Part shown: one piece after another, positions 1 to 64,000 of the stretch | How the letters are laid out: every line of letters starts with the position of its first letter | Position numbering within the stretch: position 1 is the first letter of the stretch | Virus record (IMG/VR): IMGVR_UViG_3300035156_000206 | Location: 1-64,000 of that record | Strand: one strand, 5' to 3' | Length of the DNA: 64,000 bases | Made by a program: the position numbers and the translations under genes | The notes under the pieces: model-generated | The model's database searches: none | What the model saw: the letters and a program-made list of their open reading frames with translations, nothing else | What the model was told of the DNA's origin: nothing

Positions 1-6
1 CCAGGG

Positions 7-172
7 GGGTCGGGGCCCGGGGGGGTCGGGCGGTAGTTATTATGGGGCGGGTCGGGGTCGGGGGATGTACCGGAAGTTGGTGGTCGGGAAGGGGGGTCGG
101 GTCGGGGCCTTGTTGACCGGGGTCGGGTCGGGGGCTGGAGTTCCAATGACCAGTCGGGGTCGGGGGGGTCGG
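7..172 (+). repeat. Cluster of about 10 GGGTCGG heptamers, G-quadruplex-capable
   Basis: GGGTCGG at about 7, 23, 49, 55, 94, 99, 120, 125, 157, 166. Confidence 0.9.
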
Positions 173-426
173 ACAGTGAAGCTATTCATCCCACAGACGG
201 CTAACATGAACCTCAACTCGCCGAGTGTGATCTCATTGCCACCATCGGGCTCGGCATCGTACAGGAAGCGATAGACCTCTTCCTTATCTTCTTGTGTGGC
301 TTTGAAGTCTGTGAAGACATAGAGGATGTCTTCAAGAGCATGGTTAGGAAGTTGGTAAAGCTTCATGCTGTTGGAAAGAAGCTCACCAATCTTCTGGGAC
401 ATCAACGCAATGCGATGAGTGGTCAT
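40..426 (-). CDS. Hypothetical protein with Pro-rich C-terminus encoded by the GGGTCGG repeats
   Basis: 128-aa ORF; GGAG RBS; TTGACT-17-TATAAT promoter at 454-482. Confidence 0.65.
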   Translation of the reverse strand: MTTHRIALMSQKIGELLSNSMKLYQLPNHALEDILYVFTDFKATQEDKEEVYRFLYDAEPDGGNEITLGELRFMLAVCGMNSFTVRPPRPRLVIGTPAPDPTPVNKAPTRPPFPTTNFRYIPRPRPAP

Positions 427-453
427 GTTAATCTCCAGGGTGATGGTGAGCTT

Positions 454-483
454 ATTATACTGACTTTATTTTAGAAAGTCAAC
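454..483 (-). promoter_or_regulatory. sigma70-type early promoter, short form of the repeat
   Basis: minus strand TTGACT-17-TATAAT. Confidence 0.8.
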
Positions 484-488
484 GAGGG

Positions 489-743
489 CTAGTCGACGTA
501 CCTGAGGATGCAGCAGAAGGGGACGCTGATGATGCCCATTTCATTTTCAGGAACCCGGAACTCTGGATCGAGACGAATCATGGCCCAGTCTGCATCACCC
601 GGTTCTTCATCGTACTCCATCAAGAGACGAACAGCAGTTACGGTCCCGATCTGCTCAGGGTAGACTTCCCAGACCTTCTCTGGGTCAATGGGGGTACCAA
701 TGACCACTTTCTTGCCGGTGTCTTGTTGCGTGAGCTTCAGCAT
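489..743 (-). CDS. Hypothetical protein
   Basis: 84-aa ORF overlapping upstream gene, operon-like. Confidence 0.7.
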   Translation of the reverse strand: MLKLTQQDTGKKVVIGTPIDPEKVWEVYPEQIGTVTAVRLLMEYDEEPGDADWAMIRLDPEFRVPENEMGIISVPFCCILRYVD

Positions 744-925
744 GGGATGTGTCCTAACATATCAGCGAGGTCTTGTTTGATTTCGTCCTTGGTCTTGCAC
801 CCTTCATCGCCCTGGAGGTGAGGGATGAATGTCCCCTCATACCAGTCTGAGAAGTCCTGCTTGAACAGCATCTTGTAGATGGCCTCGTCCACGTCGCCAA
901 TATCAAGAGCCACGATAGCTCCCAT
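737..925 (-). CDS. Hypothetical protein
   Basis: 62-aa ORF overlapping neighbours. Confidence 0.6.
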   Translation of the reverse strand: MGAIVALDIGDVDEAIYKMLFKQDFSDWYEGTFIPHLQGDEGCKTKDEIKQDLADMLGHIPC

Positions 926-1325
926 CAGCCACTGCCTTCAAGGCTGCATAGTAAGCTTGGAGGGCACCTGCTTTTGCAGGACGGGTAAAAGAGGAACCAT
1001 CAATCTGGTAGGCTGTGACCACGCCTTCGATGTAGGCTTCTTCATCTTCAGTGCAGCGCTCTTGCACCACAACATTGTCGATGACGAGTGAGCGCTCACT
1101 GGCACAATCGAAGTAGGAGAAGTTGCCGCCTGGAGAAGCGATCACGAACGCCTCGATGTTGTAGACGTCCGATTCGAGACCAACGTACCACAATTCGAGG
1201 TCGCCGTCTTCACCCATCTTGTGGCACTGGTTGTGGCTGTGAATGGACAGGTCAATGTCACCATCGAACTTCATCACGGTGAACAGTGCTGCCAGGTTGG
1301 ATGCTGCTGTGATTGCGTTAATCAT
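903..1325 (-). CDS. Hypothetical protein
   Basis: 140-aa ORF directly downstream of repeat promoter and AAGGAG RBS. Confidence 0.8.
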   Translation of the reverse strand: MINAITAASNLAALFTVMKFDGDIDLSIHSHNQCHKMGEDGDLELWYVGLESDVYNIEAFVIASPGGNFSYFDCASERSLVIDNVVVQERCTEDEEAYIEGVVTAYQIDGSSFTRPAKAGALQAYYAALKAVADGSYRGS

Positions 1326-1336
1326 TTTGTACTCCT

Positions 1337-1383
1337 TCGTCAGTTGATGTAATCATTATACTGACTTTTGGAAGAAAGTCAAC
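1337..1383 (-). promoter_or_regulatory. Conserved early promoter+leader repeat
   Basis: GTTGACT-17-TATAAT GATTACATCAACTGACGAA then GGAG. Confidence 0.9.
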
Positions 1384-1391
1384 TGCAATGC

Positions 1392-1413
1392 AAAAAGGAC
1401 CCGAAGGTCCTTT
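1392..1413 (-). terminator. Rho-independent terminator, UUCG loop
   Basis: AAGGACC-CGAA-GGTCCTT hairpin with A run on the + strand. Confidence 0.85.
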
Positions 1414-1415
1414 GC

Positions 1416-1988
1416 TTAATCGTACAGCGAACGATTGCTTGGTGCTTTAGGCTTTTTGGCTTTGGTCACACCCATCTTGATCAGCCATGCTTCGAAGTCA
1501 ACCAAGGTCATCATGATTGGGCCCAGATTGATGTCATCGTCTTGATGTCCGGTGCCTTCTCTGAACTGGTTGTATGGGAGGCAGTGGCCATCATCCTGCA
1601 ACTGGATAGAGTTCTTCCACTTGATGTATGTGAGCTGGTAGAACTCAGTGGGCTTCAGGCGGCACGACAGTTGCTTGCAGATGTACTTGATGATGTCTTC
1701 ATCAGGGAGAACCACATCCTTGACTGCACCAAGGTTGGCCTTGGCCAGGAATGCATCCAGCTCATCGATCGAGGTGAAGGTCTGGCGCTTCTTGACGTTG
1801 ACAACCTCGACGTTGACAACCTCGACGTTGTATTCCTTCTTGCCCGTCAACCAGTTCTTGTCGATGTCGAGATCAATCAGAAACTGACCCTTTGGAGTCG
1901 AGGCCCGAAACACCTGCATGTCCGGAGCATCGTGATACTTAGCGCGGCGTACCAGATTGTACTTCGCTTTGAGTTCTGTGAGTGTCAT
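1416..1988 (-). CDS. Hypothetical protein
   Basis: 190-aa ORF between repeat promoter and terminator. Confidence 0.85.
   Translation of the reverse strand: MTLTELKAKYNLVRRAKYHDAPDMQVFRASTPKGQFLIDLDIDKNWLTGKKEYNVEVVNVEVVNVKKRQTFTSIDELDAFLAKANLGAVKDVVLPDEDIIKYICKQLSCRLKPTEFYQLTYIKWKNSIQLQDDGHCLPYNQFREGTGHQDDDINLGPIMMTLVDFEAWLIKMGVTKAKKPKAPSNRSLYD
1794..1830. repeat. 15-bp tandem repeat, 2.5 copies, encodes NVEVV-NVEVV
   Basis: GACGTTGACAACCTC x2 plus GACGTTG. Confidence 0.85.
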
Positions 1989-2001
1989 TTGGTTTCTCCA
2001 T

Positions 2002-2049
2002 TTCGTCAGTCGATGTAATCATTATACTGACTTTTGGAAAAATGTCAAC
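2002..2049 (-). promoter_or_regulatory. Conserved early promoter+leader repeat
   Basis: TTGACA-17-TATAAT...GACTGACGAAA. Confidence 0.9.
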
Positions 2050-2051
2050 GG

Positions 2052-2414
2052 TTACAAAATGGGGCCACGTTGTGCATACGAGTAGTTGTTGACCATATCG
2101 GATTCCATCAACTCAACAAGGGACAAGTCCTTGGCGGCGTATCCACAGTACATGTCCGTCACATCCCCTGTGATATCAAACAGGCGACCGTTGATCCTGG
2201 ACAGGATATGACAATTATTGGTCAAGCAGACAGGCTGGGCATCAAAGGCCAATGCCAACATGATGGCAAGGTTGCCGCAATTACCTTTTGAGAATATCTC
2301 GGTGATGATATTCTTGGCGCAATCATCTGGATCAAGACCAGGACACCAACTTGCATCCTGGCTCCGAAGAGCAGATAAGAACAACTGCACCTCGGCTAAA
2401 TTTATCTGTTTCAT
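2052..2414 (-). CDS. Hypothetical protein, possible Cys-His-Asp (papain/transglutaminase-like) fold
   Basis: 120 aa; GNCGNLA...HILSRINGRLFDITG spacing. Confidence 0.7.
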   Translation of the reverse strand: MKQINLAEVQLFLSALRSQDASWCPGLDPDDCAKNIITEIFSKGNCGNLAIMLALAFDAQPVCLTNNCHILSRINGRLFDITGDVTDMYCGYAAKDLSLVELMESDMVNNYSYAQRGPIL

Positions 2415-2426
2415 TCAATCTCCAAA

Positions 2427-2474
2427 TTCGTCAGTCGATGTAATCATTATACTGACTTTTGGAAATTTGTCAAC
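2427..2474 (-). promoter_or_regulatory. Conserved early promoter+leader repeat
   Basis: TTGACA-17-TATAAT...GACTGACGAA. Confidence 0.9.
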
Positions 2475-2476
2475 TG

Positions 2477-2553
2477 TGGTAGGCCGTACTGGACTCGAAC
2501 CAGTGACCAATCCATTATGAGTGAACTGCTCTAACCAACTGAGCTAACGGCCC
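2477..2553 (-). tRNA. tRNA anticodon CAT, Ile2-like (or Met)
   Basis: GGGCCGT/ACGGCCT acceptor, CT-CAT-AA loop, GGTTCGAGTCC T-arm, CCA; body resembles bacterial Ile2. Confidence 0.85.
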
Positions 2554-2563
2554 CACATACAAC

Positions 2564-2585
2564 AAAGGACCCGAAGGTCCTTTTT
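2564..2585 (-). terminator. Terminator hairpin, same as 1392
   Basis: AAAGGACC-CGAA-GGTCCTTTTT. Confidence 0.8.
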
Positions 2586-2586
2586 A

Positions 2587-2841
2587 TTACGCAGTACGCT
2601 TCTGTGCGTACTTACTGCCTTTGTTGCCCTTGCCTTCAGGCGCTTTCGACTTCGGACGCTGGGCATCGCGTTCTGCTGCCAGCGTTTCGGCTTCACGCTT
2701 GATACGCTCCAGGGCACGAACGGTCTTCACCTTGCCGTGGATCGCCTTGGTCTGAGCCGGGCCTTTTTGACCTGCCAGGTGTAGGGCCGTGAACTGCTTG
2801 GCGATGATCTTCTTCTGTACTGCTTTGTTCTGACGAGTCAT
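2587..2841 (-). CDS. Small basic hypothetical protein
   Basis: 84-aa Lys-rich ORF inside tRNA cluster. Confidence 0.75.
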   Translation of the reverse strand: MTRQNKAVQKKIIAKQFTALHLAGQKGPAQTKAIHGKVKTVRALERIKREAETLAAERDAQRPKSKAPEGKGNKGSKYAQKRTA

Positions 2842-2877
2842 GTATCTCTTTCTGACGAGTGGAACTACTAAGGAAAC

Positions 2878-2952
2878 TGGATGCGGGAGGACGAATCGAA
2901 CGTCCGGGGCTTGGCTTATGAGACCTAGTTTGCCACCAACGACATTCCCGCA
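2878..2952 (-). tRNA. tRNA-Met/fMet-like (CAT), atypical
   Basis: TGCGGGA/TCCCGCA acceptor, CT-CAT-AA, TTCGATT T-loop, CCA; mismatch in anticodon stem and weak D-stem. Confidence 0.7.
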
Positions 2953-2960
2953 CTGAAACT

Positions 2961-3036
2961 TGGTGCCCTCAGCAGGATTCGAACCCGCGACCCCCTGATT
3001 ACAAATCAGGTGCTCTACCAGCTGAGCTATAAGGGC
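2961..3036 (-). tRNA. tRNA-Thr (TGT)
   Basis: canonical cloverleaf, TT-TGT-AA loop, CCA. Confidence 0.95.
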
Positions 3037-3052
3037 GAAACTTGTATTACTT

Positions 3053-3129
3053 TGGTGCCACGAGAGGGACTCGAACCCCCAACCTCCGGCTTCGTAGGCC
3101 AGCGCTCTATCCAGTTGAGCTATCGAGGC
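3053..3129 (-). tRNA. tRNA-Arg (ACG)
   Basis: canonical cloverleaf, CT-ACG-AA loop, CCA. Confidence 0.95.
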
Positions 3130-3146
3130 AGACTGCTATTTAGTGC

Positions 3147-3269
3147 TTACCACAACTTAGCAACAAAATGGGTCACAATCCATATCACAGCAATTGCACC
3201 AACAATGGCAGTACCACCCGCAATCACAATCACCATCTCAATTGCAGTAAAGCCGTTTTGCTGATTCAT
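3147..3269 (-). CDS. 40-aa type IV prepilin-like peptide
   Basis: Hand-translated MNQQNG|FTAIEMVIVIAGGTAIVGAIAVIWIVTHFVAKLW; class III signal motif; own promoter at 3302-3330. Confidence 0.75.
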   Translation of the reverse strand: MNQQNGFTAIEMVIVIAGGTAIVGAIAVIWIVTHFVAKLW

Positions 3270-3301
3270 CTTGCTCTCGCTGTTTGTTAACCGATGAAGA
3301 C

Positions 3302-3330
3302 AGTATACGGTGGCTTCATCAGTTAGTCAA
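3302..3330 (-). promoter_or_regulatory. sigma70-type promoter for prepilin-like ORF and tRNA cluster
   Basis: TTGACT-17-TATACT inside an inverted repeat. Confidence 0.75.
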
Positions 3331-3339
3331 CAGTTTTCT

Positions 3340-3609
3340 CTACAGCTTCACCCACTCATTGTAGATCTCTTCTGCCTCTGCCTTGATGGAGGCATCAATG
3401 TCCTCGTCCGTCATATCTGCAGTTCGGTCATCGTCCCAGATGGAGTACAGCTCAGTAGCAATAGTGTTCAAAGCTGTCAGCTTCGCATCCGGATCTTTGA
3501 TGTTGATGGCCAGCTCAGGCATATCACGAAGAGTATCTTCTTCACAGCTCTGGTTGTGAACTGCACCAATCAGTGCAGACTTGAACACGCGGAATGTACT
3601 GTTTGCCAT
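3340..3609 (-). CDS. Hypothetical protein
   Basis: start moved to MANSTF after GAGGAG RBS and repeat promoter. Confidence 0.8.
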   Translation of the reverse strand: MANSTFRVFKSALIGAVHNQSCEEDTLRDMPELAINIKDPDAKLTALNTIATELYSIWDDDRTADMTDEDIDASIKAEAEEIYNEWVKL

Positions 3610-3620
3610 TTCATTCTCCT

Positions 3621-3666
3621 CATCAGTTAATACATTCATTATACTGACTTTTGGAAAAATGTCAAC
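3621..3666 (-). promoter_or_regulatory. Early promoter+leader repeat (variant)
   Basis: TTGACA-17-TATAAT...AACTGATGAGGAG. Confidence 0.85.
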
Positions 3667-4397
3667 TAGGCTTTACGCATCACAAACAGAGTCATCGTCT
3701 TGTCTGGAATCTGTTGCAGTTTGTCCTGCTTCAGTTTCCATTGCTCCATGCCGGCAGGCGTCAGGCCCGAAGGTGCTGTACGAGGCAGGGGACGTGCAGA
3801 CCACAACTTGTCATCTGGCAGGTTGCTACCGTTGTAGACGAACGGTTTGCCATTTGCGTCTGGCATTGGGACACCATCAACAATCACATTGATGACATAG
3901 CCACGTGCACCAGCGGCGAGCTTCTTCCACAACTCAGCACCACCTTGGTATTGGGTGTTGTCGCTGATGATCGTCAAGCCCATCTCAACGAGGGCAACGT
4001 ACAGCATCGCACCGTAGCCACCACGAGCCATCTTCGGATCATTTGCAACGACGAGGTCGACCTGCACCGCACCTGGCAATTTAAGGCCCGGATTGCTGTT
4101 GCTGATCATCTGCTCTTTAAAGTCCAGCGTCACGTAGACGGCTGCACCAGCGACATTGTCTGCAGGACGAGTACCGCGCTTACCAATGAATGCTCCGCTG
4201 TGGTCTTGGCGAATGTAGACGACGTAGTTCGGGTCGTCCTTCACCAGCTTGAATTCATCGGCCAAGGTCCGATCGCTAAAGAAGTGATCGAAGCTGCTGG
4301 TATCCATTTGGAGCTTTTTTGGTTTGCCATCGGCATCTTCAGGGGCGTATGGCATCTCTTTGAGCAGGTTCTCGTTAAGTATTTGGTCTAATCGCAT
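3666..4397 (-). CDS. Late protein with GNAT-like motif A and N-terminal ILNE, possible internal head protein
   Basis: 243 aa; MRLDQILNE; ARGGYGAMLY; TAAATA at 4420-4425. Confidence 0.7.
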   Translation of the reverse strand: MRLDQILNENLLKEMPYAPEDADGKPKKLQMDTSSFDHFFSDRTLADEFKLVKDDPNYVVYIRQDHSGAFIGKRGTRPADNVAGAAVYVTLDFKEQMISNSNPGLKLPGAVQVDLVVANDPKMARGGYGAMLYVALVEMGLTIISDNTQYQGGAELWKKLAAGARGYVINVIVDGVPMPDANGKPFVYNGSNLPDDKLWSARPLPRTAPSGLTPAGMEQWKLKQDKLQQIPDKTMTLFVMRKA

Positions 4398-4418
4398 TTG
4401 GGTTCCTTTGTTATGGGC

Positions 4419-4718
4419 TTATTTAGCCTCGAACTGAGACAAGAACTCCAGGCAGTCCTTCAAGCCATCACGGCCGACGAACACAATATGATCTTGATCT
4501 TCGGGGCCATAGACAACGAGGATGTTGCATTCGTCCATGTCGAGGCTCTGGCGACCATTACGATCCCCGTACACCCAGTGGCGACCATAGGCACCTGCTT
4601 TGGTGTTGATGAGCTCTTTGATCTCGTCATCATCGTATACCTTGTCCTGCGAGCCATGCGTGACGGCACCGAACACTTTAACCTCAGACAATGGAGGTGG
4701 GCTGTAGATGGTAATCAT
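4419..4718 (-). CDS. Hypothetical protein
   Basis: start moved to MITIYS after repeat leader. Confidence 0.75.
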   Translation of the reverse strand: MITIYSPPPLSEVKVFGAVTHGSQDKVYDDDEIKELINTKAGAYGRHWVYGDRNGRQSLDMDECNILVVYGPEDQDHIVFVGRDGLKDCLEFLSQFEAK

Positions 4719-4727
4719 TGAATGCCT

Positions 4728-4776
4728 TTCGTCAGTTGATATTCCTATTATACTGACTTTCTTACAAAAAGTCAAC
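4728..4776 (-). promoter_or_regulatory. Conserved early promoter+leader repeat
   Basis: TTGACT-17-TATAAT...AACTGACGAAAGG. Confidence 0.9.
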
Positions 4777-4793
4777 TGACGTAGGCTTAAAAG

Positions 4794-5087
4794 TTATGTC
4801 GCATCCGATGTGCGTCTTTGTGGCATTCTTGAGACCAGTTCTTCGAACCAGCCTGGGACGCGCTTGTAGTTGATGTACGCGGCAATGTGCTTGGGATAAA
4901 CTTGCTCCAGCTTTGCCAGGTCATCTGCATCAGCAATCCAGATCAACTCCCAGAGGGCGTTGTTGAATTTGTCTGCTGTGCCGTAGTGCTTGCATTTGAT
5001 TAGGGATAACTCTCCCTCGTCCAGATCGATGTCTGGCTTAGCATCCTCAGGACGCTGCTCTTCCTTAGGATCACCAATAATGTACAT
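4794..5087 (-). CDS. Hypothetical protein
   Basis: 97-aa ORF; GGAGG RBS; TTGACA-17-TATAGT promoter near 5120-5148. Confidence 0.8.
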   Translation of the reverse strand: MYIIGDPKEEQRPEDAKPDIDLDEGELSLIKCKHYGTADKFNNALWELIWIADADDLAKLEQVYPKHIAAYINYKRVPGWFEELVSRMPQRRTSDAT

Positions 5088-5166
5088 CTTGATACCTCCG
5101 TTGTGAGTGTCAGTAAGTCACTATACTGTGTTACGGAGGAAATGTCAACGATCACATCGCAAAAGG

Positions 5167-5186
5167 AAAAGGACCCGAAGGTCCTT
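5167..5186 (-). terminator. Terminator hairpin, same as 1392
   Basis: AAGGACC-CGAA-GGTCCTT with A run. Confidence 0.8.
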
Positions 5187-5191
5187 GTCTC

Positions 5192-5368
5192 TCAATCCAT
5201 TTCAGACTGAGTCAGTTTATCGATTGCTTGGTTGTAGCTTCGGCGCATCGCACGCATGAAAGCTTTGCGTCCTTTACGGCCGCTTGGTGCACAGCATGAG
5301 CAGTGCAAACCTCCACCACCGAGCTTGGCATGGCAGGTTTTGAGAAAGTGTTTCTTTTCGCGAATCAT
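5192..5368 (-). CDS. Small basic CxCC protein
   Basis: start moved to MIREKK after GGAG RBS; GGGGLHCSCC motif. Confidence 0.65.
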   Translation of the reverse strand: MIREKKHFLKTCHAKLGGGGLHCSCCAPSGRKGRKAFMRAMRRSYNQAIDKLTQSEMD

Positions 5369-5420
5369 GGTTAGGGTCTCCTTATAATAACCTAATGCAT
5401 GGTACGCTCCTTTCTTTTGT

Positions 5421-5617
5421 TGGGCAGGACTAGATGGAATCGCACCACCGACCTCTTGGTTAAATACCAAGCGCTCTACCATCACGGCCGTTGGTTGGAG
5501 CACCCAGGTAACGTTACCTCCCGGGCGAGTCTGACGTCGTTTCGTGATGTTGGACATTCACATTAACGAGGAGGCCTCCCCGTCGCAGCCGCAGTCCACA
5601 AACTGAGCTATAGTCCC
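5421..5617 (-). ncRNA. tRNA-like RNA (UUU anticodon) with 120-nt insertion in the D-loop
   Basis: GGGACTA/TAGTCCT acceptor, GCTC/GAGC D-stem, CTTGG/CCAAG anticodon stem, GGTGG/CCATC T-stem; insert 5481-5600. Confidence 0.8.
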
Positions 5618-5629
5618 ATTGATCTGTAA

Positions 5630-5719
5630 TGGCGGAAACGGTGGGATTCGAACCCACGGGCCCTGTTACGGGCCGCCGGTTTAGCAAACCGGTGCCTTAA
5701 GCCTCTCAGCCACATTTCC
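5630..5719 (-). tRNA. tRNA-Ser (GCT)
   Basis: class II cloverleaf, TT-GCT-AA, long variable arm, CCA. Confidence 0.95.
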
Positions 5720-5736
5720 GAACAACTATTTATTCG

Positions 5737-5827
5737 TGGCGGAAGCGGTGGGATTCGAACCCACGGAGCCCTTTCGGACTCGGCAGTTTTCAAGACTGCT
5801 GCCTTAAACCAGCTCGGCCACGCTTCC
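5737..5827 (-). tRNA. tRNA-Ser (TGA)
   Basis: class II cloverleaf, CT-TGA-AA, CCA. Confidence 0.95.
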
Positions 5828-5846
5828 TTAGTTAAGCACTACGTTA

Positions 5847-5938
5847 CCCGGAGGGAACTAGACGGATCTCCACTCTGACTGCCTTTCGGCACCTGGCGAT
5901 TTCCAAAGAGTCCGAACCTACCCTAGCCGATAACTGGG
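5847..5938 (-). ncRNA. Candidate rod-like RNA with GAAA tetraloop
   Basis: nested helices GCTAG/CTAGT, CGGA/TCCG, ACTCT/AGAGT, TGCC-GAAA-GGCA; no ORF; first unit after promoter. Confidence 0.5.
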
Positions 5939-5998
5939 AGAAATTGTTGCCATCTCCTTCAATAAATCAGAGGCCTACGCAGCGCTTCACTAATGACA

Positions 5999-6026
5999 AT
6001 TATACGCATTGCTACGTAAATGTCAA
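5999..6026 (-). promoter_or_regulatory. sigma70-type promoter for the Ser-tRNA cluster
   Basis: TTGACA-16-TATAAT. Confidence 0.75.
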
Positions 6027-6115
6027 CAGTTACTTTTCTGGATCGAGCCTACATACGATCCAGATCACAATGAGCTTGATCACTGTAACCAAGCTCACAA
6101 TTTCGAAGAACGTCA

Positions 6116-6862
6116 TTACAGACCGTGCTTGATGATCAGGCCGAACACTTCGTCCAGGGACGAGACCTCATTCACCTTGATGCTGACCTGGCGTCCGCCG
6201 GCCATCGGGAACGTCATTTCGTAGCGCGGGATGTGCGTGGCTTCGCCGATGCGATCCATGTGGTTGGGCAACTGTTGAACCGGTGCCTTTGCAACAGGAG
6301 CAGCATGCGCGCCAGAGATGGTTTCCTTGTTCTCGGCCTTGCGAGCGAGACGTTCAGCCTTCTTCGATGCCGATTCAGCTTCTTCGGCCGAGCGGTGCAT
6401 ATTCTTCTGGTACGACACTTTGCTCTTGGCCGATGTGATGGCGCGCTGATGAGTGCCGAGTTGTTCTGGCGACATGTCAGCCGTTGGAATCGCTTGCAGT
6501 GCCAGCAGGGCCGTTTGTGCTGCTTCCATCTTCGGCTTGATCTCTGCTGCGGTGGTTGTTTTGCGTGCCATGGTATTTCCTTTCGTCATTTGAGTGGAGT
6601 GTGTCCAACCCGTTGGAGGTGTGTACTCGGTCTCTGTTCCAAGTTCACTATTAATCACGATACCCAATGTATCGCGTACATGCTCCCGCGCCTTTGTCAG
6701 GTTCGGGAAAGGCTGATCGTCTACCGTCCAGCGCTTCTCCGGATGAGGCATACGTACCCCATCCGAAGTCTCCCCACGAACAATGAACTGGTCAATGTCC
6801 GGGAAGGAGCCATAGCGCTTATTGGGAAACAACCTTATTGCTGTAGTCGCACTGTTCTTCAA
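6116..6862 (-). CDS. Hypothetical protein with possible internal start MARKTT at 6571
   Basis: 248-aa ORF; promoter TTGATT-17-TATAAT near 6910-6938; internal RBS TGACGAAAGGA. Confidence 0.75.
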   Translation of the reverse strand: MKNSATTAIRLFPNKRYGSFPDIDQFIVRGETSDGVRMPHPEKRWTVDDQPFPNLTKAREHVRDTLGIVINSELGTETEYTPPTGWTHSTQMTKGNTMARKTTTAAEIKPKMEAAQTALLALQAIPTADMSPEQLGTHQRAITSAKSKVSYQKNMHRSAEEAESASKKAERLARKAENKETISGAHAAPVAKAPVQQLPNHMDRIGEATHIPRYEMTFPMAGGRQVSIKVNEVSSLDEVFGLIIKHGL

Positions 6863-6933
6863 TATATCCCCTCGTCAGCTATTTTGATCAACGCTTAGTT
6901 GATAAGGCTATTATACTGAAATTTGGAAATTAA

Positions 6934-7620
6934 TCAACTCTTTTTTGTAAGATTGTGGTAATAGGTAGACGCACCAGCTTCTGTCAATCCTGCATCACGA
7001 ACTAGCTTCTTGATGACTGTCTTGCGGCTGCGGTCTTTGTTGCGCTTGATGATCCAGATGGCTTTGTCCTTCTTGGTACCAAATGCAATCTTCTCAGGCA
7101 TAGAGGTAGGAACATGGACTGGCTCCGAAGGAACGAGTCTGGTTTTGCAAGCAACACATTGGTACTTGTCCAACATGATCTTGCGGCGCATGATGCTGGC
7201 GTAGACGTGACTATCGTCGTTGCAAGCACAAAGGAACTTGTAGGTGGTGAACTGACGTTTGCTGATGTTCGTATCCAACCCATGACACCGATCAGGCTTC
7301 AGCCCCATCAGGATCATAATTGCCTTCCATTCCTTACCATGCGCTTGGGTATCATGTCCGTGAATGTGCTCTGTGATGACGTGAGCAACCTCATGAGGTA
7401 CAATTTGGTATAGGAACGCAGAAGGGTACGCACTCAGCAATATGGGATCGAAATTGACATGGTAGTGGATACCACGAGCCCAGCCAGCAGTCGTGTAGCT
7501 ACGCTGGTAGGTGATGATAAGAGGAGGAAGGTTTAAATCAGGATACACTGCCTCCACGCGTGCGATTGAGTCGAGGACGACAGCACGAACTTGGTTGTGG
7601 AGGTCAGGAGGGATGTTCAT
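6934..7620 (-). CDS. SprT-like zinc metalloprotease with Cys cluster and C-terminal repeat-family domain
   Basis: HEVAH (HExxH), HGKEWK, CxC...CxxC; C-terminal GLTEAGASTYYHN. Confidence 0.85.
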   Translation of the reverse strand: MNIPPDLHNQVRAVVLDSIARVEAVYPDLNLPPLIITYQRSYTTAGWARGIHYHVNFDPILLSAYPSAFLYQIVPHEVAHVITEHIHGHDTQAHGKEWKAIMILMGLKPDRCHGLDTNISKRQFTTYKFLCACNDDSHVYASIMRRKIMLDKYQCVACKTRLVPSEPVHVPTSMPEKIAFGTKKDKAIWIIKRNKDRSRKTVIKKLVRDAGLTEAGASTYYHNLTKKS

Positions 7621-7644
7621 GTCCCTATTTATGGGCAACTAATG

Positions 7645-7751
7645 CCATATGGGGTGAGTTGTGGGCCCGTAATTCGCGCTTCATCGCTAGCGCCGCCAAA
7701 GGCGGCAAAGCTTGGTTCGCACTTTTCTGTTTGCACAACCCACCCCATATG
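7645..7751 (-). ncRNA. Candidate ~106-nt structured RNA
   Basis: about 18-bp closing stem CATATGGGGTG-GGTTGTG/CACAACT-CACCCCATATG plus inner hairpins. Confidence 0.65.
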
Positions 7752-7758
7752 ACACTAT

Positions 7759-7898
7759 GTAGATGACTAAAGGGTGGCCACCGAAGGCGCCTGCGAGAAG
7801 GGAAGCCTGACGAAAGGAGGAGGTCTCAGCCCGCCTTGGGGGGAAGGTGGATCTCTACTTTACGCAAGCGGCCTCGGCGCCACTCTTTAATCGACTAC
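7759..7898 (-). ncRNA. 140-nt sRNA with C-rich loops, antisense to early leader/SD
   Basis: promoter 7905-7933 predicts +1 near 7898; ends pair; hairpin contains ACCUCCUCCUUUCGUCAG. Confidence 0.75.
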
Positions 7899-7904
7899 AA
7901 GATC

Positions 7905-7933
7905 ATTTTATCACATACATCGTCAAAAGTCAA
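7905..7933 (-). promoter_or_regulatory. sigma70-type promoter of the 140-nt sRNA
   Basis: TTGACT-17-TAAAAT. Confidence 0.8.
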
Positions 7934-7949
7934 CGATTAATTCTGGGAT

Positions 7950-8213
7950 GAAGATTCAACTAGAGCTACTGCTGATGCAGGACTTAGGTAGCTACTCCCA
8001 GTCGTACACCAGCCTTCGAGTCCATCTCCGCTGACTCGCGCTCGATCCGGCATCCCCTGTCAGGGCCCTTCAACTGATTGGCTGCATGAGTGGTCTCAGT
8101 GTTCACGAACTGGTGCTCTATGCGCGGCACTCAACGAGCCGCAGAACGCGCGTTCATTAGTACTAAGCCCTACAGGCTGACAGGCCTGTTCACTCACTTC
8201 TAGTTGAACCTTC
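7950..8213 (-). ncRNA. Candidate 264-nt multi-helix RNA
   Basis: 15-bp closing helix GAAGGTTCAACTAGA/TCTAGTTGAATCTTC; CCTGTCAG/CTGACAGG; several hairpins; no credible ORF. Confidence 0.7.
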
Positions 8214-8322
8214 TTTATGAGCATGTCTCTATATAATGGCATGCGCATAAAGAAGATCCCTCTTCTTCCTAGTTTCCGTTCTAGGTTATGGGGCACTCCC
8301 CATTCGGTAACTGCAAGTTATT

Positions 8323-8475
8323 TGGTACCGGGGGCAGGCCTCGAACCTGCAAAAAAGCAAACTCAACACGGCCGTGCCTTGTTCGCCCTTACAACCCATG
8401 GCCTCCCCACTCACCTAGTCTAGCTTCACTGAGCAGGTACTAACACAGGGCGTCTACCACTTTCGCCACCCCAGC
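8323..8475 (-). ncRNA. tRNA-Leu-like RNA with about 60 extra nt in the anticodon/variable region
   Basis: GCTGGGG/CCCCGGT acceptor, Leu-type D-arm GGCGAAAGTGGTAGACGC, GCAGG-TTCGAGG-CCTGC T-arm, ACCA; 153 nt. Confidence 0.75.
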
Positions 8476-8483
8476 ATAACTCT

Positions 8484-8645
8484 TTAGTCGACGAGGTCAC
8501 CCGCGTCAACAAAACTTTCACCCCAACGAACCATCAGGCCAAGCAGGAAGCCAACAACGGCACCGATAACAGGCTCTGCCCAGACATAATGTCCAACGAC
8601 GGCACCGAGAGCAGTACTCAACACCAACAGCAAAAATGTCAACAT
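8484..8645 (-). CDS. Small membrane protein, 53 aa
   Basis: hand-translated MLTFLLLVLSTALGAVVGHYVWAEPVIGAVVGFLLGLMVRWGE...; AAGGAG RBS. Confidence 0.65.
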   Translation of the reverse strand: MLTFLLLVLSTALGAVVGHYVWAEPVIGAVVGFLLGLMVRWGESFVDAGDLVD

Positions 8646-8661
8646 GCACTACTCCTTAAAA

Positions 8662-9059
8662 TGGGTCCCCCTTTCGATGACAGGGACTAGTGAACCTTTC
8701 GGCTCAGTAGCGGGGGATTATTTCAACCCTGCAAAGTTAGTTAGGCGTAAGCCGCTACTTTGAATTGTGAGTCGTTTGCATTTACATGCTTGCATCTTTT
8801 CGCCTTACGGCCGAGGATCGCTTCTCGTGTTGTCAACCTACGGTTATCTCACCACGTCGAAACCAGGTCGCCCCCATCAGCTGCACTTTCAGGTCTATGT
8901 CTGGTGTACCAGTCCTGAGAATTGATGTTATCTCATCTTCGAAAGCGCAGTTGGTGGAGGCGGCGGGAATCGAACCCGCGTCCGCAATGCCTTCACTTTG
9001 GCATCTGGATAGGTCTTACCCTACCCCACAACAATGTATCCGTTGATTTCTCAACTGAT
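8662..9059 (-). ncRNA. ssrA: Circularly permuted (two-piece) tmRNA
   Basis: acceptor piece ending GGTTCGATTCCCGCCGCCTCCACCA at 8952 is transcribed before GGGGGCGACCTGGTTTCGAC at 8875; tag ANDSQFKVAAYA at 8741-8779; outer ends approximate. Confidence 0.9.
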
Positions 9060-9065
9060 GAAGCC

Positions 9066-9094
9066 ATTATATAGACTTCTTCAGTTGAAGTCAA
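9066..9094 (-). promoter_or_regulatory. sigma70-type promoter of the tmRNA/ncRNA operon
   Basis: TTGACT-17-TATAAT inside inverted repeat. Confidence 0.8.
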
Positions 9095-9103
9095 CAGTTA
9101 ATT

Positions 9104-9439
9104 TCACAAGAGCTGATCAGCCAGCTTGACCAACTCGGCACGGTCCAGTTCAAACTCCGGACGCAGACGCTCCTGTTTCGACGATTGTGCCTCAGGCCAG
9201 TATGCCAGCTCATGAGGAGTCTTCATGGTCGAATGGTGAATCCCAGCCAAGCGGTTCCACTTCAACTCGGTTGGATGGAAGACCGAGATGATCGCATGCG
9301 ACTGGAAGTCATACGAGTCGCTCTTGATCGAGATGGACAACTTGTGCCCCTTCATTTCGAAAACTTGATGCAGCGTCAATGACTGACGCGCTTTAAGAAT
9401 TTCGTCCTGAATCATTTTGATCTTGGATGCTTTTGCCAT
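9104..9439 (-). CDS. Hypothetical protein
   Basis: 111 aa; downstream of repeat promoter, AAGGAG. Confidence 0.8.
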   Translation of the reverse strand: MAKASKIKMIQDEILKARQSLTLHQVFEMKGHKLSISIKSDSYDFQSHAIISVFHPTELKWNRLAGIHHSTMKTPHELAYWPEAQSSKQERLRPEFELDRAELVKLADQLL

Positions 9440-9455
9440 TTTGTTCTCCTTGGGT

Positions 9456-9503
9456 TTCGTCAGTTGATATAGCTTATTATACTGACTTTTGGAAAAATGT
9501 CAA
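9456..9503 (-). promoter_or_regulatory. Conserved early promoter+leader repeat
   Basis: TTGACA-17-TATAAT...AACTGACGAAA. Confidence 0.9.
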
Positions 9504-9955
9504 CTGGCTTTCCAAGGGTTAGCTTTGGGAATCACTTCGCCATTCTTGACCTTGTAGAACTCGCTACCTTCCTGGCGGTACAGTGGACTGACCTTGGCGT
9601 CAGCTATTTCAGCATTCGCTAAATCGTCCCAGAGAGCTTCCAGGTGCTCGTAGTAGTTCTTCCGGTGATGCTTGCGGTACAGCCGGTTGACGTCTTCCAT
9701 CGTGAAGCCGTGCTTCCGCATGTACGGACCCAACTGGTCAATTGGGTCGCCACCGTCGCAGGCGTAGCCGAGGGCATTATCGGCAGCCTGATAGAGAGCC
9801 TGCAACTTCAGGTCATTGATGGCCTTGCGTTCAGCAGCGGTCTGCCTCTTAGGCGCATCATAGCTTTCGCGCCACGCTTCCACTCCCGATTGGTTCAGGT
9901 TGCGGAAGCGTTTGTAGGTGCCCGATTTATTTGGGACTTGAACGGATGAGCTCAT
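9500..9955 (-). CDS. Hypothetical protein
   Basis: start moved to MSSSVQ, ATGA overlap with upstream stop. Confidence 0.75.
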   Translation of the reverse strand: MSSSVQVPNKSGTYKRFRNLNQSGVEAWRESYDAPKRQTAAERKAINDLKLQALYQAADNALGYACDGGDPIDQLGPYMRKHGFTMEDVNRLYRKHHRKNYYEHLEALWDDLANAEIADAKVSPLYRQEGSEFYKVKNGEVIPKANPWKAS

Positions 9956-10146
9956 GGCGCAGTGTAGGTGAACAAGCACATTGCTTGTTGTTGAAGGACG
10001 GAACGACCACGGTCGCAATTGTTGATCTTGGTGACTGCCGCAATGGCAACCAAAGGATCGTCAAACGCGACGGTGATAGTATGGACAGCAACCTGACCAC
10101 CATTTGGGGTCATGGTAGTGGTCACCAGGATTTGGAATTGGCTCAT
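9952..10146 (-). CDS. Hypothetical protein
   Basis: 64 aa; ATGA overlaps on both sides. Confidence 0.65.
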   Translation of the reverse strand: MSQFQILVTTTMTPNGGQVAVHTITVAFDDPLVAIAAVTKINNCDRGRSVLQQQAMCLFTYTAP

Positions 10147-10715
10147 GCCCAGATCCCCTTGCGCAGGTTGTATTCGTACGTCGTCGCACCTGGCTTCGAC
10201 AACTGGAGTTCTTTCATGAACAGCTCGATGATCTGGTGCTTGTCAGGCATGTTCGCAATGTTCTGCTTGTACAGTGCGATACAGCGGTCTTTCTTCGACA
10301 TGCCACTCGAACGAGCGATGCGTGGCTTCTTGGCTGTGGTACCGAGTTCTTCAGCCGCAATGACTGCTTCAGCGTGCTTCTCGGCAATCACGTCAGGATT
10401 GACCCATGGGTTCTTTGCGAGGAACTCACCAGCCTTCTTCTGCGCCAGAGCAATGGCTTGGTCAATCTCCATGTACTCTTTCATGTTGTAGAAGCGGACC
10501 GATTCCTGGATCAGGTAGCCAAACACCAATTCGGCAACCTTAACATCCTTCGTTTCCACATCCTGCTCCGTGAGCTCCTTGATGTAGGCATCGAAGTTGC
10601 ACTTCAGACCTGCAGCACGCTCAATCAGGTTGTCGCGGACGAAGTACTGTGCCGAAACAAAACTGTCAGTTGGAATGCCCATCGCTTTGATACGTTCAAT
10701 GATTACTGGTACCAT
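10143..10715 (-). CDS. Protein with C-terminal repeat-family domain
   Basis: start moved to MVPVII after AAGGAG; LSKPGATTYEYN motif; promoter at 10753-10780. Confidence 0.8.
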   Translation of the reverse strand: MVPVIIERIKAMGIPTDSFVSAQYFVRDNLIERAAGLKCNFDAYIKELTEQDVETKDVKVAELVFGYLIQESVRFYNMKEYMEIDQAIALAQKKAGEFLAKNPWVNPDVIAEKHAEAVIAAEELGTTAKKPRIARSSGMSKKDRCIALYKQNIANMPDKHQIIELFMKELQLSKPGATTYEYNLRKGIWA

Positions 10716-10821
10716 GATGACTTCTCCTTCGTCGTTGGATTCAATATAGACAATTATACTCACTTTTGGAAAAATGTCAACAGTTGCTTTCCAAATAAAT
10801 AAAGCATCATAGGAGCACACA

Positions 10822-11073
10822 ATGGCAATAGAACCATCCGGCATCATATATTTGTTGAAGAAGATCGAGGTAGCGGCAGATATCGAAACGACACTGGCAG
10901 AGATTTATATCAACCTGCCAACATGCATCAATCGCGCAATTGGAACCCTCCAGTGTACTCAATTAGAAAACGAGTACCGAGGGGTCATGCAGAAACTGAA
11001 GGTCGACTTTGAGTTCGACCTTCATCAAGCTTTCAAAGACCAGGTTGGAAAGATCCTGGCCCGTCCACGTTAA
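10822..11073 (+). CDS. Hypothetical protein, probably late
   Basis: 83 aa; AGGAG RBS; TAAATA at 10796-10801. Confidence 0.65.
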   Translation: MAIEPSGIIYLLKKIEVAADIETTLAEIYINLPTCINRAIGTLQCTQLENEYRGVMQKLKVDFEFDLHQAFKDQVGKILARPR

Positions 11074-11606
11074 TGGACTGTGGTGTTCGGCGGCACTGAA
11101 GCTTCTGGCTCACCATTCTCGGCCCGCTCCTGAGCCGCCCGTCCGGCCATCATCAATGATACGATGGCTGCGACGAGTGGATGCTGCTCGCGCTCCTCTT
11201 CATCATCGTCACCATGAACCATTTGGCAACCAGGGCACCAGCCTTCAGGCTTGTCTTCATCGCCGGCCTTGGTTTTGATCTCGGCCTTCTTGCGAGCCAC
11301 GAATTCGTCAACAGCACCCTTCGTGATGATCTTGTGCTCTTCCAGGATCACGAGCATCTCGCCCATGACTTCGGACACGCCAGCAATCAAGCCAAGTGGC
11401 ATCGCAATTTGTGCGTGCCCGATTTGGTTCATGGTAAGGCCAGGTGGCGCCTGTTCCAGGATGTGTTCCATCGCATCAGCAAACTTCTCATGCAACGCAG
11501 CGGCCCCGGCCGCAACATGCAAGATGCGTTCTTCTTTTGACATACCAGCGAGGAACTCCTCGTGGTCCTTTTTCTGCTCAGCTTGCTTCTCTTTGGTCGT
11601 TGCCAT
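11070..11606 (-). CDS. Hypothetical protein
   Basis: 178 aa; GACGAAAGGG leader; promoter near 11637-11664. Confidence 0.8.
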   Translation of the reverse strand: MATTKEKQAEQKKDHEEFLAGMSKEERILHVAAGAAALHEKFADAMEHILEQAPPGLTMNQIGHAQIAMPLGLIAGVSEVMGEMLVILEEHKIITKGAVDEFVARKKAEIKTKAGDEDKPEGWCPGCQMVHGDDDEEEREQHPLVAAIVSLMMAGRAAQERAENGEPEASVPPNTTVH

Positions 11607-11737
11607 TTTATTCCCTTTCGTCTAAGTGATGTGTTCATTATAGACAGAATTTGTGTAAAGTCAACAGTAATATTGAGATAGCATTATTAAGCAAAAGCTA
11701 TTATAATGAGGGAACTATACAACTTCGGGAGTTTCCC

Positions 11738-11992
11738 ATGTCGCATGCTCTAGTGACCCTCATTGATGAGGTTTTGAAAGACGCTGAGGTTCATGATGTT
11801 GAGGTGTCAATCCAAGTCGACACCGGATCGAAGACGATGGGTGCATCTTATAAGGACGATGTTGGGATGTGCCGCTACTACGTCAATGATATCGATGCCC
11901 TGTGGTATGAGATCCAGAAGGAACTGGAAGGCGAACAAACCTCAATGATCGACGCTTTTTGGTCAATCTTGAATACCGTATATAAGATTTAA
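11738..11992 (+). CDS. Hypothetical protein
   Basis: start moved to MSHALV after GGGAG. Confidence 0.7.
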   Translation: MSHALVTLIDEVLKDAEVHDVEVSIQVDTGSKTMGASYKDDVGMCRYYVNDIDALWYEIQKELEGEQTSMIDAFWSILNTVYKI

Positions 11993-12130
11993 ATGAAAAA
12001 CCATTGAGAAATCTCAAGGGCCTTAGCAGATTACCGTTGATTTCTGATATTTCCACCGTATGATTAAGTTATCAACTCTACCGCACTCAATAGTGGGAGC
12101 GGGGAAGTTACTAACCCAAGGAGAATCAAG

Positions 12131-12463
12131 ATGGCAACCTCGAATCGTAATCACGGCTCTAAAGCACCATTGGTCCCTGAGCCACAGCACACCGGCCGCA
12201 ACGCGGAATCGTTCTCGACGCAGCAAGGCAGCAACAAAGCAGCCATTGCCCGCAAAATCTTTAACGAGATCGGTACCGACCAGCCACGCAAGGCCGTCAT
12301 CGAGCGCTTCCAGTCCGAAGCACACCTGACCCCTGCAGGCGCGGCAACCTACTACCAGAACATGAAAAAAGAAGCCGGCCTCGTCGCAGTTGGCGGCCCA
12401 GGCAACACACGCGCGCAAAACAATGCGCCGGCTGAAGGCGGCGCAGCAACGGCCAAGAAATAA
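12131..12463 (+). CDS. Small basic protein, repeat-family domain
   Basis: 110 aa; LTPAGAATYYQN motif; AAGGAG RBS; terminator follows. Confidence 0.8.
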   Translation: MATSNRNHGSKAPLVPEPQHTGRNAESFSTQQGSNKAAIARKIFNEIGTDQPRKAVIERFQSEAHLTPAGAATYYQNMKKEAGLVAVGGPGNTRAQNNAPAEGGAATAKK

Positions 12464-12509
12464 TTCACTTACCGGTGATTATCTGGCCCCCTTTATGGTG
12501 GCCATGTTT

Positions 12510-12536
12510 GGGGAGACTTCGGTCTCCCCCTTTTTT
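12510..12536 (+). terminator. Rho-independent terminator
   Basis: GGGGAGAC-TTCG-GTCTCCCC then T6. Confidence 0.9.
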
Positions 12537-12545
12537 ATCCCTACT

Positions 12546-12593
12546 GTTGACTTTCTTCCAAATGTCAGTATAATGAAATCATCGACTGACGAA
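12546..12593 (+). promoter_or_regulatory. Conserved early promoter+leader repeat, plus-strand copy
   Basis: TTGACT-17-TATAAT GAAATCATCGACTGACGAAAGGGAG. Confidence 0.9.
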
Positions 12594-12606
12594 AGGGAGA
12601 TACAAA

Positions 12607-12972
12607 ATGAAATTTAGTGACCTCACAAGCGATGTTGCACGGGTAGATTATCTGAAGGCTCAGCTGACCCAGGATGACCGGTTGATCATGCGTTGCCTAT
12701 TGGCAATCTACAATAACCAGACCTTGGATGAACAAAGCTCCAAGACTGTTAACAAGCACAATGGCATCGGCTTTAAGTCGATGGATGCGAAGATCCTCAC
12801 GGAGTATGTACAGACGGCAGAGCGTCGTCGTGTGACTGAGGCTCTGGAGAACAAGAATGTTGAATTCTGCTTGGAGCGTGTACTGTCCGAGAAGCAGGCA
12901 GCATTCCTGCGCCGTGCAATGCCAAAGTATGCCCGTCAACTTTTGAAGGTAATCAAGGAGAAACAAAAATGA
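12607..12972 (+). CDS. Conserved phage hypothetical protein
   Basis: 121 aa; LLAIYNNQT.DEQ...HNGIGF pattern. Confidence 0.8.
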   Translation: MKFSDLTSDVARVDYLKAQLTQDDRLIMRCLLAIYNNQTLDEQSSKTVNKHNGIGFKSMDAKILTEYVQTAERRRVTEALENKNVEFCLERVLSEKQAAFLRRAMPKYARQLLKVIKEKQK

Positions 12973-13250
12973 ACATCACTACCCAGGTAAGTCGTTTGGA
13001 TTCCAAATCTCGCAAAGTTGGTGGCGAGATGCAGCAAAGCACTGCCCACACCATCCAGGTTGATGGCAAAACCTTCCTTCATGGAGGACCTAAGGTAATT
13101 GTGACTGAGTACCCGAATGGGAAGACGACGATCACGGCCACCGAAGCATATGGTCGCATCTACTTGGTAGATGGGAAGGTACATCAATTTGCCTCCGTAC
13201 AAGCAGCAGCAGAAGCGCTGGTTGCAAAGGAGCTGAAACAAACTCCTTGA
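12969..13250 (+). CDS. Hypothetical protein
   Basis: 93 aa; ATGA overlap; AAGGAG. Confidence 0.75.
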   Translation: MNITTQVSRLDSKSRKVGGEMQQSTAHTIQVDGKTFLHGGPKVIVTEYPNGKTTITATEAYGRIYLVDGKVHQFASVQAAAEALVAKELKQTP

Positions 13251-13293
13251 TCTTCAGGACCTACCTCCTCTACAATGCTCCACTTAGTTCCAT

Positions 13294-13301
13294 TATAAAT
13301 A
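13294..13301 (+). promoter_or_regulatory. T4-like late promoter
   Basis: exact TATAAATA ahead of a gene-free hairpin-rich stretch. Confidence 0.6.
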
Positions 13302-13719
13302 TGGGACTACAGTGGATGTTTGTTTTTCGGGCATTATGTTTCCACTATAAAAACATAAAGAACGACGGGCCTTGGAGTAGAGCCCAATAACTACTAACCA
13401 GGTGGGGGATGTGCGAGCGACCCAATCCAACCGCTGTCGTAGCGGCGATTACAAACAGAAATGGGCAGACGGTTTATACATGATTTAGTTCATGCCGGCG
13501 TGACGGTCTCGACGATACAGAGACATGCTGATAAAACACCTTACGACCAAGATTGATCACTTCCAATCTTGAACTAGTTCTTTAGGACAGATTCCTTCTT
13601 CCAGGTTGAATTAATTTAAATTATTCCTTCCTGTTTTTGAAAAGCTCTGACCGGGTCCTAGGCTCATGTCCTGTACCCCTACGGGTTGACAAAAACCTAA
13701 GACTTCAGTATGATGCAAA

Positions 13720-14085
13720 TCAATCCTCCATGTCCTTCCATACCCCGAACTCCACTACCGAGATAGGTTGGCCGTACTCAGTCGCCGATTTGTGCCAGTG
13801 CTCGATCAGACTAACAGGCACATCAGGATATGCAGCCACTACCTGCTCAATAATCAAACTATCAAACAAGTCCTGACGCATCTGGGTCAGATACAGATTG
13901 GCCGTATCCAGAGCCAATGCCTCATCGTCAAATGCCTCACAGGTGTAACCCTTGGCCTGACCGAATGTGCTGGAGGACGACACACGATATGTGGTCCCAG
14001 CTGCACCCTCATACTTCGTGCAAGTAACATGCATCACGGTGTCACCAAACACGTGACTAAATTGCAACAGGGTTGTGGTTTTCAT
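13720..14085 (-). CDS. Hypothetical protein
   Basis: 121 aa; repeat promoter, AAGGAG. Confidence 0.8.
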   Translation of the reverse strand: MKTTTLLQFSHVFGDTVMHVTCTKYEGAAGTTYRVSSSSTFGQAKGYTCEAFDDEALALDTANLYLTQMRQDLFDSLIIEQVVAAYPDVPVSLIEHWHKSATEYGQPISVVEFGVWKDMED

Positions 14086-14095
14086 CTTTTACTCC

Positions 14096-14143
14096 TTCGT
14101 CAGTTGATGTAGTCATTATACTGACTTTTGGAAATTTGTCAAC
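14096..14143 (-). promoter_or_regulatory. Conserved early promoter+leader repeat
   Basis: TTGACA-17-TATAAT...AACTGACGAAGGAG. Confidence 0.9.
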
Positions 14144-14153
14144 GGGATGGGAA

Positions 14154-14336
14154 TTAGACGTTGTCCGCAGGACCAATGATCTGGAAGCCACCTTCAGATA
14201 CCTCAAACTCACATTCGCCATCTGTCAGGTCATCCGAGTAGCTAATGTAGTTGACCACGGAGTCCAACTCCTCATCCGTGCAACCATCCAACAACGCCTT
14301 CAGCTCACGCAGGGTCTTGAAAGTTCCTTCAGCCAT
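14154..14336 (-). CDS. Small acidic hypothetical protein
   Basis: 60 aa; repeat promoter, GGAG. Confidence 0.7.
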   Translation of the reverse strand: MAEGTFKTLRELKALLDGCTDEELDSVVNYISYSDDLTDGECEFEVSEGGFQIIGPADNV

Positions 14337-14347
14337 GATATTCTCCA

Positions 14348-14391
14348 GTAGTTGATGTAGTCATTATACTGACTTTTGGAAATTTGTCAAC
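14348..14391 (-). promoter_or_regulatory. Early promoter repeat (variant leader)
   Basis: TTGACA-17-TATAAT GACTACATCAAC. Confidence 0.85.
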
Positions 14392-14509
14392 GGGAACAAA
14401 TACCAAACGATTTAAACGCGTTATACGCGATTTGTTTTACAATCGGTAAGCAAATGCGATCGACGAAGGAAAACCGTGCAAACGTTGATCTGAACGGTTT
14501 CCGATGTGT

Positions 14510-14785
14510 TTACGTGAGGAGGACAGATAGCGGATCGATGGTCTCGATGTTCAGCTTTGTGAACACGCGTTCCATGAGCTCATCGGTGAGGTCTGGTTGA
14601 TCGGCTCCCCACATGCGGTACACTGTCCAGAAGCGGCCATTGCTTTCTTTCAGGCCGTTGATCAGCCACTCGCAGATCTGGTGCATCAAGTAGCGAGCTT
14701 CTGGTGTGTACTCTGGTGCACCGATCAGTCCGGTCTGGACATCACGGAACACCGCAATCACGTCGTCCTTGCAAGTGGCGATCAT
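14510..14785 (-). CDS. Hypothetical protein
   Basis: 91 aa; ATGA overlap. Confidence 0.75.
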   Translation of the reverse strand: MIATCKDDVIAVFRDVQTGLIGAPEYTPEARYLMHQICEWLINGLKESNGRFWTVYRMWGADQPDLTDELMERVFTKLNIETIDPLSVLLT

Positions 14786-15342
14786 GCTGTTGCCTTATCG
14801 TCTGGGTTGACGTATACTTGCATCAGCAGTTCCCGCGGTTGCATCTTGACCTTTGGGAACAGGGCATTGTGTCCCATGTTGACCACGACCGGCTTGCCAC
14901 AGTGTTCGCCACCAGCAACCACGACGCCGCTTTCGCCAGTATCAATTGTCTTCACGACCATGCCGGCCCACATTGGGAACCGAGGCGGAAGCCACTTGAC
15001 AATATCGGCGGTCCATTCGAACATCTGCAGTGCGGTGATCTTGCCCGCATCATGTGCGTGGAAGTAGTACTCGGCCAGCTCTGGAATGGTGACGCACTCA
15101 TCGACGCCCATGCCATAGTAGCCCATGCCGTACAAGGCATTCAGCCGTTCCGTAACCGATGTGGTCTGGAGGAAGATGTAGGCATCGATTACGTGGAACA
15201 GCTTCTCGTCCGAAAAGAAGTTGCCACGCCACGGCAGACCTTTGATTTGGTCCGAATTGGTGATCACGAGCTCGCCGATTGCATCCAGGCGACGTCGCAT
15301 CTCAGCAGCATTGCCGGTCAGTAGTATGGTCTTGTCAGTCAT
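14782..15342 (-). CDS. Hypothetical protein
   Basis: 186 aa; repeat promoter, GGAG. Confidence 0.8.
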   Translation of the reverse strand: MTDKTILLTGNAAEMRRRLDAIGELVITNSDQIKGLPWRGNFFSDEKLFHVIDAYIFLQTTSVTERLNALYGMGYYGMGVDECVTIPELAEYYFHAHDAGKITALQMFEWTADIVKWLPPRFPMWAGMVVKTIDTGESGVVVAGGEHCGKPVVVNMGHNALFPKVKMQPRELLMQVYVNPDDKATA

Positions 15343-15355
15343 TTTGTATCTCCGT

Positions 15356-15403
15356 TTCGTCAGTTGATGTAATCATTATACTGCTTTTTCCAAAATAGTC
15401 AAC
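15356..15403 (-). promoter_or_regulatory. Conserved early promoter+leader repeat, back-to-back with a + promoter
   Basis: TTGACT-17-TATAAT; shared palindrome GTCAACTGTTGAC. Confidence 0.9.
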
Positions 15404-15433
15404 TGTTGACTTTTCTGAGAATCCAAGTATAAT

Positions 15434-15518
15434 AGACTTACCGTGACCATAGGAGAGGGGAGGTATGGCGATACGGTTCGCAACGGGACACAACAAAAGA
15501 GGACCGAAGTCCTCTTTT
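15434..15518 (+). ncRNA. Three-copy small RNA/peptide cassette, copy A
   Basis: TTGACT-16-TATAAT then AGACTTACCG-N7-AGGAGAG-N4-GGTATGGCGATACGGTTC; terminator 15495-15518. Confidence 0.6.
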
Positions 15519-15520
15519 GG

Positions 15521-15859
15521 TTAGCGGATGATCAGGACCTTCAGGATTGGCTGGTTGCAATATTCTGCAGGCGAATCCAAATCGACCTCCTGGTCTTCGT
15601 CATCCATTGCACCGCGCAGGGCACGTTCAGCTTCTTCGACCTTCTCTTCATCCAGGGTCTGGAACTTCTCTGCGTTCGAGCACCATGCAACTGACTCGAC
15701 CGTAATCTGACCAATCTCCTCAGCCACTTCCGTCCGCCAGTAATCGCCCAGGGGCCGAGCAAAGTGAATTGGATTAGCCAACTCGTCTGGGTCCATTTGG
15801 GCCAACAGATCCATTAGTTGCTTACCGGTGATGGAACCACTTTCGCTGTGACGTGCCAT
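15521..15859 (-). CDS. Hypothetical acidic protein
   Basis: 112 aa; repeat promoter near 15893-15921, AGGAG. Confidence 0.8.
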   Translation of the reverse strand: MARHSESGSITGKQLMDLLAQMDPDELANPIHFARPLGDYWRTEVAEEIGQITVESVAWCSNAEKFQTLDEEKVEEAERALRGAMDDEDQEVDLDSPAEYCNQPILKVLIIR

Positions 15860-15925
15860 TTTAGTTCTCCTGTTTGTTTAGTCAATATAATCATTATACT
15901 GACTTTTGGAAAAATGTCAACGCTG

Positions 15926-16411
15926 TTACTCTGCGTTCCACGAACTGGTTGGCAGACCCACAAATTCGATTTCGTCGCCAATGCGCATATAGCGTTGGAT
16001 GTGGTATTGGTTCATCATGTGATCAAACCACAGGCAGGTGTTGGTACCAACATCAATACCAACAACTTCAAATTCACGGCTGGCGCCGGCCGAGCGTTGC
16101 AGGAAGTAGTCAAGGTGGTCGAATGACTCCACCCGGCCGAGGTCGTACACATGGTCCCCCTGAGCTTCCAGGGCACAGAAGGTCAGCAGTGGTACAGCAT
16201 CATTCTCGCAGCGGATGACCCCGTGCCAATCCTGAGACAACTCAACCGCGCTGATGCCCCATTCACAACCTGGCACATCATGCCAAAGAATTTGGTTCGT
16301 TTCCTGCTTCACGGCAATAGGTTCCATGCCCGTATAACCAGCAGCTTCGAATGCCTGACCTATCATGGCACAGGTCATTTCCTTTTCTACTTCCAGGCGC
16401 TTGAGTTTCAT
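15926..16411 (-). CDS. Hypothetical protein
   Basis: start moved to MKLKRL after repeat leader. Confidence 0.8.
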   Translation of the reverse strand: MKLKRLEVEKEMTCAMIGQAFEAAGYTGMEPIAVKQETNQILWHDVPGCEWGISAVELSQDWHGVIRCENDAVPLLTFCALEAQGDHVYDLGRVESFDHLDYFLQRSAGASREFEVVGIDVGTNTCLWFDHMMNQYHIQRYMRIGDEIEFVGLPTSSWNAE

Positions 16412-16421
16412 TTTATTCCCT

Positions 16422-16469
16422 TTCGTCAGTTGATGCAATCATTATACTGATTTTTCCAAAATTGTCAAC
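16422..16469 (-). promoter_or_regulatory. Conserved early promoter+leader repeat, back-to-back with a + promoter
   Basis: TTGACA-17-TATAAT...AACTGACGAAAGGG. Confidence 0.9.
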
Positions 16470-16526
16470 TGTTGACTTTATTGGCAAATTGTATTATAGT
16501 GTTTACATCAACAATAGGAGATCACA

Positions 16527-16922
16527 ATGCATGTAACAGAACATACGTTGAATGGTGAACGCACCATGACGCCATTCGTCCAGAAGCTGGTTAATGAACT
16601 GGGTGAATGCTGCCGGGAGTACCGCCTCACAGAAGAGGACGACAAGGTCACCTTTGTGTTCCCTTACATGAAGCGTCAGGGCGTGATCATGTACGATGGC
16701 GAGCTGATGTTGCTGGCAGGAGCGTACATCATCAGTTCCGATGACGACACTGAACACTACTTCATCCTTGTTGCTGGCACTATGGACGGGGACTCGTTCT
16801 TGTTCACTCCAGTCGACGAGGTACAAGAAGTCGTTGGGATGGATCTCGGCAACTTGCCTGTCCTCTACATCCAGCAACACGATATCGGCTTCGTCGATAT
16901 GCTGGCTCCACTGGTTAACTAA
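16527..16922 (+). CDS. Hypothetical acidic protein
   Basis: 131 aa; AGGAG RBS; divergent promoter. Confidence 0.75.
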   Translation: MHVTEHTLNGERTMTPFVQKLVNELGECCREYRLTEEDDKVTFVFPYMKRQGVIMYDGELMLLAGAYIISSDDDTEHYFILVAGTMDGDSFLFTPVDEVQEVVGMDLGNLPVLYIQQHDIGFVDMLAPLVN

Positions 16923-16958
16923 ACCAGCGTTGATTATCTCCCTGAAATGGGAGATAAT

Positions 16959-17038
16959 AGACTTACCGGTGAGCAGGAGAGTCGAGGTATGGGGATTCGG
17001 TTCACCCCTGGCAACAAGGAGCAACTGCTCCTTGTTGC
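16959..17038 (+). ncRNA. Three-copy small RNA/peptide cassette, copy B
   Basis: TTGATT-17-GATAAT then AGACTTACCG-N6-AGGAGAG-N4-GGTATGGGGATTCGGTTC; 12-bp hairpin 17011-17038. Confidence 0.6.
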
Positions 17039-17335
17039 TTACTTCTCCTGCGTCTCGGTAACGAACCGCCAGCCTTCCAGCTTAGGAAAGCGTTCAAGCG
17101 TCGCATCGGTCGGCTTCAAGTACCAGTCGGTCTGGTTGGCACCATACAGCGCGGTCGGGGGCCGCTTCTCATGCTGATGCACATACCATTCGGTGGTCTG
17201 CCCACCCAGGTCGACAACCTTCAATATCATGTCTGCCGACATATCAATGCCTTCCTGGTCGGCACCAAAGGACCGGACGCGGTGTTTGTGATCTGTACCA
17301 GAAGCAGCAGTGGCAAGGTTGAGTGTCGTGTTCAT
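17039..17335 (-). CDS. Hypothetical protein
   Basis: 98 aa; GGAGG RBS. Confidence 0.75.
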   Translation of the reverse strand: MNTTLNLATAASGTDHKHRVRSFGADQEGIDMSADMILKVVDLGGQTTEWYVHQHEKRPPTALYGANQTDWYLKPTDATLERFPKLEGWRFVTETQEK

Positions 17336-17391
17336 AGTACCTCCAGCAGATGGAAAAAAGGGAGCCCTCAGGCCCCCTCCTTGTTGGCTTA

Positions 17392-17658
17392 TTAGGCCGT
17401 AGCGCCCTGGCCGATCAGACCAGCTTTGCGCTTGAAGTTCTGCAGGTACGTTGCAGCACCTTTCGGGGTCAGGTCCGCAGCTGCAACAACCAGCTCCAGG
17501 ATCGCCGAACGCTTCGGCACTGGCTGCTCGCTGTAAGCCGCCTGGAAGATTTCAGCAGCCTTGGCTGCCTTCGAAACAGCCACCGGGGTGCTGATCACTT
17601 CAGCAGCGGTGCTCACTGCAGCGGTTGCGACGACTGCTTTGTTGGAGTTCTTTTTCAT
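17392..17658 (-). CDS. Small Ala/Lys-rich protein, repeat-family domain
   Basis: 88 aa; LTPKGAATYLQN motif; promoter near 17718-17745. Confidence 0.8.
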   Translation of the reverse strand: MKKNSNKAVVATAAVSTAAEVISTPVAVSKAAKAAEIFQAAYSEQPVPKRSAILELVVAAADLTPKGAATYLQNFKRKAGLIGQGATA

Positions 17659-17873
17659 GATAGTTTCTCGCTTTCTTGGTTATTCGCATCAGCATTATTG
17701 CTTCAGTCGATATATTCATTATACTTACTTTTCATCTTTTGTCAACAGTTTCTTTTTCGCTGCCACCGGTTCCTGTTAACACTTCTTCCCAACCGATGAG
17801 ATCAGTATACTTGCTTTTCAACTAAAGTCAACGGCATTCCCTTGTTGACTTCTATGGGAAGCCTCCGTATAAT

Positions 17874-17957
17874 AGACTTACCGGTCCCTAGGAGAGAGGT
17901 GGTATGGGGATTTGGTTCAGGCGGGGGAACCTGGACCAAGGACCACGGCCTAGGTGA
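17874..17957 (+). ncRNA. Three-copy small RNA/peptide cassette, copy C
   Basis: TTGACT-17-TATAAT then AGACTTACCG-N6-AGGAGAG-N4-GGTATGGGGATTTGGTTC; 3' end uncertain. Confidence 0.55.
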
Positions 17958-18029
17958 GGTTGCACCAGGACCAAGGTGCTGGCCTATGTTCAACCTGAGC
18001 CAGGACCTAGTGGTGCAGGCTCAAACCAT

Positions 18030-18385
18030 GGTCCTCCACAAATGCCCGACCCCCTGGTCCTACCAGAACCAAGATCCACAATTGGGTTTTGACAACCTGA
18101 AACTAGGTCCTCCACAAATGCCCGACCCCCCTGTACCAAACCACAATTGGGATTTTGAAGACCAAACCACAATTGGGAAAACATGGTACATTGCAATTGG
18201 CCAACCCCCTGCACCAAACCACAATTGGTCAAATGGCACAATTCCACAATTGGGATTTTGGTCGATTTCAAATGGGGGTGGACGGACCGGTCGACAATTG
18301 ACAACTGGTTGTTTCAGAACCACAACAGGAGGATGAGGTACAACTAGGGATGGCACGATATGAACGAACCAGATCCACAAATGGG
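18030..18385. repeat. Iteron-like direct repeats, putative origin or packaging/terminal signal
   Basis: CCACAATTGG at 18076, 18141, 18167, 18219, 18244; 24-bp GGTCCTCCACAAATGCCCGACCCC at 18030 and 18106. Confidence 0.85.
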
Positions 18386-18460
18386 GAATTAGGAAATCAG
18401 AATGGGACACGCAACATGACTTGTGAACCAAGACCATGGTGGTTTGAAACTAGACTGGTA

Positions 18461-18538
18461 GGGGTCGGGGGGTGAGCCTACTGAAATACAGGGGGGTCGG
18501 GGGGGTACGTAATTGCGCCTAACCACGGGGGTCGGGGG
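18461..18538 (+). repeat. Second GGGTCGG/G-tract cluster
   Basis: GGGTCGG at 18462, 18494, 18529 within long G runs. Confidence 0.85.
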
Positions 18539-18708
18539 CCTAGTATTTGGTGTTGGTACGAATCACTTGTCTCTTTCAATCTTGTGCTCGTACCAACTTG
18601 ACATCAACACCGACATATTATTCCAATCATCTAGCGGGTGGTAGGTACCGGACATCAGCGCATATTGAATTAACGTGCTGCATCTAGCCCATATGTTGAT
18701 GTCTGGTA

Positions 18709-18942
18709 TTACGCTACTGCCGAGCCACCTTCACGGGAGGTGACCATGCCGGCCTTGCGACGGCAATTCTGGTAGTAGGTCGAAGCACCCTTCTCGGTCA
18801 GGCCAACTTCTTTCTGCAGGCGCGCCAGGACGATCTTGCGACTGAACCCGATGGTATCAGAGAAGATCTTGGCTGCTTTCACAACTTTACTTTCGCCACG
18901 TGGGGTACGGATTGTGGTCGAATTGGTTGTGGGCTTAGTCAT
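18709..18942 (-). CDS. Small basic protein, repeat-family domain
   Basis: 77 aa; LTEKGASTYYQN motif; GGAG RBS; TTGACT-17-TAGAAT at 19033-19061. Confidence 0.8.
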   Translation of the reverse strand: MTKPTTNSTTIRTPRGESKVVKAAKIFSDTIGFSRKIVLARLQKEVGLTEKGASTYYQNCRRKAGMVTSREGGSAVA

Positions 18943-19132
18943 GGTGGTACTCCTTCAGGGGTTAAATAACAGGGTTTGGGTTATCTACCAGTGGAGGGAA
19001 CGAACGTGTTCTTCCTCCACCGCTAAGTAACCATTCTACTTACTACAAAAACAAAAGTCAAGGAAAACATCGAGTACCTGTTGATTAAAATCAAAATTTA
19101 CTGTAATAAACATTTCCTCTCGGAAACATCCT

Positions 19133-19582
19133 TCAGGCCATCATACCTTGACGCTTCATGTACTTAGTAACAAGCACAATGTGTTTACACGCACCTGGTA
19201 TTGCATCTCCCGGGTTCAAAGGAGCCCTCTTGGGCCTCTGCCTCAAATGGTCCGGGACAGGCACATACTTCGGTCTGTGCATTCCGAACAGCGCATGCAC
19301 CTTTCGGTTTGCCTCGCTGAACCAGAACCTAAAACTAGGACAATTGCATCGGACCACAACATTGTTCTCCTCACTGACAGGTCCTTCGACCTGGTTGAAT
19401 TGAACAACGACCTTATAGACCTTCTTGTCCGGAGATGCTACCTCCGCCCGAACAATCTTGGTCTTCACACCAAGCATGTCCGTAACATGAAAATCAAATA
19501 TGGCATAATCCTCAATCACCGCCCTATTAAATACTCCAGGCTGCAACGCTTCACCGCCTGCAACAAGATCACTAAACTTCAT
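19133..19582 (-). CDS. SWIM zinc-finger protein
   Basis: CNC...CKH pattern (VRCNCPSF...GACKHIV); promoter near 19618-19646. Confidence 0.75.
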   Translation of the reverse strand: MKFSDLVAGGEALQPGVFNRAVIEDYAIFDFHVTDMLGVKTKIVRAEVASPDKKVYKVVVQFNQVEGPVSEENNVVVRCNCPSFRFWFSEANRKVHALFGMHRPKYVPVPDHLRQRPKRAPLNPGDAIPGACKHIVLVTKYMKRQGMMA

Positions 19583-19714
19583 CTGTTCACCTGCTAATGT
19601 AATACACTATGATGATCATTATACTGATTTCTTGCTTAAAGTCAACGCTGTTCTCTTAAAAACCTAACTAATATACAATACGAATTCTCAATCGAAATTT
19701 GGAACCATACTATT

Positions 19715-20059
19715 ATGATAACCACCTCCCCGACTACCATCGATCGCTTCACAGCCATTGCAACAGAAGTCATCCAGACACTTACCAACACAGGCGTCCT
19801 CCGACTCCTTAAAGATGCGGCTGGGACCGACCCCCTAGATGCAACATCTGCTGACGGCCAACGCATCATCCGAGCCATGGCCACTAAGATCTATGATGGT
19901 GCAATCAAAGATATGAACCAACATCTCGCCCTGGACCAACCACAACCGTCCGACCCCGATGCAGACCTAATCGCCAAACAAGAACTGGACCGACAGTGGC
20001 AAGAGCAACAAGCACTACTGGGCCCCAAGCCAGGACCGGCGCGCCGGACTATCAGCTAA
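19715..20059 (+). CDS. Hypothetical protein
   Basis: 114-aa ORF. Confidence 0.65.
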   Translation: MITTSPTTIDRFTAIATEVIQTLTNTGVLRLLKDAAGTDPLDATSADGQRIIRAMATKIYDGAIKDMNQHLALDQPQPSDPDADLIAKQELDRQWQEQQALLGPKPGPARRTIS

Positions 20060-20140
20060 TAAACCTCGTTGACAAATCTGTGTAATCCTCTCTATAATAG
20101 AATTAATCGATCGGCGAGATTAATTCCATAGGGACTGACT

Positions 20141-20980
20141 ATGCATCACAATTACGAAGAACCCAGCGTCACAGCGGAACACATTGTTCAGGCCAAAAAC
20201 CTGAACATCCTTCCACTGACCATGGAACAAGCAATTATCATCCAAGGCTTCACAGGCCTCAATATCGTACCACCAGAACTGTTCGACCAGGACAAAGCCG
20301 AGCGCCTGAACGGTGGCATCGAGTTCGACACGACCCAGACACAATACCGAGAAGACTTCCTCCGGCTGGTACGTGGCGTCTACCAGAATGAAATGGACGA
20401 CTACCCAGCACTGACCAAAATGGTCTACCGCCTCATCGAACAGAAAATGGACAACGATCCATTTGCCTGCTGGGACACACGGGTCGACATCCTGATCGCA
20501 ACACACCTGAACCACAAGACCCAGGCATCCCTGCGCGTCTCCATTGAACTGGAACACCAAGGTACTATCGAGTTCACAGAACGCCCAGGGCCAACTCCAC
20601 AAACATGGATTGTGATCAACAGGCCCGATCCTACCGCAGACCAACTGAACGTCGCCATCACCAATGTCGTCGAACAGATGCATGGCGACCAGCCACTGTC
20701 GGGGACATACGAAATGATCCTCCCCATGAGCCTTCCGACCCGGGTGGAACAATCCTTCTCCGACCAGGTAAAGGCCCTGTACAAATTGGACAGCCTCGAG
20801 ATCACCAGGGGTCGGTTCACAAGGCACCAAACCAAGTTGACATTGACCAAGGGGTCGGACCTGGGAATTAACGACGGGGGGTCGGGGGCACTGGAACCAG
20901 CATTCACCGGTACCCTCAATGAGGTGCGCATCGCCTCCCAGGGTCGGGAGCACGATGAGCGAGGTTGGCAGCCTAAGTAA
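20141..20980 (+). CDS. Hypothetical protein
   Basis: 279 aa; TTGACA-18-TATAAT at 20069-20098. Confidence 0.8.
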   Translation: MHHNYEEPSVTAEHIVQAKNLNILPLTMEQAIIIQGFTGLNIVPPELFDQDKAERLNGGIEFDTTQTQYREDFLRLVRGVYQNEMDDYPALTKMVYRLIEQKMDNDPFACWDTRVDILIATHLNHKTQASLRVSIELEHQGTIEFTERPGPTPQTWIVINRPDPTADQLNVAITNVVEQMHGDQPLSGTYEMILPMSLPTRVEQSFSDQVKALYKLDSLEITRGRFTRHQTKLTLTKGSDLGINDGGSGALEPAFTGTLNEVRIASQGREHDERGWQPK

Positions 20981-21932
20981 TCATCGGCAGTAGGTTGAAG
21001 AGGTCGGAGAACAGGCCGTGAATGTTCTGGACTATGTACTGTGTGTCGGATCCATGGTACGAGGTACAGTTCATAGCCACGGCCTGTCGGGCCTCCATCC
21101 TAAGGGTCGGGTCGTACTTCCACATTCTGATGATTCGGAAGCCAGACCGTATGGCGATATGGTTCAGCTCCGACTTGCCAAGGTTGCAGATGTCCACCAC
21201 GTACACATTGGCGGGGTCGGACGGGTACTGGGCACAATACATCACAGCAACATTCTCCAACAAACCTGGTAATGGATCGTGACCTAAAAAGATCGACCAA
21301 CCACACCAGTCCGACCCATACACCTCATCAGGCCTCCATGGTAGATCACTATGGGCATAGGTCGCGCGCCACTTCAACCATTCAGGATGGTCCCTCAATC
21401 CCAGGCGCGATACAAACTTCACAGCCTCCATGAACGGCCTGTACCCGACCCCCTTGGGGAACGGAACCAAGTTGTCGATATTTCCCAGGGCCGACGGCCT
21501 ATGTTGCTTCTTCTGTCCCAAGAACTTAACCCAACCTTCCCATTCATCCTTATAGTACCTATCCGGTTGCTTCGGGATCCTATGGGGTCGGGGGGACAGA
21601 TCCTTATGAGCCTCATGGTACTGATCCATGGTCAATAGGTTCAATGGTGCAATAAGGTCCTTAGCCTCTTGGTACGACATAAAGGTTGTACCTAACCAAT
21701 CTGGCCAACCCGTCCACCGCTCCTTATAGGCTAGGTCAGGACGCTTGGGAATGTCCCCAGGCAACTTCGGACCATCACAGAACTGTTCCCAATCCTTTTG
21801 GTTCTCCAGACCTTGCCTGTGCACATATTGTAGGGCGAGCCTATACGAACGGTGCCTAAGTTTTGGTCGTCCCGGACCAGTTTGTTTCTTAGGTCTTCCA
21901 GCCTTAACAATTCGTTCCTTGGTGTTTTCCAC
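20973..21932 (-). CDS. AT-hook-like plus integrase-repeat-unit DNA-binding protein
   Basis: two GRP motifs; three repeats Y/F..A...L.L....W...P..PD..Y...W.GW..L G; TAAATA at 21970-21975. Confidence 0.8.
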   Translation of the reverse strand: MENTKERIVKAGRPKKQTGPGRPKLRHRSYRLALQYVHRQGLENQKDWEQFCDGPKLPGDIPKRPDLAYKERWTGWPDWLGTTFMSYQEAKDLIAPLNLLTMDQYHEAHKDLSPRPHRIPKQPDRYYKDEWEGWVKFLGQKKQHRPSALGNIDNLVPFPKGVGYRPFMEAVKFVSRLGLRDHPEWLKWRATYAHSDLPWRPDEVYGSDWCGWSIFLGHDPLPGLLENVAVMYCAQYPSDPANVYVVDICNLGKSELNHIAIRSGFRIIRMWKYDPTLRMEARQAVAMNCTSYHGSDTQYIVQNIHGLFSDLFNLLPMIT

Positions 21933-22127
21933 TTTTACCCCTGCTACGGTTACTGTTGTACATACGGGCTATTTATTGTGGACAAAATGTCTGGATTTGT
22001 ACTATAATGAACAATGGGTTAGGTTGTCCCCACTATACTGGTTTTTCGGCAACTTTTCAACAAATCTTCTTGACTGGTTGCAGCTATGTGTTGTACGTTA
22101 ATCGTTTTGTCTCTTTTGGGGAGTATC

Positions 22128-22337
22128 ATGGGTTCTGGTTTCTTGGATGGGTTGATGCGTGACTTGTTGATAAGTTTGCTAGCGGTTGTGTTCGCGGTTG
22201 GGTTATTGAGTGCAGGCGGTATGTATCTCTACATGAGGAGTTCTATCGATACGCCAGAGGTAGCTGCTAGTAAGTTGGCTAAGGAGCGTGCTCGTGTTAT
22301 GGAGGAATGTATTAAGGCTCGTATGGTGTGTAAGTAA
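22128..22337 (+). CDS. Small membrane protein, C-x5-VC family
   Basis: TM helix then CIKARMVC. Confidence 0.7.
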   Translation: MGSGFLDGLMRDLLISLLAVVFAVGLLSAGGMYLYMRSSIDTPEVAASKLAKERARVMEECIKARMVCK

Positions 22338-22401
22338 GACTGCTTGTCAGCCATGCGGGGGATATTGTATAATAAAGAGTTGATCTCAAAGGGAAGCTGA
22401 T

Positions 22402-23370
22402 ATGAACTGGTTGTTTGTAGGTGGTATGTTTGATGATGTAGGTGGTCGTGCTTCTGGTTACTTTGGGAAGTTGTGGCAGGCTGTGGCTGCTCTTTATCCT
22501 GGTGCTAATACGTTCGTGGTCAATGGGGGCAAGTTTAGTAAGTTGGCTGACTTGGCTACTTATAAGGCGACGCATATTGTATGGATGGTTGATGTGTCCA
22601 ATGAGTATGAGAAGTTGTTGCCTTCTATTATGGAGGCTAATCCTGGTGCTGTATTGATTCAGTCCAAATCGAACATTGGTGGGAGGTATAGTAGGGAGCA
22701 GTTGTTTGCGAGAATGCGTGCTTCTGGTGCCGAGATGTTGATTGAGTTTGATCGGGGTTGTGTTGGGCATATTACGGCTGGGTTGTTGTCTGTTAGTGGG
22801 AGGTACATTGGATACTCTGGTAGTGACATTGGGAATCTGGCTGCTGATATTGGTATTGAGGTAGATCGGATTGGGAGTTTGTTGTACCCATTGCGTAGGG
22901 AGAAGAAGTTGTTGCCTGTAAAGGATCATCCTGGTGCGTTTGGTGTTGTGCGGAAGAACCATGTGCATGAGGGGGTTGATTTGTATGGGGAGGTTGGGGA
23001 AAGTGTTGATGCGATGGAGACTGGGATTGTAGTTGGTCTTTATCAGTTCACAGGGGAGGATGTTGGTAGTCCTTGGTGGAATGATACATTTTGTGTTTTG
23101 GTTGCAGGGGAAAGTGGTGTCATCAATTATGGTGAGATACATCCTTGGTCTCCTGATTGGGTTAAGGTTGGTGACACAATTGAGAGGGGTGCGCAAGTTG
23201 GTACATTGCTGAGCGTCTTGAAGAAGGACAAGGGGAAGCCGATGACTATGTTGCATATTGAGAGGTATGTGATTGGGACAAAGCGGCATATTGATTCATG
23301 GGATTTGGACAAGGTGTGGCCGGCGAAGTTGCTGGACCCGACTGTCTTGTTAAGGAGTGCCATGTTATGA
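22402..23370 (+). CDS. M23-family peptidase with unknown N-terminal domain
   Basis: HEGVD (HxxxD) and LHIE (HxE variant) motifs in the C-terminal half. Confidence 0.8.
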   Translation: MNWLFVGGMFDDVGGRASGYFGKLWQAVAALYPGANTFVVNGGKFSKLADLATYKATHIVWMVDVSNEYEKLLPSIMEANPGAVLIQSKSNIGGRYSREQLFARMRASGAEMLIEFDRGCVGHITAGLLSVSGRYIGYSGSDIGNLAADIGIEVDRIGSLLYPLRREKKLLPVKDHPGAFGVVRKNHVHEGVDLYGEVGESVDAMETGIVVGLYQFTGEDVGSPWWNDTFCVLVAGESGVINYGEIHPWSPDWVKVGDTIERGAQVGTLLSVLKKDKGKPMTMLHIERYVIGTKRHIDSWDLDKVWPAKLLDPTVLLRSAML

Positions 23371-24245
23371 AAACTGTAGCTATTATTGGGGCTCGTGGGG
23401 TTGTATCTACGATGTTGCAGGCTAAGTTGGCTGATGACCCGGAAATTGTGGTTGCTGTTGTTGAGACTTCCTTGTTCATGTTGGCTCCCAATCCAAGGAT
23501 GGCATTAGCAGGTGCAGACTTGGTGGTTGTATGTACTGAGGAGGCTTTAAGCAGGGAAGTTGTTGCCAAAATCGATCCTGATATGGCTATTTTGGACATT
23601 AGTCCTGCGTTCAGGTGCGATTCTGAATGGGTATATGGGATGTCTACGTTGATGGGGACGAATCAGCTGATAAATGGGGCGAAGCGAGTGGCGAATCCTG
23701 GTTGTATGGCGACTGCTGCCATCTTGATTCTGCAGCCATTGGTTGAGGAGGAGTTGGTTGGTACATTTGATCCTTTGTATCTGGATGCGATGATTGGTTA
23801 TTCGGCTGGTGGTCGCAAGATGATTGCGAAGTATCAGGCTGGGGTTGCGATGAAGAAGCCACCATTTGAAATCATGACTAGTCTGGTTGAAGCGCACCCC
23901 CATGTTGGTGAGATCAAGCATGTTACTGGGTTGAGGGGTGATGTGGTATTGGCTCCGAAGATTGGTACCTACTTTAGTGGTATTCGGATGTCGATTATGG
24001 TACCAAGGACGTATGCTCCGTTCTTGTTGGGGATGTACAATTTCGCTTATGCTGGTACCGACATTGTGGTTGAGAACGACAACCCGAAGAAGATATGTGC
24101 TGATGAGATGGAGGGGAAGCCTGGAGCGATCATTCGGGTTTATCAGCATGGGGAATCGTGCCTTGTTGTGTGTACCATGGACAATTTGTTTAAGGGTGCA
24201 GTTGACACAGCCTATGAGAACATTGGGTTGATGTTAGGGATGTAA
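23367..24245 (+). CDS. argC: N-acetyl-gamma-glutamyl-phosphate reductase-like (ArgC/ASADH family)
   Basis: VAIIGARG Rossmann start, RVANPGC catalytic Cys, GYSAGG, HPHVGEI, DNLFKGA. Confidence 0.8.
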   Translation: MKTVAIIGARGVVSTMLQAKLADDPEIVVAVVETSLFMLAPNPRMALAGADLVVVCTEEALSREVVAKIDPDMAILDISPAFRCDSEWVYGMSTLMGTNQLINGAKRVANPGCMATAAILILQPLVEEELVGTFDPLYLDAMIGYSAGGRKMIAKYQAGVAMKKPPFEIMTSLVEAHPHVGEIKHVTGLRGDVVLAPKIGTYFSGIRMSIMVPRTYAPFLLGMYNFAYAGTDIVVENDNPKKICADEMEGKPGAIIRVYQHGESCLVVCTMDNLFKGAVDTAYENIGLMLGM

Positions 24246-24291
24246 GGCTGATGGTGTAGCTGCTACCTCTACCGTTATGGATGTTGTGCTA

Positions 24292-24297
24292 TAAATA
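24292..24297 (+). promoter_or_regulatory. Late promoter TAAATA
   Basis: CTATAAATAC 27 nt upstream of the fibre gene. Confidence 0.7.
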
Positions 24298-24324
24298 CAC
24301 AACATATAACGTGAGGTAGAACAA

Positions 24325-25428
24325 ATGCCAGGAATTCAATACCATATCAAATACACGGACCCGTCGATTCCAGGAAAGACGCCGTTCGTTATTGAACCAA
24401 ATACAACAAATGGGCCATTGAGCCCAATCACAGCCGTGCCTGACCTGAATGCAACGTCATACAACACGTCTGTTACTTTGCCAGGCATGGGGCTGATCCA
24501 ATATGGTGAGCGTGTTGATGAAGCAATCGTTCACATCCTTGAGAATTTTGCTAGTGCTGGTGTTCCACCTGTTGCCCCAACTGTTGGGCAATTGTGGTTC
24601 GACTATTCTGTTCGTCTTCTGAAGGTGTATTCGCACAACGGGACAACTGGTGTGTGGAACTTCGTAGGTGACAATGGTACTGGTGGTGCTGTTACGGCAG
24701 CCATTGCAGCCAAAGTTGCTCGTGCAGGTGACACCATGACTGGTTTCTTGACACTCAATGCTGATCCAACATCACCACTCCATGCTGCCACAAAGCAGTA
24801 TATCGACAACAAGGCTATGACTCCTGGTCCAGCCGGTCCTCAAGGGCCAGCAGGATTGAATAGTACTGTTCCTGGTCCTCAAGGTCCAGCTGGTGCTAAT
24901 GGGGCGAACGGCGCTAATGGGGCAACTGGTGCAACCGGACCTCAAGGGCCACAGGGACCTCAAGGACCACAAGGCCCGCAGGGACCTCAAGGTGTTACGG
25001 GAGCAACTGGTGCGACTGGTGCAGCATCATTTGTTCCTGGCCCACAAGGTCCTCAGGGAGCAACTGGTGCGACGGGTGCAACCGGAGCAGCTGGTCCTGT
25101 TCCAACTTTGGTTGCTAGTGGATCGATTGCCACCAACTTCAGCTCAACAGCTGCGGCTCGTATTCTGATTGATACCGGCGTCGACATGGGTGGTGCGTGG
25201 AACGATGCATCAACGGAAGTTTGGCATGCAAATGCTACCATCTCTGGTGGTTTTTCGAGTGGTGGTGGTTGCTACGGAGTTGGGCTAGCAAGAATAGGTC
25301 ACTTGGATGGTCTTGGTGCAGGGTATGCGGATGGTCGCATCTACATCGTATTCGAGTGGGCACGATCGGGTGGTAGTGGATCGTTAACAGCAACATCAGT
25401 TTCATGGAAATTAACAAAGGTATCATAA
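24325..25428 (+). CDS. Collagen-like tail fibre/baseplate-associated protein
   Basis: YGE...HILENFA...GQLWFD N-terminus; HAATKQYID; long Gly-X-Y run. Confidence 0.85.
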
Positions 25429-25622
25429 TGAAAGTAGATTACTTTAATATGGATGAAGAGGGAAACATGGTAGTTCGGCACGTTGAGCTACCAGATCACT
25501 TGTTGACGAAGACTTATGCCACAGCGATGTTGGCTAAGTTTGACGATCCTCAAGATGCGTATGAGGCTATGCGCATTGAGCGTGAAGCGGCAATGGTCGA
25601 TGTTGATCCGGTCGTAAAATAG
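25428..25622 (+). CDS. Hypothetical protein
   Basis: TAATG overlap; 64 aa. Confidence 0.6.
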   Translation: MKVDYFNMDEEGNMVVRHVELPDHLLTKTYATAMLAKFDDPQDAYEAMRIEREAAMVDVDPVVK

Positions 25623-25678
25623 TTGTTGACATTGTTGGTGAGAAGTTCGATCATGATGTTTTCCACTAGGAGGTTGTT

Positions 25679-25738
25679 ATGACGTTTCTCATCATCGCTG
25701 GTTTGGTAGGCTACATTGTCTACCTGAAGACCAAGTAA
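25679..25738 (+). CDS. 19-aa hydrophobic peptide
   Basis: MTFLIIAGLVGYIVYLKTK; AGGAGG RBS; hairpin terminator follows. Confidence 0.45.
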   Translation: MTFLIIAGLVGYIVYLKTK

Positions 25739-25798
25739 TAGCAGGTAAGGAGGCCTTGAGCCTCCTTTTTTATGTGTGGAGTTTTAGGAATGTGTCCA

Positions 25799-25999
25799 AT
25801 GGTAGATAGATACACGCTCTTTGGGTTGGTTTGCATTACTGCCTTGGGCATAACTGGGATATTCGTGATGGACTATGTATCAAATGGTCAACGAACTCGT
25901 GTGGAACGGATCATGGCTATTGCGGTCGAATGTTCAAAACTGGAAATTGTGTGCGTCATTGAGGAGAAGAAGGATGAACAAGGAACAAAAGGAAAATGA
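25799..25999 (+). CDS. Small membrane protein, C-x5-VC family
   Basis: TM helix then CSKLEIVC. Confidence 0.7.
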   Translation: MVDRYTLFGLVCITALGITGIFVMDYVSNGQRTRVERIMAIAVECSKLEIVCVIEEKKDEQGTKGK

Positions 26000-26159
26000 G
26001 AACCTAATGGGTACGGTCATTGGCGCTATGTTGGTGGTTGCATTTCTGGCAATAGCCCTTGTGCCTGTTGACAACACTGCAAAGGTGGATACCAAAATGA
26101 AGGTGTTCATGTTGAAGTGCAAAGAGATGAACATGGTCTGTACACCAAAGCCAAAATGA
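25974..26159 (+). CDS. Small membrane protein, C-x5-VC family
   Basis: TM helix then CKEMNMVC. Confidence 0.7.
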   Translation: MNKEQKENENLMGTVIGAMLVVAFLAIALVPVDNTAKVDTKMKVFMLKCKEMNMVCTPKPK

Positions 26160-26443
26160 TCAACCTCACCATCCATGAACTGGAACGCATGTCATACATG
26201 TTTCCAGACAACAAGCAGTTGCAGGAAGCCTTTGCCAACAGGTGCAGAGATATGGTTGAGGATGCACGTTTGGAAGTGTACAACACGCGCCATCAGGTGG
26301 GTTTAATGGCGGAGATCGCTCAGGACCTAGATGATGAACTAACTGAGTTGTATCATGACTCATTAGGGCTGTTCCGTGATCCAGCCTTGACCAAGCAATT
26401 GCAAGAAATCAGGCTGTCGATGTTGGCTAAGTTTGTGGTGTAG
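26156..26443 (+). CDS. Hypothetical protein
   Basis: ATGA overlap; 95 aa. Confidence 0.7.
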   Translation: MINLTIHELERMSYMFPDNKQLQEAFANRCRDMVEDARLEVYNTRHQVGLMAEIAQDLDDELTELYHDSLGLFRDPALTKQLQEIRLSMLAKFVV

Positions 26444-26501
26444 GATCTGGGAACCAGTAGGATAAATAAAGTTGTTGACTGGTTTGTTTTTTGTGTTGAA
26501 T

Positions 26502-26726
26502 ATGTACAACATCTTGTACACAACTTTGGATCCCCACCTCATGACCTCGAACCAACACAACCTGTATTTGCTCAAAGAATTACACGAAGAAGCGCTGGCT
26601 AATGTTGGCAGGTTTAAAGGGACGGTGGCAGAGTTGGCTTGGCAGGTAACAGCGAACTTCCTGGACTTAAAAGTCATCAATCTCGAGGCGGACATGGCCG
26701 CAGTCGAGAGGCTAAGGAACAAGTAA
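26502..26726 (+). CDS. Hypothetical protein
   Basis: 74-aa ORF; start uncertain. Confidence 0.6.
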   Translation: MYNILYTTLDPHLMTSNQHNLYLLKELHEEALANVGRFKGTVAELAWQVTANFLDLKVINLEADMAAVERLRNK

Positions 26727-26728
26727 AG

Positions 26729-27133
26729 ATGGACTGGAACAAACTCCCCCCAGGAACGCTGGCAATCAAATTGCCAGAAGCAGATTCACACGAACACACC
26801 CATCAGATTATGAAGGATCTGTTCGCTGTAGCCAAGAAGTACAACATTGTTGTGATTACCCATACCACACACAGGAACAAACCCGTGAACATCAAATTTG
26901 TAACTGTTGAAGACTACATGAAGTTTGTGGCACGATATGACATCTGCCCTAACAAAGCATGGTACCGTTTCGGTCAAGCGTTCTACAACGAAATGGTTGG
27001 TCCTGTTCTTCGTGCTCCAGGCATGCCAGAACACTCGCACCCAGAACTGTTCAATTGCACAGACCGTAAGAAGGCTGAGCAGATCATCTGGGACACATAC
27101 ATCGTTGAAAATGACACCAACTTCAAACCATAA
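26729..27133 (+). CDS. Hypothetical protein
   Basis: 134 aa from MDWNKL; operon spacing. Confidence 0.75.
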   Translation: MDWNKLPPGTLAIKLPEADSHEHTHQIMKDLFAVAKKYNIVVITHTTHRNKPVNIKFVTVEDYMKFVARYDICPNKAWYRFGQAFYNEMVGPVLRAPGMPEHSHPELFNCTDRKKAEQIIWDTYIVENDTNFKP

Positions 27134-27402
27134 TGAACTGCACCTGTATTACTGTTGATAATGCTATCATGATGTGGGATAGTGCTTGTCCAAAGCACGC
27201 AATTGGCTCAGCCTCAGAAGAGCCAATTGCGGTTCGTCCATTGACCAGATCCACAATTGAGAGATTGTGGTTGAAGTCGAAGACTGATGCAATGCGCAAC
27301 TTCTACATGGACCGCAATGGTGGTCAGAATCTGGATACCAGGGACTGCTACAAAGCATTTGCGTGGGATATCGAACGGTACATCAAGGGCGAAGACGTAT
27401 GA
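27133..27402 (+). CDS. Hypothetical protein
   Basis: TAATG overlap; 89 aa. Confidence 0.7.
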   Translation: MNCTCITVDNAIMMWDSACPKHAIGSASEEPIAVRPLTRSTIERLWLKSKTDAMRNFYMDRNGGQNLDTRDCYKAFAWDIERYIKGEDV

Positions 27403-27563
27403 AGTATCGGATTGTGGTGTGGTCTGCCGCTCTGGTTGTTGCGGCCTTGACAGCAATCTTTGTTGGACCCGATGCGGGGCAAGGCTTTGCCATCGGGTTC
27501 TTTGTTCAATATTTCTGCCTCGAAATAGGCGCTTTCATTTATGATCGGGTAAGTAAACAATGA
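27399..27563 (+). CDS. Small membrane protein
   Basis: two hydrophobic segments; ATGA overlap. Confidence 0.65.
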   Translation: MKYRIVVWSAALVVAALTAIFVGPDAGQGFAIGFFVQYFCLEIGAFIYDRVSKQ

Positions 27564-27916
27564 TCATCTACCGCATTCGTAGTCGCATGACTGGTCTTTT
27601 CTCAGCCGGTGGCCAAGAGCCACGATGGGTCAAAACTGGCAAGATCTGGAAGGGGCTTGGTCCTCTGAAACTGCACTTCAACTCATTGACTCATCGTGGA
27701 CGTAGCATCTACGATAGCCAAGATGCTGAGGTGGTTGAATACGAAGTGATCGAGACAGAAGGCAAAGCAACTGATGCTGATATCTGGATCGCAGATGTTC
27801 TGAAGCGAAAGGCCACCAAGGCGGCCGAAGTACAAGCGTACCGCGACAGCCGGGAAAAGCTGGACCGCGAAGTACTTTTCAAGAAACTGTCCAAAGAGTT
27901 TGGACCAACCAAGTAG
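27560..27916 (+). CDS. Hypothetical protein
   Basis: 118 aa; ATGA overlap. Confidence 0.8.
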   Translation: MIIYRIRSRMTGLFSAGGQEPRWVKTGKIWKGLGPLKLHFNSLTHRGRSIYDSQDAEVVEYEVIETEGKATDADIWIADVLKRKATKAAEVQAYRDSREKLDREVLFKKLSKEFGPTK

Positions 27917-27923
27917 GAGCAAC

Positions 27924-28121
27924 ATGTTACTATCAATCAGCAAGGTCACAATTGACACTAGCCACAAGGACTATGATCGGATTGGGTTTCGAGTAGCACT
28001 TCCAGCCCCCGCATCATTTCATGAATGTCCAATGGTGCTTGAGGTGCCAGTAGACAAGGGCGAAGCAGAAGCCTGGATGAAACTACATTACCCATCCATT
28101 GGGTACACTGTGGTAAAATAG
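27924..28121 (+). CDS. Hypothetical protein
   Basis: 65 aa; AGGAG RBS. Confidence 0.65.
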   Translation: MLLSISKVTIDTSHKDYDRIGFRVALPAPASFHECPMVLEVPVDKGEAEAWMKLHYPSIGYTVVK

Positions 28122-28183
28122 GCTCGTTGACAATTGGTGAAATCTGCTGTATAATTTTCACATCGACTCGTTAAGGAAGCATC

Positions 28184-28516
28184 ATGGCAAGACCTAAGTG
28201 GGCAAGTGCTGAAGCGAAAGCCAATGCTCTGAAGCTGGAACAGGAGTGGCTCGTGTTGCAGAAGAAGCATGCTTCCAAGCCTGCACCTAAGCGGAACCTC
28301 AAGAAGCCACCTGTCATGGCGTCCAATCCACGAATTGCGGAACTGCGTGCCTTGAAGAGTGTTGACACAGGAGCATCAGGTTCTGATACACCAAAGGCTG
28401 AGCCTCAAGTGTACACTGGGGACAAGATCATTGGCATTGCAACAATGCACAAATCGAACATTGTGCCGATCTTTTCTGATGATGCAGCCAAAGACGTATC
28501 ATCCATGCGTCGATAA
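28184..28516 (+). CDS. Conserved phage protein
   Basis: YTGDKIIGIATMHKSNIVPIF motif recalled from T4-like phages; own promoter and terminator. Confidence 0.8.
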   Translation: MARPKWASAEAKANALKLEQEWLVLQKKHASKPAPKRNLKKPPVMASNPRIAELRALKSVDTGASGSDTPKAEPQVYTGDKIIGIATMHKSNIVPIFSDDAAKDVSSMRR

Positions 28517-28534
28517 AGCAAATCGATTTAGACC

Positions 28535-28557
28535 AAAGAGCCTTCGGGCTCTTTTTT
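28535..28557 (+). terminator. Rho-independent terminator
   Basis: AAAGAGCC-TTCG-GGCTCTTTTTT. Confidence 0.85.
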
Positions 28558-28632
28558 ATTTGCACAAACTTGTTGTCAATGTTCTTTTCGCGTTGTACAA
28601 TTGTAATATAGAAATATTAATGGCGGTAAATA

Positions 28633-29460
28633 ATGGCTTTTCGTGGAGAATATTGGTCTTGTAGCAAATTTGCAGACAAGATCTGGAAACTGAGTGGTGC
28701 CGATCCGAAGCCATCCAGTGAAACATCTAAAGGATGGCGCGAATGGAGGGAGGATCGCAAGACGAACCACCCGATTGCGTACTGGATCGTCGAGGAAGGA
28801 CTTGGTATGGCACAAGATTTCATCAATTGGCCGATGGACAAGTACAATGACTTCAGGCATTGGTTCCGGCAGCGCTACATCAAGCAAACACACATGGTGC
28901 CAACGTACCTACCAAAAGGTGAGTATGTTGAGTTCGATACACGCCTACTGCACGCTGTGTTTGGCATGCTCCGCGACTTTGTGGAGACTGATATGGCGTA
29001 TGACCAGCTGAGCTGGGGCAGCTTTACGGTGGAAGACGGGGATGTACCTGCTCCAACGAACGAGCCTTGGTGGGTAAAGTCACGCCTGACACATTGGGGC
29101 GTCCTTCGCAGTCGTGAGCTGGGCATGAAGCGGTGCGAATGGCACATCAGCCTCGCAACACGTGCAGAAGATCCAAACGTTCGCCAAGCGGCAATGGGCC
29201 AAGAAATCAAGGACCTCTACCTTTGGTGGATGGATGTTCGTCCTAATCGGAAAGAGCCTGGCGATATCTCTGGATCCAACAAAATGTTCGAAGGCGATAA
29301 CTGGGACAGAATATTCGATGATGATGCCGAAACGCAACCATCTCGAACAGACTACCATGCGGCAATCATGCTGGATGCCGAACTGGAAAAGAAGTACAAA
29401 CAAGAGGACGAGGACATGTTGATCCGAGTCATTAAATTAAGGGAGTCGCTGTGGACGTAA
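28633..29460 (+). CDS. Hypothetical Trp-rich protein
   Basis: 275-aa ORF. Confidence 0.85.
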   Translation: MAFRGEYWSCSKFADKIWKLSGADPKPSSETSKGWREWREDRKTNHPIAYWIVEEGLGMAQDFINWPMDKYNDFRHWFRQRYIKQTHMVPTYLPKGEYVEFDTRLLHAVFGMLRDFVETDMAYDQLSWGSFTVEDGDVPAPTNEPWWVKSRLTHWGVLRSRELGMKRCEWHISLATRAEDPNVRQAAMGQEIKDLYLWWMDVRPNRKEPGDISGSNKMFEGDNWDRIFDDDAETQPSRTDYHAAIMLDAELEKKYKQEDEDMLIRVIKLRESLWT

Positions 29461-29567
29461 ATTGGGAACGCCTGATCAGTTTGGGCGTTATCGTGGTAGT
29501 GTCTGGAGCCATTATCGGCTTCGCGTTTATGACCAAAGTGGGCATTATTGCTCCTTGGGCTCAGTAA
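29451..29567 (+). CDS. 38-aa membrane peptide
   Basis: GTG start after AGGGAG; one TM helix. Confidence 0.55.
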   Translation: MDVNWERLISLGVIVVVSGAIIGFAFMTKVGIIAPWAQ

Positions 29568-29575
29568 AGGAACAA

Positions 29576-29779
29576 ATGAAAAAGTTACTTTTGCTGGCAG
29601 CAATCATACTGATCGCTGGTTGCGATTCGACCACCTACGATTTGAGTAAGCCTGACCTTGATAGGTCACTGTCGTTGTGTTCCGCAAATGGAGGCATCCG
29701 AAAGGTAGCCGTAGGCTTCAGAGCCTATGTTGTGGATTGCAACAATGATGCACGATTCATTCAACAAAAGACCTCATGA
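29576..29779 (+). CDS. Lipoprotein
   Basis: MKKLLLLAAIILIAG|C lipobox. Confidence 0.8.
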   Translation: MKKLLLLAAIILIAGCDSTTYDLSKPDLDRSLSLCSANGGIRKVAVGFRAYVVDCNNDARFIQQKTS

Positions 29780-30078
29780 AAAACCTAATTATCGCAGCCT
29801 TGCTGCTCGCCACAACCCATGCCATGGCCGGAACACAATATGTGTACGTACCAACTCCCATGCCAGTTGGTGCATCGCCTTGCTTCGTCACAGTAGGCAC
29901 TCACCTGATCAATGTAAATTTCATTTCGCGTGTCGCCAAGCACATATACAAGGACAACACGATTACCATTTACATTGCAGGTGACGACAGTGTAGCAATG
30001 ACAATGGCTCCTGGTAAGACGGTGGAGCAATCCATTGCTGACTTCCACAAATACATCCAAGCAAAGTGCCCACGATGA
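29776..30078 (+). CDS. Secreted protein, paralog of next gene
   Basis: signal peptide ending AMA; C...N.N.I pattern. Confidence 0.75.
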   Translation: MKNLIIAALLLATTHAMAGTQYVYVPTPMPVGASPCFVTVGTHLINVNFISRVAKHIYKDNTITIYIAGDDSVAMTMAPGKTVEQSIADFHKYIQAKCPR

Positions 30079-30332
30079 AAAAGCTCCTGATCATTCTGGC
30101 CTTGATGGCTAGTGCTCCAGTAATGGCGGATGAGCCTTGCTGGTTGAAGATAGAAGACACAACGTTCAATGCAAACCAACTGACTCACATGAGTGGGTAC
30201 AGGAACGGGGTATACTTCTACTTCAACAAGGAATACTTCACCGTCAATGTGCCTAACCTCGCAGCAGGGCAAAAACTGATTGCTCAGGTGGTTGAGAAGC
30301 ACAGAGCGTGCACAGCCCGTAAGGCCAAGTAA
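30075..30332 (+). CDS. Secreted protein, paralog of previous gene
   Basis: signal peptide ending VMA; C...N.N.L pattern. Confidence 0.75.
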   Translation: MKKLLIILALMASAPVMADEPCWLKIEDTTFNANQLTHMSGYRNGVYFYFNKEYFTVNVPNLAAGQKLIAQVVEKHRACTARKAK

Positions 30333-30430
30333 TGGACATGCTCGTCCTTGGATTGGCAATTGCGTTCCTGGGCGCAATCTTTGTTGCTGTCCTTGTGGTC
30401 GAAATCAAACAATTGAACCGGAGGCCTTGA
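30332..30430 (+). CDS. 32-aa membrane peptide
   Basis: TAATG overlap; one TM helix. Confidence 0.55.
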   Translation: MDMLVLGLAIAFLGAIFVAVLVVEIKQLNRRP

Positions 30431-30612
30431 TGCGCATTCGTATGGTAATCCTTGTGCTAGGACAAATAGTGATCCCTGTTGCTAGTGCAGCTACGTGTTT
30501 GGCTGTGGTAAATTACTACGGCCCGGTAGCCTTCATTTGCGCCACTGCTGTGGTAGCTTATGCTATGGTCAAGTTTGTACCACGTTTTCACAAATGGTGC
30601 GACGAAAAGTAG
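30430..30612 (+). CDS. Small membrane protein
   Basis: TGATG overlap; two TM helices. Confidence 0.65.
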   Translation: MRIRMVILVLGQIVIPVASAATCLAVVNYYGPVAFICATAVVAYAMVKFVPRFHKWCDEK

Positions 30613-30721
30613 TTGTCTGAATCGAGTGTTTGTTGGAGACTGTTCAGTAACAAGTCTTCAACAACTCTAAGGCAACTATGCAATACCTCTTCCAGCTGTT
30701 CCTCCCTTCGAAGGACCTACC

Positions 30722-31021
30722 ATGACTCGTCAAGACATCCTTGAGGGGTTCGTTGACACCACCAAGTTTGTGATCATTGCTACGGCATACTTCATAGTAC
30801 TCATGGTCTGTGGCTTCAGGTGGGCAATTGGCAAACAGGAGATTCACGTGTACGACAAAGTTGGCTTCGTAGTGATGATGGTGCTGGTAATCCCAGCTTG
30901 GTTCGTCCTGTTGTCTGTGCTGTCAACGATGGTGATGGTGGCAATGTTGTCTACCATTGCAGCCATCATTGGTGTATCATTTGCATGCATACCTCTAATC
31001 AGGTGGGTGAACAAGCAATAA
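30722..31021 (+). CDS. Membrane protein
   Basis: 99 aa, three hydrophobic segments. Confidence 0.75.
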   Translation: MTRQDILEGFVDTTKFVIIATAYFIVLMVCGFRWAIGKQEIHVYDKVGFVVMMVLVIPAWFVLLSVLSTMVMVAMLSTIAAIIGVSFACIPLIRWVNKQ

Positions 31022-31197
31022 TGGACCCGATGAAACTACTCGTCAAAGCGTTCCCGATCATACTGACGTTAGTGTTGGTGATTGGGTACTGCCTCAAACC
31101 ACTGGTTGGTCCACATATGTGCTACCCATTCGCACTGATCGTGATCATGATGATTGTATCGTGCCTGCCACCAGACGACCCTGAAGAAGAGACATGA
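31021..31197 (+). CDS. Small membrane protein
   Basis: TAATG overlap; two TM helices. Confidence 0.65.
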   Translation: MDPMKLLVKAFPIILTLVLVIGYCLKPLVGPHMCYPFALIVIMMIVSCLPPDDPEEET

Positions 31198-32048
31198 AGA
31201 TTACAACTGGACCATCACAGTTCCGCACTGAGTTCGTGTTGCAGCACAATGGCCTCAAGTGCAGTGAGGTGCAAGCCACCTTGGACGCCATGCAGGGTCT
31301 AACTGGATACAGCTATGGCTTGATCCCATTCTCAAAAGACATAACTGGTCTTGACACAATACCACGTGCAGACTATCCGATGGTAGCACTAGGGTCAACA
31401 AAGTTGGTCCAGATGCACCATGAAGGTCTGCTGCCAGACAACTGGCTGGTCTTTCACGACATGACAACATTCAGCCAGGATTACTATGGACCATTGCTTG
31501 GTTCAGAGCTACTGAACCACAAATCGACATTCATGTCCTTGGAATCAGCAATGAACCTAGGAGCATTTGATGAAATGATGTTCATCAAGCCTGCAGATGA
31601 CCTGAAAATGTTTGCTGGTGGCCTCATGTGCGAAGGTGATTCAGTAGCCAGCATGCTCAGCAACATGCAACACCAAGAGCTGGATATGGAGGCCACGGTG
31701 CTATTGGCACCTTATCAAGAACTATATCGGGAGTACCGCGTATTTGTTGTTGATGGTGTGGCTGTTGGGTTCACGCAGTACAAGGATGAGAACCAAAACA
31801 TCAAGGCAGCAACTGTATCACAAACGACCCGCGATCAGCTGTACTTCAATACGAAGCGGATCGACAAGCACTTCCGTCCTGCAGATGTGTACACAATCGA
31901 TTATGCTGAAGTTGGACCAACGAAGAAACTGAAGGTAGTTGAGTACAATTGTTTTAACTGTTCGGGCATGTACAAGGCAGATCGCAATGCCGTATTGAAG
32001 TACCTTGCAACCTATATCGACTCACTGGAGCTACATTTTGAATATTAA
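31194..32048 (+). CDS. ATP-grasp domain protein (R2K-like)
   Basis: FIKP..D.K.F.G, EYRVFVVDG, YTID, VVEYN..N.SG motifs. Confidence 0.8.
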   Translation: MKITTGPSQFRTEFVLQHNGLKCSEVQATLDAMQGLTGYSYGLIPFSKDITGLDTIPRADYPMVALGSTKLVQMHHEGLLPDNWLVFHDMTTFSQDYYGPLLGSELLNHKSTFMSLESAMNLGAFDEMMFIKPADDLKMFAGGLMCEGDSVASMLSNMQHQELDMEATVLLAPYQELYREYRVFVVDGVAVGFTQYKDENQNIKAATVSQTTRDQLYFNTKRIDKHFRPADVYTIDYAEVGPTKKLKVVEYNCFNCSGMYKADRNAVLKYLATYIDSLELHFEY

Positions 32049-32331
32049 CCAAATCAATTCCGGCCATTACCATGAAGTACTGGACCGGATTCACTGGATC
32101 AACTGCTTAATCGAGGATGCTGTATTCAAGTCCTTACCAGCTGATCACCACCCAGGCCTCAAAGCAAAGGTGGAAGAAGCAATGACGCTTCTGTCCAATG
32201 CCTACCAAATTTGCGGAGATGCTCTGTGGACCTTGGAGGACAAAGAGAAAGCCATCGAGAAGACTCGCATCATCAAAGAGTGGCACGCCAGCCAACAGTG
32301 CGAGGCAAAAACCATGCTGCCAGTGTTTTAA
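32038..32331 (+). CDS. Hypothetical protein
   Basis: TTG start assumed; 97 aa. Confidence 0.65.
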   Translation: MNINQINSGHYHEVLDRIHWINCLIEDAVFKSLPADHHPGLKAKVEEAMTLLSNAYQICGDALWTLEDKEKAIEKTRIIKEWHASQQCEAKTMLPVF

Positions 32332-32332
32332 C

Positions 32333-32527
32333 ATGACCAACAAACTCGTTCTTACCCTGAAGGCGCCTGATGCGCTAGATTATGGCATCAAGGACTACCT
32401 TGTTGACAATCCAGATGCTGACGAGGACAATATCCGTGATATTGCATCCAACTTTTTCAAGTGGGGCGAATACTGCACCATTGAGATCGATCTCATCAAC
32501 CGTACTGCAAAGGTTCTAACCAAATGA
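32333..32527 (+). CDS. Hypothetical protein
   Basis: 64 aa from MTNKLV. Confidence 0.65.
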   Translation: MTNKLVLTLKAPDALDYGIKDYLVDNPDADEDNIRDIASNFFKWGEYCTIEIDLINRTAKVLTK

Positions 32528-32841
32528 GCAACATCAACGACAAAATCTGTGTGCCTGGTATCATCGAAACTGCTGGTGATGCTTTGCATGTGGTAGCCAA
32601 ATACCGGGTGGGTACAATTCTGTACTTTGCCAACTTTGTTGCCTCCTCGGTGGCTCGACTGAAGGTAAATGCGGTACAAATCACGATCAGTTCTGATGGC
32701 AAGTATAAGGTAGCATACAGCTGCTCAGACCCGTCTCGCCCGAGCACAACAGCCACGTGGTACGATCAACAGGCACATCTGTACTTGTCCATGGAAGCGG
32801 CTGCTCAGGCCGTCTGGAAATTATCAGACCCTGTCTTGTAA
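32524..32841 (+). CDS. Hypothetical protein
   Basis: 105 aa; overlap with upstream stop. Confidence 0.7.
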   Translation: MSNINDKICVPGIIETAGDALHVVAKYRVGTILYFANFVASSVARLKVNAVQITISSDGKYKVAYSCSDPSRPSTTATWYDQQAHLYLSMEAAAQAVWKLSDPVL

Positions 32842-32844
32842 TAT

Positions 32845-33282
32845 ATGTTGACGTTTGTACAGTTTCAGGTGATACTGGATGTGTACAATGAGCAAACAAG
32901 GACAGTAATGGAAAGTAAAGAACAGCGGGCGATATTGAAGGCACGTAAGATAGTGCTTGGTATTGTTGACGCACCGAATGGCTCTCTTGCAGACCGCCTC
33001 AAGGCGGCTGAACGAGATGTCAAGGTGCTAGGAGCTGCGATTGCACTCTGGGTCGACAAGACCTCCCTTATGTATCAATATGTGGGCTGTGATCAGGATG
33101 AATGGCGCGAAGACATTCGTGCGTGGTTCGCTGCACAGCAGTTCTACGTCGATGATGACGTTAATGATGGCACAATGTTACGCTGTCATCTCAATAACGT
33201 AGGCTGGGGACGACATGTCATCCTTTCCTTCCGTTTGGGTGGTGCAAAGAAGAAAGGTACAAATCGCAATGAACCTATTTGA
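32845..33282 (+). CDS. Hypothetical protein
   Basis: 145-aa ORF. Confidence 0.7.
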   Translation: MLTFVQFQVILDVYNEQTRTVMESKEQRAILKARKIVLGIVDAPNGSLADRLKAAERDVKVLGAAIALWVDKTSLMYQYVGCDQDEWREDIRAWFAAQQFYVDDDVNDGTMLRCHLNNVGWGRHVILSFRLGGAKKKGTNRNEPI

Positions 33283-33499
33283 CGAACCAGAGTATCCAAA
33301 GCCAACAGGCTTTCGCAATGTGGCAGTTGAAGCACCAGTTGAGGAACCTGCAGTACCCATGCGAATGACTGTTGACGAGCAGGTTTGGCTTTCAGCATGG
33401 AACTCTGCCACTCTCCGGCCAGACAGCGTCGAGCCGAACTGTGCTGGATGGTGGGCAGACCACTGCCTCGATGAGTTTCACGCACGCTTCCGTAAATAA
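33269..33499 (+). CDS. Hypothetical protein
   Basis: 76 aa from MNLFDE. Confidence 0.7.
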   Translation: MNLFDEPEYPKPTGFRNVAVEAPVEEPAVPMRMTVDEQVWLSAWNSATLRPDSVEPNCAGWWADHCLDEFHARFRK

Positions 33500-33522
33500 C
33501 CAACAAAAGAAAGGTAGTACCA

Positions 33523-34161
33523 ATGAACGCCAATTTGTTATCCACCCGCTACGAATTCTCACCAGGGTTCCGCCAATACGAGAACGAAACGTTTGTAGCC
33601 ATCCTACAAAGCGCATTCGACCGTGTGTCTCACACTGCTGTGGTGAGCTCGCTACGTGACACAGACCATACCATCCGTCTGGCTGAAGCCCTACGTGAAG
33701 TAAAGAACGAGATCGAGCAGTTCCGTTTTCAGAACAGCTACCGCAAGGACGAAGTGTTCCTGACCACAGACCGCAACCTCGTCATCTCGACACGCAAACT
33801 GCTCCAATCGGCAATCTTCAAGTTCGACAGCCTGTTGAGTGATGTGAAGCTGGCCATTGAAACTCAGCTGTTCCTAATGAAACACACAGGCTCTGCAGAG
33901 TTGAACAGCCAGGTCATCATTGTCAACTCGTTCCAACAGGTAATTGATCCAGAGAACGTACTTCGTGGTGAACTGGCCGTCGACAACCTGAAGGCACTGT
34001 ACCAGTACTTCCTCAGTTTGTCGAAAAGCATGGCAATGCAAACGATCCGGGAGAACCTGGTCGAGCTCAACACCATTCAGCCAACCATCTCATTCGGTTC
34101 GAAGACCAGCAGCTCAGCCACAATGAACGAAGTAGAGTGGCCTGAAGCAGTTAAGTTCTGA
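33523..34161 (+). CDS. Hypothetical protein
   Basis: 212-aa ORF; AAGG RBS. Confidence 0.8.
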   Translation: MNANLLSTRYEFSPGFRQYENETFVAILQSAFDRVSHTAVVSSLRDTDHTIRLAEALREVKNEIEQFRFQNSYRKDEVFLTTDRNLVISTRKLLQSAIFKFDSLLSDVKLAIETQLFLMKHTGSAELNSQVIIVNSFQQVIDPENVLRGELAVDNLKALYQYFLSLSKSMAMQTIRENLVELNTIQPTISFGSKTSSSATMNEVEWPEAVKF

Positions 34162-34346
34162 TTTCAGCCCTACATCACTTCACCAGATATGTCAACTGAT
34201 ATTCGTTGATAAATTTTAAGATTTCCATTATAATAATCATATAGAGAAATTCTATGGGAATGATCAACGGTGGAAGCGTGGTTAAACACGTTTTCATCGG
34301 GGCCTTAGAGTTGTTGACTTAATGCAGGGTTGTTGGAGTAGATGTA

Positions 34347-34673
34347 ATGGGCAAAAAGACGAAAGAGGACAAGTTGAAGAACCATGGTGTTAAGAGATTT
34401 GAGGATCTCTATGGCATTGTGCTGACTCAACCACTTCACGAGATGTTGCTTGACAGGATCCGGACAAGGATCAAAGCGGAACACATTGACACCCAGAGTC
34501 ATCGGATTTCAATTTGGGCCATTACAATAACCAAAACTGATGTACCGGCTCTGCCTAAGAAGATCAAGGTGCCGGTGGTGTATGATAAACTGAGAAAGAT
34601 GGTCATCTCGGCATTGCCACCTGAGTGCGTTGACATTCATAACATCGGGAAGCATATCCACGAATGGACATAG
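34347..34673 (+). CDS. Hypothetical basic protein
   Basis: 108 aa; GGAG RBS. Confidence 0.75.
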   Translation: MGKKTKEDKLKNHGVKRFEDLYGIVLTQPLHEMLLDRIRTRIKAEHIDTQSHRISIWAITITKTDVPALPKKIKVPVVYDKLRKMVISALPPECVDIHNIGKHIHEWT

Positions 34674-34674
34674 T

Positions 34675-34992
34675 GTGAATGAGTTCAAAACGAACATTGA
34701 GATGATTGCGTTTGTACGGGCACAACTTGATGATGCATTGCCAGAGATTCGCTCCCGTGTTGAGAAACACTACCGCAATCGTAACCTGATAGCATTGCAT
34801 CACTCTTTGGGTGCCACGATACGAGACCAATTCGCATTGTGGCACCCAAGGCACCCTGTGTACAAAACCTGGCTTGCTCAAGGCTCTGATCCGGATAGCC
34901 CTTTCCACCCGGACCAGTACTCCATGGACGTAATGGCCCAAGCATGTGTATTAGCATTCGGCTCACTTCCTGAACCAGCATTGATTGACTAA
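34675..34992 (+). CDS. Hypothetical protein
   Basis: GTG start assumed; ends HPDxxS motif. Confidence 0.7.
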   Translation: MNEFKTNIEMIAFVRAQLDDALPEIRSRVEKHYRNRNLIALHHSLGATIRDQFALWHPRHPVYKTWLAQGSDPDSPFHPDQYSMDVMAQACVLAFGSLPEPALID

Positions 34993-35014
34993 AAGGCGCT
35001 ACGGCGCCTTTTTT
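34992..35014 (+). terminator. Terminator at end of plus-strand block
   Basis: AAAAGGCGC-TACG-GCGCCTTTTTT. Confidence 0.8.
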
Positions 35015-35199
35015 AATGTCCAAAGCACCCACTGGGTGCTTTTTCTTTTGTGGTTGTGTACTGCAAATAACAGAAGGATATACATTTATAACCACAATTT
35101 AACGCGATTTAACGCGTTTATACGGCGATTACAAATGATAAATGTGAATAGCTAAGAGAAGAAATTGTCAAAGAGGTGGGAATTGACGATAGACAAAAA

Positions 35200-35223
35200 G
35201 AAAGCACCCGAAGGTGCTTTTTG
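35200..35223 (-). terminator. Terminator at end of minus-strand block
   Basis: AAAGCACC-CGAA-GGTGCTTT. Confidence 0.8.
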
Positions 35224-35225
35224 TG

Positions 35226-36074
35226 TTAGGCTGCTACTGGTAACAACAAGTGCTCATCAACGACTTGGCGCTTGAGAATCTGGAAGTTGGGTTGATATGA
35301 AGGGATCTTATAGTACCCTTCGCCCAAGCAAGCAAAATACAGTTGCTCGCGCCACAGCGGCTGGCTTTGTGTCATCACATGTACAAATTCGGACTCCTCG
35401 AGTGACAACAGGAACTTGATTGGACGAACGATCAAGTGATGGTTCGGTTGCATCGCCAACTTCAGGTAGTCGTTGGTGGTCTTGATACCAGCAAAGTTGA
35501 GTTGCGCTTCAATGTCTGCACTATGGCCTTGGTAGTCGTGTTCAGCGTAGTACAGGAAGAGTGCCTTGTTCGGAAGAGCATTCTCTTCCAGAATCTGCAC
35601 CAACTTGTCTTCGTGAGTGCCAGTGATCTTAACGTCGTCGATGAACAGCAGCACCTTGCCTTCGATGAAGCCTTTGTTCAGGTAGAATTCGTCATTGTCG
35701 ATCAGTGCCCGGCGCTTTTCTTTCGGCAGGAACCCGTAGTCGTTGGTGTAACTGACTTTCCGGTGGATAATACTCCATTCGACGTGCGAGCCGTTAGCGT
35801 GCACCATCAGGTTATTCAGGTGCGAGATGAAGTGCTGTGCCATAACAGTGGCCGCGTTCTTCACGTAGTTGTAGGGACTTGGAATCACCACGCACTCATT
35901 GGCCAGCAAAATTTCGCTGTGCTCTTTGAACACGTGTTCAGCCAATTCGTAACCAAACTGGTGTGCAACCGAGTCTGATCCGAACTTGAGTTTGGAGTAG
36001 GACTCGGCACTGAATGGCAAATCTGCCATGGTGCTAAAGCGATGGACGGCACTGCTGATATGATTTGGGTTCAT
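35226..36074 (-). CDS. Type I phosphoribosyltransferase-like protein
   Basis: VLLFIDDVKITGTH PRPP-binding motif. Confidence 0.85.
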   Translation of the reverse strand: MNPNHISSAVHRFSTMADLPFSAESYSKLKFGSDSVAHQFGYELAEHVFKEHSEILLANECVVIPSPYNYVKNAATVMAQHFISHLNNLMVHANGSHVEWSIIHRKVSYTNDYGFLPKEKRRALIDNDEFYLNKGFIEGKVLLFIDDVKITGTHEDKLVQILEENALPNKALFLYYAEHDYQGHSADIEAQLNFAGIKTTNDYLKLAMQPNHHLIVRPIKFLLSLEESEFVHVMTQSQPLWREQLYFACLGEGYYKIPSYQPNFQILKRQVVDEHLLLPVAA

Positions 36075-36078
36075 TTTA

Positions 36079-36768
36079 TTATGGCATGAGGAGTTTAACG
36101 GTATCGGCCGGGTCCTTCACATACATTGGCCGCATGGATGCTTTGGTGGCACCGCCAACATCGCATATCTGGTTGTCACCCACGTGCATGACCAAGGCGG
36201 GTGCGATATTGGCCTGAGCACGAGACCTGGCATTTACCAGGATAGCATTGAAGAATGCGGAGCTCGGTTTGCTGTGGCCGAACGCATCGGAATACAGCGC
36301 AAAGTCGAATTGTGTGGGCCACTTGTCAAATAGCACATCTTGCATTGTGGCACCACTGATGAAGTTAGTGTTGCTGGCAATGCTGACATTGTAGCCTGCA
36401 CGCTTCAGTTCACCAATCATCTTTTTGATCTCTGGCAGTACGATGGGTGGGTAACGGCGAAACAGCGCACGAATCCCAGCATGTACTTCAAACATACTGG
36501 CCCTGTCATTGGGACCAATGTAATCGCCAAACTGATCGTAGAGGCGCTTCAGCACTTGTGGTGTTGATGGACCCGTACCTTCAAGTTCAGCTTCCTGGTC
36601 CACTTCTGTCTTGACCTGCGTGTACACCTGCCTGACGGTCTTATTTGTGAGACCGAGTACCATAGCAAGGTATGTGTTCCGCATCTCGGCGTACTCTGGG
36701 TTAGCACTGATCAAAGTGCCCCACACATCAAATGAGATGTGCCTGATACCAGCTAAATTGTAATTCAT
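36079..36768 (-). CDS. HAD-superfamily hydrolase
   Basis: SFDVWGTL, ASNT, KPS, HVGDNQICD motifs. Confidence 0.9.
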   Translation of the reverse strand: MNYNLAGIRHISFDVWGTLISANPEYAEMRNTYLAMVLGLTNKTVRQVYTQVKTEVDQEAELEGTGPSTPQVLKRLYDQFGDYIGPNDRASMFEVHAGIRALFRRYPPIVLPEIKKMIGELKRAGYNVSIASNTNFISGATMQDVLFDKWPTQFDFALYSDAFGHSKPSSAFFNAILVNARSRAQANIAPALVMHVGDNQICDVGGATKASMRPMYVKDPADTVKLLMP

Positions 36769-36886
36769 AGTGCTCCACTCACATTATTATAAGTTCCCAA
36801 CAACTTCTTCACTATACGGAAACTTTACAACTTTGTCAACAGTCCTCAATTAGTTGAGCACACAAAAAAGGCCCTTTCGGGCCTTT

Positions 36887-37078
36887 TTAGATGATTCTGT
36901 CACAAGCGGCGGAATCCAGAGCCTTCGCATACCCCACTCCGTATCCATGAGAGTAGCCCCGTTCGTAGGCATCTCTGCCTTTTGTCAACAGTTCCTCCTC
37001 CAGCTCAGCAATACGGGCCCGAAGCAATACTGGGTCTTCTTCCAGCTTCTCAACAAACAGGATCCTGAGGCTTTCCAT
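36887..37078 (-). CDS. Small coiled-coil protein
   Basis: start moved to MESLRI; AYERGYSHGY repeat. Confidence 0.6.
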   Translation of the reverse strand: MESLRILFVEKLEEDPVLLRARIAELEEELLTKGRDAYERGYSHGYGVGYAKALDSAACDRII

Positions 37079-37079
37079 A

Positions 37080-38429
37080 TTACACTCCGAAGTTGTGAGG
37101 GGCGATGTTAACCGAGTCGAACTCTCCACCGAATGATGGTACAGCAACTGAGTAGAACTGCGACTTCACAGAACCGTCTGGCACTTGCTTATCGGGACGA
37201 CTATGCTGACGGTCCAGCAACTGCTGTAACGATGCTGGGATGTACAAGGCAGTAACACGCATCCCACGCTGACGAGCCATATCGATGTAACGCTTTCGAC
37301 GTTTGGCACCAAGGTTGGTGTTATCTACCAAGATGTGCTTGTTGTCTTTGAACACCGCATTGATTGCCTCTGTCACATACGCATCGAACTCTTTCTCATT
37401 CGCTACCGCATATTCATAGGCGCTGTGGTAGTTGAAGCGGTTGCACTCGGGAGAGATCCCTTTCATCACGTCAACGTGGCCTAAAGCAAACTTGTAACGC
37501 AAGTCGTCAAGTGAGAACGGGACGAACCCTGGCAATGCCGCACGCAATGAAGACTTACCAGCACCTGATGGACCAATCATCATGATCATCTCAGGTGTAT
37601 CTTGTTTGTTGTTGATCTGTTCGTTCAGATGAAACACAGTAGCCCCCATGTTCTCCAGAGTAGATTGGCGTTCAGCAATCCAATCCATCATGCGACCGCA
37701 GTTACCAGCGTAGTCGTCCGAATCGCGTCCTTCTGTATCGCCCTTCAGCATGTTGAAGAACACCTCTGGTCCATTAGGCAAGAAGGTCATTACCAACGAC
37801 TTGTCAAGTGCCAGTACTTTGTCCTTGTTCTTCAGGCCGTAAGGCAAGTGATGCTCGATCATCCATGTGATGACATACACGTCCCAGATCGTGATCAGAC
37901 CTTCGAACATCGCCCAGTTGTCGATCACGTAGCCTTCGAACCTGCGGGCAGACTCAGCTTCGTGGCCAGCATATGAACGGTATTCACCACGCTCATCGGA
38001 GATCTTTGTTACTTCCGCTGCAGGCTTGCCTGTATCGTGGAACAGCAAGGCCAGCGATACCAGAACGATGTGGCGACGATTGAACCAGTTGTGCTCTTCT
38101 GCTACCCTGCGTTCACCTGAGGCAGCATTCAATCGTTCGATGTTGCCTGGTGAGAACGTATCCACACACTCCATCTCAAAACGCTTCAGCAATTGCTCAC
38201 GTTCCGAGTCATATTCAACCAGTGTTGGCTTTGGGAAGTGCTTGGCAGCTGCTACCAGAGTCATCTCGGTATGGAAAGCCACATTGGCTTCACGGTGCCA
38301 AGGAGAGTCCTCGACAGTGTTCTGCATCTCTTTCCAAAAATCTGTCAGCTTGAATTCCCCGATTAACGCTTGTAAACGCGTTAAATCGTATTCTAAGCGT
38401 GGTTTTGCTGTGGAATCAGTAGTAGTCAT
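37080..38429 (-). CDS. HD-domain plus P-loop (AAA_33/PNK-like) kinase fusion
   Basis: WH.E..V..HT and LFHDTGKP; GPSGAGKS and LVDNTN motifs. Confidence 0.85.
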   Translation of the reverse strand: MTTTDSTAKPRLEYDLTRLQALIGEFKLTDFWKEMQNTVEDSPWHREANVAFHTEMTLVAAAKHFPKPTLVEYDSEREQLLKRFEMECVDTFSPGNIERLNAASGERRVAEEHNWFNRRHIVLVSLALLFHDTGKPAAEVTKISDERGEYRSYAGHEAESARRFEGYVIDNWAMFEGLITIWDVYVITWMIEHHLPYGLKNKDKVLALDKSLVMTFLPNGPEVFFNMLKGDTEGRDSDDYAGNCGRMMDWIAERQSTLENMGATVFHLNEQINNKQDTPEMIMMIGPSGAGKSSLRAALPGFVPFSLDDLRYKFALGHVDVMKGISPECNRFNYHSAYEYAVANEKEFDAYVTEAINAVFKDNKHILVDNTNLGAKRRKRYIDMARQRGMRVTALYIPASLQQLLDRQHSRPDKQVPDGSVKSQFYSVAVPSFGGEFDSVNIAPHNFGV

Positions 38430-38588
38430 TTGAATCCCTATTCTTTATCAATTGGTTGTTGTTTCTTGATGCGAATCATACGCAAACAGAAGCAAGAAGT
38501 CAACCGATAAAAACAAGACCAGCACCTACTAGGGACGAAAAAAGAGCCCACCGAAGTGAGCTCAAGTCCTACTGCGAGAAACTAGGTT

Positions 38589-39656
38589 TTACAGCGCGAT
38601 TTCTACCGCACCAAAGAACGCACGCTCAGGTGAGCTGAATGGTGACTCGGCGATGTTACTGCCGATGTTTTGCACTTGGTCAGAAGCACAGTTGCGACGG
38701 AACACCAGTTCGTTAGCCAGCTTCTGCAAGCCAGCATCCGAGGAGTTGCCAGTTGGTGCGTAGTGAGTACACACTTCCGTGGCGATGTTCCATGCATCCA
38801 TCACAGTCAGATGGCTTGGCAACTGAGCCGCAATGGCACGGTTGTCGAGTGCTTCCATCTTGTAGTGACCCATCAAGTGGGCGTATGGATCAACGATCTT
38901 GTACATCCGATGGAGGCCGATGTTGTCTTGGTCCCCATCAGCCTTTTCCAGGCGGCCAGTAATGTGCTTGTCGAGGATCATCAGATCTGCAACAGACGCA
39001 CGTTGGATGGCCATTTCGCCCAGACGGGTTTGGATCTTGGTGTTGATTTTGTTCTGGAGTTGCAGGTTTGCGATCTCCAGGTGCTCATCCCAACGGTTCA
39101 CCAACGGGATCTGCATGTTGATGAACGGTGCGGTATTCACCATGTCGTTCATGCAGGCCACGCGACTGAGACGGAACACCGAACTCACGTTCTTCGCGAA
39201 CGGGTTCCAGTTGAATGACAGAATGGAGAAGAACTCCCCACCAGTCTTCATCATCGGGATTTCGATTTCGTCCTTGCTCCACACTTTACCGAGGCCGATG
39301 TCTTGGCTTTGGGTTCGGTTGAGCATACGGTGCGTCGCACGGTCCTGCTTGGTGGTGATCTCGGTATAGCCAATGACCTTCATCAGGTTGTCCAGAGCGT
39401 CGTCCGAGTGACTGAACCCAACATAGTTCTGGTCACGGAAGTCGACGAGCTGATCGTCCAGGAAGAAGTAATCACCACCAGTCAGGCGCTTGGCCAATTC
39501 GTTTGGCATGACCAGCTGCAGCTGTTGCGAAATCCGGCTGCTTGCTGAAAACTGGTGTTGATATTCGTCATTGACGGTAATGAGTGCGCAGACACCGGCA
39601 TGGCTGTCTACTGCTTCTACTTGAACATTAGCGTCGCGAATCATGGCATGTTGCAT
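38589..39656 (-). CDS. DUF932-like protein
   Basis: 355 aa; FRLSRVACMNDM resembles R.vC.NG motif. Confidence 0.6.
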   Translation of the reverse strand: MQHAMIRDANVQVEAVDSHAGVCALITVNDEYQHQFSASSRISQQLQLVMPNELAKRLTGGDYFFLDDQLVDFRDQNYVGFSHSDDALDNLMKVIGYTEITTKQDRATHRMLNRTQSQDIGLGKVWSKDEIEIPMMKTGGEFFSILSFNWNPFAKNVSSVFRLSRVACMNDMVNTAPFINMQIPLVNRWDEHLEIANLQLQNKINTKIQTRLGEMAIQRASVADLMILDKHITGRLEKADGDQDNIGLHRMYKIVDPYAHLMGHYKMEALDNRAIAAQLPSHLTVMDAWNIATEVCTHYAPTGNSSDAGLQKLANELVFRRNCASDQVQNIGSNIAESPFSSPERAFFGAVEIAL

Positions 39657-39732
39657 TTGTGTACCCCTTTGTGAAAATCGGAGATCTGAAATGACATCCG
39701 ATTTAGTAATCTTACAGGGTTTTCACAAAAAG

Positions 39733-40305
39733 TCAACGGAACCTTTTCAAGAGAGCCTTGAATTTTCGCATACCAGCAACCATCGGCCGGATTTTGGCAA
39801 CAGCAGCAGGTTCAGGTGCGCACGGATGCAGGCACGTCTTCGCACCTTCCACGGCTGGCTTTGGTACTTGGTAGTAATCGAACCGGTAGCATGGATAACC
39901 ACTGGACGAATTACAGTACTCGATGATGTGAATCAGAATCAACTTCGGATCATCGAAGTAGTCACGCAGGAAGTTCTGCATCGCCGTCCCGTCGTGGTAG
40001 CTGCTGTTGGCTTGGCGAACGTGTTTGTTCTCGCAGTCTTGGTACTTTTTGTAGTCCCAGGACTGCATACGATCGTGGTATGCCGAGCCATTAGCTTTCA
40101 CCTTGGCACCATAGTGGATGTACTGGACGATTGGGTCATAGCTGTACGGATGAGACTGCTTGGTCCGTTTGGCAACAACACCTTTCTCGTCCGTGTACCC
40201 GATTACCGGTTGGATAGGACCATCCCATTCAACATGGTCAATCATGTTCCCATGCAGATCGAACTTCATGTTGTAGATGTTCGTGTACTTACGTGATGTG
40301 GACAT
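39733..40305 (-). CDS. Hypothetical protein
   Basis: 190 aa; SHPYSYDP motif. Confidence 0.8.
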   Translation of the reverse strand: MSTSRKYTNIYNMKFDLHGNMIDHVEWDGPIQPVIGYTDEKGVVAKRTKQSHPYSYDPIVQYIHYGAKVKANGSAYHDRMQSWDYKKYQDCENKHVRQANSSYHDGTAMQNFLRDYFDDPKLILIHIIEYCNSSSGYPCYRFDYYQVPKPAVEGAKTCLHPCAPEPAAVAKIRPMVAGMRKFKALLKRFR

Positions 40306-40307
40306 GG

Positions 40308-40583
40308 CTATCCTTTCGGGTTCGGCCAGAGTGAATGTTCCGATGCGTAGATGGTTACGCCCTTGCTGTTGTATTCTAGCCGGTGCTTGCCACTCATGGC
40401 TTCGGCTGCATGCCTAGGATCTACCTGCAACATCCCATTGTGGGTCATAACGGCCTGCGTCAAGATACGCGTCATGAACGCGTTCTCGCGTAACAGCATC
40501 CTGTTTGCTTCCAGGATTGCTGTTATGTGGTCAACGCTTTGTTGAAGCTGATCGTTGACCTTGATGATGTCTCCGTGTGCCAT
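40308..40583 (-). CDS. Hypothetical protein
   Basis: 91 aa; AAGGA RBS. Confidence 0.75.
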   Translation of the reverse strand: MAHGDIIKVNDQLQQSVDHITAILEANRMLLRENAFMTRILTQAVMTHNGMLQVDPRHAAEAMSGKHRLEYNSKGVTIYASEHSLWPNPKG

Positions 40584-40591
40584 GTGGTTCC

Positions 40592-41710
40592 TTATTCTGC
40601 GTAGTACAGTTCTTTGGCCTTGGTAATATCAAAGACCGGCGGAATGGAAAGGTCTTCGTTGACGAACAACGAAGACATCTTGGTGCTCGTGCTGTGGAAC
40701 ATGCCCTTGGTCGTCAGGTACTTGATGACGGCCCGGACAGTGATGTATTCTTGAAGCGTTTGTGTCTGGTTAAGCAGTCCCATCAACCACGTAAGACCAT
40801 GCGAAGGCCGGAGGCCGATGCTGAAGGTGGACTTGATCGCTTTGGACAGTGCCGGGATGTTCACGGTAGACAACTGCAACATGATCTCTGGCAACTGCAA
40901 CGGCTCAACAGCATCAAAGCCGAAGATGTTGGAGATCGCTTTCGCACTATTGAGTGTGAAGTTGAGGTTCAGGTTGTAGTTCTTGTCCAGCGAATCGATC
41001 AGGATCGACAGGCGCTCTTCTGTAACTGTGATTGCAGCCGAACCATCAAGATAGTCCTCACGTTCCGAACGCGAATCGGTTTCGACTGTTGCGCTGCTGC
41101 CGATTGCATCCACGTTCTTCCAGATGGGCGGCGTCATGCAGAACGCTTCACCCGAAACGAAAGCCAGCACGCCACGTTCTTCGCTGATGATGCCGGTACG
41201 GAAGACAGGTTTGTTAGCCTCGTACAAGTCCACACAATCGACCTTCATCGTGCGGAACTTGCCATCGCGGCTGATTGGAATTGGGTAGTCGTCACTCTTG
41301 AGGCGGTCAAGTGCGTCTTGCTCGACGTTGTAGACATAGCGACCATCGAAATACCAGGTCTGTTCACCCAGCTTGTTGTCGAGGTGATCGGTTACGAAGG
41401 TTTCGATCTTGGAGGTCCACTTCTGACCTGCTTCTTGGTTCAGGATGCCAGTTGCCAAGTCGCGTTCGATGTTGATTACTTCACCATCGTAACGGAGCAC
41501 GGCAATCTCTACCGGCTTCAGGTACTTGGTGAACTTCGTCTCTGCTACGAACTTCCGCATCACTGCGAATGGAACATCGACTTTGACCAACGCTTCGGTC
41601 CCTGCAGGAGCAGTACGGTCGATGATGTGCATCGAACCCCCAAGAGCCGTAGTGCAGCTCTTGAGCAGTTCGTAGTTGACGGTCAACAGCTCGCGGTTGA
41701 ATGGAAACAT
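40592..41710 (-). CDS. Hypothetical protein, 372 aa
   Basis: start moved to MFPFNR after CTGACGAAAGGG leader and promoter 41748-41775. Confidence 0.85.
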   Translation of the reverse strand: MFPFNRELLTVNYELLKSCTTALGGSMHIIDRTAPAGTEALVKVDVPFAVMRKFVAETKFTKYLKPVEIAVLRYDGEVINIERDLATGILNQEAGQKWTSKIETFVTDHLDNKLGEQTWYFDGRYVYNVEQDALDRLKSDDYPIPISRDGKFRTMKVDCVDLYEANKPVFRTGIISEERGVLAFVSGEAFCMTPPIWKNVDAIGSSATVETDSRSEREDYLDGSAAITVTEERLSILIDSLDKNYNLNLNFTLNSAKAISNIFGFDAVEPLQLPEIMLQLSTVNIPALSKAIKSTFSIGLRPSHGLTWLMGLLNQTQTLQEYITVRAVIKYLTTKGMFHSTSTKMSSLFVNEDLSIPPVFDITKAKELYYAE

Positions 41711-41720
41711 GGTAAACCCT

Positions 41721-41776
41721 TTCGTCAGTTGTTCAGATATGCTTATCATTATAAACATATTCTCAGAATTGTCAAC
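41721..41776 (-). promoter_or_regulatory. Distant variant of early promoter+leader repeat
   Basis: TTGACA-16-TATAAT...AACTGACGAAAGGG. Confidence 0.75.
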
Positions 41777-41796
41777 GTGTTTTTTGCTGATCAAAT

Positions 41797-42438
41797 TCAG
41801 TCAACTGGGCTCACTTTACCCCACGTACGATGCACTTCTCGTACACGATGTGTGATGTCTTCAAGACGTTCTTGGTATGCATCGACGAGCTTCTTCTTTT
41901 CAGCCCACTTCAGATCTTTGAAGGTCGCCACTTTACGTGGATCGGTTTCAAGTACCGCTCGGTATCGTGCCATCACATCAGCAATATGGTTAGTACGCTG
42001 GTTTGTTTCTGGAGCACGGAAGTCCCCATGGAGGCTGTCTTCCGAGCCGAGCAGTTTGCTACCGAATGCAGTTCCTGCAGCCAGTACCACTGACCACATC
42101 AGATCACAGTACACTGAAGTTTGATGGCTCATGTTCCAGTCCATGAACGTGAACGAAATAGTAGGCCACCATGTATCCAGTTCCGATTGGAAGAACACTG
42201 CATCGATTACAAACAGCAGAATCATGCCCAATACGTACACAATACACCACATCGTAGTGAATTGCATGGCGAAGTACGCTCGTTCCCGAAGCGTAACAGC
42301 ATTCTTGACACGTTTCCAGTACACTGGAAGCAAAGCACCAGCCAAGCCCAGTGTACCAAAGAACACTGCCATCGCGAACAGATTCGATATCAGTGTGATT
42401 GTGTTCAGGAACGGGATCTTGCTTTCTTGATTATGCAT
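41797..42438 (-). CDS. Membrane protein
   Basis: 213 aa; three hydrophobic segments. Confidence 0.8.
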   Translation of the reverse strand: MHNQESKIPFLNTITLISNLFAMAVFFGTLGLAGALLPVYWKRVKNAVTLRERAYFAMQFTTMWCIVYVLGMILLFVIDAVFFQSELDTWWPTISFTFMDWNMSHQTSVYCDLMWSVVLAAGTAFGSKLLGSEDSLHGDFRAPETNQRTNHIADVMARYRAVLETDPRKVATFKDLKWAEKKKLVDAYQERLEDITHRVREVHRTWGKVSPVD

Positions 42439-43594
42439 GTTGAACCAAACCTTTCCGGTTGCCAGTTTCTGGCATTACATTCGATTGAGCCACGTAAGCA
42501 AACTCGCGCTCTACCCAGTTGCCAACACGCTGGAACAACAACCGATGCGTTTCTGGCGTACCTACGATGACCGTGGTATCTTTGTTCTTACCGGACAGCG
42601 GATTGATCAGTTCCCAGACATTGCAGGCACTGTCTGGACGAGCCGCTCGTCCGATAACCTGATTCAGTTGCGTGTAGCTGCCGTACTGGCGACCCAGCAA
42701 CACATCAGTACAACCTTTTACGTCAACACCTTCGTTGATCTTGTTGCAGTTGACGATGAACTGAATGTTCCCACCTGCTGAGAAATCATCCAGAACTACG
42801 TTGACTGCTGCTTCTGATTGTTTGGAGATCAGAGCACTTTTGTAGCCCAGTTCTGTCAGATACTCGTGAATCTCGGTCGCTTCCTTGACGGTCTTCACAA
42901 AAACCATCGTCTGTCCCATCTCGTGGCCGAAATGAGAAATGACTGATTTGATAATAGTGGCTTTGCTGCCTGTCGTTGGATCAACGATTGAATGCAGACG
43001 CGTTGGAGCCAAGAAGCCTTGTTCAACTGCTTCTTCGCGTGTAATCGGTTCAACAATCTTTTCGAACTTGATGACGCAACCGTCTGCACGCTCGTCCGTA
43101 GCCGTCAGGCCGATGATTGGATAGTCGCCCATCACCATCAGCTGACGCTGGATCGTCATCATTGCTTCGTGGTGTGCTTCATCGATCACGATGATGTCGA
43201 TACCTTCATCGACTACATGTTGTGGGATTGGCGAGAATGCCGATTGGTAGATGACGTCGACGCCGTTCTCTTCTGCAAACGTCCGCTCCGCCTGGGTCAA
43301 CAGGCGATGCTTGTGCGCTACAAACAGAACACGCATGCGACGATCCATTGGAATACCAAGGATGCGATGCAGTTCAGGATTGTTCAGAGTGAACGTGATG
43401 GTGATCGTCTTACCGGTGCCAGTAGGCTGCTTGATCAGGATCCGGCGGAACCCTTGGGAGAAGTACTGAATCGCAGCATTGCATGACGCGATTTGAAACC
43501 AGCGAACTTGTTTCTCGCCGTAGTACACATCCAGGTTGTCTTCGACATTGTCGATCATTTCAACCATGCTGGTGTCGTCGCCTACTGTGCTCAT
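42431..43594 (-). CDS. Superfamily 2 (DEAH) helicase
   Basis: PTGTGKT, DEAHH, LTAT, QVIGRAAR motifs. Confidence 0.9.
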   Translation of the reverse strand: MSTVGDDTSMVEMIDNVEDNLDVYYGEKQVRWFQIASCNAAIQYFSQGFRRILIKQPTGTGKTITITFTLNNPELHRILGIPMDRRMRVLFVAHKHRLLTQAERTFAEENGVDVIYQSAFSPIPQHVVDEGIDIIVIDEAHHEAMMTIQRQLMVMGDYPIIGLTATDERADGCVIKFEKIVEPITREEAVEQGFLAPTRLHSIVDPTTGSKATIIKSVISHFGHEMGQTMVFVKTVKEATEIHEYLTELGYKSALISKQSEAAVNVVLDDFSAGGNIQFIVNCNKINEGVDVKGCTDVLLGRQYGSYTQLNQVIGRAARPDSACNVWELINPLSGKNKDTTVIVGTPETHRLLFQRVGNWVEREFAYVAQSNVMPETGNRKGLVQHA

Positions 43595-43621
43595 GTAGTT
43601 CTCCTCGTGAAATTTGCATAT

Positions 43622-43667
43622 CAAAATTGAATAACCCCATTGTATAGGGAATATTCAATTTTGTCAA
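43622..43667 (-). promoter_or_regulatory. Helicase promoter inside 12-bp inverted repeat
   Basis: TTGACA-17-TACAAT; CAAAATTGAATA...TATTCAATTTTG. Confidence 0.75.
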
Positions 43668-43688
43668 CGAGGAATTTTGCGAATCGAT

Positions 43689-44228
43689 TTAGCCCTTTAT
43701 ATGAGGCCTCAGCGTCCGCTCATACAGTTTGATCACCTCACGTGCGAATTTACCTATGGTGTGGACGTTTGCTATCCCAGCCAGGTCAATGGTGACACCA
43801 TTCAATTCAGGGACTTTTGTCAGAGCCACAGCAAGAGCCAGATTGTCATTGAATAGCTTTTGCCCCAAAGAGTCGAGATGCTCTGGGCTAAATGGCACCA
43901 ATGGCTCGGCAAGGACGGGTGCGGGAGCAGGCGTCTTTCTTGGGCGTGGCATTTGCACATTGATCAGTGGGATGGCATTAGGTGGGCCACCAATTGACCA
44001 AATGCAGCTATGCCGAACGCCATTCAACATATACACATTTTCGACTACATGGAGTGAGTTGTGCATCTCAATGGGTTGCATGTGTTCAAGATGCTCTTCC
44101 CACACTACCGTAGCAGCAGCGTCAGATAACTTCGTGTCTACCCACTTACCGAAGATCGAATCCAGTTGGTCTTCCGTAAAGCCACCAGCTGGCACAGCAT
44201 ATGGATTAGGCTTCTGTTCCTTGCTCAT
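43689..44228 (-). CDS. Hypothetical protein
   Basis: start moved to MSKEQK, overlap with coaD stop. Confidence 0.75.
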   Translation of the reverse strand: MSKEQKPNPYAVPAGGFTEDQLDSIFGKWVDTKLSDAAATVVWEEHLEHMQPIEMHNSLHVVENVYMLNGVRHSCIWSIGGPPNAIPLINVQMPRPRKTPAPAPVLAEPLVPFSPEHLDSLGQKLFNDNLALAVALTKVPELNGVTIDLAGIANVHTIGKFAREVIKLYERTLRPHIKG

Positions 44229-44767
44229 GGTGCCACCTGTGTATAACATTGATTCTTGAAGCTCTGCTTGGCGCGGAGGAGACCAAATGTGTTGTTGTGA
44301 ACGTAAGGACGAACCCGCTCTTCCCAATTAGCCAATCCCACCAAACCACGAATGGCTGAGGAACTGATCTTGGCCACATCAGGAGGTGGCATCAGGAATA
44401 CGGTGCTGATGTGGGGAGCAAAGTCGTTATTGAACTGCTGCATCCCTTGTTCGTACGTGAAGTCTGCCGAATTACGAAGCCCACGGAACATTAAGGTGGC
44501 ACCATGCTTGTCACACAGGTCCACGATCATGCCGTTATCAGCATATACCACAATTACCTTCTTGGCGTCATCCCAAGGCAACTCTTCCTCAATTGCCGAA
44601 TTGACGGTAGCCCAGCGTTCCTTGTCCGTAAAGTAGGGTACGCCCTTGTCTGCATTGCGTGCAATCGCGACATACAAGGTGTCAACCATCTTGACGGCAC
44701 TCTTGATTACGGCCAAGTGACCTTTGGTGATGGGGTCATACGACCCTGATACGAGACCGATAGTCAT
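44225..44767 (-). CDS. coaD: Phosphopantetheine adenylyltransferase
   Basis: GSYDPITKGH, RGLR...DF.YE, ISSS motifs. Confidence 0.92.
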   Translation of the reverse strand: MTIGLVSGSYDPITKGHLAVIKSAVKMVDTLYVAIARNADKGVPYFTDKERWATVNSAIEEELPWDDAKKVIVVYADNGMIVDLCDKHGATLMFRGLRNSADFTYEQGMQQFNNDFAPHISTVFLMPPPDVAKISSSAIRGLVGLANWEERVRPYVHNNTFGLLRAKQSFKNQCYTQVAP

Positions 44768-46023
44768 GGTGCTCCTCCATCACGTGCACTGTTCTTGTTA
44801 AGATCAACAACCAGTTTCATGCGTTCCAGGATACCAACAATGTTTGCACGCGCTGGCTCTTCCAGATGTGCGTACGTCTCGGTATGGAACAATTTCGGGC
44901 GGTTCAGGAAGGCTGACATTGCCTGGATGCGACCAGTCGCAAACTGAAGATCGCTGTACTGGCTAAATTCGGCCCTGATCTGTTCATCTGACTCGATAAT
45001 GTCTGCTGTACTGCCCATACCGAGGCCACACAAATCCATATCCAGGAACAGCCCACAATCGTTCAGCAACTCAGGACGACTGAGAATGTAAGGCGACCTG
45101 ATCTGGTGGCCCTTTGTCGCACAGATCATTTCAGCAGCAATCTGTGCCGACCGCTTGGAGTGTTGTGTCAACTGACCATTGTGGTACGCGGTGAGTTGTT
45201 GGAACATCACATGTGCGCTGTCGTACTCACTGAGAGGGTACGATTCAGGATCTGTGCTGTACACGTAATCGTGCCACCAAATGGCAATCTCGACTGCTAG
45301 CGGATCGTGCATCAGCGGCTTGACCTTGTCGAACTGCTCAAAAATGTTGACGAGGTGCATGAGACCGTGGTAATGGCGGTGTTCTTCTGTGTAGGCAGCT
45401 TGGAGTTGCAACCACAAATCATGATTCCCAAATGTATTCAGAAATCGCAGTTCGAGAAGATCCATCTTCACGCCATTAGCAACTTCCGTAGCGTACTCGG
45501 CCATTTGCTCCAACGACTGATTAGTGTCAACAGCAATATCAGCCAAGGCTGCCTTCATTGTGCTGCTAAATTGTTCAGCCATAATGGCCTCAGCCTTTTC
45601 AACGCTGAAGCGGCCACGTTCGGCGATCCGTTCGCGTTGTGTGTCAATATCACAGAATACTGTGACCACAACTGCACCTTGATCGGCAAACATGATTGGG
45701 CCATCATGCTCGAAGTACAGAGGGAAGTCGAAGATGGTGTTATTGCCAATCATGGCATCGTGCATCCGCTGCTGCAGGTATTGCTTGGAGAGCCTTTCCA
45801 GCCATTCGCGGTGGATCTCATTCTTGAACACGAATGTTGAAATCTCGGCGCGGTCCGTGGTGCCAAAGCGGCCTTTCAGGGACTTGCAGAACATGTCGTC
45901 CAAGTACAGCTTGTGAATTTCGGCATCCACATCGAAAAGCTTATAATGTGGAAGACGGTCAGTGAGCATCTTGGTGAAGGTGCTCTTACCACAACCGATG
46001 TTGCCGGTGATAATGATGTTCAT
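44764..46023 (-). CDS. coaE: Dephospho-CoA kinase fused to HD-type phosphohydrolase
   Basis: ITGNIGCGKST, DAEIH, DRAEI, R...R.R, Q; C-terminal RHYH.L.H and WWHDYVY. Confidence 0.85.
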   Translation of the reverse strand: MNIIITGNIGCGKSTFTKMLTDRLPHYKLFDVDAEIHKLYLDDMFCKSLKGRFGTTDRAEISTFVFKNEIHREWLERLSKQYLQQRMHDAMIGNNTIFDFPLYFEHDGPIMFADQGAVVVTVFCDIDTQRERIAERGRFSVEKAEAIMAEQFSSTMKAALADIAVDTNQSLEQMAEYATEVANGVKMDLLELRFLNTFGNHDLWLQLQAAYTEEHRHYHGLMHLVNIFEQFDKVKPLMHDPLAVEIAIWWHDYVYSTDPESYPLSEYDSAHVMFQQLTAYHNGQLTQHSKRSAQIAAEMICATKGHQIRSPYILSRPELLNDCGLFLDMDLCGLGMGSTADIIESDEQIRAEFSQYSDLQFATGRIQAMSAFLNRPKLFHTETYAHLEEPARANIVGILERMKLVVDLNKNSARDGGAP

Positions 46024-46024
46024 G

Positions 46025-46624
46025 CTATGCCTTTGGTTCTGGTGGTACATAACCACGGAATGTGAAACTTACTCGTTCGCCACACTGGAACCCTGCTTTA
46101 GGAATCCTGTGGACGTGTGAAATCTGCATCCCTGGCTGCATCAGGCAGAGGCTGCCGTGTTCAAGCTTCAGGGACGTAACGTCCTTCTTGTCTTCATACG
46201 GAGCGAAATGAATCTCGCGTTCCGCACCGAAGGTGATCAACGCGATTGGGCGCGTGTGATCCATGATTGGGCTATTGTCAGCGTGCCAGCCAAGCCAATT
46301 GCGCTCATTCATATAACGATTGAGGAACAATACCTCAAATTGGGTACTGTAGAAATCTTGTACCGCAACTTGTGCACCACGCAAGAATGGTGTCCACTCC
46401 TGCTGTTCGTACGTGCGCTCCCCAACGCCTTCACCATAAGTGTAGGCGCCATCAATGTCAGCCACAAAGTATTCCATCCGTGTTGGAGTGCGGTCAGCCC
46501 AATCCAGTGTACCCAGGTGTGCAATGACGTTGTCACGCGTCACTTCTGGCATCCAAACCACACGGCCGGCTTCATCGAACGCGAAGTCCTTGAAATATTC
46601 AACTGGTACATTAGGGATCAACAT
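46025..46624 (-). CDS. alkB: AlkB-family 2OG-Fe(II) dioxygenase
   Basis: GWHAD (HxD), L.HGSL..M, H.IPK, RVSFTFR. Confidence 0.9.
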   Translation of the reverse strand: MLIPNVPVEYFKDFAFDEAGRVVWMPEVTRDNVIAHLGTLDWADRTPTRMEYFVADIDGAYTYGEGVGERTYEQQEWTPFLRGAQVAVQDFYSTQFEVLFLNRYMNERNWLGWHADNSPIMDHTRPIALITFGAEREIHFAPYEDKKDVTSLKLEHGSLCLMQPGMQISHVHRIPKAGFQCGERVSFTFRGYVPPEPKA

Positions 46625-46694
46625 AATTGTTCTTCTTGATTTGTATAGGAATTCTGCGATCTTAATATGTCAGAGTGAAAAAGTCAACAAAAAG

Positions 46695-47879
46695 TTAACG
46701 ACCTAACCGTTCGGCAATGTCTGCTATTTCACGAACCACGTTTTGCTGGTTGTGGTCAACGTACTTGATACCTAATTTGAGTGCACATGCTGTGTAATCT
46801 GGAACAAACAATACCGCATGCAACGTGTGCTGCAAATTGCGGCGCATGGTAAAGTCTGGGATCAGCGTCCCGTTCCCCACAGCAACAAGTCGCATGGCTT
46901 GCATATATTGCTCCATCTGAGTTGGATTACCAAGAACAGGTACTCCATAGTACACGCAAGCCGACACCAGACCATGAGCAGCATGAGACACTACCAGATT
47001 ACAGGTAGGCAACAACGCATCGAGGCGTACGGGAGTTGTGTGCAATACCATATTTGGTGAAGCGTACTGCTCCTTGATGTCATCCGGGAGACCTGGAATG
47101 TAACAAATTACATTGAGGTCAATTGCGGTCAGCGCATCGAGTAGGTTGCACACAGACTCATTGTACTGTACATACACAAATACGTTTTTCTGGCCACCTG
47201 CAGGCCACTTCACATCAAGTCCATGCTCCACGTCAAACAGAGGACCAAAATACTTTCCGTCCTGCCGATCAGGGTAGTGGTCAAACTCTGGAAACGTGAG
47301 CAGAGCCTCTTCGTCAGCGCGCATGCACGACGGAAGGTTGCTGAACATTGACCTACCATACATCAGCGCAATGGTATTAAGTATCCCTACTATCTGATCT
47401 TCTCCCAGCTTCAATGCCTCTTTGTTGGCTTTGTGCCGAAAGATTGGATATGTGCGATCCCATTTTGGTGGAATCTCGAAGCCAGTACCAATGTTGAAAG
47501 TAGGAATCCCAGCCATGCGTGCTGCAAAGAGGGCGGCGGGTGAATGGTCAAGCAGTACCACGTCAGGTTCTTCTGCTAGGAATATGTCGATCCAAGCAGC
47601 GATGGTGGGCTCCATCACATCAATCCTGCCGAACCCTTTGGACAACAGGATGTCGCCATAACTGGAAATCTTCCGCCCTGCTGGGCGCTGATCGATCAGC
47701 AAATGTGGAATGGTACCATATTCAAACCTATCCTCTCCTAGCACCGTGTGAGCAATTTCCATATCCTTCAGGAAGAAGATGATGGTATGACCACGTGAAC
47801 GCAACTCACGAGCGATCAGGCGTTGGCGAAGGATGTGGCCTAGATTGGCACCCAGTTCCCACGCAAATAGGAATTTCAC
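46695..47879 (-). CDS. GT-B glycosyltransferase (GT1/GT28-like)
   Basis: WELGANLGH, VVSHAAHG, GVPVLGNP...EQ motifs. Confidence 0.85.
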   Translation of the reverse strand: MKFLFAWELGANLGHILRQRLIARELRSRGHTIIFFLKDMEIAHTVLGEDRFEYGTIPHLLIDQRPAGRKISSYGDILLSKGFGRIDVMEPTIAAWIDIFLAEEPDVVLLDHSPAALFAARMAGIPTFNIGTGFEIPPKWDRTYPIFRHKANKEALKLGEDQIVGILNTIALMYGRSMFSNLPSCMRADEEALLTFPEFDHYPDRQDGKYFGPLFDVEHGLDVKWPAGGQKNVFVYVQYNESVCNLLDALTAIDLNVICYIPGLPDDIKEQYASPNMVLHTTPVRLDALLPTCNLVVSHAAHGLVSACVYYGVPVLGNPTQMEQYMQAMRLVAVGNGTLIPDFTMRRNLQHTLHAVLFVPDYTACALKLGIKYVDHNQQNVVREIADIAERLGR

Positions 47880-48058
47880 TAGTAGCCCTCGATTTTGAAG
47901 TACTGCAACATTTTTAAGGTCTCGCTCTCATACTGACTCGACAAGAAGAGCTGTGAGCCATCCAGTAGGTGGAGGAACCAACCACCACTAGGTGCAGGCT
48001 CGAGCCGCATGATTGCGGTTGCAGGAATATAGAAGTGCCCTACACGAATGGCTATCAT
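47879..48058 (-). CDS. Hypothetical protein, 59 aa
   Basis: hand-translated MIAIRVGHFYIPATAIMRLEP...; fills operon gap. Confidence 0.6.
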   Translation of the reverse strand: MIAIRVGHFYIPATAIMRLEPAPSGGWFLHLLDGSQLFLSSQYESETLKMLQYFKIEGY

Positions 48059-48249
48059 GATACGGACATTGATATCACAAATGGAGCATGGGTGATGCTG
48101 TAGTACAGAATGAATCCACCGATCAAGCCTGGGATGATTGCTAACTTCTCCATGCTACCAAAAGCATGGGACACAAGTAGCATCGTGAAAGACCACCAAC
48201 AGAGGTAGCAGCCAATGAGGATCAGGATAAGGAAACCAAAGATTGCCAT
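48055..48249 (-). CDS. Small membrane protein
   Basis: 64 aa; two TM helices. Confidence 0.7.
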   Translation of the reverse strand: MAIFGFLILILIGCYLCWWSFTMLLVSHAFGSMEKLAIIPGLIGGFILYYSITHAPFVISMSVS

Positions 48250-48356
48250 GTGAGTCTTTCAATGTTGTGGAGGAATACAACAATCATACACAAACTTATG
48301 TTTGCAGACAACAAAAAACCCGCCGAAGCGGGTTGGGTGCTGCAGGAGATGACTTG

Positions 48357-49418
48357 TTATACCGTTACTGCCTCATAGAGGAATGTGGTATCACCGATCA
48401 GCTTGCGGTTGTTTGACGTCGATTGGACGAACACCGTATACCGCTCACGGTCAAATGTAGGCTTGATGTCGACGCTTTCGCCTTCTGGGAGACCCAGGAC
48501 TTCGCGTGCGGCACTACCTTGGTACATGTCACCAGTTTCCTTGTCCAGGATGACGATCTCTTTCTTCGCCTGGATAGTTTCTCGCTTGGTGAACTCGTAG
48601 AAGCCACGACCGGTCTTGAATACGAGACCACTCGCCTCTACCAACTGCTTGATCGGTTGATCGTAATCAACCGGGATTTGCTGGAAGCGACCTTCTGCCA
48701 CAGCCTTAGCATCAACCTTGCGGTAGCGACCTTTCGAGTCACGCTTGTTGAGGCTATCGAAGATTGACGACATAGTACGTGTCATGCGCTTCGATGTGGT
48801 TACTTCTTCCTCGTACTTCTGCAAAGCTTCTGGGCTCTGTTGTTGATATACAACTGCCAGGAACATCTCTGTAGCTTCACTAAATTGTGACAGCTTGATG
48901 TGTGCACCGCCTGAGCGGTGGGCAAGTTCAGCATAGAATGCGGTAGCTTGACCTTCATTCAATGCTTGCACACCATGGACCAGAACGCCTTTGGAGGTAA
49001 GCGTGTCCAACTCTTTGCGCCAGTCGAGACGCTTTGGGTTATGTGCAGGAGGGTGGGGAATAGCATCACCGATAACAGCAAGTACTCGCTTGCTATCCGG
49101 GCGCCATTGAACAACAGAGTGGGCTTCATGCAAGACCAGCTCGTAGCACTCAGGCCAATCGCCACCGCCGGTAGACGAGACGTGATTAACGAAGTGCGAT
49201 ACCGCTTCAGGGTCGCTGGTCAATTGCAAGTGTTTGGTAACGTAGGTACTACGCTCATCACAGTAGTCACCGTGGGCGATCAGTCCGATACGTAAATTGG
49301 GAACATCATTGAAGAGGCGCTTGGCCGTTGCTGCGATCTCGCGGCGCACTTGGGCGAGACACGGATACATGGATCCGGTGGTGTCAAAAGAGAATACGAT
49401 GTCAATAGGTTGATTCAT
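48357..49418 (-). CDS. von Willebrand factor A domain protein
   Basis: DIVFSFDTTGSM MIDAS, GGGD.PE, IGDA.PH. Confidence 0.9.
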   Translation of the reverse strand: MNQPIDIVFSFDTTGSMYPCLAQVRREIAATAKRLFNDVPNLRIGLIAHGDYCDERSTYVTKHLQLTSDPEAVSHFVNHVSSTGGGDWPECYELVLHEAHSVVQWRPDSKRVLAVIGDAIPHPPAHNPKRLDWRKELDTLTSKGVLVHGVQALNEGQATAFYAELAHRSGGAHIKLSQFSEATEMFLAVVYQQQSPEALQKYEEEVTTSKRMTRTMSSIFDSLNKRDSKGRYRKVDAKAVAEGRFQQIPVDYDQPIKQLVEASGLVFKTGRGFYEFTKRETIQAKKEIVILDKETGDMYQGSAAREVLGLPEGESVDIKPTFDRERYTVFVQSTSNNRKLIGDTTFLYEAVTV

Positions 49419-49549
49419 AATACATTTTCCAGTCTAAAAGGTCTGTTTAAGTTCTAAAATTAGTGTACAACTAGCATGTCGCACACGCTAAGTAAGTATT
49501 TATACTGAAAAACACCAAGGTTTTGGGGTTCCTTGGTGTTTTATTTGAA

Positions 49550-49873
49550 TCAATCGCCGCTGTCTATCGATTTTGTTGCTGTGCATTTTGAGCACTTGTA
49601 CTTCGTCATGCCGCTAGCACTCTTTGTGGTTTCCCACTTGTGAGTCCCTGGTGCGCACAGGGCTGCTTTCTCTTTGGCCTTTCGTTCTTCGTTGGCCTTC
49701 CGAGCTGCTGCACCCTTTTCTGCCAGTGCATCATCAATCTTCTTTTGTTCCTCAGCGGTCTTACGCTTTGGTACTTTGCCGTCAGCTTCTGCCCGTGCCC
49801 ACTGATCGGCTAGTGTATCAGGGCGCTTTAGCGACTGACGGTCTTCTTCATTCAAAATTTCGGTGATCTTCAT
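49550..49873 (-). CDS. Late protein with MKITEILNE N-terminus and Cys cluster
   Basis: TAAATA at 49900-49905; GAGG RBS. Confidence 0.75.
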   Translation of the reverse strand: MKITEILNEEDRQSLKRPDTLADQWARAEADGKVPKRKTAEEQKKIDDALAEKGAAARKANEERKAKEKAALCAPGTHKWETTKSASGMTKYKCSKCTATKSIDSGD

Positions 49874-49923
49874 AGTTACCTCGTAGTTGTTGGGTAGCGT
49901 ATTTATCGCACAGACGGGTAAGG

Positions 49924-50196
49924 TTAGGTTTTGTAGTTGATTTGGTTGTCCAACACAAAAGATATTACCACCTCACAGGTACGAATTGGCGCACTCCCAT
50001 TTAGAACTTCGCAACTATGTGTATTATCGTCGAAGTTATTGCAGTTCTTGCAAGTGGAATCGTGTCCCCAGTATTTGTCCCAATGATCCTGGGCTAGGGA
50101 AACACCACTACACTTACCACCACCAAAGCGGTGCGGGAATCTATACGCCCTGCAATCACAGACGTACTCCCCGGTTCGGCTCTTTCTAGCTTTCAA
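49924..50196 (-). CDS. Cys-rich putative zinc-binding protein
   Basis: CDC...H...C, CKNC...C. Confidence 0.7.
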   Translation of the reverse strand: MKARKSRTGEYVCDCRAYRFPHRFGGGKCSGVSLAQDHWDKYWGHDSTCKNCNNFDDNTHSCEVLNGSAPIRTCEVVISFVLDNQINYKT

Positions 50197-50374
50197 TTGT
50201 GATTAGCTCTACATCAATGTACCGCTGAAAAGTACCAGGGTCCAATTCCACAAAATGTCCAGGTACAGAATCGGTAGGCTGTATCACTAAGTAGTAGTTC
50301 CCACTCTCCGTGAGGAATCGAATGTCCCCTTGCTGTGGCCCAAGCATGAACTTCTGGCCGACTGAATATGGCAT
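50186..50374 (-). CDS. Hypothetical protein
   Basis: start moved to MPYSVG. Confidence 0.55.
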   Translation of the reverse strand: MPYSVGQKFMLGPQQGDIRFLTESGNYYLVIQPTDSVPGHFVELDPGTFQRYIDVELITIES

Positions 50375-50378
50375 GGAT

Positions 50379-50963
50379 CTAGCAGTCACAGTGTGATGAT
50401 GGCATTGTGCCACGTGGATCAAACGTCTTGTCAAAGTAGACGGTGTAGAAGTGCTTTGGCTCTTCACCATATTCTTCCATAAATGCATCGATCACTTCCT
50501 GCTCATCCTTTGGATTGAGCACACTGACGCACTCGTGAGTGTACCGAACAGCCGTAGTGATCTGGTTCAGATGTTTCTTCGGAGCAACTGGAGGTGCAGC
50601 CGCTGCACTGTCACCAACGATCCTTATCAGGACCTCGTCGCTCATATCGTCTTGGTCGAACTCCATGTTGGCAAATTGCTCTTGGGTGATCTCTTTGACT
50701 CCCATGTAGCAATGGGCAAACCAGTGAAAGCGTTCCCAGGTGGGTGTGTTGTTTTTGAACATCACGGTATTGAACCGCTTGTTGGGGAATTCTTCGAACG
50801 TCACGGTTGAAGAAGATTGGCTTACGTCAATGCGAGCGACCGTCAGCTCATCGCCCACTTCTAGCAGTAGGTTGGCATTAGTTACGTCGCTGTCGTAACC
50901 ACCTTTACCGGTGTACACTACCTTACCACCAGATGCTGTGTTGATATCCATCAGATTCTCCAA
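50379..50963 (-). CDS. Hypothetical protein
   Basis: 194 aa; FNTVMF motif. Confidence 0.8.
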   Translation of the reverse strand: MENLMDINTASGGKVVYTGKGGYDSDVTNANLLLEVGDELTVARIDVSQSSSTVTFEEFPNKRFNTVMFKNNTPTWERFHWFAHCYMGVKEITQEQFANMEFDQDDMSDEVLIRIVGDSAAAAPPVAPKKHLNQITTAVRYTHECVSVLNPKDEQEVIDAFMEEYGEEPKHFYTVYFDKTFDPRGTMPSSHCDC

Positions 50964-51012
50964 TTCAAAAACGTCACCCTAGACAAAAAGAAAAACAAAA
51001 ACAACAGTTATT

Positions 51013-51615
51013 TTAGGCCCACCACTTGTCGAGAGACAAGTTAGAGTCAAACACTGTCGATTCGATCTTGGTCTCTAGCACTTCAATATCGATTCCCCGA
51101 GCAGCATTCCTGCCTTTGAGACGATTGGAGTCCTTCATGATCTGGTAGTCAATCCAGCGCACGTCCCCTTTGTAGTAGCGGGCATTGACAAAGACGGTCT
51201 CCATATCGCCCTTCACTTCCATTGGGTTGGAAGATTGGACAAAACCATCTGGCATGAATATCTCTTGTCCCACCTTTTTGCGCACCTTGATATGGCATTC
51301 ACGATACGTAGTTAGCCCCACAGGAAGTGTTGGTAGGGATTCGTGCTCCAGCTTCTGGCGAATCACAGTATGCCCATCGTCTGTTAGAGCTAGCGCTGTG
51401 TTACGCACGCTGTGCATCATACTAGTCACGTCAGGCGTCTTGATAGTATCTGTCACGTAATGGCGGGTGATCATCACGTCTTTCTGCTTCCGGTCGCCTT
51501 TTGCTAACAGGATGATCGTTGTCTTCCAGCCTGGTGGTGCAACGAACTTGTCGTCGTCTGTCAACAGGGTAATGTGGGCATGAAATTTGCCCTTGAGGTC
51601 TGCAACTGCCGTCAT
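51013..51615 (-). CDS. Hypothetical protein
   Basis: start moved to MTAVAD; H.H...K.E...E pattern, CYTH-like possible. Confidence 0.75.
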   Translation of the reverse strand: MTAVADLKGKFHAHITLLTDDDKFVAPPGWKTTIILLAKGDRKQKDVMITRHYVTDTIKTPDVTSMMHSVRNTALALTDDGHTVIRQKLEHESLPTLPVGLTTYRECHIKVRKKVGQEIFMPDGFVQSSNPMEVKGDMETVFVNARYYKGDVRWIDYQIMKDSNRLKGRNAARGIDIEVLETKIESTVFDSNLSLDKWWA

Positions 51616-51616
51616 A

Positions 51617-52033
51617 TTATGCTTTCGGTGTGATTGGTTTGCCGTAGTAGCGATACCATCCAGGCTTCTGACTGATACGGAGTTTGATTCGTTCGCGAAC
51701 AACGTTCTTGTCTGCTTCGCTTGCTTCCCAGTTCTTGTACAAATGGTCAGGCCACTTCTCTTTGGGGAATGGGTGCTGGGGTTCAAAGCCACGGGTGCGC
51801 ATCTCAGCAGTGAGACTCTCATACCGCTCGTGCAAGTACAACCCCTTATTATAGAAGAAGTAGCAGTGGCCAGCATTCAGTGTGAACTTCTTGGGAACCT
51901 TCTTCTCAACATACCCAAGGCTACTATCAAGCGTGCGCTGGAGGTTAGCGCAAAGCAGTCGCATTTCCCGGTACTCGGCAATCAGATGCTGATCCATCAG
52001 TTCTTTTGGCTCGACAAGGTTAATTCTGGTCAT
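51617..52033 (-). CDS. denV: Pyrimidine-dimer DNA glycosylase, T4 endonuclease V-like
   Basis: MTRINLV...L.DQHL.AEYRE, FTL..GH..FFYNK, RI..KP.WY. Confidence 0.95.
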   Translation of the reverse strand: MTRINLVEPKELMDQHLIAEYREMRLLCANLQRTLDSSLGYVEKKVPKKFTLNAGHCYFFYNKGLYLHERYESLTAEMRTRGFEPQHPFPKEKWPDHLYKNWEASEADKNVVRERIKLRISQKPGWYRYYGKPITPKA

Positions 52034-52162
52034 ACAAACTCCGGTGCATATCAAGATTCAACATTATATACGTCAAAAAATAATCCAACAACTGTTGCTT
52101 TTTGTTGGTTCCTTCTGTACAATGAAACACATCATCACAACCCTCAACCATTCTTACGGCAC

Positions 52163-52480
52163 ATGAAACTTACAAACGAGCAACTATTGCAGCAACTGAA
52201 AGACAACATCAACAAGGTAGTATCGGATATGGTCACCTTGAGCCTTCATGATTATGAAACAACAGGGAAGGGACTGATTGTTGGCGACAAGCCACTAGTC
52301 ACACCAGAACTGGTAGTGGATTTGTTTGAGGCTCATGTCAAACGCGTATTCAATCCAGAATATGTCTTGCCCACTCTGAACTCACTGGCAATCTTCCGCT
52401 TGATGAAGTATGATCCTGTGCAAGAAGTGTTGCATTGGAACAAAACCGCCTCTTCAATCTACGTAAAGCAGAACCCATGA
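52163..52480 (+). CDS. Hypothetical protein
   Basis: 105 aa from MKLTNE. Confidence 0.7.
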   Translation: MKLTNEQLLQQLKDNINKVVSDMVTLSLHDYETTGKGLIVGDKPLVTPELVVDLFEAHVKRVFNPEYVLPTLNSLAIFRLMKYDPVQEVLHWNKTASSIYVKQNP

Positions 52481-53133
52481 AATACAATACCAAAGTCATC
52501 AACATGTTCGGGGGCCCAGGTGCTGGCAAAAGTGTTGCCGCAATGGAGCTGACGGCACGGTTGAAGCGTGCTGGCAAGACTGCAGAATATGTTACAGAAG
52601 TAGCAAAAGATCTTGTTCATGAAGATACGACAGTTTTGTATCGCTACCAAGATTGGATTTCTGCAGAGCAAAATCGTCGTCAGGGCCGTTTAATTGGACA
52701 ATACGAATACATCGTCACAGACAGTCCTCTCCTGCTAGGAATCTTCTACTGTCCTCCAAATTACTATCCATCTTTCAAACAGTTGATTCTGGAGAAATTC
52801 TGGTCTTACGACAACATCAACTTCTACCTGCACCGCAATAGCCCATACGAAGCAATCGGCCGGTATCAAGATGAAAATGGTGCCAAGCGACTGGATCTGC
52901 AAATCCAATCGTACCTACGTCACAACGGCATTCAATTCCAGAACATCACATCGGATGACAACATTGGACAGAACCTAATGGATGCAATGTTCCCACCGGC
53001 TCCTGTTATCGTGCCACCACGATTCAAACCAGAGCACGTAGCAGCAGCTCGGAACATATGTGCCTCGTCCACGATAGAACGACCATGGCCATTCCCGGAG
53101 CCAGCCAAGTTCAAGAGCAACGACGGAGCGTAA
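52477..53133 (+). CDS. P-loop NTPase/kinase (AAA_28, NadR-like)
   Basis: GGPGAGKS, E.AK, VTDSPL motifs. Confidence 0.85.
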   Translation: MKYNTKVINMFGGPGAGKSVAAMELTARLKRAGKTAEYVTEVAKDLVHEDTTVLYRYQDWISAEQNRRQGRLIGQYEYIVTDSPLLLGIFYCPPNYYPSFKQLILEKFWSYDNINFYLHRNSPYEAIGRYQDENGAKRLDLQIQSYLRHNGIQFQNITSDDNIGQNLMDAMFPPAPVIVPPRFKPEHVAAARNICASSTIERPWPFPEPAKFKSNDGA

Positions 53134-53134
53134 G

Positions 53135-53542
53135 ATGACACAATTCTTCTTGGACTTCATCGTCCTACCAATTGCAGTGCTGTTCTATCTTGCGTTCTCC
53201 TGGATCGACTACGCTTTGGCCAAGGTTAAAATAGGCATATTTTATGCTCAGTGCTCCATTGGCTACCATAAGACTGTAGAGTGTGGGCCTCATCGTCAGC
53301 AGTGTTCGTGCTGCAACAAACACTTCGATATTGATTTGATGGCTACAAACCTGGAACAGTCCCGCATTGGCTTCACCGAGCAAACAATTCGCTTGGGTTC
53401 GTGCGGCAAGATCGATGAGCTGCCTTGGGTCAACGAATTGACTGGCGGCAAAGGCAACCTGTTATCTGAACTGTACCGCACATACGACATACTGTGGGTT
53501 ATGTGGCATGATGGGATGCACAACTTTAGGAATGACCAATGA
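53135..53542 (+). CDS. Hypothetical protein with N-terminal TM helix and Cys/His cluster
   Basis: 135 aa. Confidence 0.7.
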   Translation: MTQFFLDFIVLPIAVLFYLAFSWIDYALAKVKIGIFYAQCSIGYHKTVECGPHRQQCSCCNKHFDIDLMATNLEQSRIGFTEQTIRLGSCGKIDELPWVNELTGGKGNLLSELYRTYDILWVMWHDGMHNFRNDQ

Positions 53543-54177
53543 TCGATACAACATACCTCTGGATCAACGAATCAATCAGCATATCCATCGAACACTCCCA
53601 GATGGAAATCTACCGCAACAAGTTCGTCCAGTACATTACAGATGGGTGTCTCGTGATTACTGGTACGGGTGGATATCGAATAGGTACTCCAGGTAATGGC
53701 AACATGATGCGGGTGTACGAGATGATCTCCCTTGCTGGGTATGTTGTTGGTGACCAGACATCATTCATGATGGAATTGGCACGCCAAGTAGGCCCGTCTA
53801 ATGAGCACCTGTTGAACTGGGATACCATTGGCCACCAGCTGTTCAAGCTTTTGGCGTCCGATCGAATGGTAGTTCGCGCAATCAAAGACTATGTGGCTGC
53901 TACTCAACGTGAACGTCGTGAGGAGATCATGTTTGCCCAAGGCAGAGTGCAACATCAATTGAGGATGCGTTACGATGACGATTGTGGCATTGAGCCTCAA
54001 TTCATCATCCCTGATGCTAACCCACACCAATTGTACTTCATTGTGGGCTCAGAACTGCGGTATATCCCGGAGGTACGCGGATGGATTCGTGATGGGAGTG
54101 ACGTGACGATCGGAAATATCTCAAATGGTGTTGATCTATCTGTTGCTTCAAAGGAAGATGAATCGGATGAAGAATAA
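53539..54177 (+). CDS. Hypothetical protein
   Basis: 212 aa; ATGA overlap. Confidence 0.75.
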   Translation: MIDTTYLWINESISISIEHSQMEIYRNKFVQYITDGCLVITGTGGYRIGTPGNGNMMRVYEMISLAGYVVGDQTSFMMELARQVGPSNEHLLNWDTIGHQLFKLLASDRMVVRAIKDYVAATQRERREEIMFAQGRVQHQLRMRYDDDCGIEPQFIIPDANPHQLYFIVGSELRYIPEVRGWIRDGSDVTIGNISNGVDLSVASKEDESDEE

Positions 54178-54188
54178 CAAGGACTAAC

Positions 54189-55205
54189 ATGAACGTTTTA
54201 CTGACAATGCCATTCGGCTCGCGCTTGTATGGCACGTTCGATGAAAACTCGGATTGGGACTGGAAGAAGCTGGTACTTCCTGAGATTGAGGACCTCTTGG
54301 TTGGTGTGCCCATCAAGAACAAGTTCTTCTCCTCGGCTTCGGACACTGTAAAGAATACCTCTGATGATACTGACACAGAGATCATTCACCTGCAGACGTT
54401 CGCTCGTGATGTACTAGCTGGTCAGACGTATGCTCTCGAGATGATGTTTGCTGTCCTCAAGGGCCCGCGTCACATCAAGGGCATGGAACTTCACGATGAT
54501 CGTCTCCAGACTTTCTGTGGTGTGCTGTACGACGAATTCTTGACAAGCAACATCAACGCGATGGTGGGCTATGCTTACCACCAAGCCGAACTGTACAGTG
54601 ATAAGGGCAACCGACTGGATAAGCTGCACCAGTTTGAAGCACTGCTGCGGGAAGCAATGATTAAGGTTCCGATGACCAAGGAGTCGAAGCTGGAAGTGTT
54701 GATCGGTAGACCGGAACTGTGGGAACCAATGGTGGACAAGATGTTCTACCTGACTGAGGCACCGAACCCAGATGGTAGTGTTCAAATCTGTTTCAACTTG
54801 CTGGAGAAGCTGTACCCAGAAGGTATTACAATTCTGGAAGCACAGAAGCGTGTCAATTCGCACATCAGCAAATACGGCCGCCGTGCGAACCAAGCCATGG
54901 AGAACAAAGGGAAAGATTGGAAAGCAATTTCCCACGCTGTCCGTGTCACCATGGAAGCTGTCAGCGTGCTCCAGAACAAATGGATGGAACTACCGTTCTA
55001 CCAAGATGAAATCGAACTGCTCAAGAAGATCAAGTACGGCTTGATGCCTTGGGAAGAAGTCCAACCAATTCTTGTTGGTAACATTGACAAGCTGGCTGTA
55101 CTGCAGCGAGACTGCAACCTGCCTGTTTCAAGCCCCGAACTCAATGCGAAGTTTGAGGCATGGCTCAGGGAAGAAATGATGTACTTTTATGGAGTAAGAA
55201 AATGA
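54189..55205 (+). CDS. DNA pol beta-superfamily nucleotidyltransferase
   Basis: FGSRLYGT...SDWD motif; DWKAISHAVR. Confidence 0.85.
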   Translation: MNVLLTMPFGSRLYGTFDENSDWDWKKLVLPEIEDLLVGVPIKNKFFSSASDTVKNTSDDTDTEIIHLQTFARDVLAGQTYALEMMFAVLKGPRHIKGMELHDDRLQTFCGVLYDEFLTSNINAMVGYAYHQAELYSDKGNRLDKLHQFEALLREAMIKVPMTKESKLEVLIGRPELWEPMVDKMFYLTEAPNPDGSVQICFNLLEKLYPEGITILEAQKRVNSHISKYGRRANQAMENKGKDWKAISHAVRVTMEAVSVLQNKWMELPFYQDEIELLKKIKYGLMPWEEVQPILVGNIDKLAVLQRDCNLPVSSPELNAKFEAWLREEMMYFYGVRK

Positions 55206-55375
55206 TTGACCCAACCCGCGTTCAGTTCTACGTAAAGACCCCTTCGGGGGTTCTAGGCCCATTCCCATCCAAGTTTGTGGCCGACATGGCAGTGCTGGCA
55301 CAACCAGCAGATGTCCAATCACAGTGCATCGTCGAAGGTAAGACCGACGACGGCAAAAACATTCTACTGGGATAA
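55202..55375 (+). CDS. Hypothetical protein
   Basis: 57 aa; ATGA overlap; ends ILLG. Confidence 0.65.
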   Translation: MIDPTRVQFYVKTPSGVLGPFPSKFVADMAVLAQPADVQSQCIVEGKTDDGKNILLG

Positions 55376-55377
55376 CC

Positions 55378-55662
55378 ATGGTCACCGTTACCAGCGACGC
55401 TGATTTACCTTGGTACGTTCTTCCACCAAAGGATGATCCTATGCACAATACGGTATTCAAAGCCCTCACAGCATTTGGCGTTGCACAAAGTGCTGGTGAG
55501 GAGTTGGATGCCGAGAACACTCAAGTCCTGGTAACGGCACGGAAGGTGTTCTATCAGCGTGCAGAGCGCCAACTTGATCGCCAGATGCAAGAACAACTTG
55601 CAGCAATGCTGGAAGATGACGGCGATCTGTTGGATGTACTTGAGCTTTACTGGGGCGACTGA
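55378..55662 (+). CDS. Hypothetical protein
   Basis: 94-aa ORF. Confidence 0.7.
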   Translation: MVTVTSDADLPWYVLPPKDDPMHNTVFKALTAFGVAQSAGEELDAENTQVLVTARKVFYQRAERQLDRQMQEQLAAMLEDDGDLLDVLELYWGD

Positions 55663-55964
55663 TGGACCAAAACATCACACTTCCATTTCCATTGGAACAG
55701 CAAGAGCAGGCTGAGTGGGACGCCTTCACAAAACAAAAGGCTGACGAGCTCGACGAGGAGATAGTACAGGACTTGTTGAAACTTGTCAATGAAGGCAAGG
55801 TATCAGCTTGTGCGTGTATGGGACCTCTCCGTGGGGATCCGTACTGCTTCTGTGAGATGAACCGAAGAGGGCTGACGCCTACTCCGTCTAGCCCTGAAGA
55901 AGACGCACAACTGAAAGCCGCATTGGCCAAAATGTTTGGCTGGGAGGAAGTAAAACGTGGATAA
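55662..55964 (+). CDS. Hypothetical protein with CACMGP...CFC cluster
   Basis: 100 aa; TGATG overlap. Confidence 0.7.
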   Translation: MDQNITLPFPLEQQEQAEWDAFTKQKADELDEEIVQDLLKLVNEGKVSACACMGPLRGDPYCFCEMNRRGLTPTPSSPEEDAQLKAALAKMFGWEEVKRG

Positions 55965-56127
55965 TCGAATCGTCCGAGCCTATCACTTGGTAGTATCAAG
56001 TACCCAATCAGGATTGACTGAAGAGGTCAATTTTAGGATTGACCATGGATTTCAACCATTTGGCAGTGGCTATTACAATAGTGCTGGTGGATATTATTGC
56101 CAGCCCATGGTGACATATGAAGATTAG
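55957..56127 (+). CDS. Small DUF1737-like protein
   Basis: hand-translated 56 aa ending GFQPFG...YCQPMV. Confidence 0.55.
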   Translation: MDNRIVRAYHLVVSSTQSGLTEEVNFRIDHGFQPFGSGYYNSAGGYYCQPMVTYED

Positions 56128-56374
56128 TCCTCATATCACAAGCATTCGATTCTCCTCTGCACCTGAGCGCAAACCCGCTCTCAAGACAGGTACAACTAAG
56201 TTCTTCAAAGGGACTGGTCACAAAAAGGGATGGTATATCTTGAAGCACGAGAAGTACCATAACTTCAGAGGTGAACCGTTAGGGTACGTCAGTAATGGTC
56301 GAGGTGGGCTCAGAACAGAGTGGGTAAAAATGGATCCCCAGCCGGAAGCACCTGTAAATGTCAGCTCAAGTTGA
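56117..56374 (+). CDS. Hypothetical basic protein
   Basis: 85-aa ORF. Confidence 0.65.
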   Translation: MKISPHITSIRFSSAPERKPALKTGTTKFFKGTGHKKGWYILKHEKYHNFRGEPLGYVSNGRGGLRTEWVKMDPQPEAPVNVSSS

Positions 56375-56417
56375 GTAACTGATAAATACCCCTTTAAAAC
56401 AATCCACTGGAGAAAAT

Positions 56418-56927
56418 ATGGACTTCCTTAAAAGCATTCTCGAGACGGCGTCAGAGCTGGATCAAAAGAAACTGTACGAAGCGATCGAAGCTGACATCAC
56501 TGCTGCTTTCGGCAAATGTGTGGAACTGGCTAAGTCACAAAACGAACACCTGGACGAAGAAGTGGCTGACGATGTTGTGTCAACCATGGGCATGGACAAG
56601 CTGGACGAAGTGTCACGTCAAGATGATGAAGGCATCAATCTGAATCTCGGCGAATCTGTTGACGCAGCGTTCCAATCGGATGTAGACTTACTGGAAAGTG
56701 TTTCAGATGCAACTATTGTTGGTATCTACGACATCATGACCGAGACATTCGAGCAAGCTGTACAACGCATCGAGAAGTCAGACCGCAAACTGCGTATGAC
56801 CTCAAAAGATGGCAAAACCAAATACAAGACTCGTCGTCGTGCAGCAGAAGCTTGTGCTGCAGCATCGATGGCTGCTGTATTCGGCAAAAAAGGTGTAAGT
56901 GCCAAAGCGAAGCGCGGCAAGGCCTAA
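56418..56927 (+). CDS. Late acidic protein, possible head protein
   Basis: TAAATA 56383-56388; GGAG; MDFLKSILE, several LxE sites. Confidence 0.75.
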   Translation: MDFLKSILETASELDQKKLYEAIEADITAAFGKCVELAKSQNEHLDEEVADDVVSTMGMDKLDEVSRQDDEGINLNLGESVDAAFQSDVDLLESVSDATIVGIYDIMTETFEQAVQRIEKSDRKLRMTSKDGKTKYKTRRRAAEACAAASMAAVFGKKGVSAKAKRGKA

Positions 56928-57012
56928 TTTGTAAACAAAGGCACTTGGGAAACCGAGTGCTCTTTCGAGAATATATAATGGGACAACTTAGTATGAATAC
57001 CGGAGCAACATT

Positions 57013-57204
57013 GTGAATTCTCAAAAGGAAGACAAGAATACCGTGGCCCAAGATAGTCTCATCAAGAAATTGAAGGTCATGGTGGTAACACTGCAACGGT
57101 CACTCCAAATCAATGATTTAAAGATGCGGAGGCAGGCTCAAGAAATCAGGGAGCTAAAGGCCGAAAACACGTCCTTAAAAGAGAAGGTAAAACGACATGG
57201 GTAA
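57013..57204 (+). CDS. Small coiled-coil protein
   Basis: 63 aa; GGAG RBS. Confidence 0.65.
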   Translation: MNSQKEDKNTVAQDSLIKKLKVMVVTLQRSLQINDLKMRRQAQEIRELKAENTSLKEKVKRHG

Positions 57205-57637
57205 CATTTTTGAAGCAGCAGTACAATCAGCAATGCCTTGGTACGTACGTCACTGGCGTACCATTTTGGTAGTGTTGGCAGCGATCGTAGTTACGGTCTA
57301 TATCAACGTTCTCCAGGGCAAGCTCGATCAACAAGCAATCGAGTTGAAAACCGCAAGTGATGCACTAGTTCGTGCAACTACTCAGTACCAGTCTGATCTA
57401 GCTTACCTGAAGGCTTCGATCTACAAGCAGAACTTAGCCATCACAGAAGCGGAACTGGCCGCAAAACAAGCCAAGACTGAACTTGCTTACGCAGCTACTA
57501 AAAGTAGCACACTGAAAGCGAATGCAGATCGCCAAGTGAATCAGATTCTGCAGCAACCCAAGCCAGCCAACGCCGATGCAGCAATCACATCGCTCGTCGT
57601 TGGTGTGTCTTACTTACAGTGGGATCAAATCAAATGA
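57197..57637 (+). CDS. i-spanin (Rz-like)
   Basis: N-terminal TM then coiled coil; overlaps a lipoprotein gene. Confidence 0.75.
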   Translation: MGNIFEAAVQSAMPWYVRHWRTILVVLAAIVVTVYINVLQGKLDQQAIELKTASDALVRATTQYQSDLAYLKASIYKQNLAITEAELAAKQAKTELAYAATKSSTLKANADRQVNQILQQPKPANADAAITSLVVGVSYLQWDQIK

Positions 57638-57954
57638 AACAATACGCCCTCATCCTCGCCGTGTTGCTGACCGGATGTGCTAGTGTGGGAGGTGGTCAAA
57701 ACGTTGTTCCTACACGTGTTGACACCGTTGAAGTCAAGGTGCAGGTTATGGTACCTATTCCAGCACCACCTGTCACAGCTCGGCCTGCACTTGTGATCTT
57801 TGATCTCAAGGAAGCAGACAAGAAAGACCCGGGCAAAGTCGCGCTTGCTTATCAAGCCACAATCAAGCAGCTTCAAGGATATGCGTTACAATTGGAAACG
57901 GTTGTAGAGAGCTATCGCAAGCTATCAAAGGAGAAACCGAATGAAGGTAAATGA
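57634..57954 (+). CDS. o-spanin (Rz1-like lipoprotein)
   Basis: LLTG|C lipobox; Pro-rich segment. Confidence 0.75.
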   Translation: MKQYALILAVLLTGCASVGGGQNVVPTRVDTVEVKVQVMVPIPAPPVTARPALVIFDLKEADKKDPGKVALAYQATIKQLQGYALQLETVVESYRKLSKEKPNEGK

Positions 57955-58252
57955 GATTTTCGGTCTCAATGAGGCTGGTCCAGTGGATCAGTCCGAATTG
58001 GATGATACCACTTACGATGCCATCAAGCACGAGCTAGATGTACTATCGAAAGAAGAGGAGCGCGAGTTTCCAACGGCACTTGCCTTGGTACATGCTGCTT
58101 ATGAGGCGACCGATGTTGAACGTCCAACGCCTGCCATGCGAGGTGGTTGGATTCAGTACGAGACATTGATCACCCTAGCTGTACAAATCCTTGCCAAGAA
58201 CCGTCCTGATGGTAATTGGCGTCTGACTACTGCTACATCGAAAGCAAAATAA
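57941..58252 (+). CDS. Protein with MKVNEIFGLNE N-terminus, possible head protein
   Basis: 103 aa; AAGGAG. Confidence 0.75.
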   Translation: MKVNEIFGLNEAGPVDQSELDDTTYDAIKHELDVLSKEEEREFPTALALVHAAYEATDVERPTPAMRGGWIQYETLITLAVQILAKNRPDGNWRLTTATSKAK

Positions 58253-58572
58253 TGGGCTTCATCAGCAAGATCCGCGAACACTTCACAGAGAAGAAGGCAG
58301 AACGAGAATACCTAGAGGCGAAGGCAATGCTTGAAAGCCCAGACCTCTTCTCAAAAGCGCAGCGTGCTGCCCTGTATGAGTTGTTCCCAAAAGCCTGGAC
58401 CCACATGGATAACTTCACTCAAGAAGAGATCTTCCGGATCGCAGTAACAATGGCCTTGTTTGGAATGGCATGTGACACTCCACAAAAGTTGAAAAATGCA
58501 ATGGACCTATTGCTGGTCCAGAAGATTTACTTCGTTGATGGTGGTAATCCAAACGTTCTCAAGCGGGCGTAA
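58252..58572 (+). CDS. Hypothetical protein
   Basis: TAATG overlap; 106 aa. Confidence 0.7.
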   Translation: MGFISKIREHFTEKKAEREYLEAKAMLESPDLFSKAQRAALYELFPKAWTHMDNFTQEEIFRIAVTMALFGMACDTPQKLKNAMDLLLVQKIYFVDGGNPNVLKRA

Positions 58573-58603
58573 TAAATAACACTAACTATCACTTGGAGTA
58601 ACT

Positions 58604-59128
58604 ATGGATCTCAAACGCATGAAACAACTGGCTGGATTGAACGAAGCCAAAGAAGAAGGTATGCAACCTCTGGAAAAGAGCGATGCAGGTAAGAAGAGTG
58701 CCGTTGAGGCAATCAAAAAAGGTATCCCACCAGGTACTGAGCACGAAACAGAAGACCATGATGTCGTTCTGGACGACCGTGGCAATGTCAAGGTCAGCAA
58801 CGAAAAAGTCATTACCAAAACTGGTGGTGAGCCAGCTAAAGTCACTGCCCCAGGCAAACTGAAGCTGAAAGAAGCATTCTTCGAACTTCTGGAAAACAGC
58901 GTAGCAGCCGCTAAGGCAAAGCGCGATGGTGACCGTAAAGCTGCTGAAGAACTGCACAAGAAGGAAGCTAGCGACCTGAACTTCACGTCGTATGGTGCCT
59001 GGGCTGCTGCAGTTAAGAAGCGTGGCGGGACGATCGATGGTGACTCAGAGAACGCAACTGCCCATGCTGGTGACCACCGCATTGGCGATTGGGATGCTGA
59101 AGATGGTGGTATTGTCCACCGCGTATAA
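58604..59128 (+). CDS. Late protein with LAGLNE N-terminus, possible head protein
   Basis: TAAATA 58573-58578; GGAG; MDLKRMKQLAGLNE. Confidence 0.8.
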   Translation: MDLKRMKQLAGLNEAKEEGMQPLEKSDAGKKSAVEAIKKGIPPGTEHETEDHDVVLDDRGNVKVSNEKVITKTGGEPAKVTAPGKLKLKEAFFELLENSVAAAKAKRDGDRKAAEELHKKEASDLNFTSYGAWAAAVKKRGGTIDGDSENATAHAGDHRIGDWDAEDGGIVHRV

Positions 59129-59140
59129 CAAAGGAAACAA

Positions 59141-59332
59141 ATGTCAATTCTCATTAGCCTTATTGTGTATCTGATCGTCTTCGGACTGATCTGGTGGCTG
59201 ATCTCATTCCTGCCATTGCCACAACCAGTTGCACAAATCGTTCAGGTGTTGTTTATCATCATCATGATCCTGATTGTGTTGTCTGCATTTGGCTTCATCC
59301 CAGGTGGGCATCTGCCTGCACTACACTTGTAA
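59141..59332 (+). CDS. Small two-TM membrane protein
   Basis: LLPLPQP-type hinge between helices. Confidence 0.8.
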   Translation: MSILISLIVYLIVFGLIWWLISFLPLPQPVAQIVQVLFIIIMILIVLSAFGFIPGGHLPALHL

Positions 59333-59357
59333 CTTGCTGTTTGACAGCACCGTAGTT

Positions 59358-59386
59358 TTGAAGGTCCTTCGGGACCTTCCTTTTTA
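59358..59386 (+). terminator. Rho-independent terminator
   Basis: GAAGGTCC-TTCG-GGACCTTC then T run. Confidence 0.85.
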
Positions 59387-59409
59387 TAACCATACCATAT
59401 AGGTACACA

Positions 59410-59703
59410 ATGCCCTTTTTTCGCGTCAAACCAGTAGTAGTTAAAGCCACCCGTTGGAATCACATGGGTGATCATGACTCCGTTGAATACGGCCTTGCCA
59501 CCCCAGAAGGATTGGTAACCGGTCTCGACAATGTAGCAGTTTGGCAAGGCGCTCATGGCGTCACAGAAGTATTCGTGCTCTTCACCCCACAAGGTGCAGC
59601 GTACGTCAACCCAGGCGACTGGATCGTCCGCAATCAAGACGGATCATACAGCGTCTTCAATCCCGAGCAGTTTAACCAGTTGTACGAATTCGCAGCGGAG
59701 TAA
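59410..59703 (+). CDS. Conserved phage protein, PGDW/PGDYG-type motif
   Basis: TPQG...VNPGDWIVRNQDG. Confidence 0.8.
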   Translation: MPFFRVKPVVVKATRWNHMGDHDSVEYGLATPEGLVTGLDNVAVWQGAHGVTEVFVLFTPQGAAYVNPGDWIVRNQDGSYSVFNPEQFNQLYEFAAE

Positions 59704-59705
59704 CA

Positions 59706-59957
59706 ATGAAAACATCAAACATCAACAAAATGACCCTCAAGGGTGCTGAAGAACTCCTCAAAACACTGAAGGCAAAGCTGACCGCAGATGAAGATATGTG
59801 GGAAGGTGAAGATTGGCGCACCGAGATTGGTTACGAAGATGACCACGACGAGAATTCCATCTACAATCTGAGCAATCTGGTAGACTGTCTGGAAAACTAT
59901 TGTGAAGATGGCGATGAGTTCGGTACAGAGGGCTGGCAACATCGGTACGATTTCTAA
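59706..59957 (+). CDS. Acidic hypothetical protein
   Basis: 83 aa; GGAG RBS. Confidence 0.7.
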   Translation: MKTSNINKMTLKGAEELLKTLKAKLTADEDMWEGEDWRTEIGYEDDHDENSIYNLSNLVDCLENYCEDGDEFGTEGWQHRYDF

Positions 59958-60175
59958 GTTCTGCCAGGGAGAGGCGTTGAACCCTCTCCTTTCCTTGCAC
60001 AAAAGATTCACCTAAATATTTTCATCGAAAGTAGTTGACTGGTTTGCTGAAGTTGTTGAATATGGACAACATTGATGCAAACGACCGGGGATTCCGGTGC
60101 ACAGTAAACACTTCACCCAGTTTTGTAGTACCGTCCAGGATAGACCTGAACGTTTTTATTATAGAGGATTTCTAT

Positions 60176-61387
60176 ATGTCACATGCAACAACTCCCGCCC
60201 TCAAGAAATACGATGTCATCTTTTTCATTTGCCGTGCCCAGCCATTTACAAATGGCCACAAGCACAACATTGATCAAGCGCTTGAACAAGCCAATCGTGT
60301 TGTAGTTGTCCTGGGTTCAGCCCACCGGGCGCGCGATGTCCGCAACCCATTCACATACGAAGAGCGCAAGGCAATGATTCGCGATGTGTATCGTGCTGAA
60401 GGCATCGACCACCGCATTTCGTTCCGCCCGCAACGCGACTATCCATACAGTGATACAATGTGGGCATCGTATATACAGAAGACTGTTAGCGACTACTGCT
60501 CGACTTACCATATGGGCCGAACGGACGTCAAGGTCGGCCTAATCGGCCACATGAAGGAAGACACTTACTACCTGAATCTGTTCCCGCAGTGGGACTTTGT
60601 TCCAGTGCAAGGCATGGGTGACACATCGGATATGAATGCGACGAATGTTCGCAAGGCGTACTTCGAAGAATCTACGTTCCATGGCCGCGAAGGTGCCGAG
60701 TATAGCCTGCTCGACTATATCGAGCAAGTGACCAATCGTGTTCCTGCCCTTGTCAGCTATTTTTTATATGAATTCAAGTACGGCGTGAAGCCAGGTAACA
60801 TCAGCTACGCAGAGCTGACCAAACCACGCACAGACGGACCAACTCCTGTGTGGCCTGCGCCTGAGACACTGACGGATCAGTATCGCAACCTCAAAAATGA
60901 GCACTTCCACATCAAGAAGTACCGTGCAGCATGGGATGCAGCGCCATATGCACCGATGTTTGTTACGTGCGATTGCCTGATCGTGCAAAGTGGTCACGTA
61001 CTGCTGATCCAGCGCAAAGCGGCACCAGGCAAAGGTCTCTGGGCAATCCCAGGTGGCTTCCTAAACCAAGGCGAACGGATCGTTGATGGTATCTTCCGTG
61101 AGCTGAAGGAAGAAACAGTCATCAAGGTACCAATGAAGGTACTTCGTGGTAGCCTGGTTGGCCAACATGTTTACGACCACCCTCAGCGTTCACAGCGCGG
61201 CCGTGTGATTACGCATGCAGGCGTTGTGCACCTCGAAGACGGTCCACTGCCGAAGGTAAAGGGTTCAGACGATGCTGCCAAGGCAAAGTGGTTCCCAATC
61301 AACGAAGTGTACAAGATGCAAGACCAATTCTTCGAAGACCACTTCTTCATCATTGAAGACCTTCTGAACCGTTTCCCAAAGAAGTAA
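60176..61387 (+). CDS. nadM: Bifunctional NMN adenylyltransferase / ADP-ribose Nudix hydrolase
   Basis: RAQPFTNGH, GSA...RNPF...ER; Nudix box GGFLNQGE...RELKEET. Confidence 0.92.
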   Translation: MSHATTPALKKYDVIFFICRAQPFTNGHKHNIDQALEQANRVVVVLGSAHRARDVRNPFTYEERKAMIRDVYRAEGIDHRISFRPQRDYPYSDTMWASYIQKTVSDYCSTYHMGRTDVKVGLIGHMKEDTYYLNLFPQWDFVPVQGMGDTSDMNATNVRKAYFEESTFHGREGAEYSLLDYIEQVTNRVPALVSYFLYEFKYGVKPGNISYAELTKPRTDGPTPVWPAPETLTDQYRNLKNEHFHIKKYRAAWDAAPYAPMFVTCDCLIVQSGHVLLIQRKAAPGKGLWAIPGGFLNQGERIVDGIFRELKEETVIKVPMKVLRGSLVGQHVYDHPQRSQRGRVITHAGVVHLEDGPLPKVKGSDDAAKAKWFPINEVYKMQDQFFEDHFFIIEDLLNRFPKK

Positions 61388-61396
61388 GGCACAGCC

Positions 61397-61648
61397 ATGA
61401 AATTCTTACCGACTGAAGTGCTCGATTCAGTATTGGCAAAACACATCCTCCAGATCAACGAGGATTCGACTGTGATGGAGGTGTTTCGCATCTACGACGA
61501 GATTACTCTGATGCGGGACCGGGACCCAGTAGTATCGTACCGCATCATCGCCAAGATCAAGGATTTCCTGGACAAAGCGATGGTTCGTGACAACATGACG
61601 CTCAAAGAGCTGGGTAACCGCGCCATGTGGCGCGATGAAGACAATTAA
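61397..61648 (+). CDS. Hypothetical protein
   Basis: 83-aa ORF. Confidence 0.7.
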   Translation: MKFLPTEVLDSVLAKHILQINEDSTVMEVFRIYDEITLMRDRDPVVSYRIIAKIKDFLDKAMVRDNMTLKELGNRAMWRDEDN

Positions 61649-61659
61649 GGAACAGTACC

Positions 61660-61929
61660 ATGGCTACAGAACTTTCGCGCGACGAGCGCATTGACTTGGC
61701 AGTATGTTATTATGGTTGGTACACATTCGGCATGGCTGCAACTGACTCGGAACGATGTGATGAGGACTGTGCCATGGACAATGGAGGAGTACCACGATAT
61801 GCAGATCAACTGACTGAAAAACACATCGAGGTGCTGGATCGATTGAAACGGGTACCAGCCCATCCAATTGAATCCATTGATGCTATATTAGCACGCCACC
61901 CAGAGTGGAAGCTTCCACCTCTCAACTAA
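61660..61929 (+). CDS. Hypothetical protein
   Basis: 89 aa; AAGGA RBS. Confidence 0.7.
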   Translation: MATELSRDERIDLAVCYYGWYTFGMAATDSERCDEDCAMDNGGVPRYADQLTEKHIEVLDRLKRVPAHPIESIDAILARHPEWKLPPLN

Positions 61930-61940
61930 GGAACGTTATC

Positions 61941-62186
61941 ATGGCAATCCAACCAACAACATTTGCACTCGTCGACATGACAGACCATTCGTTCCTCAAC
62001 TGGAACCTACCGTCGTGGAAGGCAGCAATGAACTTCCATGCTGATTACGTGAACAAACACAACATCGGCATTGTAAAGATTCACAACCGTGTGGTTGTGA
62101 CTGAGATGAGCAAGAACGCAAACAGGCCTACACGCAGACAACGCATCAACCTGGCACTTGCTCGTACGAAATACCCTTTGCGATAG
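61941..62186 (+). CDS. Hypothetical protein
   Basis: 81 aa from MAIQPT; AAGGA RBS. Confidence 0.7.
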   Translation: MAIQPTTFALVDMTDHSFLNWNLPSWKAAMNFHADYVNKHNIGIVKIHNRVVVTEMSKNANRPTRRQRINLALARTKYPLR

Positions 62187-62224
62187 ACGCACTGGGCCTA
62201 CCAATTTGTTAAAGGAGTTTTAAC

Positions 62225-63862
62225 ATGAACACCATCGAAACCAAAATGAACACCATTGCAGCATCAGTCCGTCACGGATTTGAATCCATTCAAGACCAAA
62301 TCCAATCACTGCGCGGTGCATTGACAAGCGACTACAACGTTGCTCTTGATACCGATAGCTACAAACCATCGCACTTCCTGCAGTACCCGCCTAACACGGA
62401 ATACGTGTTCTCGTACGTCGAAGCTCGTGGATCGAGCGACAAGCCGTCGTCGAAGATCATGAAGTCCTTGGAAAACTACCTAACGCCAGAGATGCTGAAG
62501 CTGTTCAAGGCAGAGAATACCACTCAGCCATTCAACTTCACACTGATGTTCGGTCTCCAGTACATCAACAAAATGTACCTGAGCAAGCGCGTCACCAAAG
62601 AAATGGTCGATTACGCTGCCAAGGAATGGAAAGCTCACGGCGAGCCATTCAACTACGACGGTTGGATGTACATTGTCAATGAGCTGGAAGGCAAGTTGCC
62701 AGTTCGCATTCGTGCAGCCAAAGAGGGAGCCATCATCCCTCTCAAGAACGCGCTGATCACAGTTGAGAACACCGATCCCAAATGCTTCTGGCTGACTTCG
62801 TACATTGAGCCAGCAATCCTCCGCGTATGGTATGGCATCACTGTTGGTACACTCAGTTGGACCATCAAGCAGATCATTGCTGCATACCTGCGCAAGAGCT
62901 CAGATACCATGGATGGCCTGCTATTCAAGCTGCACGACTTCGGCTCACGTGGCGTCAGCTCGTACGAAAGTGCGGGCATTGGTGGTGCTGCTCACTTGGT
63001 CAACTTCATGGGCAGTGACACAATGCGTGCCATCCAGGTGCTGAAAGAGATCTACAATGTGGGCGAGGATGAAATGCCTGCATACTCGATCCCAGCTGGT
63101 GAACACAGTTCGTTCACTTCATGGCGCAAGGAATTCGAGAAAGAAGCTTACCGCAACATGATCGTCCAGTTTGGTAAGCCAGGCGCCTTGTTTGCTGCAG
63201 TGTCTGACTCGTACGACATCTTCAATGCAGTCGACAATATCTGGGGCAAAGAGCTGAAAGACGAACTGATTGCATCCGGTGCCACCGCAGTCATTCGCCC
63301 TGACAGTGGCGAACCAAAGGACATCGTCCTCAAAGTTGTGCAACTGCTGGACAAGAACTTCGGTTCGACCATCAACAGCAAGGGATACAAAGTGTTGCAC
63401 CCTTCAGTGCGTGTCATCCAAGGGGATGGCATTAACCTGGATAGCGTTAGCGAAATCTACGACACGCTGCTGGCTGCTGGCTATAGTGCAGACAACGTCG
63501 CCCTGGGAATGGGTGGTGGACTGCTGCAAATGGTCAATCGTGACACATTGCAGTTCGCAATGAAGTGCTCGGCTGCAAAGGTTGCTGGCGAATGGGTTGA
63601 CGTATACAAAGACCCAATCACCGACAGTGGCAAGCGCAGCAAGCGTGGCCGTGTTGGTCTGTTCCAGAACACGGTAACCAGCGAATATGCCACCATTCGC
63701 CTGGATGAAGTCACAGAGCTGAATGGAGAATTCGAGCACAAGGGCGAGATCTACATCGATGCGATGGACACCGTATTTGAGAATGGTGAAGTGCTTGTCG
63801 ATGAAAAGCTGGATGTCATCCGGGCACGATCGAACGATCACTACTTTATCGTCAGCCGTTAA
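62225..63862 (+). CDS. nadV: Nicotinamide phosphoribosyltransferase
   Basis: DTDSYKPSH, HDFGSRG, SDSYD, IRPDSG, VIQGDG motifs. Confidence 0.95.
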   Translation: MNTIETKMNTIAASVRHGFESIQDQIQSLRGALTSDYNVALDTDSYKPSHFLQYPPNTEYVFSYVEARGSSDKPSSKIMKSLENYLTPEMLKLFKAENTTQPFNFTLMFGLQYINKMYLSKRVTKEMVDYAAKEWKAHGEPFNYDGWMYIVNELEGKLPVRIRAAKEGAIIPLKNALITVENTDPKCFWLTSYIEPAILRVWYGITVGTLSWTIKQIIAAYLRKSSDTMDGLLFKLHDFGSRGVSSYESAGIGGAAHLVNFMGSDTMRAIQVLKEIYNVGEDEMPAYSIPAGEHSSFTSWRKEFEKEAYRNMIVQFGKPGALFAAVSDSYDIFNAVDNIWGKELKDELIASGATAVIRPDSGEPKDIVLKVVQLLDKNFGSTINSKGYKVLHPSVRVIQGDGINLDSVSEIYDTLLAAGYSADNVALGMGGGLLQMVNRDTLQFAMKCSAAKVAGEWVDVYKDPITDSGKRSKRGRVGLFQNTVTSEYATIRLDEVTELNGEFEHKGEIYIDAMDTVFENGEVLVDEKLDVIRARSNDHYFIVSR

Positions 63863-63868
63863 GAACCA

Positions 63869-63893
63869 GAGAGCCCGCAAGGGCTCTCTTTTT
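63869..63893 (+). terminator. Rho-independent terminator
   Basis: GAGAGCCC-GCAA-GGGCTCTC then T run. Confidence 0.85.
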
Positions 63894-64000
63894 ATCTGGA
63901 GCTCCCATGCTATCCTTTCTTGGTAATATTGCTGGACTGTTGTGTTTGATGATTTTTATGTTTACAATCTTTCCTGCGATCACTATATTACAGATGACAT

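What the first reader, a model, noticed from the sequence alone, without database searches (positions are those of the whole stretch)
6934..18942. Five-member paralogous ~50-aa basic helical domain, free-standing and fused
Seen: the pattern K...A..I.....R..vi..l......LT..GA.TY..N..K occurs in 6934-7620 (fused to SprT protease), 10143-10715 (fused to an unknown domain) and stand-alone in 12131-12463, 17392-17658 and 18709-18942. All lie in the repeat-rich early region. Inference: an HTH-like nucleic-acid-binding module that may read the promoter repeats or iterons; fusion would bring a protease to DNA-bound targets.
Basis: partly seen in the sequence, partly recalled or inferred. Interest (0 to 1): 0.6.

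Follow-up and report, generated by a model that had tools for sequence, protein, structure and literature searches.

The report
Unnamed phage HTH-like domain, seven copies
A T4-like jumbo phage from a soil-crust metagenome carries seven old copies of a small, basic, three-helix domain that probably binds DNA; the domain belongs to a large phage family with no database name and is repeatedly fused to proteases and other enzymes.

Summary
All five window ORFs share a significant ~55-aa domain: each copy left out of the model is recovered at E 2.6e-5 to 1.7e-15 among 5,505 six-frame ORFs, with no false hits. The 292-kb genome holds two more copies outside the window, a second SprT fusion and a winged-helix fusion. 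AlphaFold models of two paralogs give the same confident three-helix bundle. Its best structural neighbours are homeodomains, RecX repeats and bacterial HTH/wHTH cores, but the scores are weak. The domain is basic (median pI 9.7). It has no Pfam, NCBIfam or annotated PHROG model, yet matches 2,955 cluster representatives among 1.84 billion proteins. It often occurs in tandem. Confirmed fusion partners are SprT proteases (six cases), ADP-ribosyltransferases and MuF head proteins; winged-helix and H1-like lysine-rich partners match only below Pfam cut-offs. Other large phages also carry 4-6 copies. The seven copies are ancient paralogs. The "47-bp repeat" is a sigma-70 consensus early promoter cassette, absent from other phages that carry the domain, and the putative recognition helix is nearly invariant. 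The domain is therefore most likely a general DNA- or nucleoid-tethering HTH, not a reader of this window's repeats. DNA binding is untested.

The parts
6934..7620 (-). Gene p1: full-length SprT-family Zn metalloprotease (HEVAH...HGKEW motif, CxC...CxxC zinc ribbon) with a C-terminal HTH-like domain. The ATG at 7620 is the preferred start; a TTG at 7638 is also open.
   Evidence: ORF. Pfam SprT-like, E 1.9e-12. NCBIfam NF003421, E 1.7e-25, covering 7-165 of 170 model positions.
6937..7101 (-). HTH-like domain of p1 (about 55 aa, pI 10.3, net charge +10).
   Evidence: (left out: E 6.6e-11).
10143..10715 (-). Gene p2 (190 aa): a conserved all-helical N-terminal domain of unknown function (residues 1-101), a linker, and a C-terminal HTH-like domain.
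   Evidence: P0016; 18 homologs with 1-3 C-terminal domain copies; AF2, mean pLDDT 84.
10146..10319 (-). HTH-like domain of p2.
   Evidence: left out: E 2.6e-5; helices 141-152, 159-170 and 174-185. RecX Z 5.6 and 5.4, other HTH cores Z 4.2-4.9.
10753..10780 (-). Sigma-70 consensus promoter (TTGACA-16-TATAAT, 12 of 12) directly upstream of p2.
12131..12463 (+). Gene p3: free-standing 110-aa basic protein (pI 10.0). The domain is at 12212-12379. A weaker promoter lies at 12037-12064, and a strong intrinsic terminator at 12510-12529.
   Evidence: (left out: E 1.3e-14).
17392..17658 (-). Gene p4: free-standing 88-aa basic protein (pI 9.9). The domain is at 17419-17595. A 12-of-12 sigma-70 promoter lies at 17718-17745.
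   Evidence: (left out: E 3.9e-13).
18709..18942 (-). Gene p5: free-standing 77-aa basic protein (pI 10.6). The domain is at 18748-18912. A promoter (TTGACT-17-TAGAAT) lies at 19033-19061.
   Evidence: left out: E 1.7e-15; AF2: helices 19-29, 35-46 and 50-64, core pLDDT above 90.

Best explanation
The five ORFs, together with two more outside the window, share one homologous ~55-aa domain. It is a basic three-helix bundle of the helix-turn-helix type and belongs to a large, phage-borne family that has no name in the databases. I propose that it works as a portable DNA (nucleoid) anchor. On this reading, helix 3 (G-A-x-T-Y-Y-Q-N-x-K-K), the conserved K before helix 1 and the R-K at the start of helix 2 contact DNA. 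The contact would have little sequence specificity, or one target common to all copies. This follows from the surface being nearly invariant among paralogs and among unrelated phages. The free-standing forms (p3, p4, p5) would then be small early DNA-coating or nucleoid-associated proteins. In the fusions, the domain would tether an effector to DNA. The effectors are two SprT metalloproteases, a conserved helical domain of unknown function and a winged-helix domain; in other phages they include ADP-ribosyltransferases and MuF head proteins with a C-terminal metalloprotease-like region. For SprT this would mimic the DNA-dependent protease SPRTN, so that proteins sitting on or crosslinked to DNA are cleaved. 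Six of the seven genes have their own sigma-70-type promoter, so host RNA polymerase should transcribe them immediately after infection.

Shown: homology, copy number, the predicted fold, the positive charge, the architectures, the promoters and the age of the paralogs. Inferred: DNA binding, low specificity, the tethering role and early timing.
For: Homology: leave-one-out HMMs recover every copy with no false hits, and the genome holds seven copies.

Fold: AF2 models of p5 and p2 both give three helices at pLDDT above 90. Foldseek's best PDB matches are homeodomains bound to DNA (probability 0.8-0.95, TM by target up to 0.68). VIA-align lists RecX repeats, transposase, IclR, Lrp, IdeR, LexA and FtsK-gamma HTH cores at Z 4.2-5.6, rmsd 2.4-3 A over 45-55 residues.

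Sequence link to the HTH clan: sub-threshold Pfam hits over helix 2-3 in homologs, including HTH_IclR at a whole-protein E of 6.5e-12 in the four-repeat protein P0124.

Charge and conservation: median pI 9.67, with 96% of 266 domain instances net positive. The most conserved positions are K7, A11, R24, K25, L37, T38, G41, A42, T44, Y45, K50 and K51.

Company kept:
- SprT-like protease in six proteins: two in this genome, plus L018, L012, P0176 and AHP1_1011 of Aeromonas phage Ahp1.
- Winged helix (every hit is below its Pfam cut-off).
- An H1/HC2-like K/A-rich tail (also below cut-off).
- ADP-ribosyltransferases.
- MuF plus a metalloprotease-like C-terminal region.
- Arg/Lys-rich linkers in tandem-repeat proteins.

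Both SprT genes of this genome are fused to the domain. SPRTN is DNA-dependent (PMC7534798).

Promoters.

A multi-copy state recurs: G001 has 5-6 copies, Aeromonas phage Ahp1 has 4-5 and Vibrio phage Bakedbeans has 5.

The paralogs are old and separately conserved.
Against: No DNA-binding experiment or DNA-complex model exists. The structural matches are weak (Z at most 5.6, Foldseek E about 0.5), and three-helix bundles are common and are also used for protein binding. No window copy reaches any Pfam HTH model. An almost invariant helix-3 surface across phages of presumably different hosts fits a conserved host protein as well as it fits DNA. Full-length p2 is acidic (pI 5.4), and copy 6 has long acidic stretches. 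Expression timing is inferred from promoters only, because no RNA data exist.
Confidence: 0.55

Rival explanations
1. The domain is a protein-protein docking module. Its conserved helix-3 face binds one conserved host protein, for example a part of RNA polymerase, sigma-70 or a nucleoid protein. The free-standing copies would act as inhibitors or adaptors, and the fusions would deliver proteases or ADP-ribosyltransferases to that protein.
For: Helix 3 is nearly invariant across ancient paralogs and across phages. Some partners are ADP-ribosyltransferases; in T4, enzymes of that kind modify RNA polymerase (my own knowledge; the jumbo-phage review PMC7824862 discusses them as hijacking factors). 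The same review describes T4 AsiA and gp33 as HTH-type proteins that bind polymerase or sigma rather than DNA. There is one weak Sigma70_r4_2 hit (E 0.0069).
Against: A consistently strong positive charge. Association with H1-like K/A-rich tails, Arg/Lys-rich linkers and wHTH-like regions. The tandem 2-4 repeats are typical of DNA-binding arrays. No partner has been identified, and the hosts of the family members are probably diverse.
Confidence: 0.25
2. One reading: the paralogs are sequence-specific regulators that read this phage's own repeats, namely the 47-bp promoter cassette, the CCACAATTGG iterons or the GGGTCGG repeats.
For: p4 and p5 flank the 700-bp non-coding stretch that holds five CCACAATTGG copies. 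The promoter spacer (TTTCCAAAAGTCAG) and the leader are conserved beyond what sigma-70 needs, so some factor may bind there.
Against: The repeat is a 12-of-12 sigma-70 promoter, explained by host polymerase and by PeSL-type cassettes (PMC2839356, PMC4122927). The cassette is absent from G001, G002, G004 and G005, and CCACAATTGG occurs once at most there, although all four carry the domain with the same helix 3. Paralogs that read different sites should differ in the recognition helix, but that helix is their most conserved part. Each paralog has orthologs in other phages.
Confidence: 0.1
3. The similarity is chance or low-complexity composition, or the small ORFs are not genes.
For: The free-standing ORFs are short and have Ala/Thr/Lys-rich tails.
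Against: Leave-one-out E-values reach 1e-15 with zero false hits. There are 987 database clusters at E<=1e-10. The models have a confident fold. Each ORF has its own promoter and, except p4, a clear Shine-Dalgarno sequence. Orthologs exist in other phages.
Confidence: 0.01

Closest known systems
Tri-helical helix-turn-helix DNA-binding domains (homeodomain-like; cores of LuxR/GerE, IclR-N and sigma-70 region 4)
   Same: Three helices of the same lengths and order, with a sharp turn containing G-L-T between helices 2 and 3. A small-residue pair (G-A) starts helix 3, and polar or basic residues lie on helix 3. A basic arm precedes helix 1. Solved homeodomains and HTH cores are the best structural matches, and the Pfam HTH-clan hits are sub-threshold.
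   Different: No window copy reaches any Pfam, NCBIfam or PDB sequence model. Structural scores are only Z 4-5.6. The signature K-x3-A-x2-I-F...R-K-x-V-I...G-L-T-x2-G-A-x-T-Y-Y-Q-N-x-K-K belongs to this family alone. Helix 3 is almost invariant, whereas recognition helices of regulator families vary.
RecX (three tandem three-helix repeats; regulator of RecA filaments)
   Same: RecX gives the top VIA-align matches for the p2 domain (Z 5.6 and 5.4, rmsd 2.6-2.9 A over 46-50 residues) and ranks fourth for p5. RecX consists of tandem repeats of such a unit, as do many members of this family (2-4 copies).
   Different: There is no sequence match to RecX models. The scores tie with many other HTH cores. 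The window proteins have single copies.
SPRTN/Wss1-type DNA-dependent proteases and bacterial SprT
   Same: p1 and genomic copy 7 have a complete SprT protease with the HExxH...H motif and a zinc ribbon, followed by an added basic module. SPRTN likewise couples the protease to DNA-binding regions and is switched on by DNA (PMC7534798, PMC7826251).
   Different: The added module is unrelated to SPRTN's zinc-binding and basic regions. There are no ubiquitin, PCNA or p97 motifs. DNA dependence is untested here. A jumbo-phage survey noted 1-3 SprT copies in group 2.2 phages and proposed host proteins as targets; the passages returned by my term search do not mention an HTH fusion (PMC7824862).
DNA-binding 'header' domains of phage and plasmid polyvalent or MuF effector proteins
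   Same: In other phages the domain sits in MuF head proteins next to a metalloprotease-like C-terminal region, and in front of ADP-ribosyltransferase domains. That matches the theme of effectors combined with DNA-binding domains (PMC5512222).
   Different: In this window the genes are small, early-promoter-driven units and not giant virion proteins. The survey mentions only unspecified 'other HTH domains'.

Membership tests
Helix-turn-helix superfamily (tri-helical class) | Three-helix bundle with a tight turn between helix 2 and the recognition helix 3 | tested here: met
   AF2 model of p5: helices 19-29, 35-46 and 50-64. AF2 model of p2: helices 141-152, 159-170 and 174-185. The core pLDDT is above 90 in both.
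Helix-turn-helix superfamily (tri-helical class) | Significant structural similarity to solved HTH domains | tested here: inconclusive
   Foldseek top 50 are almost all homeodomains, but at E about 0.5-1. VIA-align gives Z 4.2-5.6 against RecX, transposase, IclR, Lrp, IdeR and LexA cores. This is below the level that excludes a merely common helical arrangement.
Helix-turn-helix superfamily (tri-helical class) | Sequence-profile match to an HTH-clan family above its curated threshold | tested here: not met
   No window copy matches. Homologs give only sub-threshold hits to GerE, HTH_10, Sigma70_r4_2 and WH_Rok. HTH_IclR reaches a whole-protein E of 6.5e-12 in the four-repeat protein P0124, but no single stretch passes.
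Helix-turn-helix superfamily (tri-helical class) | Binds nucleic acid through helix 3 | not testable with these tools
   Indirect support only: basic charge and conserved T, Y, Q, N and K on helix 3, and fusion partners that act on or near DNA.
Homeodomain (Pfam PF00046) | Match to the family profile | tested here: not met
   One of 62 members hits at E 0.16. The resemblance is structural only.
SprT-like zinc metalloprotease (p1 and genomic copy 7) | Pfam PF10263 above the gathering score; HExxH plus a downstream His; C-terminal zinc ribbon | tested here: met
   47.4 bits (cut-off 25.6) for p1 and 32-34 bits for copy 7. The motifs HEVAH...HGKEW and HELAH...HGARW, and CxC...CxxC and CxxC...CxxC, are read.
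SprT-like zinc metalloprotease (p1 and genomic copy 7) | Equivalog of E. coli SprT (NCBIfam NF003421 cut-off) | tested here: not met
   89.5 bits against a cut-off of 175, although the match covers 7-165 of 170 model positions. p1 is a homolog, not an equivalog.
DNA-dependent (SPRTN/Wss1-like) protease | Protease activity switched on by DNA | not testable with these tools
   Inferred only from the recurrent fusion to the HTH-like domain.
PeSL promoter-terminator cassettes of T4-like phages (the '47-bp repeat') | Repeated sigma-70-type early promoter, with an adjacent stem-loop, between small genes of a variable region in a T4-like genome | tested here: met
   There are 22 exact TTGACW-N16-17-TATAATG sites in the genome, 15 of them in the window, of which 14 lie in 1-20 kb. 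Seven are 12-of-12 promoters within 6-20 kb. GC-rich hairpins (AAAGGACCCGAAGGTCCTT) abut three cassettes at 1393, 2563 and 5167. The genome is T4-like (Gp23, E 1e-92). A stem-loop was not checked at every cassette.

The most novel reading that the evidence does not exclude
The domain is not a plain DNA binder. Instead it is a phage-wide mimic or partner of the host transcription machinery: a sigma-region-4-like HTH that recognises the -35 hexamer or docks on RNA polymerase. On this reading, a set of anciently diverged early proteins, together with the SprT proteases and ADP-ribosyltransferases fused to them, is delivered to host polymerase at consensus promoters to take over or dismantle host transcription.
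Probability: 0.07. Interest if true: 0.8.

Novelty: new member of a known kind. Interest (0 to 1): 0.45.

Why it matters
This domain is carried by about 3,000 protein clusters, almost all labelled 'hypothetical' and largely from phage records and metagenomic contigs. It recurs in 4-7 copies per large phage genome, yet it has no entry in Pfam or NCBIfam and no annotated PHROG. Naming it would annotate many early genes at once. Its fusions to SprT proteases, ADP-ribosyltransferases and MuF-linked metalloprotease-like regions suggest a common way by which phages aim enzymes at the host chromosome or its bound proteins in the first minutes of infection. The SprT fusion gives a simple, testable bacterial-virus counterpart of DNA-dependent proteolysis by SPRTN. 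Two cultured phages carry the family (Aeromonas phage Ahp1_CNU-2021 and Vibrio phage Bakedbeans), so experiments do not depend on the uncultured source phage.

Tried and rejected
- Megablast of 6-20 kb against 50,697 phage records: no match.
- tblastn of p5 against phages: no match. With P0037 as query, two isolates appeared.
- Profile search of PDB sequences: only chance hits to antibody CDR-H2 'TYYNQKFKG'.
- Pfam, NCBIfam and PHROG scans of the free-standing copies: nothing.
- ESM Atlas by features: only unnamed clusters scoring below 0.9.
- Phage T4 itself: no copy at E<=1, so no T4 genetics can be borrowed.
- The N-terminal domain of p2: no convincing structural match. It was not folded alone.
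- An eye resemblance of the N-termini of L010, L011 and L017 to SAP/Rho-N motifs was not confirmed by Pfam.
The narrow pattern from A1 found only four loci, so nothing can be said about the family's frequency in cellular genomes.
- Sequencing runs: only two biocrust metagenome DNA runs and no RNA. Read laying was therefore not used, and expression is unverified.
- Recent duplication as the origin of the copies is rejected: the seven copies are never sisters in the tree.

Full report
**1. The observation**

The five ORFs are present as described. Their C-terminal or central ~55 residues align with the invariant residues K, L, G-A-x-T-Y and N.

To test against chance, I built HMMs from four copies at a time. 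I searched them against all 5,505 stop-to-stop ORFs of at least 30 aa in the six frames of the whole genome. Every left-out copy was recovered, at E 6.6e-11 (p1), 2.6e-5 (p2), 1.3e-14 (p3), 3.9e-13 (p4) and 1.7e-15 (p5). The only other hits below E=10 were two further copies.

The window is the first 64 kb of a 291,967-bp linear virus record that is 84% complete. The two extra copies lie near its other end.
- G000:C1:274289-275155(-) is a 285-aa protein. It has an N-terminal winged-helix region with MarR, TrmB and Fe_dep_repress hits just below their cut-offs, acidic linkers and the domain.
- G000:C1:280217-281062(-) is a 277-aa second SprT-like protease with the domain at its C-terminus.

The genome therefore has seven copies. 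Its only two SprT genes are both fused to the domain.

**2. What kind of genome and region this is**

The phage has a T4-type major capsid protein (Pfam Gp23, E 1e-92). Its DNA is found in a biocrust metagenome, and no RNA data exist.

The "47-bp repeat" is, read on the coding strand, TTGACA-16 nt-TATAAT followed by a conserved leader and a Shine-Dalgarno sequence.
- Seven sites are 12-of-12 consensus promoters and eight are 11-of-12 within 6-20 kb. In total 38 promoter-like sites were found there, against 14.9 +/- 3.8 in shuffled sequence.
- The genome has 22 exact TTGACW-N16-17-TATAATG sites. Fourteen lie in 1-20 kb, one more at 41.7 kb, and four in the last 20 kb plus one at 228 kb.
- GC-rich hairpins abut some cassettes.

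This is the composite promoter/terminator cassette (PeSL) described for variable regions of T4-like phages. There it is read by host polymerase and serves as a recombination point (PMC2839356, PMC4122927).

Six of the seven domain genes have such a promoter within 120 nt upstream; p1 has a weaker one about 270-310 nt upstream. They are thus most likely early genes, although this is inferred from the promoters alone.

**3. The fold**

With a 62-sequence alignment, AlphaFold2 models p5 as a disordered basic arm followed by three helices (19-29, 35-46 and 50-64) with pLDDT about 90. An independent model of p2, built from 19 sequences, gives the same three helices at 141-185. It also gives a separate confident helical N-terminal domain.

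- Foldseek against the PDB returns almost only DNA-bound homeodomains: E 0.5-1, probability 0.8-0.95, rmsd 2.2-3 A over about 50 residues.
- VIA-align against 48,161 chains gives Z 4-5.6. The hits are RecX repeats, MATalpha2, transposase HTHs, and IclR, Lrp, IdeR, LexA, ArgR, FtsK-gamma and small-terminase HTH cores.
- These scores are in the range the tool itself calls common for helical domains. They establish the topology, not a specific relationship.
- In the viral structure library, the best nine matches (probability 1.00, 22-35% identity) are uncharacterized phage proteins, among them one of Agrobacterium jumbo phage Atu_ph07. Homeodomain proteins follow.

**4. The family**

No Pfam, NCBIfam or PHROG model matches the free-standing copies.

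- A word-based search found 63 relatives, all unnamed or misnamed.
- The exhaustive profile search found 2,955 cluster representatives at E<=1e-3 and 987 at E<=1e-10 among 1.84 billion.
- Among the 201 retrieved proteins, 60 have two to four tandem copies. In 71 the domain sits at the C-terminal end of a longer protein.

The fusion partners are as follows.
- SprT-like protease: six independent proteins.
- The helical N-terminal domain of p2: 18 proteins, with one to three domain copies.
- Winged-helix regions, with every hit below its Pfam cut-off.
- K/A-rich tails resembling histone H1/HC2 (32.4 bits against a cut-off of 40), and Arg/Lys-rich linkers.
- ADP-ribosyltransferase exoenzyme domains: E 2e-21 to 3e-29 in three proteins.
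- Phage Mu F head protein with a C-terminal region weakly similar to the anthrax lethal-factor-type metalloprotease family, below the Pfam cut-off.

Several homologs give sub-threshold hits to HTH-clan Pfam families exactly over helix 2-turn-helix 3. One four-repeat protein reaches a whole-protein E of 6.5e-12 for HTH_IclR.

The domain is basic. Over 266 instances the median pI is 9.67 and 96% are net positive. The most conserved columns are the K before helix 1, A-x2-I-F in helix 1, R-K at the start of helix 2, L-T in the turn, and G-A-x-T-Y-Y-Q-N-x-K-K in helix 3.

**5. Copy number and age**

The multi-copy state is not peculiar to this phage.
- A 150-kb viral contig has five or six copies within 10 kb, again including SprT, wHTH and p2-type fusions.
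- Aeromonas phage Ahp1_CNU-2021 (Straboviridae) has four or five copies, and Vibrio phage Bakedbeans has five. All are annotated as hypothetical.
- Small phages of about 40 kb have one copy. In two of them it lies two genes upstream of the large terminase.
- T4 has none.

In a maximum-likelihood tree of 65 domains, the seven copies of this genome are never sisters. p2, p3 and p5 each fall into a well-supported group (starred branches) with proteins from other phages. p4 does so with weaker support (93/83). The tree rests on 56 columns and is rough, but well-supported branches force at least four separate origins. The copies are therefore ancient, separately retained paralogs and not a recent burst.

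**6. Does it read the repeats?**

The promoter cassette is absent from four other viral records that carry the domain with the same helix 3. CCACAATTGG occurs at most once there, a single copy in G001, which is what the backward-read control also gives.

Paralogs that had specialised on different DNA sites should differ most in the recognition helix. Here that helix is the most conserved element. The cassette is fully explained as a sigma-70 promoter.

The conserved promoter spacer and leader remain unexplained, however, and p4 and p5 do flank the iteron stretch.

**7. Best explanation and rivals**

I propose that the domain is a general DNA- or nucleoid-tethering HTH. It is used alone as a small basic early protein, and as an anchor for effectors. 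The SprT fusions are the clearest case, by analogy with the DNA-dependent protease SPRTN (PMC7534798). A survey of jumbo phages had noted 1-3 SprT copies in T4-related 'group 2.2' phages and suggested host proteins as targets. The passages my term search returned do not mention an HTH fusion (PMC7824862).

Confidence that the family is homologous and helical is very high. Confidence that it is HTH-like is about 0.85. Confidence that it binds nucleic acid with low or shared specificity is about 0.55.

The main rival (0.25) is that the invariant surface docks on a conserved host protein such as RNA polymerase. T4 AsiA and gp33, both HTH-type proteins, bind polymerase or sigma in this way.

**8. 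Novelty**

The fold class is known. The family, its expansion and its architectures are not named in the libraries searched or in the papers read (PMC5512222 mentions only 'other HTH domains' in polyvalent proteins). I classify the finding as a new member of a known kind, of moderate interest.

Noticed in passing
window 8650-9044 (-): A phage-encoded tmRNA of the permuted (two-piece) type. ARAGORN gives the tag peptide ANDSQFKVAAYA. Rfam RF04321 scores 108 bits (gathering score 47) at 8747-9011. It lies between the SprT-fusion gene and p2.
   Followed up: partly
window 2477-5827 (-): A cluster of six tRNA genes (Met x2, Thr, Arg, Ser x2), interleaved with the same promoter cassettes.
   Followed up: no
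window 1349-19652; genome-wide 22 sites: The '47-bp repeat' is a sigma-70 consensus promoter (TTGACA-16-TATAAT). Its spacer (TTTCCAAAAGTCAG) and leader (ATCAACTGACGAAAGGAG) are unusually conserved. Three copies abut GC-rich hairpins (1393, 2563, 5167). This is PeSL-like. The conservation of the spacer and leader is itself unexplained.
   Followed up: partly
window 17850-18545: A roughly 700-bp stretch without a convincing gene lies between p4 and p5. It has five CCACAATTGG copies (18076-18253) inside longer ACCAAACCACAATTGGGA units and is followed by GGGGTCGGGG repeats (18453-18540). Similar G-rich repeats occur at 1-180 and 21576. It may be a replication origin or a protein-binding array.
   Followed up: no
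window 16954-17024 and 17869-17939: Two 71-nt segments, 77% identical, each begin right at a plus-strand sigma-70-like promoter (16930-16958, a weak 9-of-12 match, and 17845-17873). They may be a pair of small RNA genes. There is no Rfam match at gathering score.
   Followed up: no
window 22001-24000: A very strong local GC skew (+0.40) and AT skew (-0.21), after mostly negative skew from 2 to 22 kb. It marks the border of the minus-strand early region.
   Followed up: no
L009:2089-4158 (+), and proteins P0182, P0135, P0138, P0199: In other phages the same domain is embedded in large proteins. In one type, a Mu F-like head protein is followed by the domain and a C-terminal metalloprotease-like region (HExxH, with weak Pfam ATLF similarity). 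In the other, one or two domain copies precede an ADP-ribosyltransferase exoenzyme domain.
   Followed up: partly
L017:2785-3105 and L011:2533-3183: In two phages of about 40 kb, the single domain-bearing gene lies two genes upstream of the large terminase. The unassigned 196-228-aa gene between them could be a small terminase. By eye, its N-terminus resembles a SAP/Rho-N motif, but Pfam does not confirm this.
   Followed up: partly
window 10347-10715 (-) (p2 residues 1-123): A conserved all-helical N-terminal domain (AF2 pLDDT about 90) with no Pfam match and no convincing PDB neighbour. In 18 retrieved proteins it always precedes one to three copies of the HTH-like domain. Its function is unknown.
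   Followed up: partly

Follow-up and report, generated by a model that had tools for sequence, protein, structure and literature searches.

A conserved small RNA gene of an uncultivated jumbo phage carries an exposed stretch complementary to the shared leader of early genes and may act as their common switch

Phage-encoded antisense RNAs described so far control single operons of temperate phages or host genes, whereas early shut-off in large lytic phages is attributed to proteins. The c4 antisense RNA of phages P1 and P7 is a structured small RNA whose exposed complementary segments pair around the ribosome binding site of a phage message and block translation (PMC12197685); it acts on one operon (icd-ant) for immunity, and it is cut from the same transcript that it controls. 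In phage T4, the translational repressor RegA and the endoribonuclease RegB give post-transcriptional shut-down of many early messages through a shared feature of their ribosome binding regions (PMC3014915), and both are proteins. On the target side, the Start-Associated Sequence of Cluster K mycobacteriophages is a 13-bp asymmetric repeat containing the Shine-Dalgarno core that sits just upstream of many non-structural, early gene starts and is conserved beyond what 16S pairing explains; several genomes have a single inverted copy that is not at a gene start, and the authors left open an RNA or protein partner (PMC3203893). In addition, cellular small RNAs of Firmicutes such as RsaE/RoxS and RNAIII use pyrimidine-rich unpaired segments, with UCCC/CCCC loops, to pair with purine-rich ribosome binding sites of several targets.

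The locus described here was compared with each of these systems. The proposed mechanism resembles that of c4 RNA and of the anti-Shine-Dalgarno small RNAs of Firmicutes, the proposed role resembles that of RegA and RegB, and the closest parallel on the target side is the Start-Associated Sequence. Unlike c4, the RNA would be encoded by a separate gene and would act on about 12 scattered transcription units of a large phage that appears to be lytic, and searches with the Rfam C4 family gave no match, either with gathering thresholds over the whole stretch of DNA analysed or at E <= 10 over positions 7600-8700. In contrast to RegA and RegB, the proposed effector is an RNA, and the shared feature is a 5'-terminal leader block plus the Shine-Dalgarno site. 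The leader differs from the Start-Associated Sequence in sequence and host phylum and in being tied to a promoter cassette; no RNA gene has been reported around the inverted copy of the latter, whereas here the inverted copy lies in a conserved structured RNA. With respect to the RNAs of Firmicutes, the C6 loop of our RNA is not conserved, the predicted specificity comes from a GUCAG extension, and no Rfam family matches. Literature searches, restricted to an open-access subset, found no phage RNA proposed to address a whole early regulon.

A conserved structured RNA gene on the minus strand

The window, that is, the whole 64,000-nt stretch analysed, comprises the first 64 kb of IMG/VR contig IMGVR_UViG_3300035156_000206, which is 292 kb long and so of jumbo-phage size. 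Its first 17 kb are mostly minus-strand small genes of unknown function, interspersed with six tRNA genes and a permuted (two-piece) tmRNA at 8650-9044 (minus strand; promoter at 9094..9066) with tag ANDSQFKVAAYA. This tmRNA is conserved in relatives (L017:5755-6175 and L027:526-1131; L numbers designate the sequences recovered in our searches), and the L017 copy also matches the betaproteobacterial tmRNA model, which hints at the host group. Further along the window lie NAD-salvage, kinase and helicase genes, and the nearest isolated relatives by NAMPT are Ralstonia and Xanthomonas jumbo phages at about 50% identity. G-rich repeats of the form GGGGGGTCGG(G) cluster at the very start of the contig (1-170, plus strand) and are also found near 18073 (minus strand) and 20863 (plus strand), and could be a terminal or packaging-related repeat. 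The GC skew jumps to +0.40 over the 2-kb bin 22001-24000, where long ORFs overlap on both strands, and a collagen-repeat protein starts just downstream at 24325.

The RNA gene lies in a 1-kb stretch without credible ORFs, between a SprT-like metalloprotease gene (6934-7620, minus strand; Pfam PF10263, E = 1.9e-12) and the tmRNA. An earlier note, made from the sequence alone, had proposed at 7759-7898 a closed 140-nt minus-strand RNA that is antisense to the leader and Shine-Dalgarno site of about 12 early genes. Our analysis confirmed this observation, with the corrections given below. A minus-strand promoter TTGACT-17-TAAAAT with TG before the -10 lies at 7933..7905 and scores 10/12, and the 140 nt from 7898 to 7759 fold with their 5' and 3' ends paired (-59.9 kcal/mol, z = -4.6). 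The plus-strand 18-mer CTGACGAAAGGAGGAGGT at 7807-7824 is unique in the window even with three mismatches allowed.

To determine whether this RNA is conserved, we searched for homologues, and relatives could be reached only through neighbouring proteins. A 65%-identical SprT-like protein led to L008, a 952-bp contig; a conserved early protein (12607-12972) led to L017/L018 and L024/L025; and a 58-aa protein of L025 led to L027. A covariance model built from the window and L008 hit the homologues at 185.7, 111.1 (L027:2169-2316) and 89.6 bits (L017:4448-4594), and found no paralogue in the window. Other routes were unproductive. A blastn search of isolated phages with 7400-9200 gave one 35-nt match, unrelated to the RNA, and no isolated phage matches the locus at the DNA level; a tblastn search of isolated phages with the SprT-like protein gave only distant Vibrio hits. 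Exact-pattern scans for the core in viral, metagenome and genome collections returned the source contig plus chance hits in unrelated leaders or coding regions (L005, L006, L011, L012 and L013), and homologues of the 111-aa neighbour led to unrelated bacterial and temperate-phage contigs. L007, with a 61% relative of the SprT-like gene, has tRNAs and a different 5' region instead of the RNA, and the intergenic region of L009, a 31% relative, has only a terminator and a promoter.

All four copies of the RNA, from related uncultivated phages, keep the promoter layout, with a -10 of GAAAAT in L008, whose contig starts inside the -35, and TTGACA-17-GAAAAT in L017 and L027. They also keep a long interrupted closing helix, whose inner part is built from different sequences in each phage and still pairs. 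The four-sequence consensus has 45 pairs, 8 of them with changes on both sides, and on the three-sequence alignment 98.6% of cells are paired, against 35-50% when the partners are slid. Indels between homologues are not multiples of three and break any reading frame, and a small ORF was therefore rejected. The strand is fixed by several points: intrinsic terminators follow the RNA on the minus strand in L008 (3 nt after the helix) and in L017 (about 85 nt after), G-U pairs in the closing helix are read on this strand, and the model scores 163 bits on the minus strand against 27.9 bits on the plus strand. These results, together with the promoter, all favour the minus strand and speak against a CsrB/RsmY-type GGA sponge, which would require transcription of the GGA-rich plus strand. 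Searches with Rfam 15 models, at gathering thresholds and at E <= 10 over the locus, gave only the tmRNA and tRNAs, with no hit to 6S RNA, SRP RNA, other known structured RNAs or Y RNA/YrlA, characterized by a Ro-binding stem and a tRNA-like module; the only resemblance to the latter is a long terminal stem with a pyrimidine-rich loop. Altogether, we hold with high confidence that 7759-7898 is a genuine conserved non-coding RNA gene with its own conserved promoter.

The closing helix is about 32 bp in the window and longer in the relatives, and it carries an apical three-way junction made of a conserved AAGUAGAGAU strand, hairpin P2 and an invariant strand. Hairpin P2 (7826..7854, minus strand) pairs GAGAUCCA with UGAGACCUC at its base, which covaries (C-G to G-C, A-U to G-C), whereas its tip and loop differ in every homologue. 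The C6 loop, which the earlier note had described as exposed on a second hairpin, is the window's version of this variable tip and is not conserved in any of the three homologues, so that a functional role for this hairpin and its loop is unsupported. The invariant strand is a 22-nt core, CUCCUCCUUUCGUCAGGCUUCC, at 7801..7822 (minus strand), identical in all four homologues while the surrounding helices diverge, and its 5' 16 nt are the anti-leader and anti-Shine-Dalgarno segment. The weak UCAG/CUGA stem of the earlier note is not supported by the four-sequence consensus, which places the anti-leader in an open junction strand. A first consensus fold had paired the anti-leader with an internal leader-like strand; it was rejected because it is 7-10 kcal/mol worse than the minimum in all three sequences tested, because it leaves unexplained why the 3' strand of the inner helix is complementary in each phage, and on the four-sequence consensus. 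We therefore take the anti-leader to be exposed. In the window RNA the unpaired probability is mostly 0.4-0.8 over the 5' two-thirds of the core (the anti-SD and UUUCGU part) and falls to 0.1-0.4 over CAGGCUUCC.

The surroundings of the RNA bear on two alternative readings. A cis-acting leader or riboswitch of the SprT-like gene was considered, since in the window and in L008 the RNA lies directly upstream of that gene, in L008 in the order promoter, structured RNA, terminator, gene. In the window, no promoter-like site was found between 7905 and 6937, and the SprT-like gene is probably transcribed by read-through from the RNA promoter. The window copy of the RNA has no terminator of its own, which counts against the trans-acting reading given below. 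On the contrary, in L017 and L027 a tRNA-His and a gene of 211-214 aa separate the RNA from the SprT-like gene, in L017 a terminator also lies between them, the long and stable closing helix has no alternative pairing to the terminator, and L007 has the gene without the RNA. This reading is contradicted by synteny and is very unlikely. The second alternative is a stable or processing RNA of the tRNA/tmRNA island with a different job, such as an RNase III processing stem for the co-transcribed tRNA-His or SprT-like message, a protein sponge or a regulator of host genes, the match to the leaders having no function. The gene always lies between the tmRNA and tRNA-His or the SprT-like gene, a helix of 32-40 bp is by inference a plausible RNase III substrate, and T4 also carries stable RNAs of unknown function in its tRNA cluster. 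However, a processing stem alone does not explain an invariant single-stranded 22-mer, and the complementarity to the leaders is unlikely by chance and is kept together with the leader in three phages; we consider this alternative unlikely.

Further structured elements were observed around the RNA. A 118-nt element at 7640-7757 (minus strand), closed by a near-perfect 24-bp stem (z = -5.95), sits between the RNA and the SprT-like start; it is absent in relatives, L008 and L017 having ordinary intrinsic terminators there instead, and it could be an RNase III site or an unusual terminator. Upstream of the RNA (7950-8255, minus strand), a closed domain of about 264 nt spans 7950-8213 next to a hairpin CUUCUUUAUG...CAUAAAGAAG at 8210-8255, without Rfam match, and the stem sequence of that hairpin recurs in L017 (about 4915-4990, minus strand). 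L017 also carries at about 5067-5208 (minus strand) a tRNA-Leu-like sequence with a class II D-arm, a T-arm GGAGGUUCGAGUCCUCC, a CCA end and an insertion of about 60 nt, which neither ARAGORN nor the Rfam tRNA model called. In L007, a closed hairpin-like RNA of about 100 nt (AACAUCUGGGCCUGCUAU...AUAGCAGGCCCAGAUGUU; L007:240-345) lies between tRNA-Met and tRNA-Cys and is another candidate stable RNA of the tRNA island.

Shared leaders of the early promoter cassettes

We next examined the sites complementary to the RNA. The earlier note had listed twelve of them, with exact 11-nt matches at 4725, 6578, 12586, 16419 and 41718, 12-13 bp with one bulge at 1332, 1996, 14092 and 15350, and 8-9 nt at 2427, 9455 and 11614, and all twelve carry this partial complementarity. 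Eleven lie just upstream of start codons, and ten of those sit behind full TTGACA-17-TATAAT cassettes, each running from GTTGACa through a 17-nt spacer, TATAAT and about 10 nt into CTGACGAA, a Shine-Dalgarno site and ATG. Site 6578, on the contrary, is internal to the 248-aa ORF 6116-6862 and is not a leader. The true leader of that gene, CUGACGAGGGG before the TTG at 6862, had been missed, as had a variant at about 10735. The mechanical ORF starts of 10143-10847 and 4419-4775 (both minus strand) are probably too long, since the cassette leaders point to ATG 10715 and ATG 4718 as the real starts.

Predicted targets with the shared leader lie on the minus strand at 1323..1382, 1986..2048, 2412..2473, 4716..4775, 9437..9503, 14083..14142, 15340..15402 and 16409..16468, and on the plus strand at 12547..12609, the only one on that strand, whose orthologues in five relatives keep CUGACGAA. 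Variant cassettes, all on the minus strand, lie at 6860..6937 (TTGATT-16-TATAAT, leader CUGACGAGGGG; the L017 orthologue has the leader UACUGACGAAAGGAAG), at 10713..10780 (leader CAACGACGAAGGAG) and at 11604..11664 (leader UAGACGAAAGGG), and an outlying copy of the leader, with a longer gap after the -10, lies at 41708..41775 (minus strand). A search with the window-type cassette pattern found only the source contig, and one with the L007-type pattern found nothing.

About 12 early cassettes in the window share the 5' leader AUCAACUGACGAAAGG. This block is kept in L017, L021, L024 and L027, while the -35/-10 spacer and the bases just after the -10 diverge, the transcribed block retained in the relatives being ATCAACTGACGAAAGG. 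With an inferred start point about 7 nt after TATAAT, the messages would begin AUCAACUGACGAAAGG, and the complement in the RNA would cover about +6 to +18, running into the Shine-Dalgarno site, 8-12 nt before the start codon.

These data bear on the possibility of a shared DNA site, in which a phage or host DNA-binding protein would recognise double-stranded CTGACGAAAGG just downstream of the early start points, as a roadblock or repressor, and one inverted copy inside the RNA gene would serve the same protein. A double-stranded site reads the same in either orientation, and in the window the leader half ACTGAC forms an inverted repeat with GTCAGT upstream of the -10. However, in L017 and L021 the upstream half GTCAGT is mostly replaced (TTCCAGT, TCTGT, TGAAGT) while the leader half is kept, so the conserved unit is the 5' end of the message and not a DNA palindrome. 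In addition, the copy in the RNA gene sits in the one invariant, unpaired strand of a structured RNA, flanked by further invariant bases, and the substitution pattern of the leaders (see below) fits RNA pairing better than protein-DNA reading. A shared DNA site is accordingly regarded as unlikely.

Two other promoter groups were found. Promoters in front of the tmRNA and tRNA genes (9051-9088 and about 3290-3323, minus strand; L027 near 334, 7183 and 9935) carry their own inverted repeat of the ACTGAAGAAG...CTTCATCAGT type bracketing the -10, which differs from the early cassettes and may be an operator for a separate regulator. A second repeated cassette family, TATAAT-AGACTTACCG...GGAGAG-AGAGGT-ATGGGGATYCGGTTC, was found on the plus strand at about 17860-17905 and 15443 of the window, near 14833 and 17471 of L017, and near 3986, 6558 and 8346 of L021; its conserved part runs into the first codons (MGIRF...), and its leaders are not predicted targets of the RNA (-5.4 kcal/mol).

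Predicted pairing between the RNA and the leaders

To estimate the specificity of pairing, several scores were considered. Simple duplex energies did not separate the leaders from many purine-rich coding sites, whole-RNA duplex scoring gave artefactual long duplexes, and RNAcofold was dropped because pairing to a loop enclosed by the closing helix is a pseudoknot in that model. We therefore added duplex energy to the ensemble cost of opening the paired intervals on both molecules. Ten cassette leaders of the window scored -8.8 to -15.6 kcal/mol and took 10 of the best 11 places among 120 crude start sites: -12.3 (1323..1382), -13.3 (1986..2048), -11.3 (2412..2473), -14.0 (9437..9503), -8.8 (10713..10780), -13.9 (12547..12609), -12.3 (14083..14142), -14.7 (15340..15402), -15.6 (16409..16468, the best of the 120) and -11.4 (41708..41775). 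The cassette at 4716..4775, with an 11-nt exact complement, was left out of this scoring, and an eleventh site flagged as a cassette scored +5.0. The other start sites averaged -0.4 kcal/mol, with a 5th percentile of -5.6, and broad targeting of Shine-Dalgarno sites, including those of the host, which the earlier note had suggested may also be hit, is not predicted. The L017 RNA scored -10 to -16.5 kcal/mol against most of its own cassette leaders. An exact 11-nt complement to the consensus leader occurred in 0.05% of 20,000 composition-matched shuffles of the RNA. It has to be noted that the cassettes are paralogous, so that the enrichment is in effect one coincidence and not twelve, and the Mann-Whitney p of the energy comparison overstates it.

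Part of the complementarity is not specific to this pair. Individual leaders pair over only 8-11 contiguous bases, the conserved GGCUUCC after the anti-leader has no partner in the leaders, and eight of the paired bases (GAAAGGAG with CUCCUUUC) would be expected from any extended Shine-Dalgarno site facing any mimic of the 16S tail, only CUGAC/GUCAG being specific. The RNA could then be a general mimic of the 16S rRNA 3' tail, since it presents ACCUCCUCCUUUC, close to the ...CACCUCCUUUCU 3' end common in bacteria, and would either compete with ribosomes for any strong extended Shine-Dalgarno site or titrate a host factor that recognises that tail, the extra match to CUGAC being incidental. A hairpin followed by a short linker and then the anti-SD recalls helix 45 plus the tail, and the betaproteobacterial match of the L017 tmRNA hints at such a host. 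Against this, ordinary phage start sites carrying GGAG are predicted to bind weakly, the invariant block continues through GUCAGGCUUCC, which has no counterpart in 16S, and a five-base extra match at a fixed register has an estimated chance of about 1 in 1000 (4^-5). This reading also appears unlikely.

With regard to covariation, the core and the leader motif are both unchanged in every phage where both are visible (the window phage, L017 and L024/L027), and no covariation was seen because neither varies. In the leader 8-mer CUGACGAA across 31 cassette groups, 12 transitions keep a wobble pair with the RNA (C to U, A to G) and 1 would break it, and a simple binomial estimate gives p of about 0.02; there are also 7 transversions. 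A few of these groups are misalignments, orthologues are only crudely merged, and transcription-linked deamination of the sense strand could give the same bias, so we count this result as suggestive only.

A possible antisense control of the early genes

The interpretation put forward in the earlier note, that one phage RNA shuts off or times translation of an early regulon with leaders standardised to match it, is supported in part. The analysis establishes the RNA gene, its strand, structure and conservation, the complementarity and its predicted specificity, whereas the production of the RNA and any change in target expression, the transcription start points, pairing in cells, repression as the sign of the effect, and its timing are inferred. 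Our best reading, with a probability of about 0.45 for the whole mechanism, is a trans-acting RNA that occludes the ribosome site of a standardised early leader. In this view, host RNA polymerase would make the RNA from a moderate promoter, and the long helix of about 32-40 bp would hold out the apical junction, whose 3' strand, CCUCCUUUCGUCAGG, is taken as single-stranded and is invariant. This strand would base-pair with positions about +6 to +18 (CUGACGAAAGGAG) of the roughly 30-nt leader that begins at least 12 early transcription units. Pairing would cover the Shine-Dalgarno region, block 30S binding and might expose the messages to decay, and as the RNA accumulates the whole early set would be turned down together. 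The RNA promoter is weaker than the consensus cassettes, with a -10 of TAAAAT or GAAAAT, which would fit delayed accumulation, although this is an inference.

The prediction is a sharp one, in that it names 13 complementary bases. A broader reading, tentative but not excluded, is that one conserved RNA is the common post-transcriptional off-switch, or timer, of an entire early regulon, the phage clade having standardised the first 16-20 nt of a dozen or more early messages so that a single antisense seed can address them all. This would be an RNA-based equivalent of T4 RegA, and it might also explain other unexplained start-associated repeats in phages, such as that of Cluster K with its single inverted copy. 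An RNA that addresses a whole early regulon through a standardised leader would be a new layout for temporal control and would offer a compact, portable switch of one RNA and many targets. It would also explain why promoter cassettes in this clade keep their transcribed 5' block more strictly than their spacers.

What the first reader, a model, noticed from the sequence alone, without database searches (positions are those of the whole stretch)
7950..8213. 264-nt ornate RNA with long closing helix and possible pseudoknots
Seen: a 15-bp terminal helix, an 8-bp CCUGUCAG/CUGACAGG helix, several hairpins, and crossing pairings UGAGUG/CACUCA, CAGCC/GGCUG and CCAG/CUGG. It is preceded by four or five more small hairpins at 8215-8320. 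It has no credible ORF, and I could not find RNase P or group I core motifs. Established: large unexplained RNAs (GOLLD, ROOL) occur beside phage tRNAs. Inference: an unclassified large ncRNA.
Basis: partly seen in the sequence, partly recalled or inferred. Interest (0 to 1): 0.7.

Follow-up and report, generated by a model that had tools for sequence, protein, structure and literature searches.

The report
New structured RNA in phage tmRNA/tRNA island
A roughly 264-base non-coding RNA with a conserved, many-armed fold sits just after the tmRNA and a tRNA-like gene of a soil jumbo phage. It matches no catalogued RNA family and occupies the slot where a related phage carries the giant cage-forming GOLLD RNA.

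Summary
The feature is real, but it lies on the minus strand (8213 to 7950). The window is the start of a 292-kb jumbo-phage record from a biocrust metagenome.

The RNA sits inside a co-oriented non-coding module:
- sigma-70 promoter
- permuted tmRNA
- 53-aa membrane peptide
- tRNA-Leu-like gene with a large insert and an encoded CCA
- five hairpins
- this RNA
- a second promoter with a second small RNA
- a SprT-like gene

No Rfam family matches, even at E<=10. GOLLD and ROOL do not match anywhere in the genome.

A syntenic homologue in another metagenomic phage (L007) is only 51% identical. It nevertheless keeps all 52 consensus base pairs, 14 of them through changes on both sides. A third lineage (soil contig X4) adds two independent compensatory pairs and replaces exactly the predicted variable arm. 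No ORF is shared.

This would be a kissing contact, either within one molecule or between molecules.

Two related phages, XacN1 and RAS14, carry GOLLD; in XacN1 it lies downstream of the tmRNA, the same slot as here.

Verdict: a genuine new structured ncRNA family with a narrow distribution. Its function is unknown, and no transcript data could be obtained.

The parts
7950..8213 (-). The structured ncRNA (264 nt). Below, p = position in the RNA, and window coordinate = 8214 - p.
   Evidence: Fold z=-3.16. The homologue L007:3639-3924 scores 315 bits with model R1, which was built from it and the window copy (so this score is not independent), and all 52 consensus pairs are kept.
8199..8213 (-). 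P1 5' strand. It pairs with 7950-7964 to give the 13-15 bp closing helix.
   Evidence: The sequence is conserved in L007, and the innermost pair changes on both sides (G-U to C-G).
7950..7964 (-). P1 3' strand
8191..8197 (-). P2 5' strand (GUGAGUG). It pairs with 8087-8093 (CACUCAU).
   Evidence: 3 of 7 pairs change on both sides in L007 (GUGGAUC/GAUCCAU).
8172..8189 (-). P3 hairpin: 6-bp stem with invariant loop CUGUCA (8178-8183)
   Evidence: 3 of 6 stem pairs are compensatory, and the loop is identical in L007.
8094..8169 (-). P4 variable arm
   Evidence: L007 has a 20-nt insertion and a divergent sequence here. In soil contig X4, positions 8096-8169 are replaced by 102 other letters.
8054..8065 (-). 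P5 hairpin CCCU-GACA-GGGG. With the U-G pair open, the loop UGACAG is complementary to the P3 loop.
   Evidence: CCUGACAGGG is invariant in L007, and the outer pair is compensatory (C-G to U-A). Contig X3 carries A>C at p154.
8017..8038 (-). P6 hairpin: 6-bp stem with a 10-nt loop ending in AUG
   Evidence: It appears in both single-sequence minimum-free-energy folds. There are 2 compensatory pairs after a 1-nt realignment.
7971..8013 (-). P7 long 3' hairpin domain. The apical loop (7989-7996) holds the palindrome UAGCUA (AGCU in L007).
   Evidence: 4 pairs are compensatory in L007. X4 adds A-U>G-C and C-G>U-A at p212-232 and p213-231, while the apical part 7984-8000 is unchanged.
8216..8267 (-). 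Hairpins HA (AAGAAGA/UCUUCUU) and HB. They abut P1 and share GAAG/CUUC with it, so alternative pairings are possible.
   Evidence: (I2). Both are present in the window and in L007.
8268..8320 (-). H1-H3 element: UUGCAGUUACCGAAU, a hairpin, AUAA, then a hairpin with loop AACGGAAA. It starts directly after the CCA of the tRNA-like gene.
   Evidence: It is conserved with covariation in L007 and in the IMG/VR record G001, where it lies between tRNA-Met and tRNA-Ser without the 264-nt RNA.
8322..8477 (-). tRNA-Leu-like gene with an ~80-nt insert and an encoded CCA. It probably acts as the processing signal that frees the 5' side of the downstream RNA.
   Evidence: Seen directly in the sequence. The acceptor, D and T stems covary with L007:3397-3541. 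ARAGORN does not call it.
8484..8645 (-). 53-aa membrane-peptide ORF with an AAGGAG ribosome-binding site
8650..9044 (-). Permuted (two-piece) tmRNA, tag ANDSQFKVAAYA
   Evidence: RF04321 at 108 bits; ARAGORN
9066..9094 (-). Sigma-70-type promoter (TTGACT-17-TATAAT) of the tmRNA operon. It is the only promoter-like site upstream of the RNA.
   Evidence: The region is conserved in L007.
7905..7933 (-). Second sigma-70-type promoter (TTGACT-17-TAAAAT), 16 nt after the 3' end of the RNA. It drives RNA2.
   Evidence: It is conserved in L007 and L126.

Best explanation
This is a gene for a stable, structured non-coding RNA of a previously uncatalogued family. It is carried by a small clade of soil and freshwater jumbo phages.

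Shown:
- It lies on the minus strand inside a conserved, co-oriented non-coding module: promoter, permuted tmRNA, small membrane peptide, tRNA-Leu-like gene with CCA, hairpins, this RNA.
- Its fold is conserved by compensatory substitution. P1 closes a multi-helix junction. P2 encloses hairpin P3 and a variable-length arm P4. Hairpins P5 and P6 and a long domain P7 follow.
- It has no conserved ORF and no match in Rfam.

Inferred:
- It has no promoter of its own. It is transcribed from the tmRNA promoter and cut out of the precursor by tRNA-type processing at the tRNA-like element just upstream.
- Its paired 5' and 3' ends (P1) protect it from exonucleases.
- The invariant 6-nt loops of P3 (CUGUCA) and P5 (UGACAG) form a kissing contact. 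This either locks the two halves of one molecule together or joins molecules head to tail. The palindromic apical loop of P7 could add a second contact.
- It acts in trans as an RNA scaffold during infection, in the manner of the other large RNAs of phage tRNA islands (GOLLD, ROOL, T4 rnaC/rnaD). Their cellular role is equally unknown.
For: - Strand and fold: z=-3.16 on the minus strand against -1.8 on the plus strand. 18 of 104 pair cells are G-U.
- Homologue: L007:3639-3924 (286 nt) lies in the same module order. It is 51% identical, yet 52/52 consensus pairs are kept and 14 change on both sides. With the 4 invariant loop-loop pairs added (56 pairs), slid controls give 0-2 such pairs and 37-42% pairing, and 0 of 500 shuffles reach the observed values.
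- Independent lineage: X4 has two compensatory pairs in P7, and its swapped segment coincides with P4.
- Third SprT lineage: it has a 1461-nt gene-free stretch of the same size upstream of SprT.
- Not coding: no shared ORF, and indels of 20, 1 and 2 nt.
- Not a known family: no Rfam match, and no GOLLD or ROOL in the genome.
- Promoters: only two sigma-70-like promoters occur in 7400-9300, at 9094-9066 and 7933-7905.
- Related phages: XacN1 has GOLLD downstream of its permuted tmRNA and RAS14 has GOLLD among tRNAs.
- Literature: GOLLD and ROOL lie near phage tRNA islands and assemble through kissing loops that covariation analysis had earlier read as intramolecular contacts (paper reading 10.1101/2024.12.08.627333).
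Against: - There is no transcript evidence. No RNA run was listed, so stability, ends and processing are all inferred.
- Only two full-length sequences and two partial ones are available. The consensus structure was derived from the same two-sequence alignment on which its pairs are counted.
- The loop-loop contact shows no covariation because both loops are invariant. Contig X3 changes one loop base, and its partner loop is not covered.
- No terminator follows the RNA, so it could simply be part of a longer read-through transcript.
- Phage-specific promoters would not be seen by the sigma-70 scan.
- The family was not found in IMG/VR, in the JGI metagenome contig collection, in GTDB representative genomes or in GenBank phages by the searches that were possible. 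Its narrow distribution limits any inference about function.
Confidence: 0.6

Rival explanations
1. It is a cis-acting part of the tmRNA/tRNA-like transcript and has no function in trans. It could be a 3' structural cap that protects the upstream RNAs from 3'-5' exonucleases. It could be a processing platform for RNase E or RNase P. Or it could be an insulator that stops read-through into the strong promoter 16 nt downstream.
For: There is no promoter of its own and no terminator. It is always found in the same place after the tRNA-like element and immediately before promoter 2. HA, HB and P1 share GAAG/CUUC strings that allow alternative pairings.
Against: A protective cap or insulator needs only a stable hairpin. 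Here seven helices, a variable arm and several invariant loops are kept at 51% identity. In record G001 the H1-H3 element after a tRNA is followed directly by another tRNA with no such RNA, so tRNA 3' processing does not need it.
Confidence: 0.2
2. It is a highly diverged or reduced GOLLD RNA, that is, a true homologue and not an unrelated RNA in the same slot.
For: It occupies the same genomic slot as GOLLD in XacN1, downstream of a permuted tmRNA among tRNA-like elements. The two phages share terminase homology at 48% identity.
Against: The GOLLD covariance model gives no match at E<=10 anywhere in the genome (also for the region). None of the conserved GOLLD strings seen in the XacN1 alignment is present (UGGAUAA, GUGUAAUCUCAG, CGCAAGG, GAAAG...CUAAUGC). 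The size is 264-286 nt, against the 416-position conserved 3' region alone of GOLLD. Model R1 finds nothing in XacN1 or RAS14.
Confidence: 0.05
3. It is a DNA-level element rather than an RNA. It could be a miniature inverted-repeat mobile element bounded by the 15-bp inverted repeat, or a replication or packaging site built from inverted repeats.
For: It has a 15-bp terminal inverted repeat and sharp boundaries.
Against: It is single-copy in the 292-kb genome. It sits at the same syntenic position in a phage that is only 51% identical in this stretch. No target-site duplication is visible in the flanks. The many G-U pairs are strand-specific. Internal helices covary, which a mobile element's interior has no reason to do.
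Confidence: 0.04
4. It is a regulatory or decoy RNA that binds a specific host or phage protein, or a host defence factor. Examples would be a tRNA- or tmRNA-directed nuclease, or a ribosome-associated factor. On this view the conserved loops are protein-binding sites, not RNA-RNA contacts.
For: Several unpaired strings are conserved: CUGUCA, GACA, GUAGCU, AUGGAC. It is linked to the tmRNA, to a tRNA-like RNA and to a neighbouring sRNA with an anti-Shine-Dalgarno-like loop. The phage carries RNA-repair-type genes such as a polynucleotide-kinase-like ORF.
Against: No protein gene is consistently adjacent. The flanks differ between the window and L007 apart from the RNAs and the small peptide. 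No known protein-binding motif family matched.
Confidence: 0.15

Closest known systems
GOLLD RNA (Rfam RF02032)
   Same: It is a phage-encoded, ornate, multi-helix RNA with no ORF, lying in a tRNA island. In the related jumbo phage XacN1, GOLLD lies downstream of the permuted tmRNA with tRNA-like elements in between. GOLLD has a conserved part plus a variable part and uses kissing loops.
   Different: There is no sequence or structure match. This RNA is a third of the length. GOLLD's conserved motifs are absent. Quaternary assembly is untested here.
ROOL RNA (Rfam RF03087)
   Same: It is a phage or prophage RNA near tRNA islands, with a variable linker region, and its function is unknown.
   Different: There is no match in the genome. 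ROOL's Rfam model has 574 positions. Its known hosts are mostly Firmicutes and rumen bacteria (my own knowledge).
Bacteriophage T4 small stable RNAs rnaC and rnaD (species 1 and 2 RNAs)
   Same: They are stable RNAs of unknown function at the distal end of the tRNA cluster of a T4-type phage, on the same strand as the tRNAs. rnaC ends in a T-arm and acceptor, like the tRNA-like gene next to this RNA. The window phage has a T4-type terminase.
   Different: They are 119 and 139 nt. Model R1 finds nothing in the T4 cluster. The resemblance concerns position and the neighbouring tRNA-like RNA, not this RNA's fold.
Six-nucleotide loop-loop (kissing) complexes such as HIV-1 TAR/TAR* and ColE1 RNA I/RNA II (my own knowledge)
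   Same: Two hairpin loops of 6 nt are fully complementary (CUGUCA and UGACAG) and closed by G-C pairs.
   Different: Here the contact is only predicted. One loop is a tetraloop unless its U-G closing pair opens.

Membership tests
GOLLD (RF02032) | Match to the family covariance model at or above 150 bits | tested here: not met
   There is no match at E<=10 in the whole 292-kb genome or in 7400-8800. The same model scores 227 bits in XacN1 and 218 bits in RAS14.
GOLLD (RF02032) | Conserved 3'-region motifs and pseudoknot (for example UGGAUAA, GUGUAAUCUCAG, GAAAG..CUAAUGC) | tested here: not met
   The motifs are seen in the XacN1 alignment. They are absent from window 7950-8213 and from L007:3639-3924.
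GOLLD / ROOL | Location in a phage tRNA island | tested here: met
   29 tRNAs plus a tmRNA in the genome. The RNA lies between the tmRNA and tRNA-like gene and the tRNA-Ser genes.
GOLLD / ROOL | RNA-only homo-oligomeric cage | not testable with these tools
   Complex prediction refuses RNA-only jobs. This needs native gels, SEC or cryo-EM.
ROOL (RF03087) | Match to the family covariance model (99.1 bits) | tested here: not met
   No match at E<=10. However, the control genomes did not ring either, so this rests mainly on the cmscan of the window.
Any Rfam 15 family (RNase P, group I/II introns, SRP, 6S, riboswitches, self-cleaving ribozymes, HEARO/omega RNAs, Y RNA) | Covariance-model match | tested here: not met
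   At gathering scores only the tmRNA and tRNAs match. At E<=10 on 7400-8800 only noise hits appear, and no family covers more than the edges of 7950-8213.
Y RNA / YrlA-type module | Ro60 (TROVE) protein encoded by the same genome | tested here: not met
   PF05731 is absent from the genome.
T4 rnaC/rnaD stable RNAs | Sequence or structure homology to T4 species 1 or 2 RNA | tested here: not met
   R1 with filters off on the T4 tRNA cluster gives only noise (best 8.7 bits on a 23-nt stretch).
Miniature inverted-repeat element | Multiple copies, or presence/absence polymorphism with target-site duplication | tested here: not met
   Single copy in the genome. Syntenic in L007. No flanking direct repeat is visible.
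New family (this RNA) | Conserved secondary structure with compensatory changes in independent lineages | tested here: met
   14 double changes and 100% pairing against L007. Two further changes in X4, which was not used to derive the structure. Only 2 full and 2 partial sequences exist, so no R-scape-type significance could be computed.
New family (this RNA) | Expressed as a discrete stable transcript | not testable with these tools
   No RNA sequencing run was listed for the stretch.

The most novel reading that the evidence does not exclude
The RNA is a compact self-assembling RNA, a third and much smaller class of phage tRNA-island RNA particle alongside GOLLD and ROOL. On this reading the heterotypic 6-nt loops of P3 and P5 pair between molecules, head to tail, to close a ring or cage. 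The palindromic P7 loop joins two such rings. The variable arm P4 points away from the interfaces.
Probability: 0.12. Interest if true: 0.8.

Novelty: new variant of a known kind. Interest (0 to 1): 0.55.

Why it matters
Phage tRNA islands repeatedly carry elaborate RNAs whose roles remain unknown: T4 rnaC and rnaD since the 1970s (my own knowledge), GOLLD and ROOL. Recent cryo-EM showed that GOLLD and ROOL are RNA-only cages.

This locus adds an unrelated, far smaller RNA in the slot where a sister phage has GOLLD. It is tightly linked to a phage tmRNA and to a tRNA-like RNA. That points to a shared selective pressure acting on this position in the genome, not on one particular RNA fold.

At 264 nt, with two complementary invariant loops, the RNA is a tractable system. 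Folding, assembly and loop-swap experiments are simple. If a host can be found for a related phage, a deletion would test what these island RNAs do.

Tried and rejected
Searches that found no homologue:
- blastn of 7640-9100 against GenBank phages found only tmRNA T-arm hits.
- IMG/VR scans with four RNA-derived patterns gave only chance hits. The exception was L107, which holds the H1-H3 element but not this RNA.
- Terminase and SprT searches in IMG/VR gave no close kin.
- The single metagenome scan and the single genome scan gave only chance hits, checked by blastn and R1.
- R1 found nothing in XacN1, Xoo-sp13, RAS14, RsoM2USA, Atu_ph07, G001, G002 or the T4 tRNA cluster.
- A search with the membrane-peptide profile returned only the two known copies.

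Sequences that exist but could not be obtained:
- The Logan contigs carrying P0003 and P0014 almost certainly carry a third full-length copy, but no DNA is served for them.
- Read laying showed relatives in four other metagenomes, but it lists only part of their differences.

Other dead ends:
- No RNA run was listed.
- RNA-RNA duplex prediction against the neighbouring RNAs was uninformative, giving only full-length artefact duplexes.

Ideas considered and rejected:
- RNase P, group I intron, SRP, 6S, T-box, retron or omega RNA. There is no Rfam match, and no adjacent RT, TnpB or IscB gene was seen among the neighbouring ORFs.
- Y RNA: the genome has no TROVE protein.
- A coding gene: no shared ORF.
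- A mobile element: single copy and syntenic.

Full report
**Where the window comes from**

The window is the first 64 kb of a 291,967-bp linear IMG/VR virus record, 84% complete by CheckV. The DNA is held almost completely by a biocrust metagenome run.

The genome carries 29 tRNA genes and one tmRNA. Its large terminase is 42-49% identical to those of the jumbo phages Xoo-sp13, XacN1, CM1/RAS14 and RsoM2USA, with Atu_ph07 at about 40%. It is therefore a distant member of that T4-like jumbo-phage group.

**The observation**

The stretch 7950-8213 does hold a 15-nt terminal inverted repeat (I6). Folded as RNA, the minus strand gives -103.9 kcal/mol with z=-3.16; the plus strand gives only z=-1.8.

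All tRNAs and the tmRNA of the window are on the minus strand. 18 of 104 base-pair cells are G-U, which would be A-C mismatches on the other strand. The RNA is therefore read from 8213 down to 7950.

No Rfam family matches, neither at gathering scores over the whole window nor at E<=10 over 7400-8800.

**Context on the minus strand**

| Feature | Coordinates | Notes |
|---|---|---|
| Sigma-70-type promoter | 9094-9066 | TTGACT-17-TATAAT |
| Permuted tmRNA | 9044-8650 | RF04321, 108 bits |
| Membrane-peptide ORF, 53 aa | 8645-8484 | AAGGAG ribosome-binding site |
| tRNA-like gene | 8477-8322 | Leu-type D arm, T arm, acceptor stem, encoded CCA, ~80-nt insert; not called by ARAGORN |
| Five hairpins | 8320-8216 | z=-3.56 |
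| The RNA | 8213-7950 | |
| Second sigma-70-type promoter | 7933-7905 | Starts 16 nt after the RNA |
| RNA2 | 7899-7640 | Very stable fold, z=-7.7 |
| SprT-like gene | 7620-6934 | PF10263 |

The simple scan found no other promoter-like site and no intrinsic terminator in 7400-9300.

**Homologues**

GenBank phages hold nothing similar apart from the tmRNA T arm. Protein-anchored retrieval through SprT found a JGI metagenome contig (L003/L007, 18.6 kb). It has the same order: tmRNA, 56-aa peptide, tRNA-like gene, hairpins, a 286-nt homologue (L007:3639-3924), promoter and RNA2.

In L007 the module is followed by an 89-aa gene and a block of tRNAs, and its upstream protein is unrelated to the window's. 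The RNA module is thus conserved while its protein neighbours are not.

The two RNAs are only 51% identical over 263 aligned columns. Even so, the RNAalifold consensus of 52 pairs is fully paired in both, and 14 pairs change on both sides. When the 3' partners are slid by 1-3 columns, pairing falls to 37-42% with 0-2 double changes. None of 500 column shuffles reaches the observed values (which counted 56 pairs because the 4 invariant loop-loop pairs were added). Since the structure was derived from this same alignment, these controls flatter it.

Independent support comes from Logan contigs laid on the window:
- A 729-nt soil contig (X4) covers 7874-8477.
- It replaces exactly 8096-8169 with 102 other letters.
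- It carries A-U>G-C and C-G>U-A at two adjacent pairs of the 3' domain.
- It leaves the apical part of that domain unchanged.

A further SprT lineage (P0014, Logan) has 1461 gene-free bases upstream of SprT.

Neither copy has an ORF shared with the other, and the indels are 20, 1 and 2 nt.

**Structure model** (p = RNA position)

- P1: p1-15 with p250-264.
- P2: p17-23 with p121-127, with 3 compensatory pairs.
- P3: hairpin p25-42, with 3 compensatory pairs and the invariant loop CUGUCA.
- P4: variable arm p45-120. It has an insertion in L007 and is swapped in X4.
- P5: hairpin p149-160, CCCU-GACA-GGGG, with 1 compensatory pair and invariant CCUGACAGGG.
- P6: hairpin p176-197, with 2 compensatory pairs after a 1-nt realignment.
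- P7: p201-243, with 4 compensatory pairs in L007 and 2 in X4. Its apical loop holds UAGCUA (AGCU in L007).

- UGAGUG/CACUCA is P2, which is nested.
- The 8-bp CCUGUCAG/CUGACAGG helix would require opening the closing pairs of P3 and P5, both of which covary.
- What remains is a perfect 6-nt complementarity between the two loops (4 nt if the U-G pair of P5 stays closed).
- Neither loop varies between the full-length copies, so there is no covariation for or against that contact.
- Contig X3 has A>C in the P5 loop, but it does not cover the P3 loop.
- CAGCC/GGCUG is not conserved.

**The upstream hairpins**

H1-H3 (8320-8268) are nearly invariant in sequence, with covarying stems. They recur in another IMG/VR phage contig directly after tRNA-Met and before tRNA-Ser, without the 264-nt RNA. 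Model R2 finds one copy per genome. They are therefore a separate small element that follows a tRNA 3' end.

HA and HB (8267-8216) occur only next to this RNA. They share GAAG/CUUC strings with P1, which allows alternative pairings.

**Comparison with known systems**

In XacN1 the unannotated 2.5 kb around the permuted tmRNA holds a full GOLLD RNA (227 bits) downstream of the tmRNA, with T-arm-like elements and promoters in between. RAS14 also has GOLLD among tRNAs.

Xoo-sp13 and RsoM2USA have the tmRNA but no GOLLD. In Xoo-sp13 the 500 nt after the tmRNA fold with z=-4.3 and contain another T-arm.

The window genome has neither GOLLD nor ROOL. Model R1 finds nothing in those five phages. The RNA is therefore not a GOLLD member, but it fills the position that GOLLD fills in a sister phage.

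T4 itself ends its tRNA cluster with the stable RNAs rnaD and rnaC, whose function is unknown. rnaC ends in a T arm and acceptor, like the tRNA-like gene here. R1 does not match them.

The literature held here states that GOLLD and ROOL lie near phage tRNA islands. It also states that they form RNA-only cages held by kissing loops, and that covariation had first assigned some of these loops to tertiary contacts. Shorter phage-associated RNAs can also build large assemblies.

**Most likely mechanism**

Shown: a conserved structured RNA gene of a new family inside a tmRNA/tRNA-like operon.

Inferred:
- It is transcribed from the tmRNA promoter.
- It is released by tRNA-type processing at the upstream tRNA-like element.
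- It is stabilised by P1.
- It acts as a folded scaffold whose P3 and P5 loops kiss.

Whether the kissing contact is intramolecular or builds multimers cannot be decided here. I put the multimer reading at about 0.12. The rivals are a purely cis-acting cap or insulator, a protein decoy, a diverged GOLLD and a DNA-level element. They are weighed in the structured fields.

**Limits**

- No expression data could be obtained.
- Only two full-length sequences are available.

**Verdict**

This is a real, unclassified structured ncRNA. It is a new variant of the known kind 'ornate RNAs of phage tRNA islands'. It is of moderate interest, and of high interest if it proves to self-assemble.

Noticed in passing
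window 8322-8477 (-); L007:3397-3541; L105 (Xoo-sp13) about 1168-1320: A tRNA-Leu-like gene. It has the D arm GGUGGCGAAAGUGGUAGACGC, the loop GUUAGUA, a T arm, an acceptor stem and (in the window and L007) an encoded CCA. It carries a structured insert of about 80 nt and is not called by ARAGORN. The acceptor, D and T stems covary between the window and L007. A similar insert-bearing copy lies near the tmRNA of Xoo-sp13, and T4 rnaC has the same kind of 3' end.
   Followed up: partly
window 8268-8320 (-); L007:3538-3607; G001 133457-133525 (L107 13045-13113): A 55-60-nt element directly after a tRNA CCA end: UUGCAGUUACCGAAU, a hairpin, AUAA, then a hairpin with the invariant loop AACGGAAA. The stems covary in three phages and there is one copy per genome. 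No Rfam family matches it.
   Followed up: yes
window 7760-7899 (-), promoter 7905-7933; L007:3985-4140; L126:1-200: RNA2 is a separate small RNA with its own strong sigma-70 promoter. It forms a long hairpin whose apical loop displays CCUCCUCCUUUC, which resembles the 3' end of 16S rRNA (an anti-Shine-Dalgarno sequence). It is conserved in three lineages. In L126 it is followed by an intrinsic terminator before SprT. Fold z=-7.7.
   Followed up: partly
window 7640-7757 (-): A 24-bp near-perfect hairpin encloses about 70 nt between RNA2 and the SprT start codon. It is present only in the window copy. L126 has a short terminator there, and L007 has a gene start.
   Followed up: no
window 8484-8645 (-); L007:3216-3386: A conserved 53-56-aa single-pass membrane peptide gene is wedged between the tmRNA and the tRNA-like gene. 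The two copies are 42-45% identical, and no other relative was found among 5.8 billion proteins.
   Followed up: partly
L091 (XacN1 AP018399.1) 1811-2224 (-), record 38570-38983 and 357365-357778; RAS14 OP752703.1 301163-301588: Full-length GOLLD RNAs (227 and 218 bits) lie in stretches of these GenBank jumbo-phage records. In XacN1 the stretch carries no annotated feature, and GOLLD sits downstream of the permuted tmRNA.
   Followed up: yes
L105 (Xoo-sp13 MN047793.1) 1880-2375 and 850-970: The unannotated 500 nt after the Xoo-sp13 tmRNA fold with z=-4.3 and contain a T-arm-like GCAUGGUUCGAAUCCAUGC. A 121-nt tRNA-like sequence with an insert (tRNA model, 24.8 bits) lies upstream of the tmRNA.
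   Followed up: no
window 8228-8240 (+) and 9063-9075 (-): The 13-nt string TCTATATAATGGC, which is the -10 region of the tmRNA promoter, recurs exactly in the opposite orientation in the apical part of hairpin HB. That apical part is absent from L007. No usable -35 box accompanies it.
   Followed up: partly
genome 268847-268922 (-) (outside the window): ARAGORN reports a tRNA of undetermined identity with a two-base 'anticodon' (ta) in the second tRNA block of the genome.
   Followed up: no
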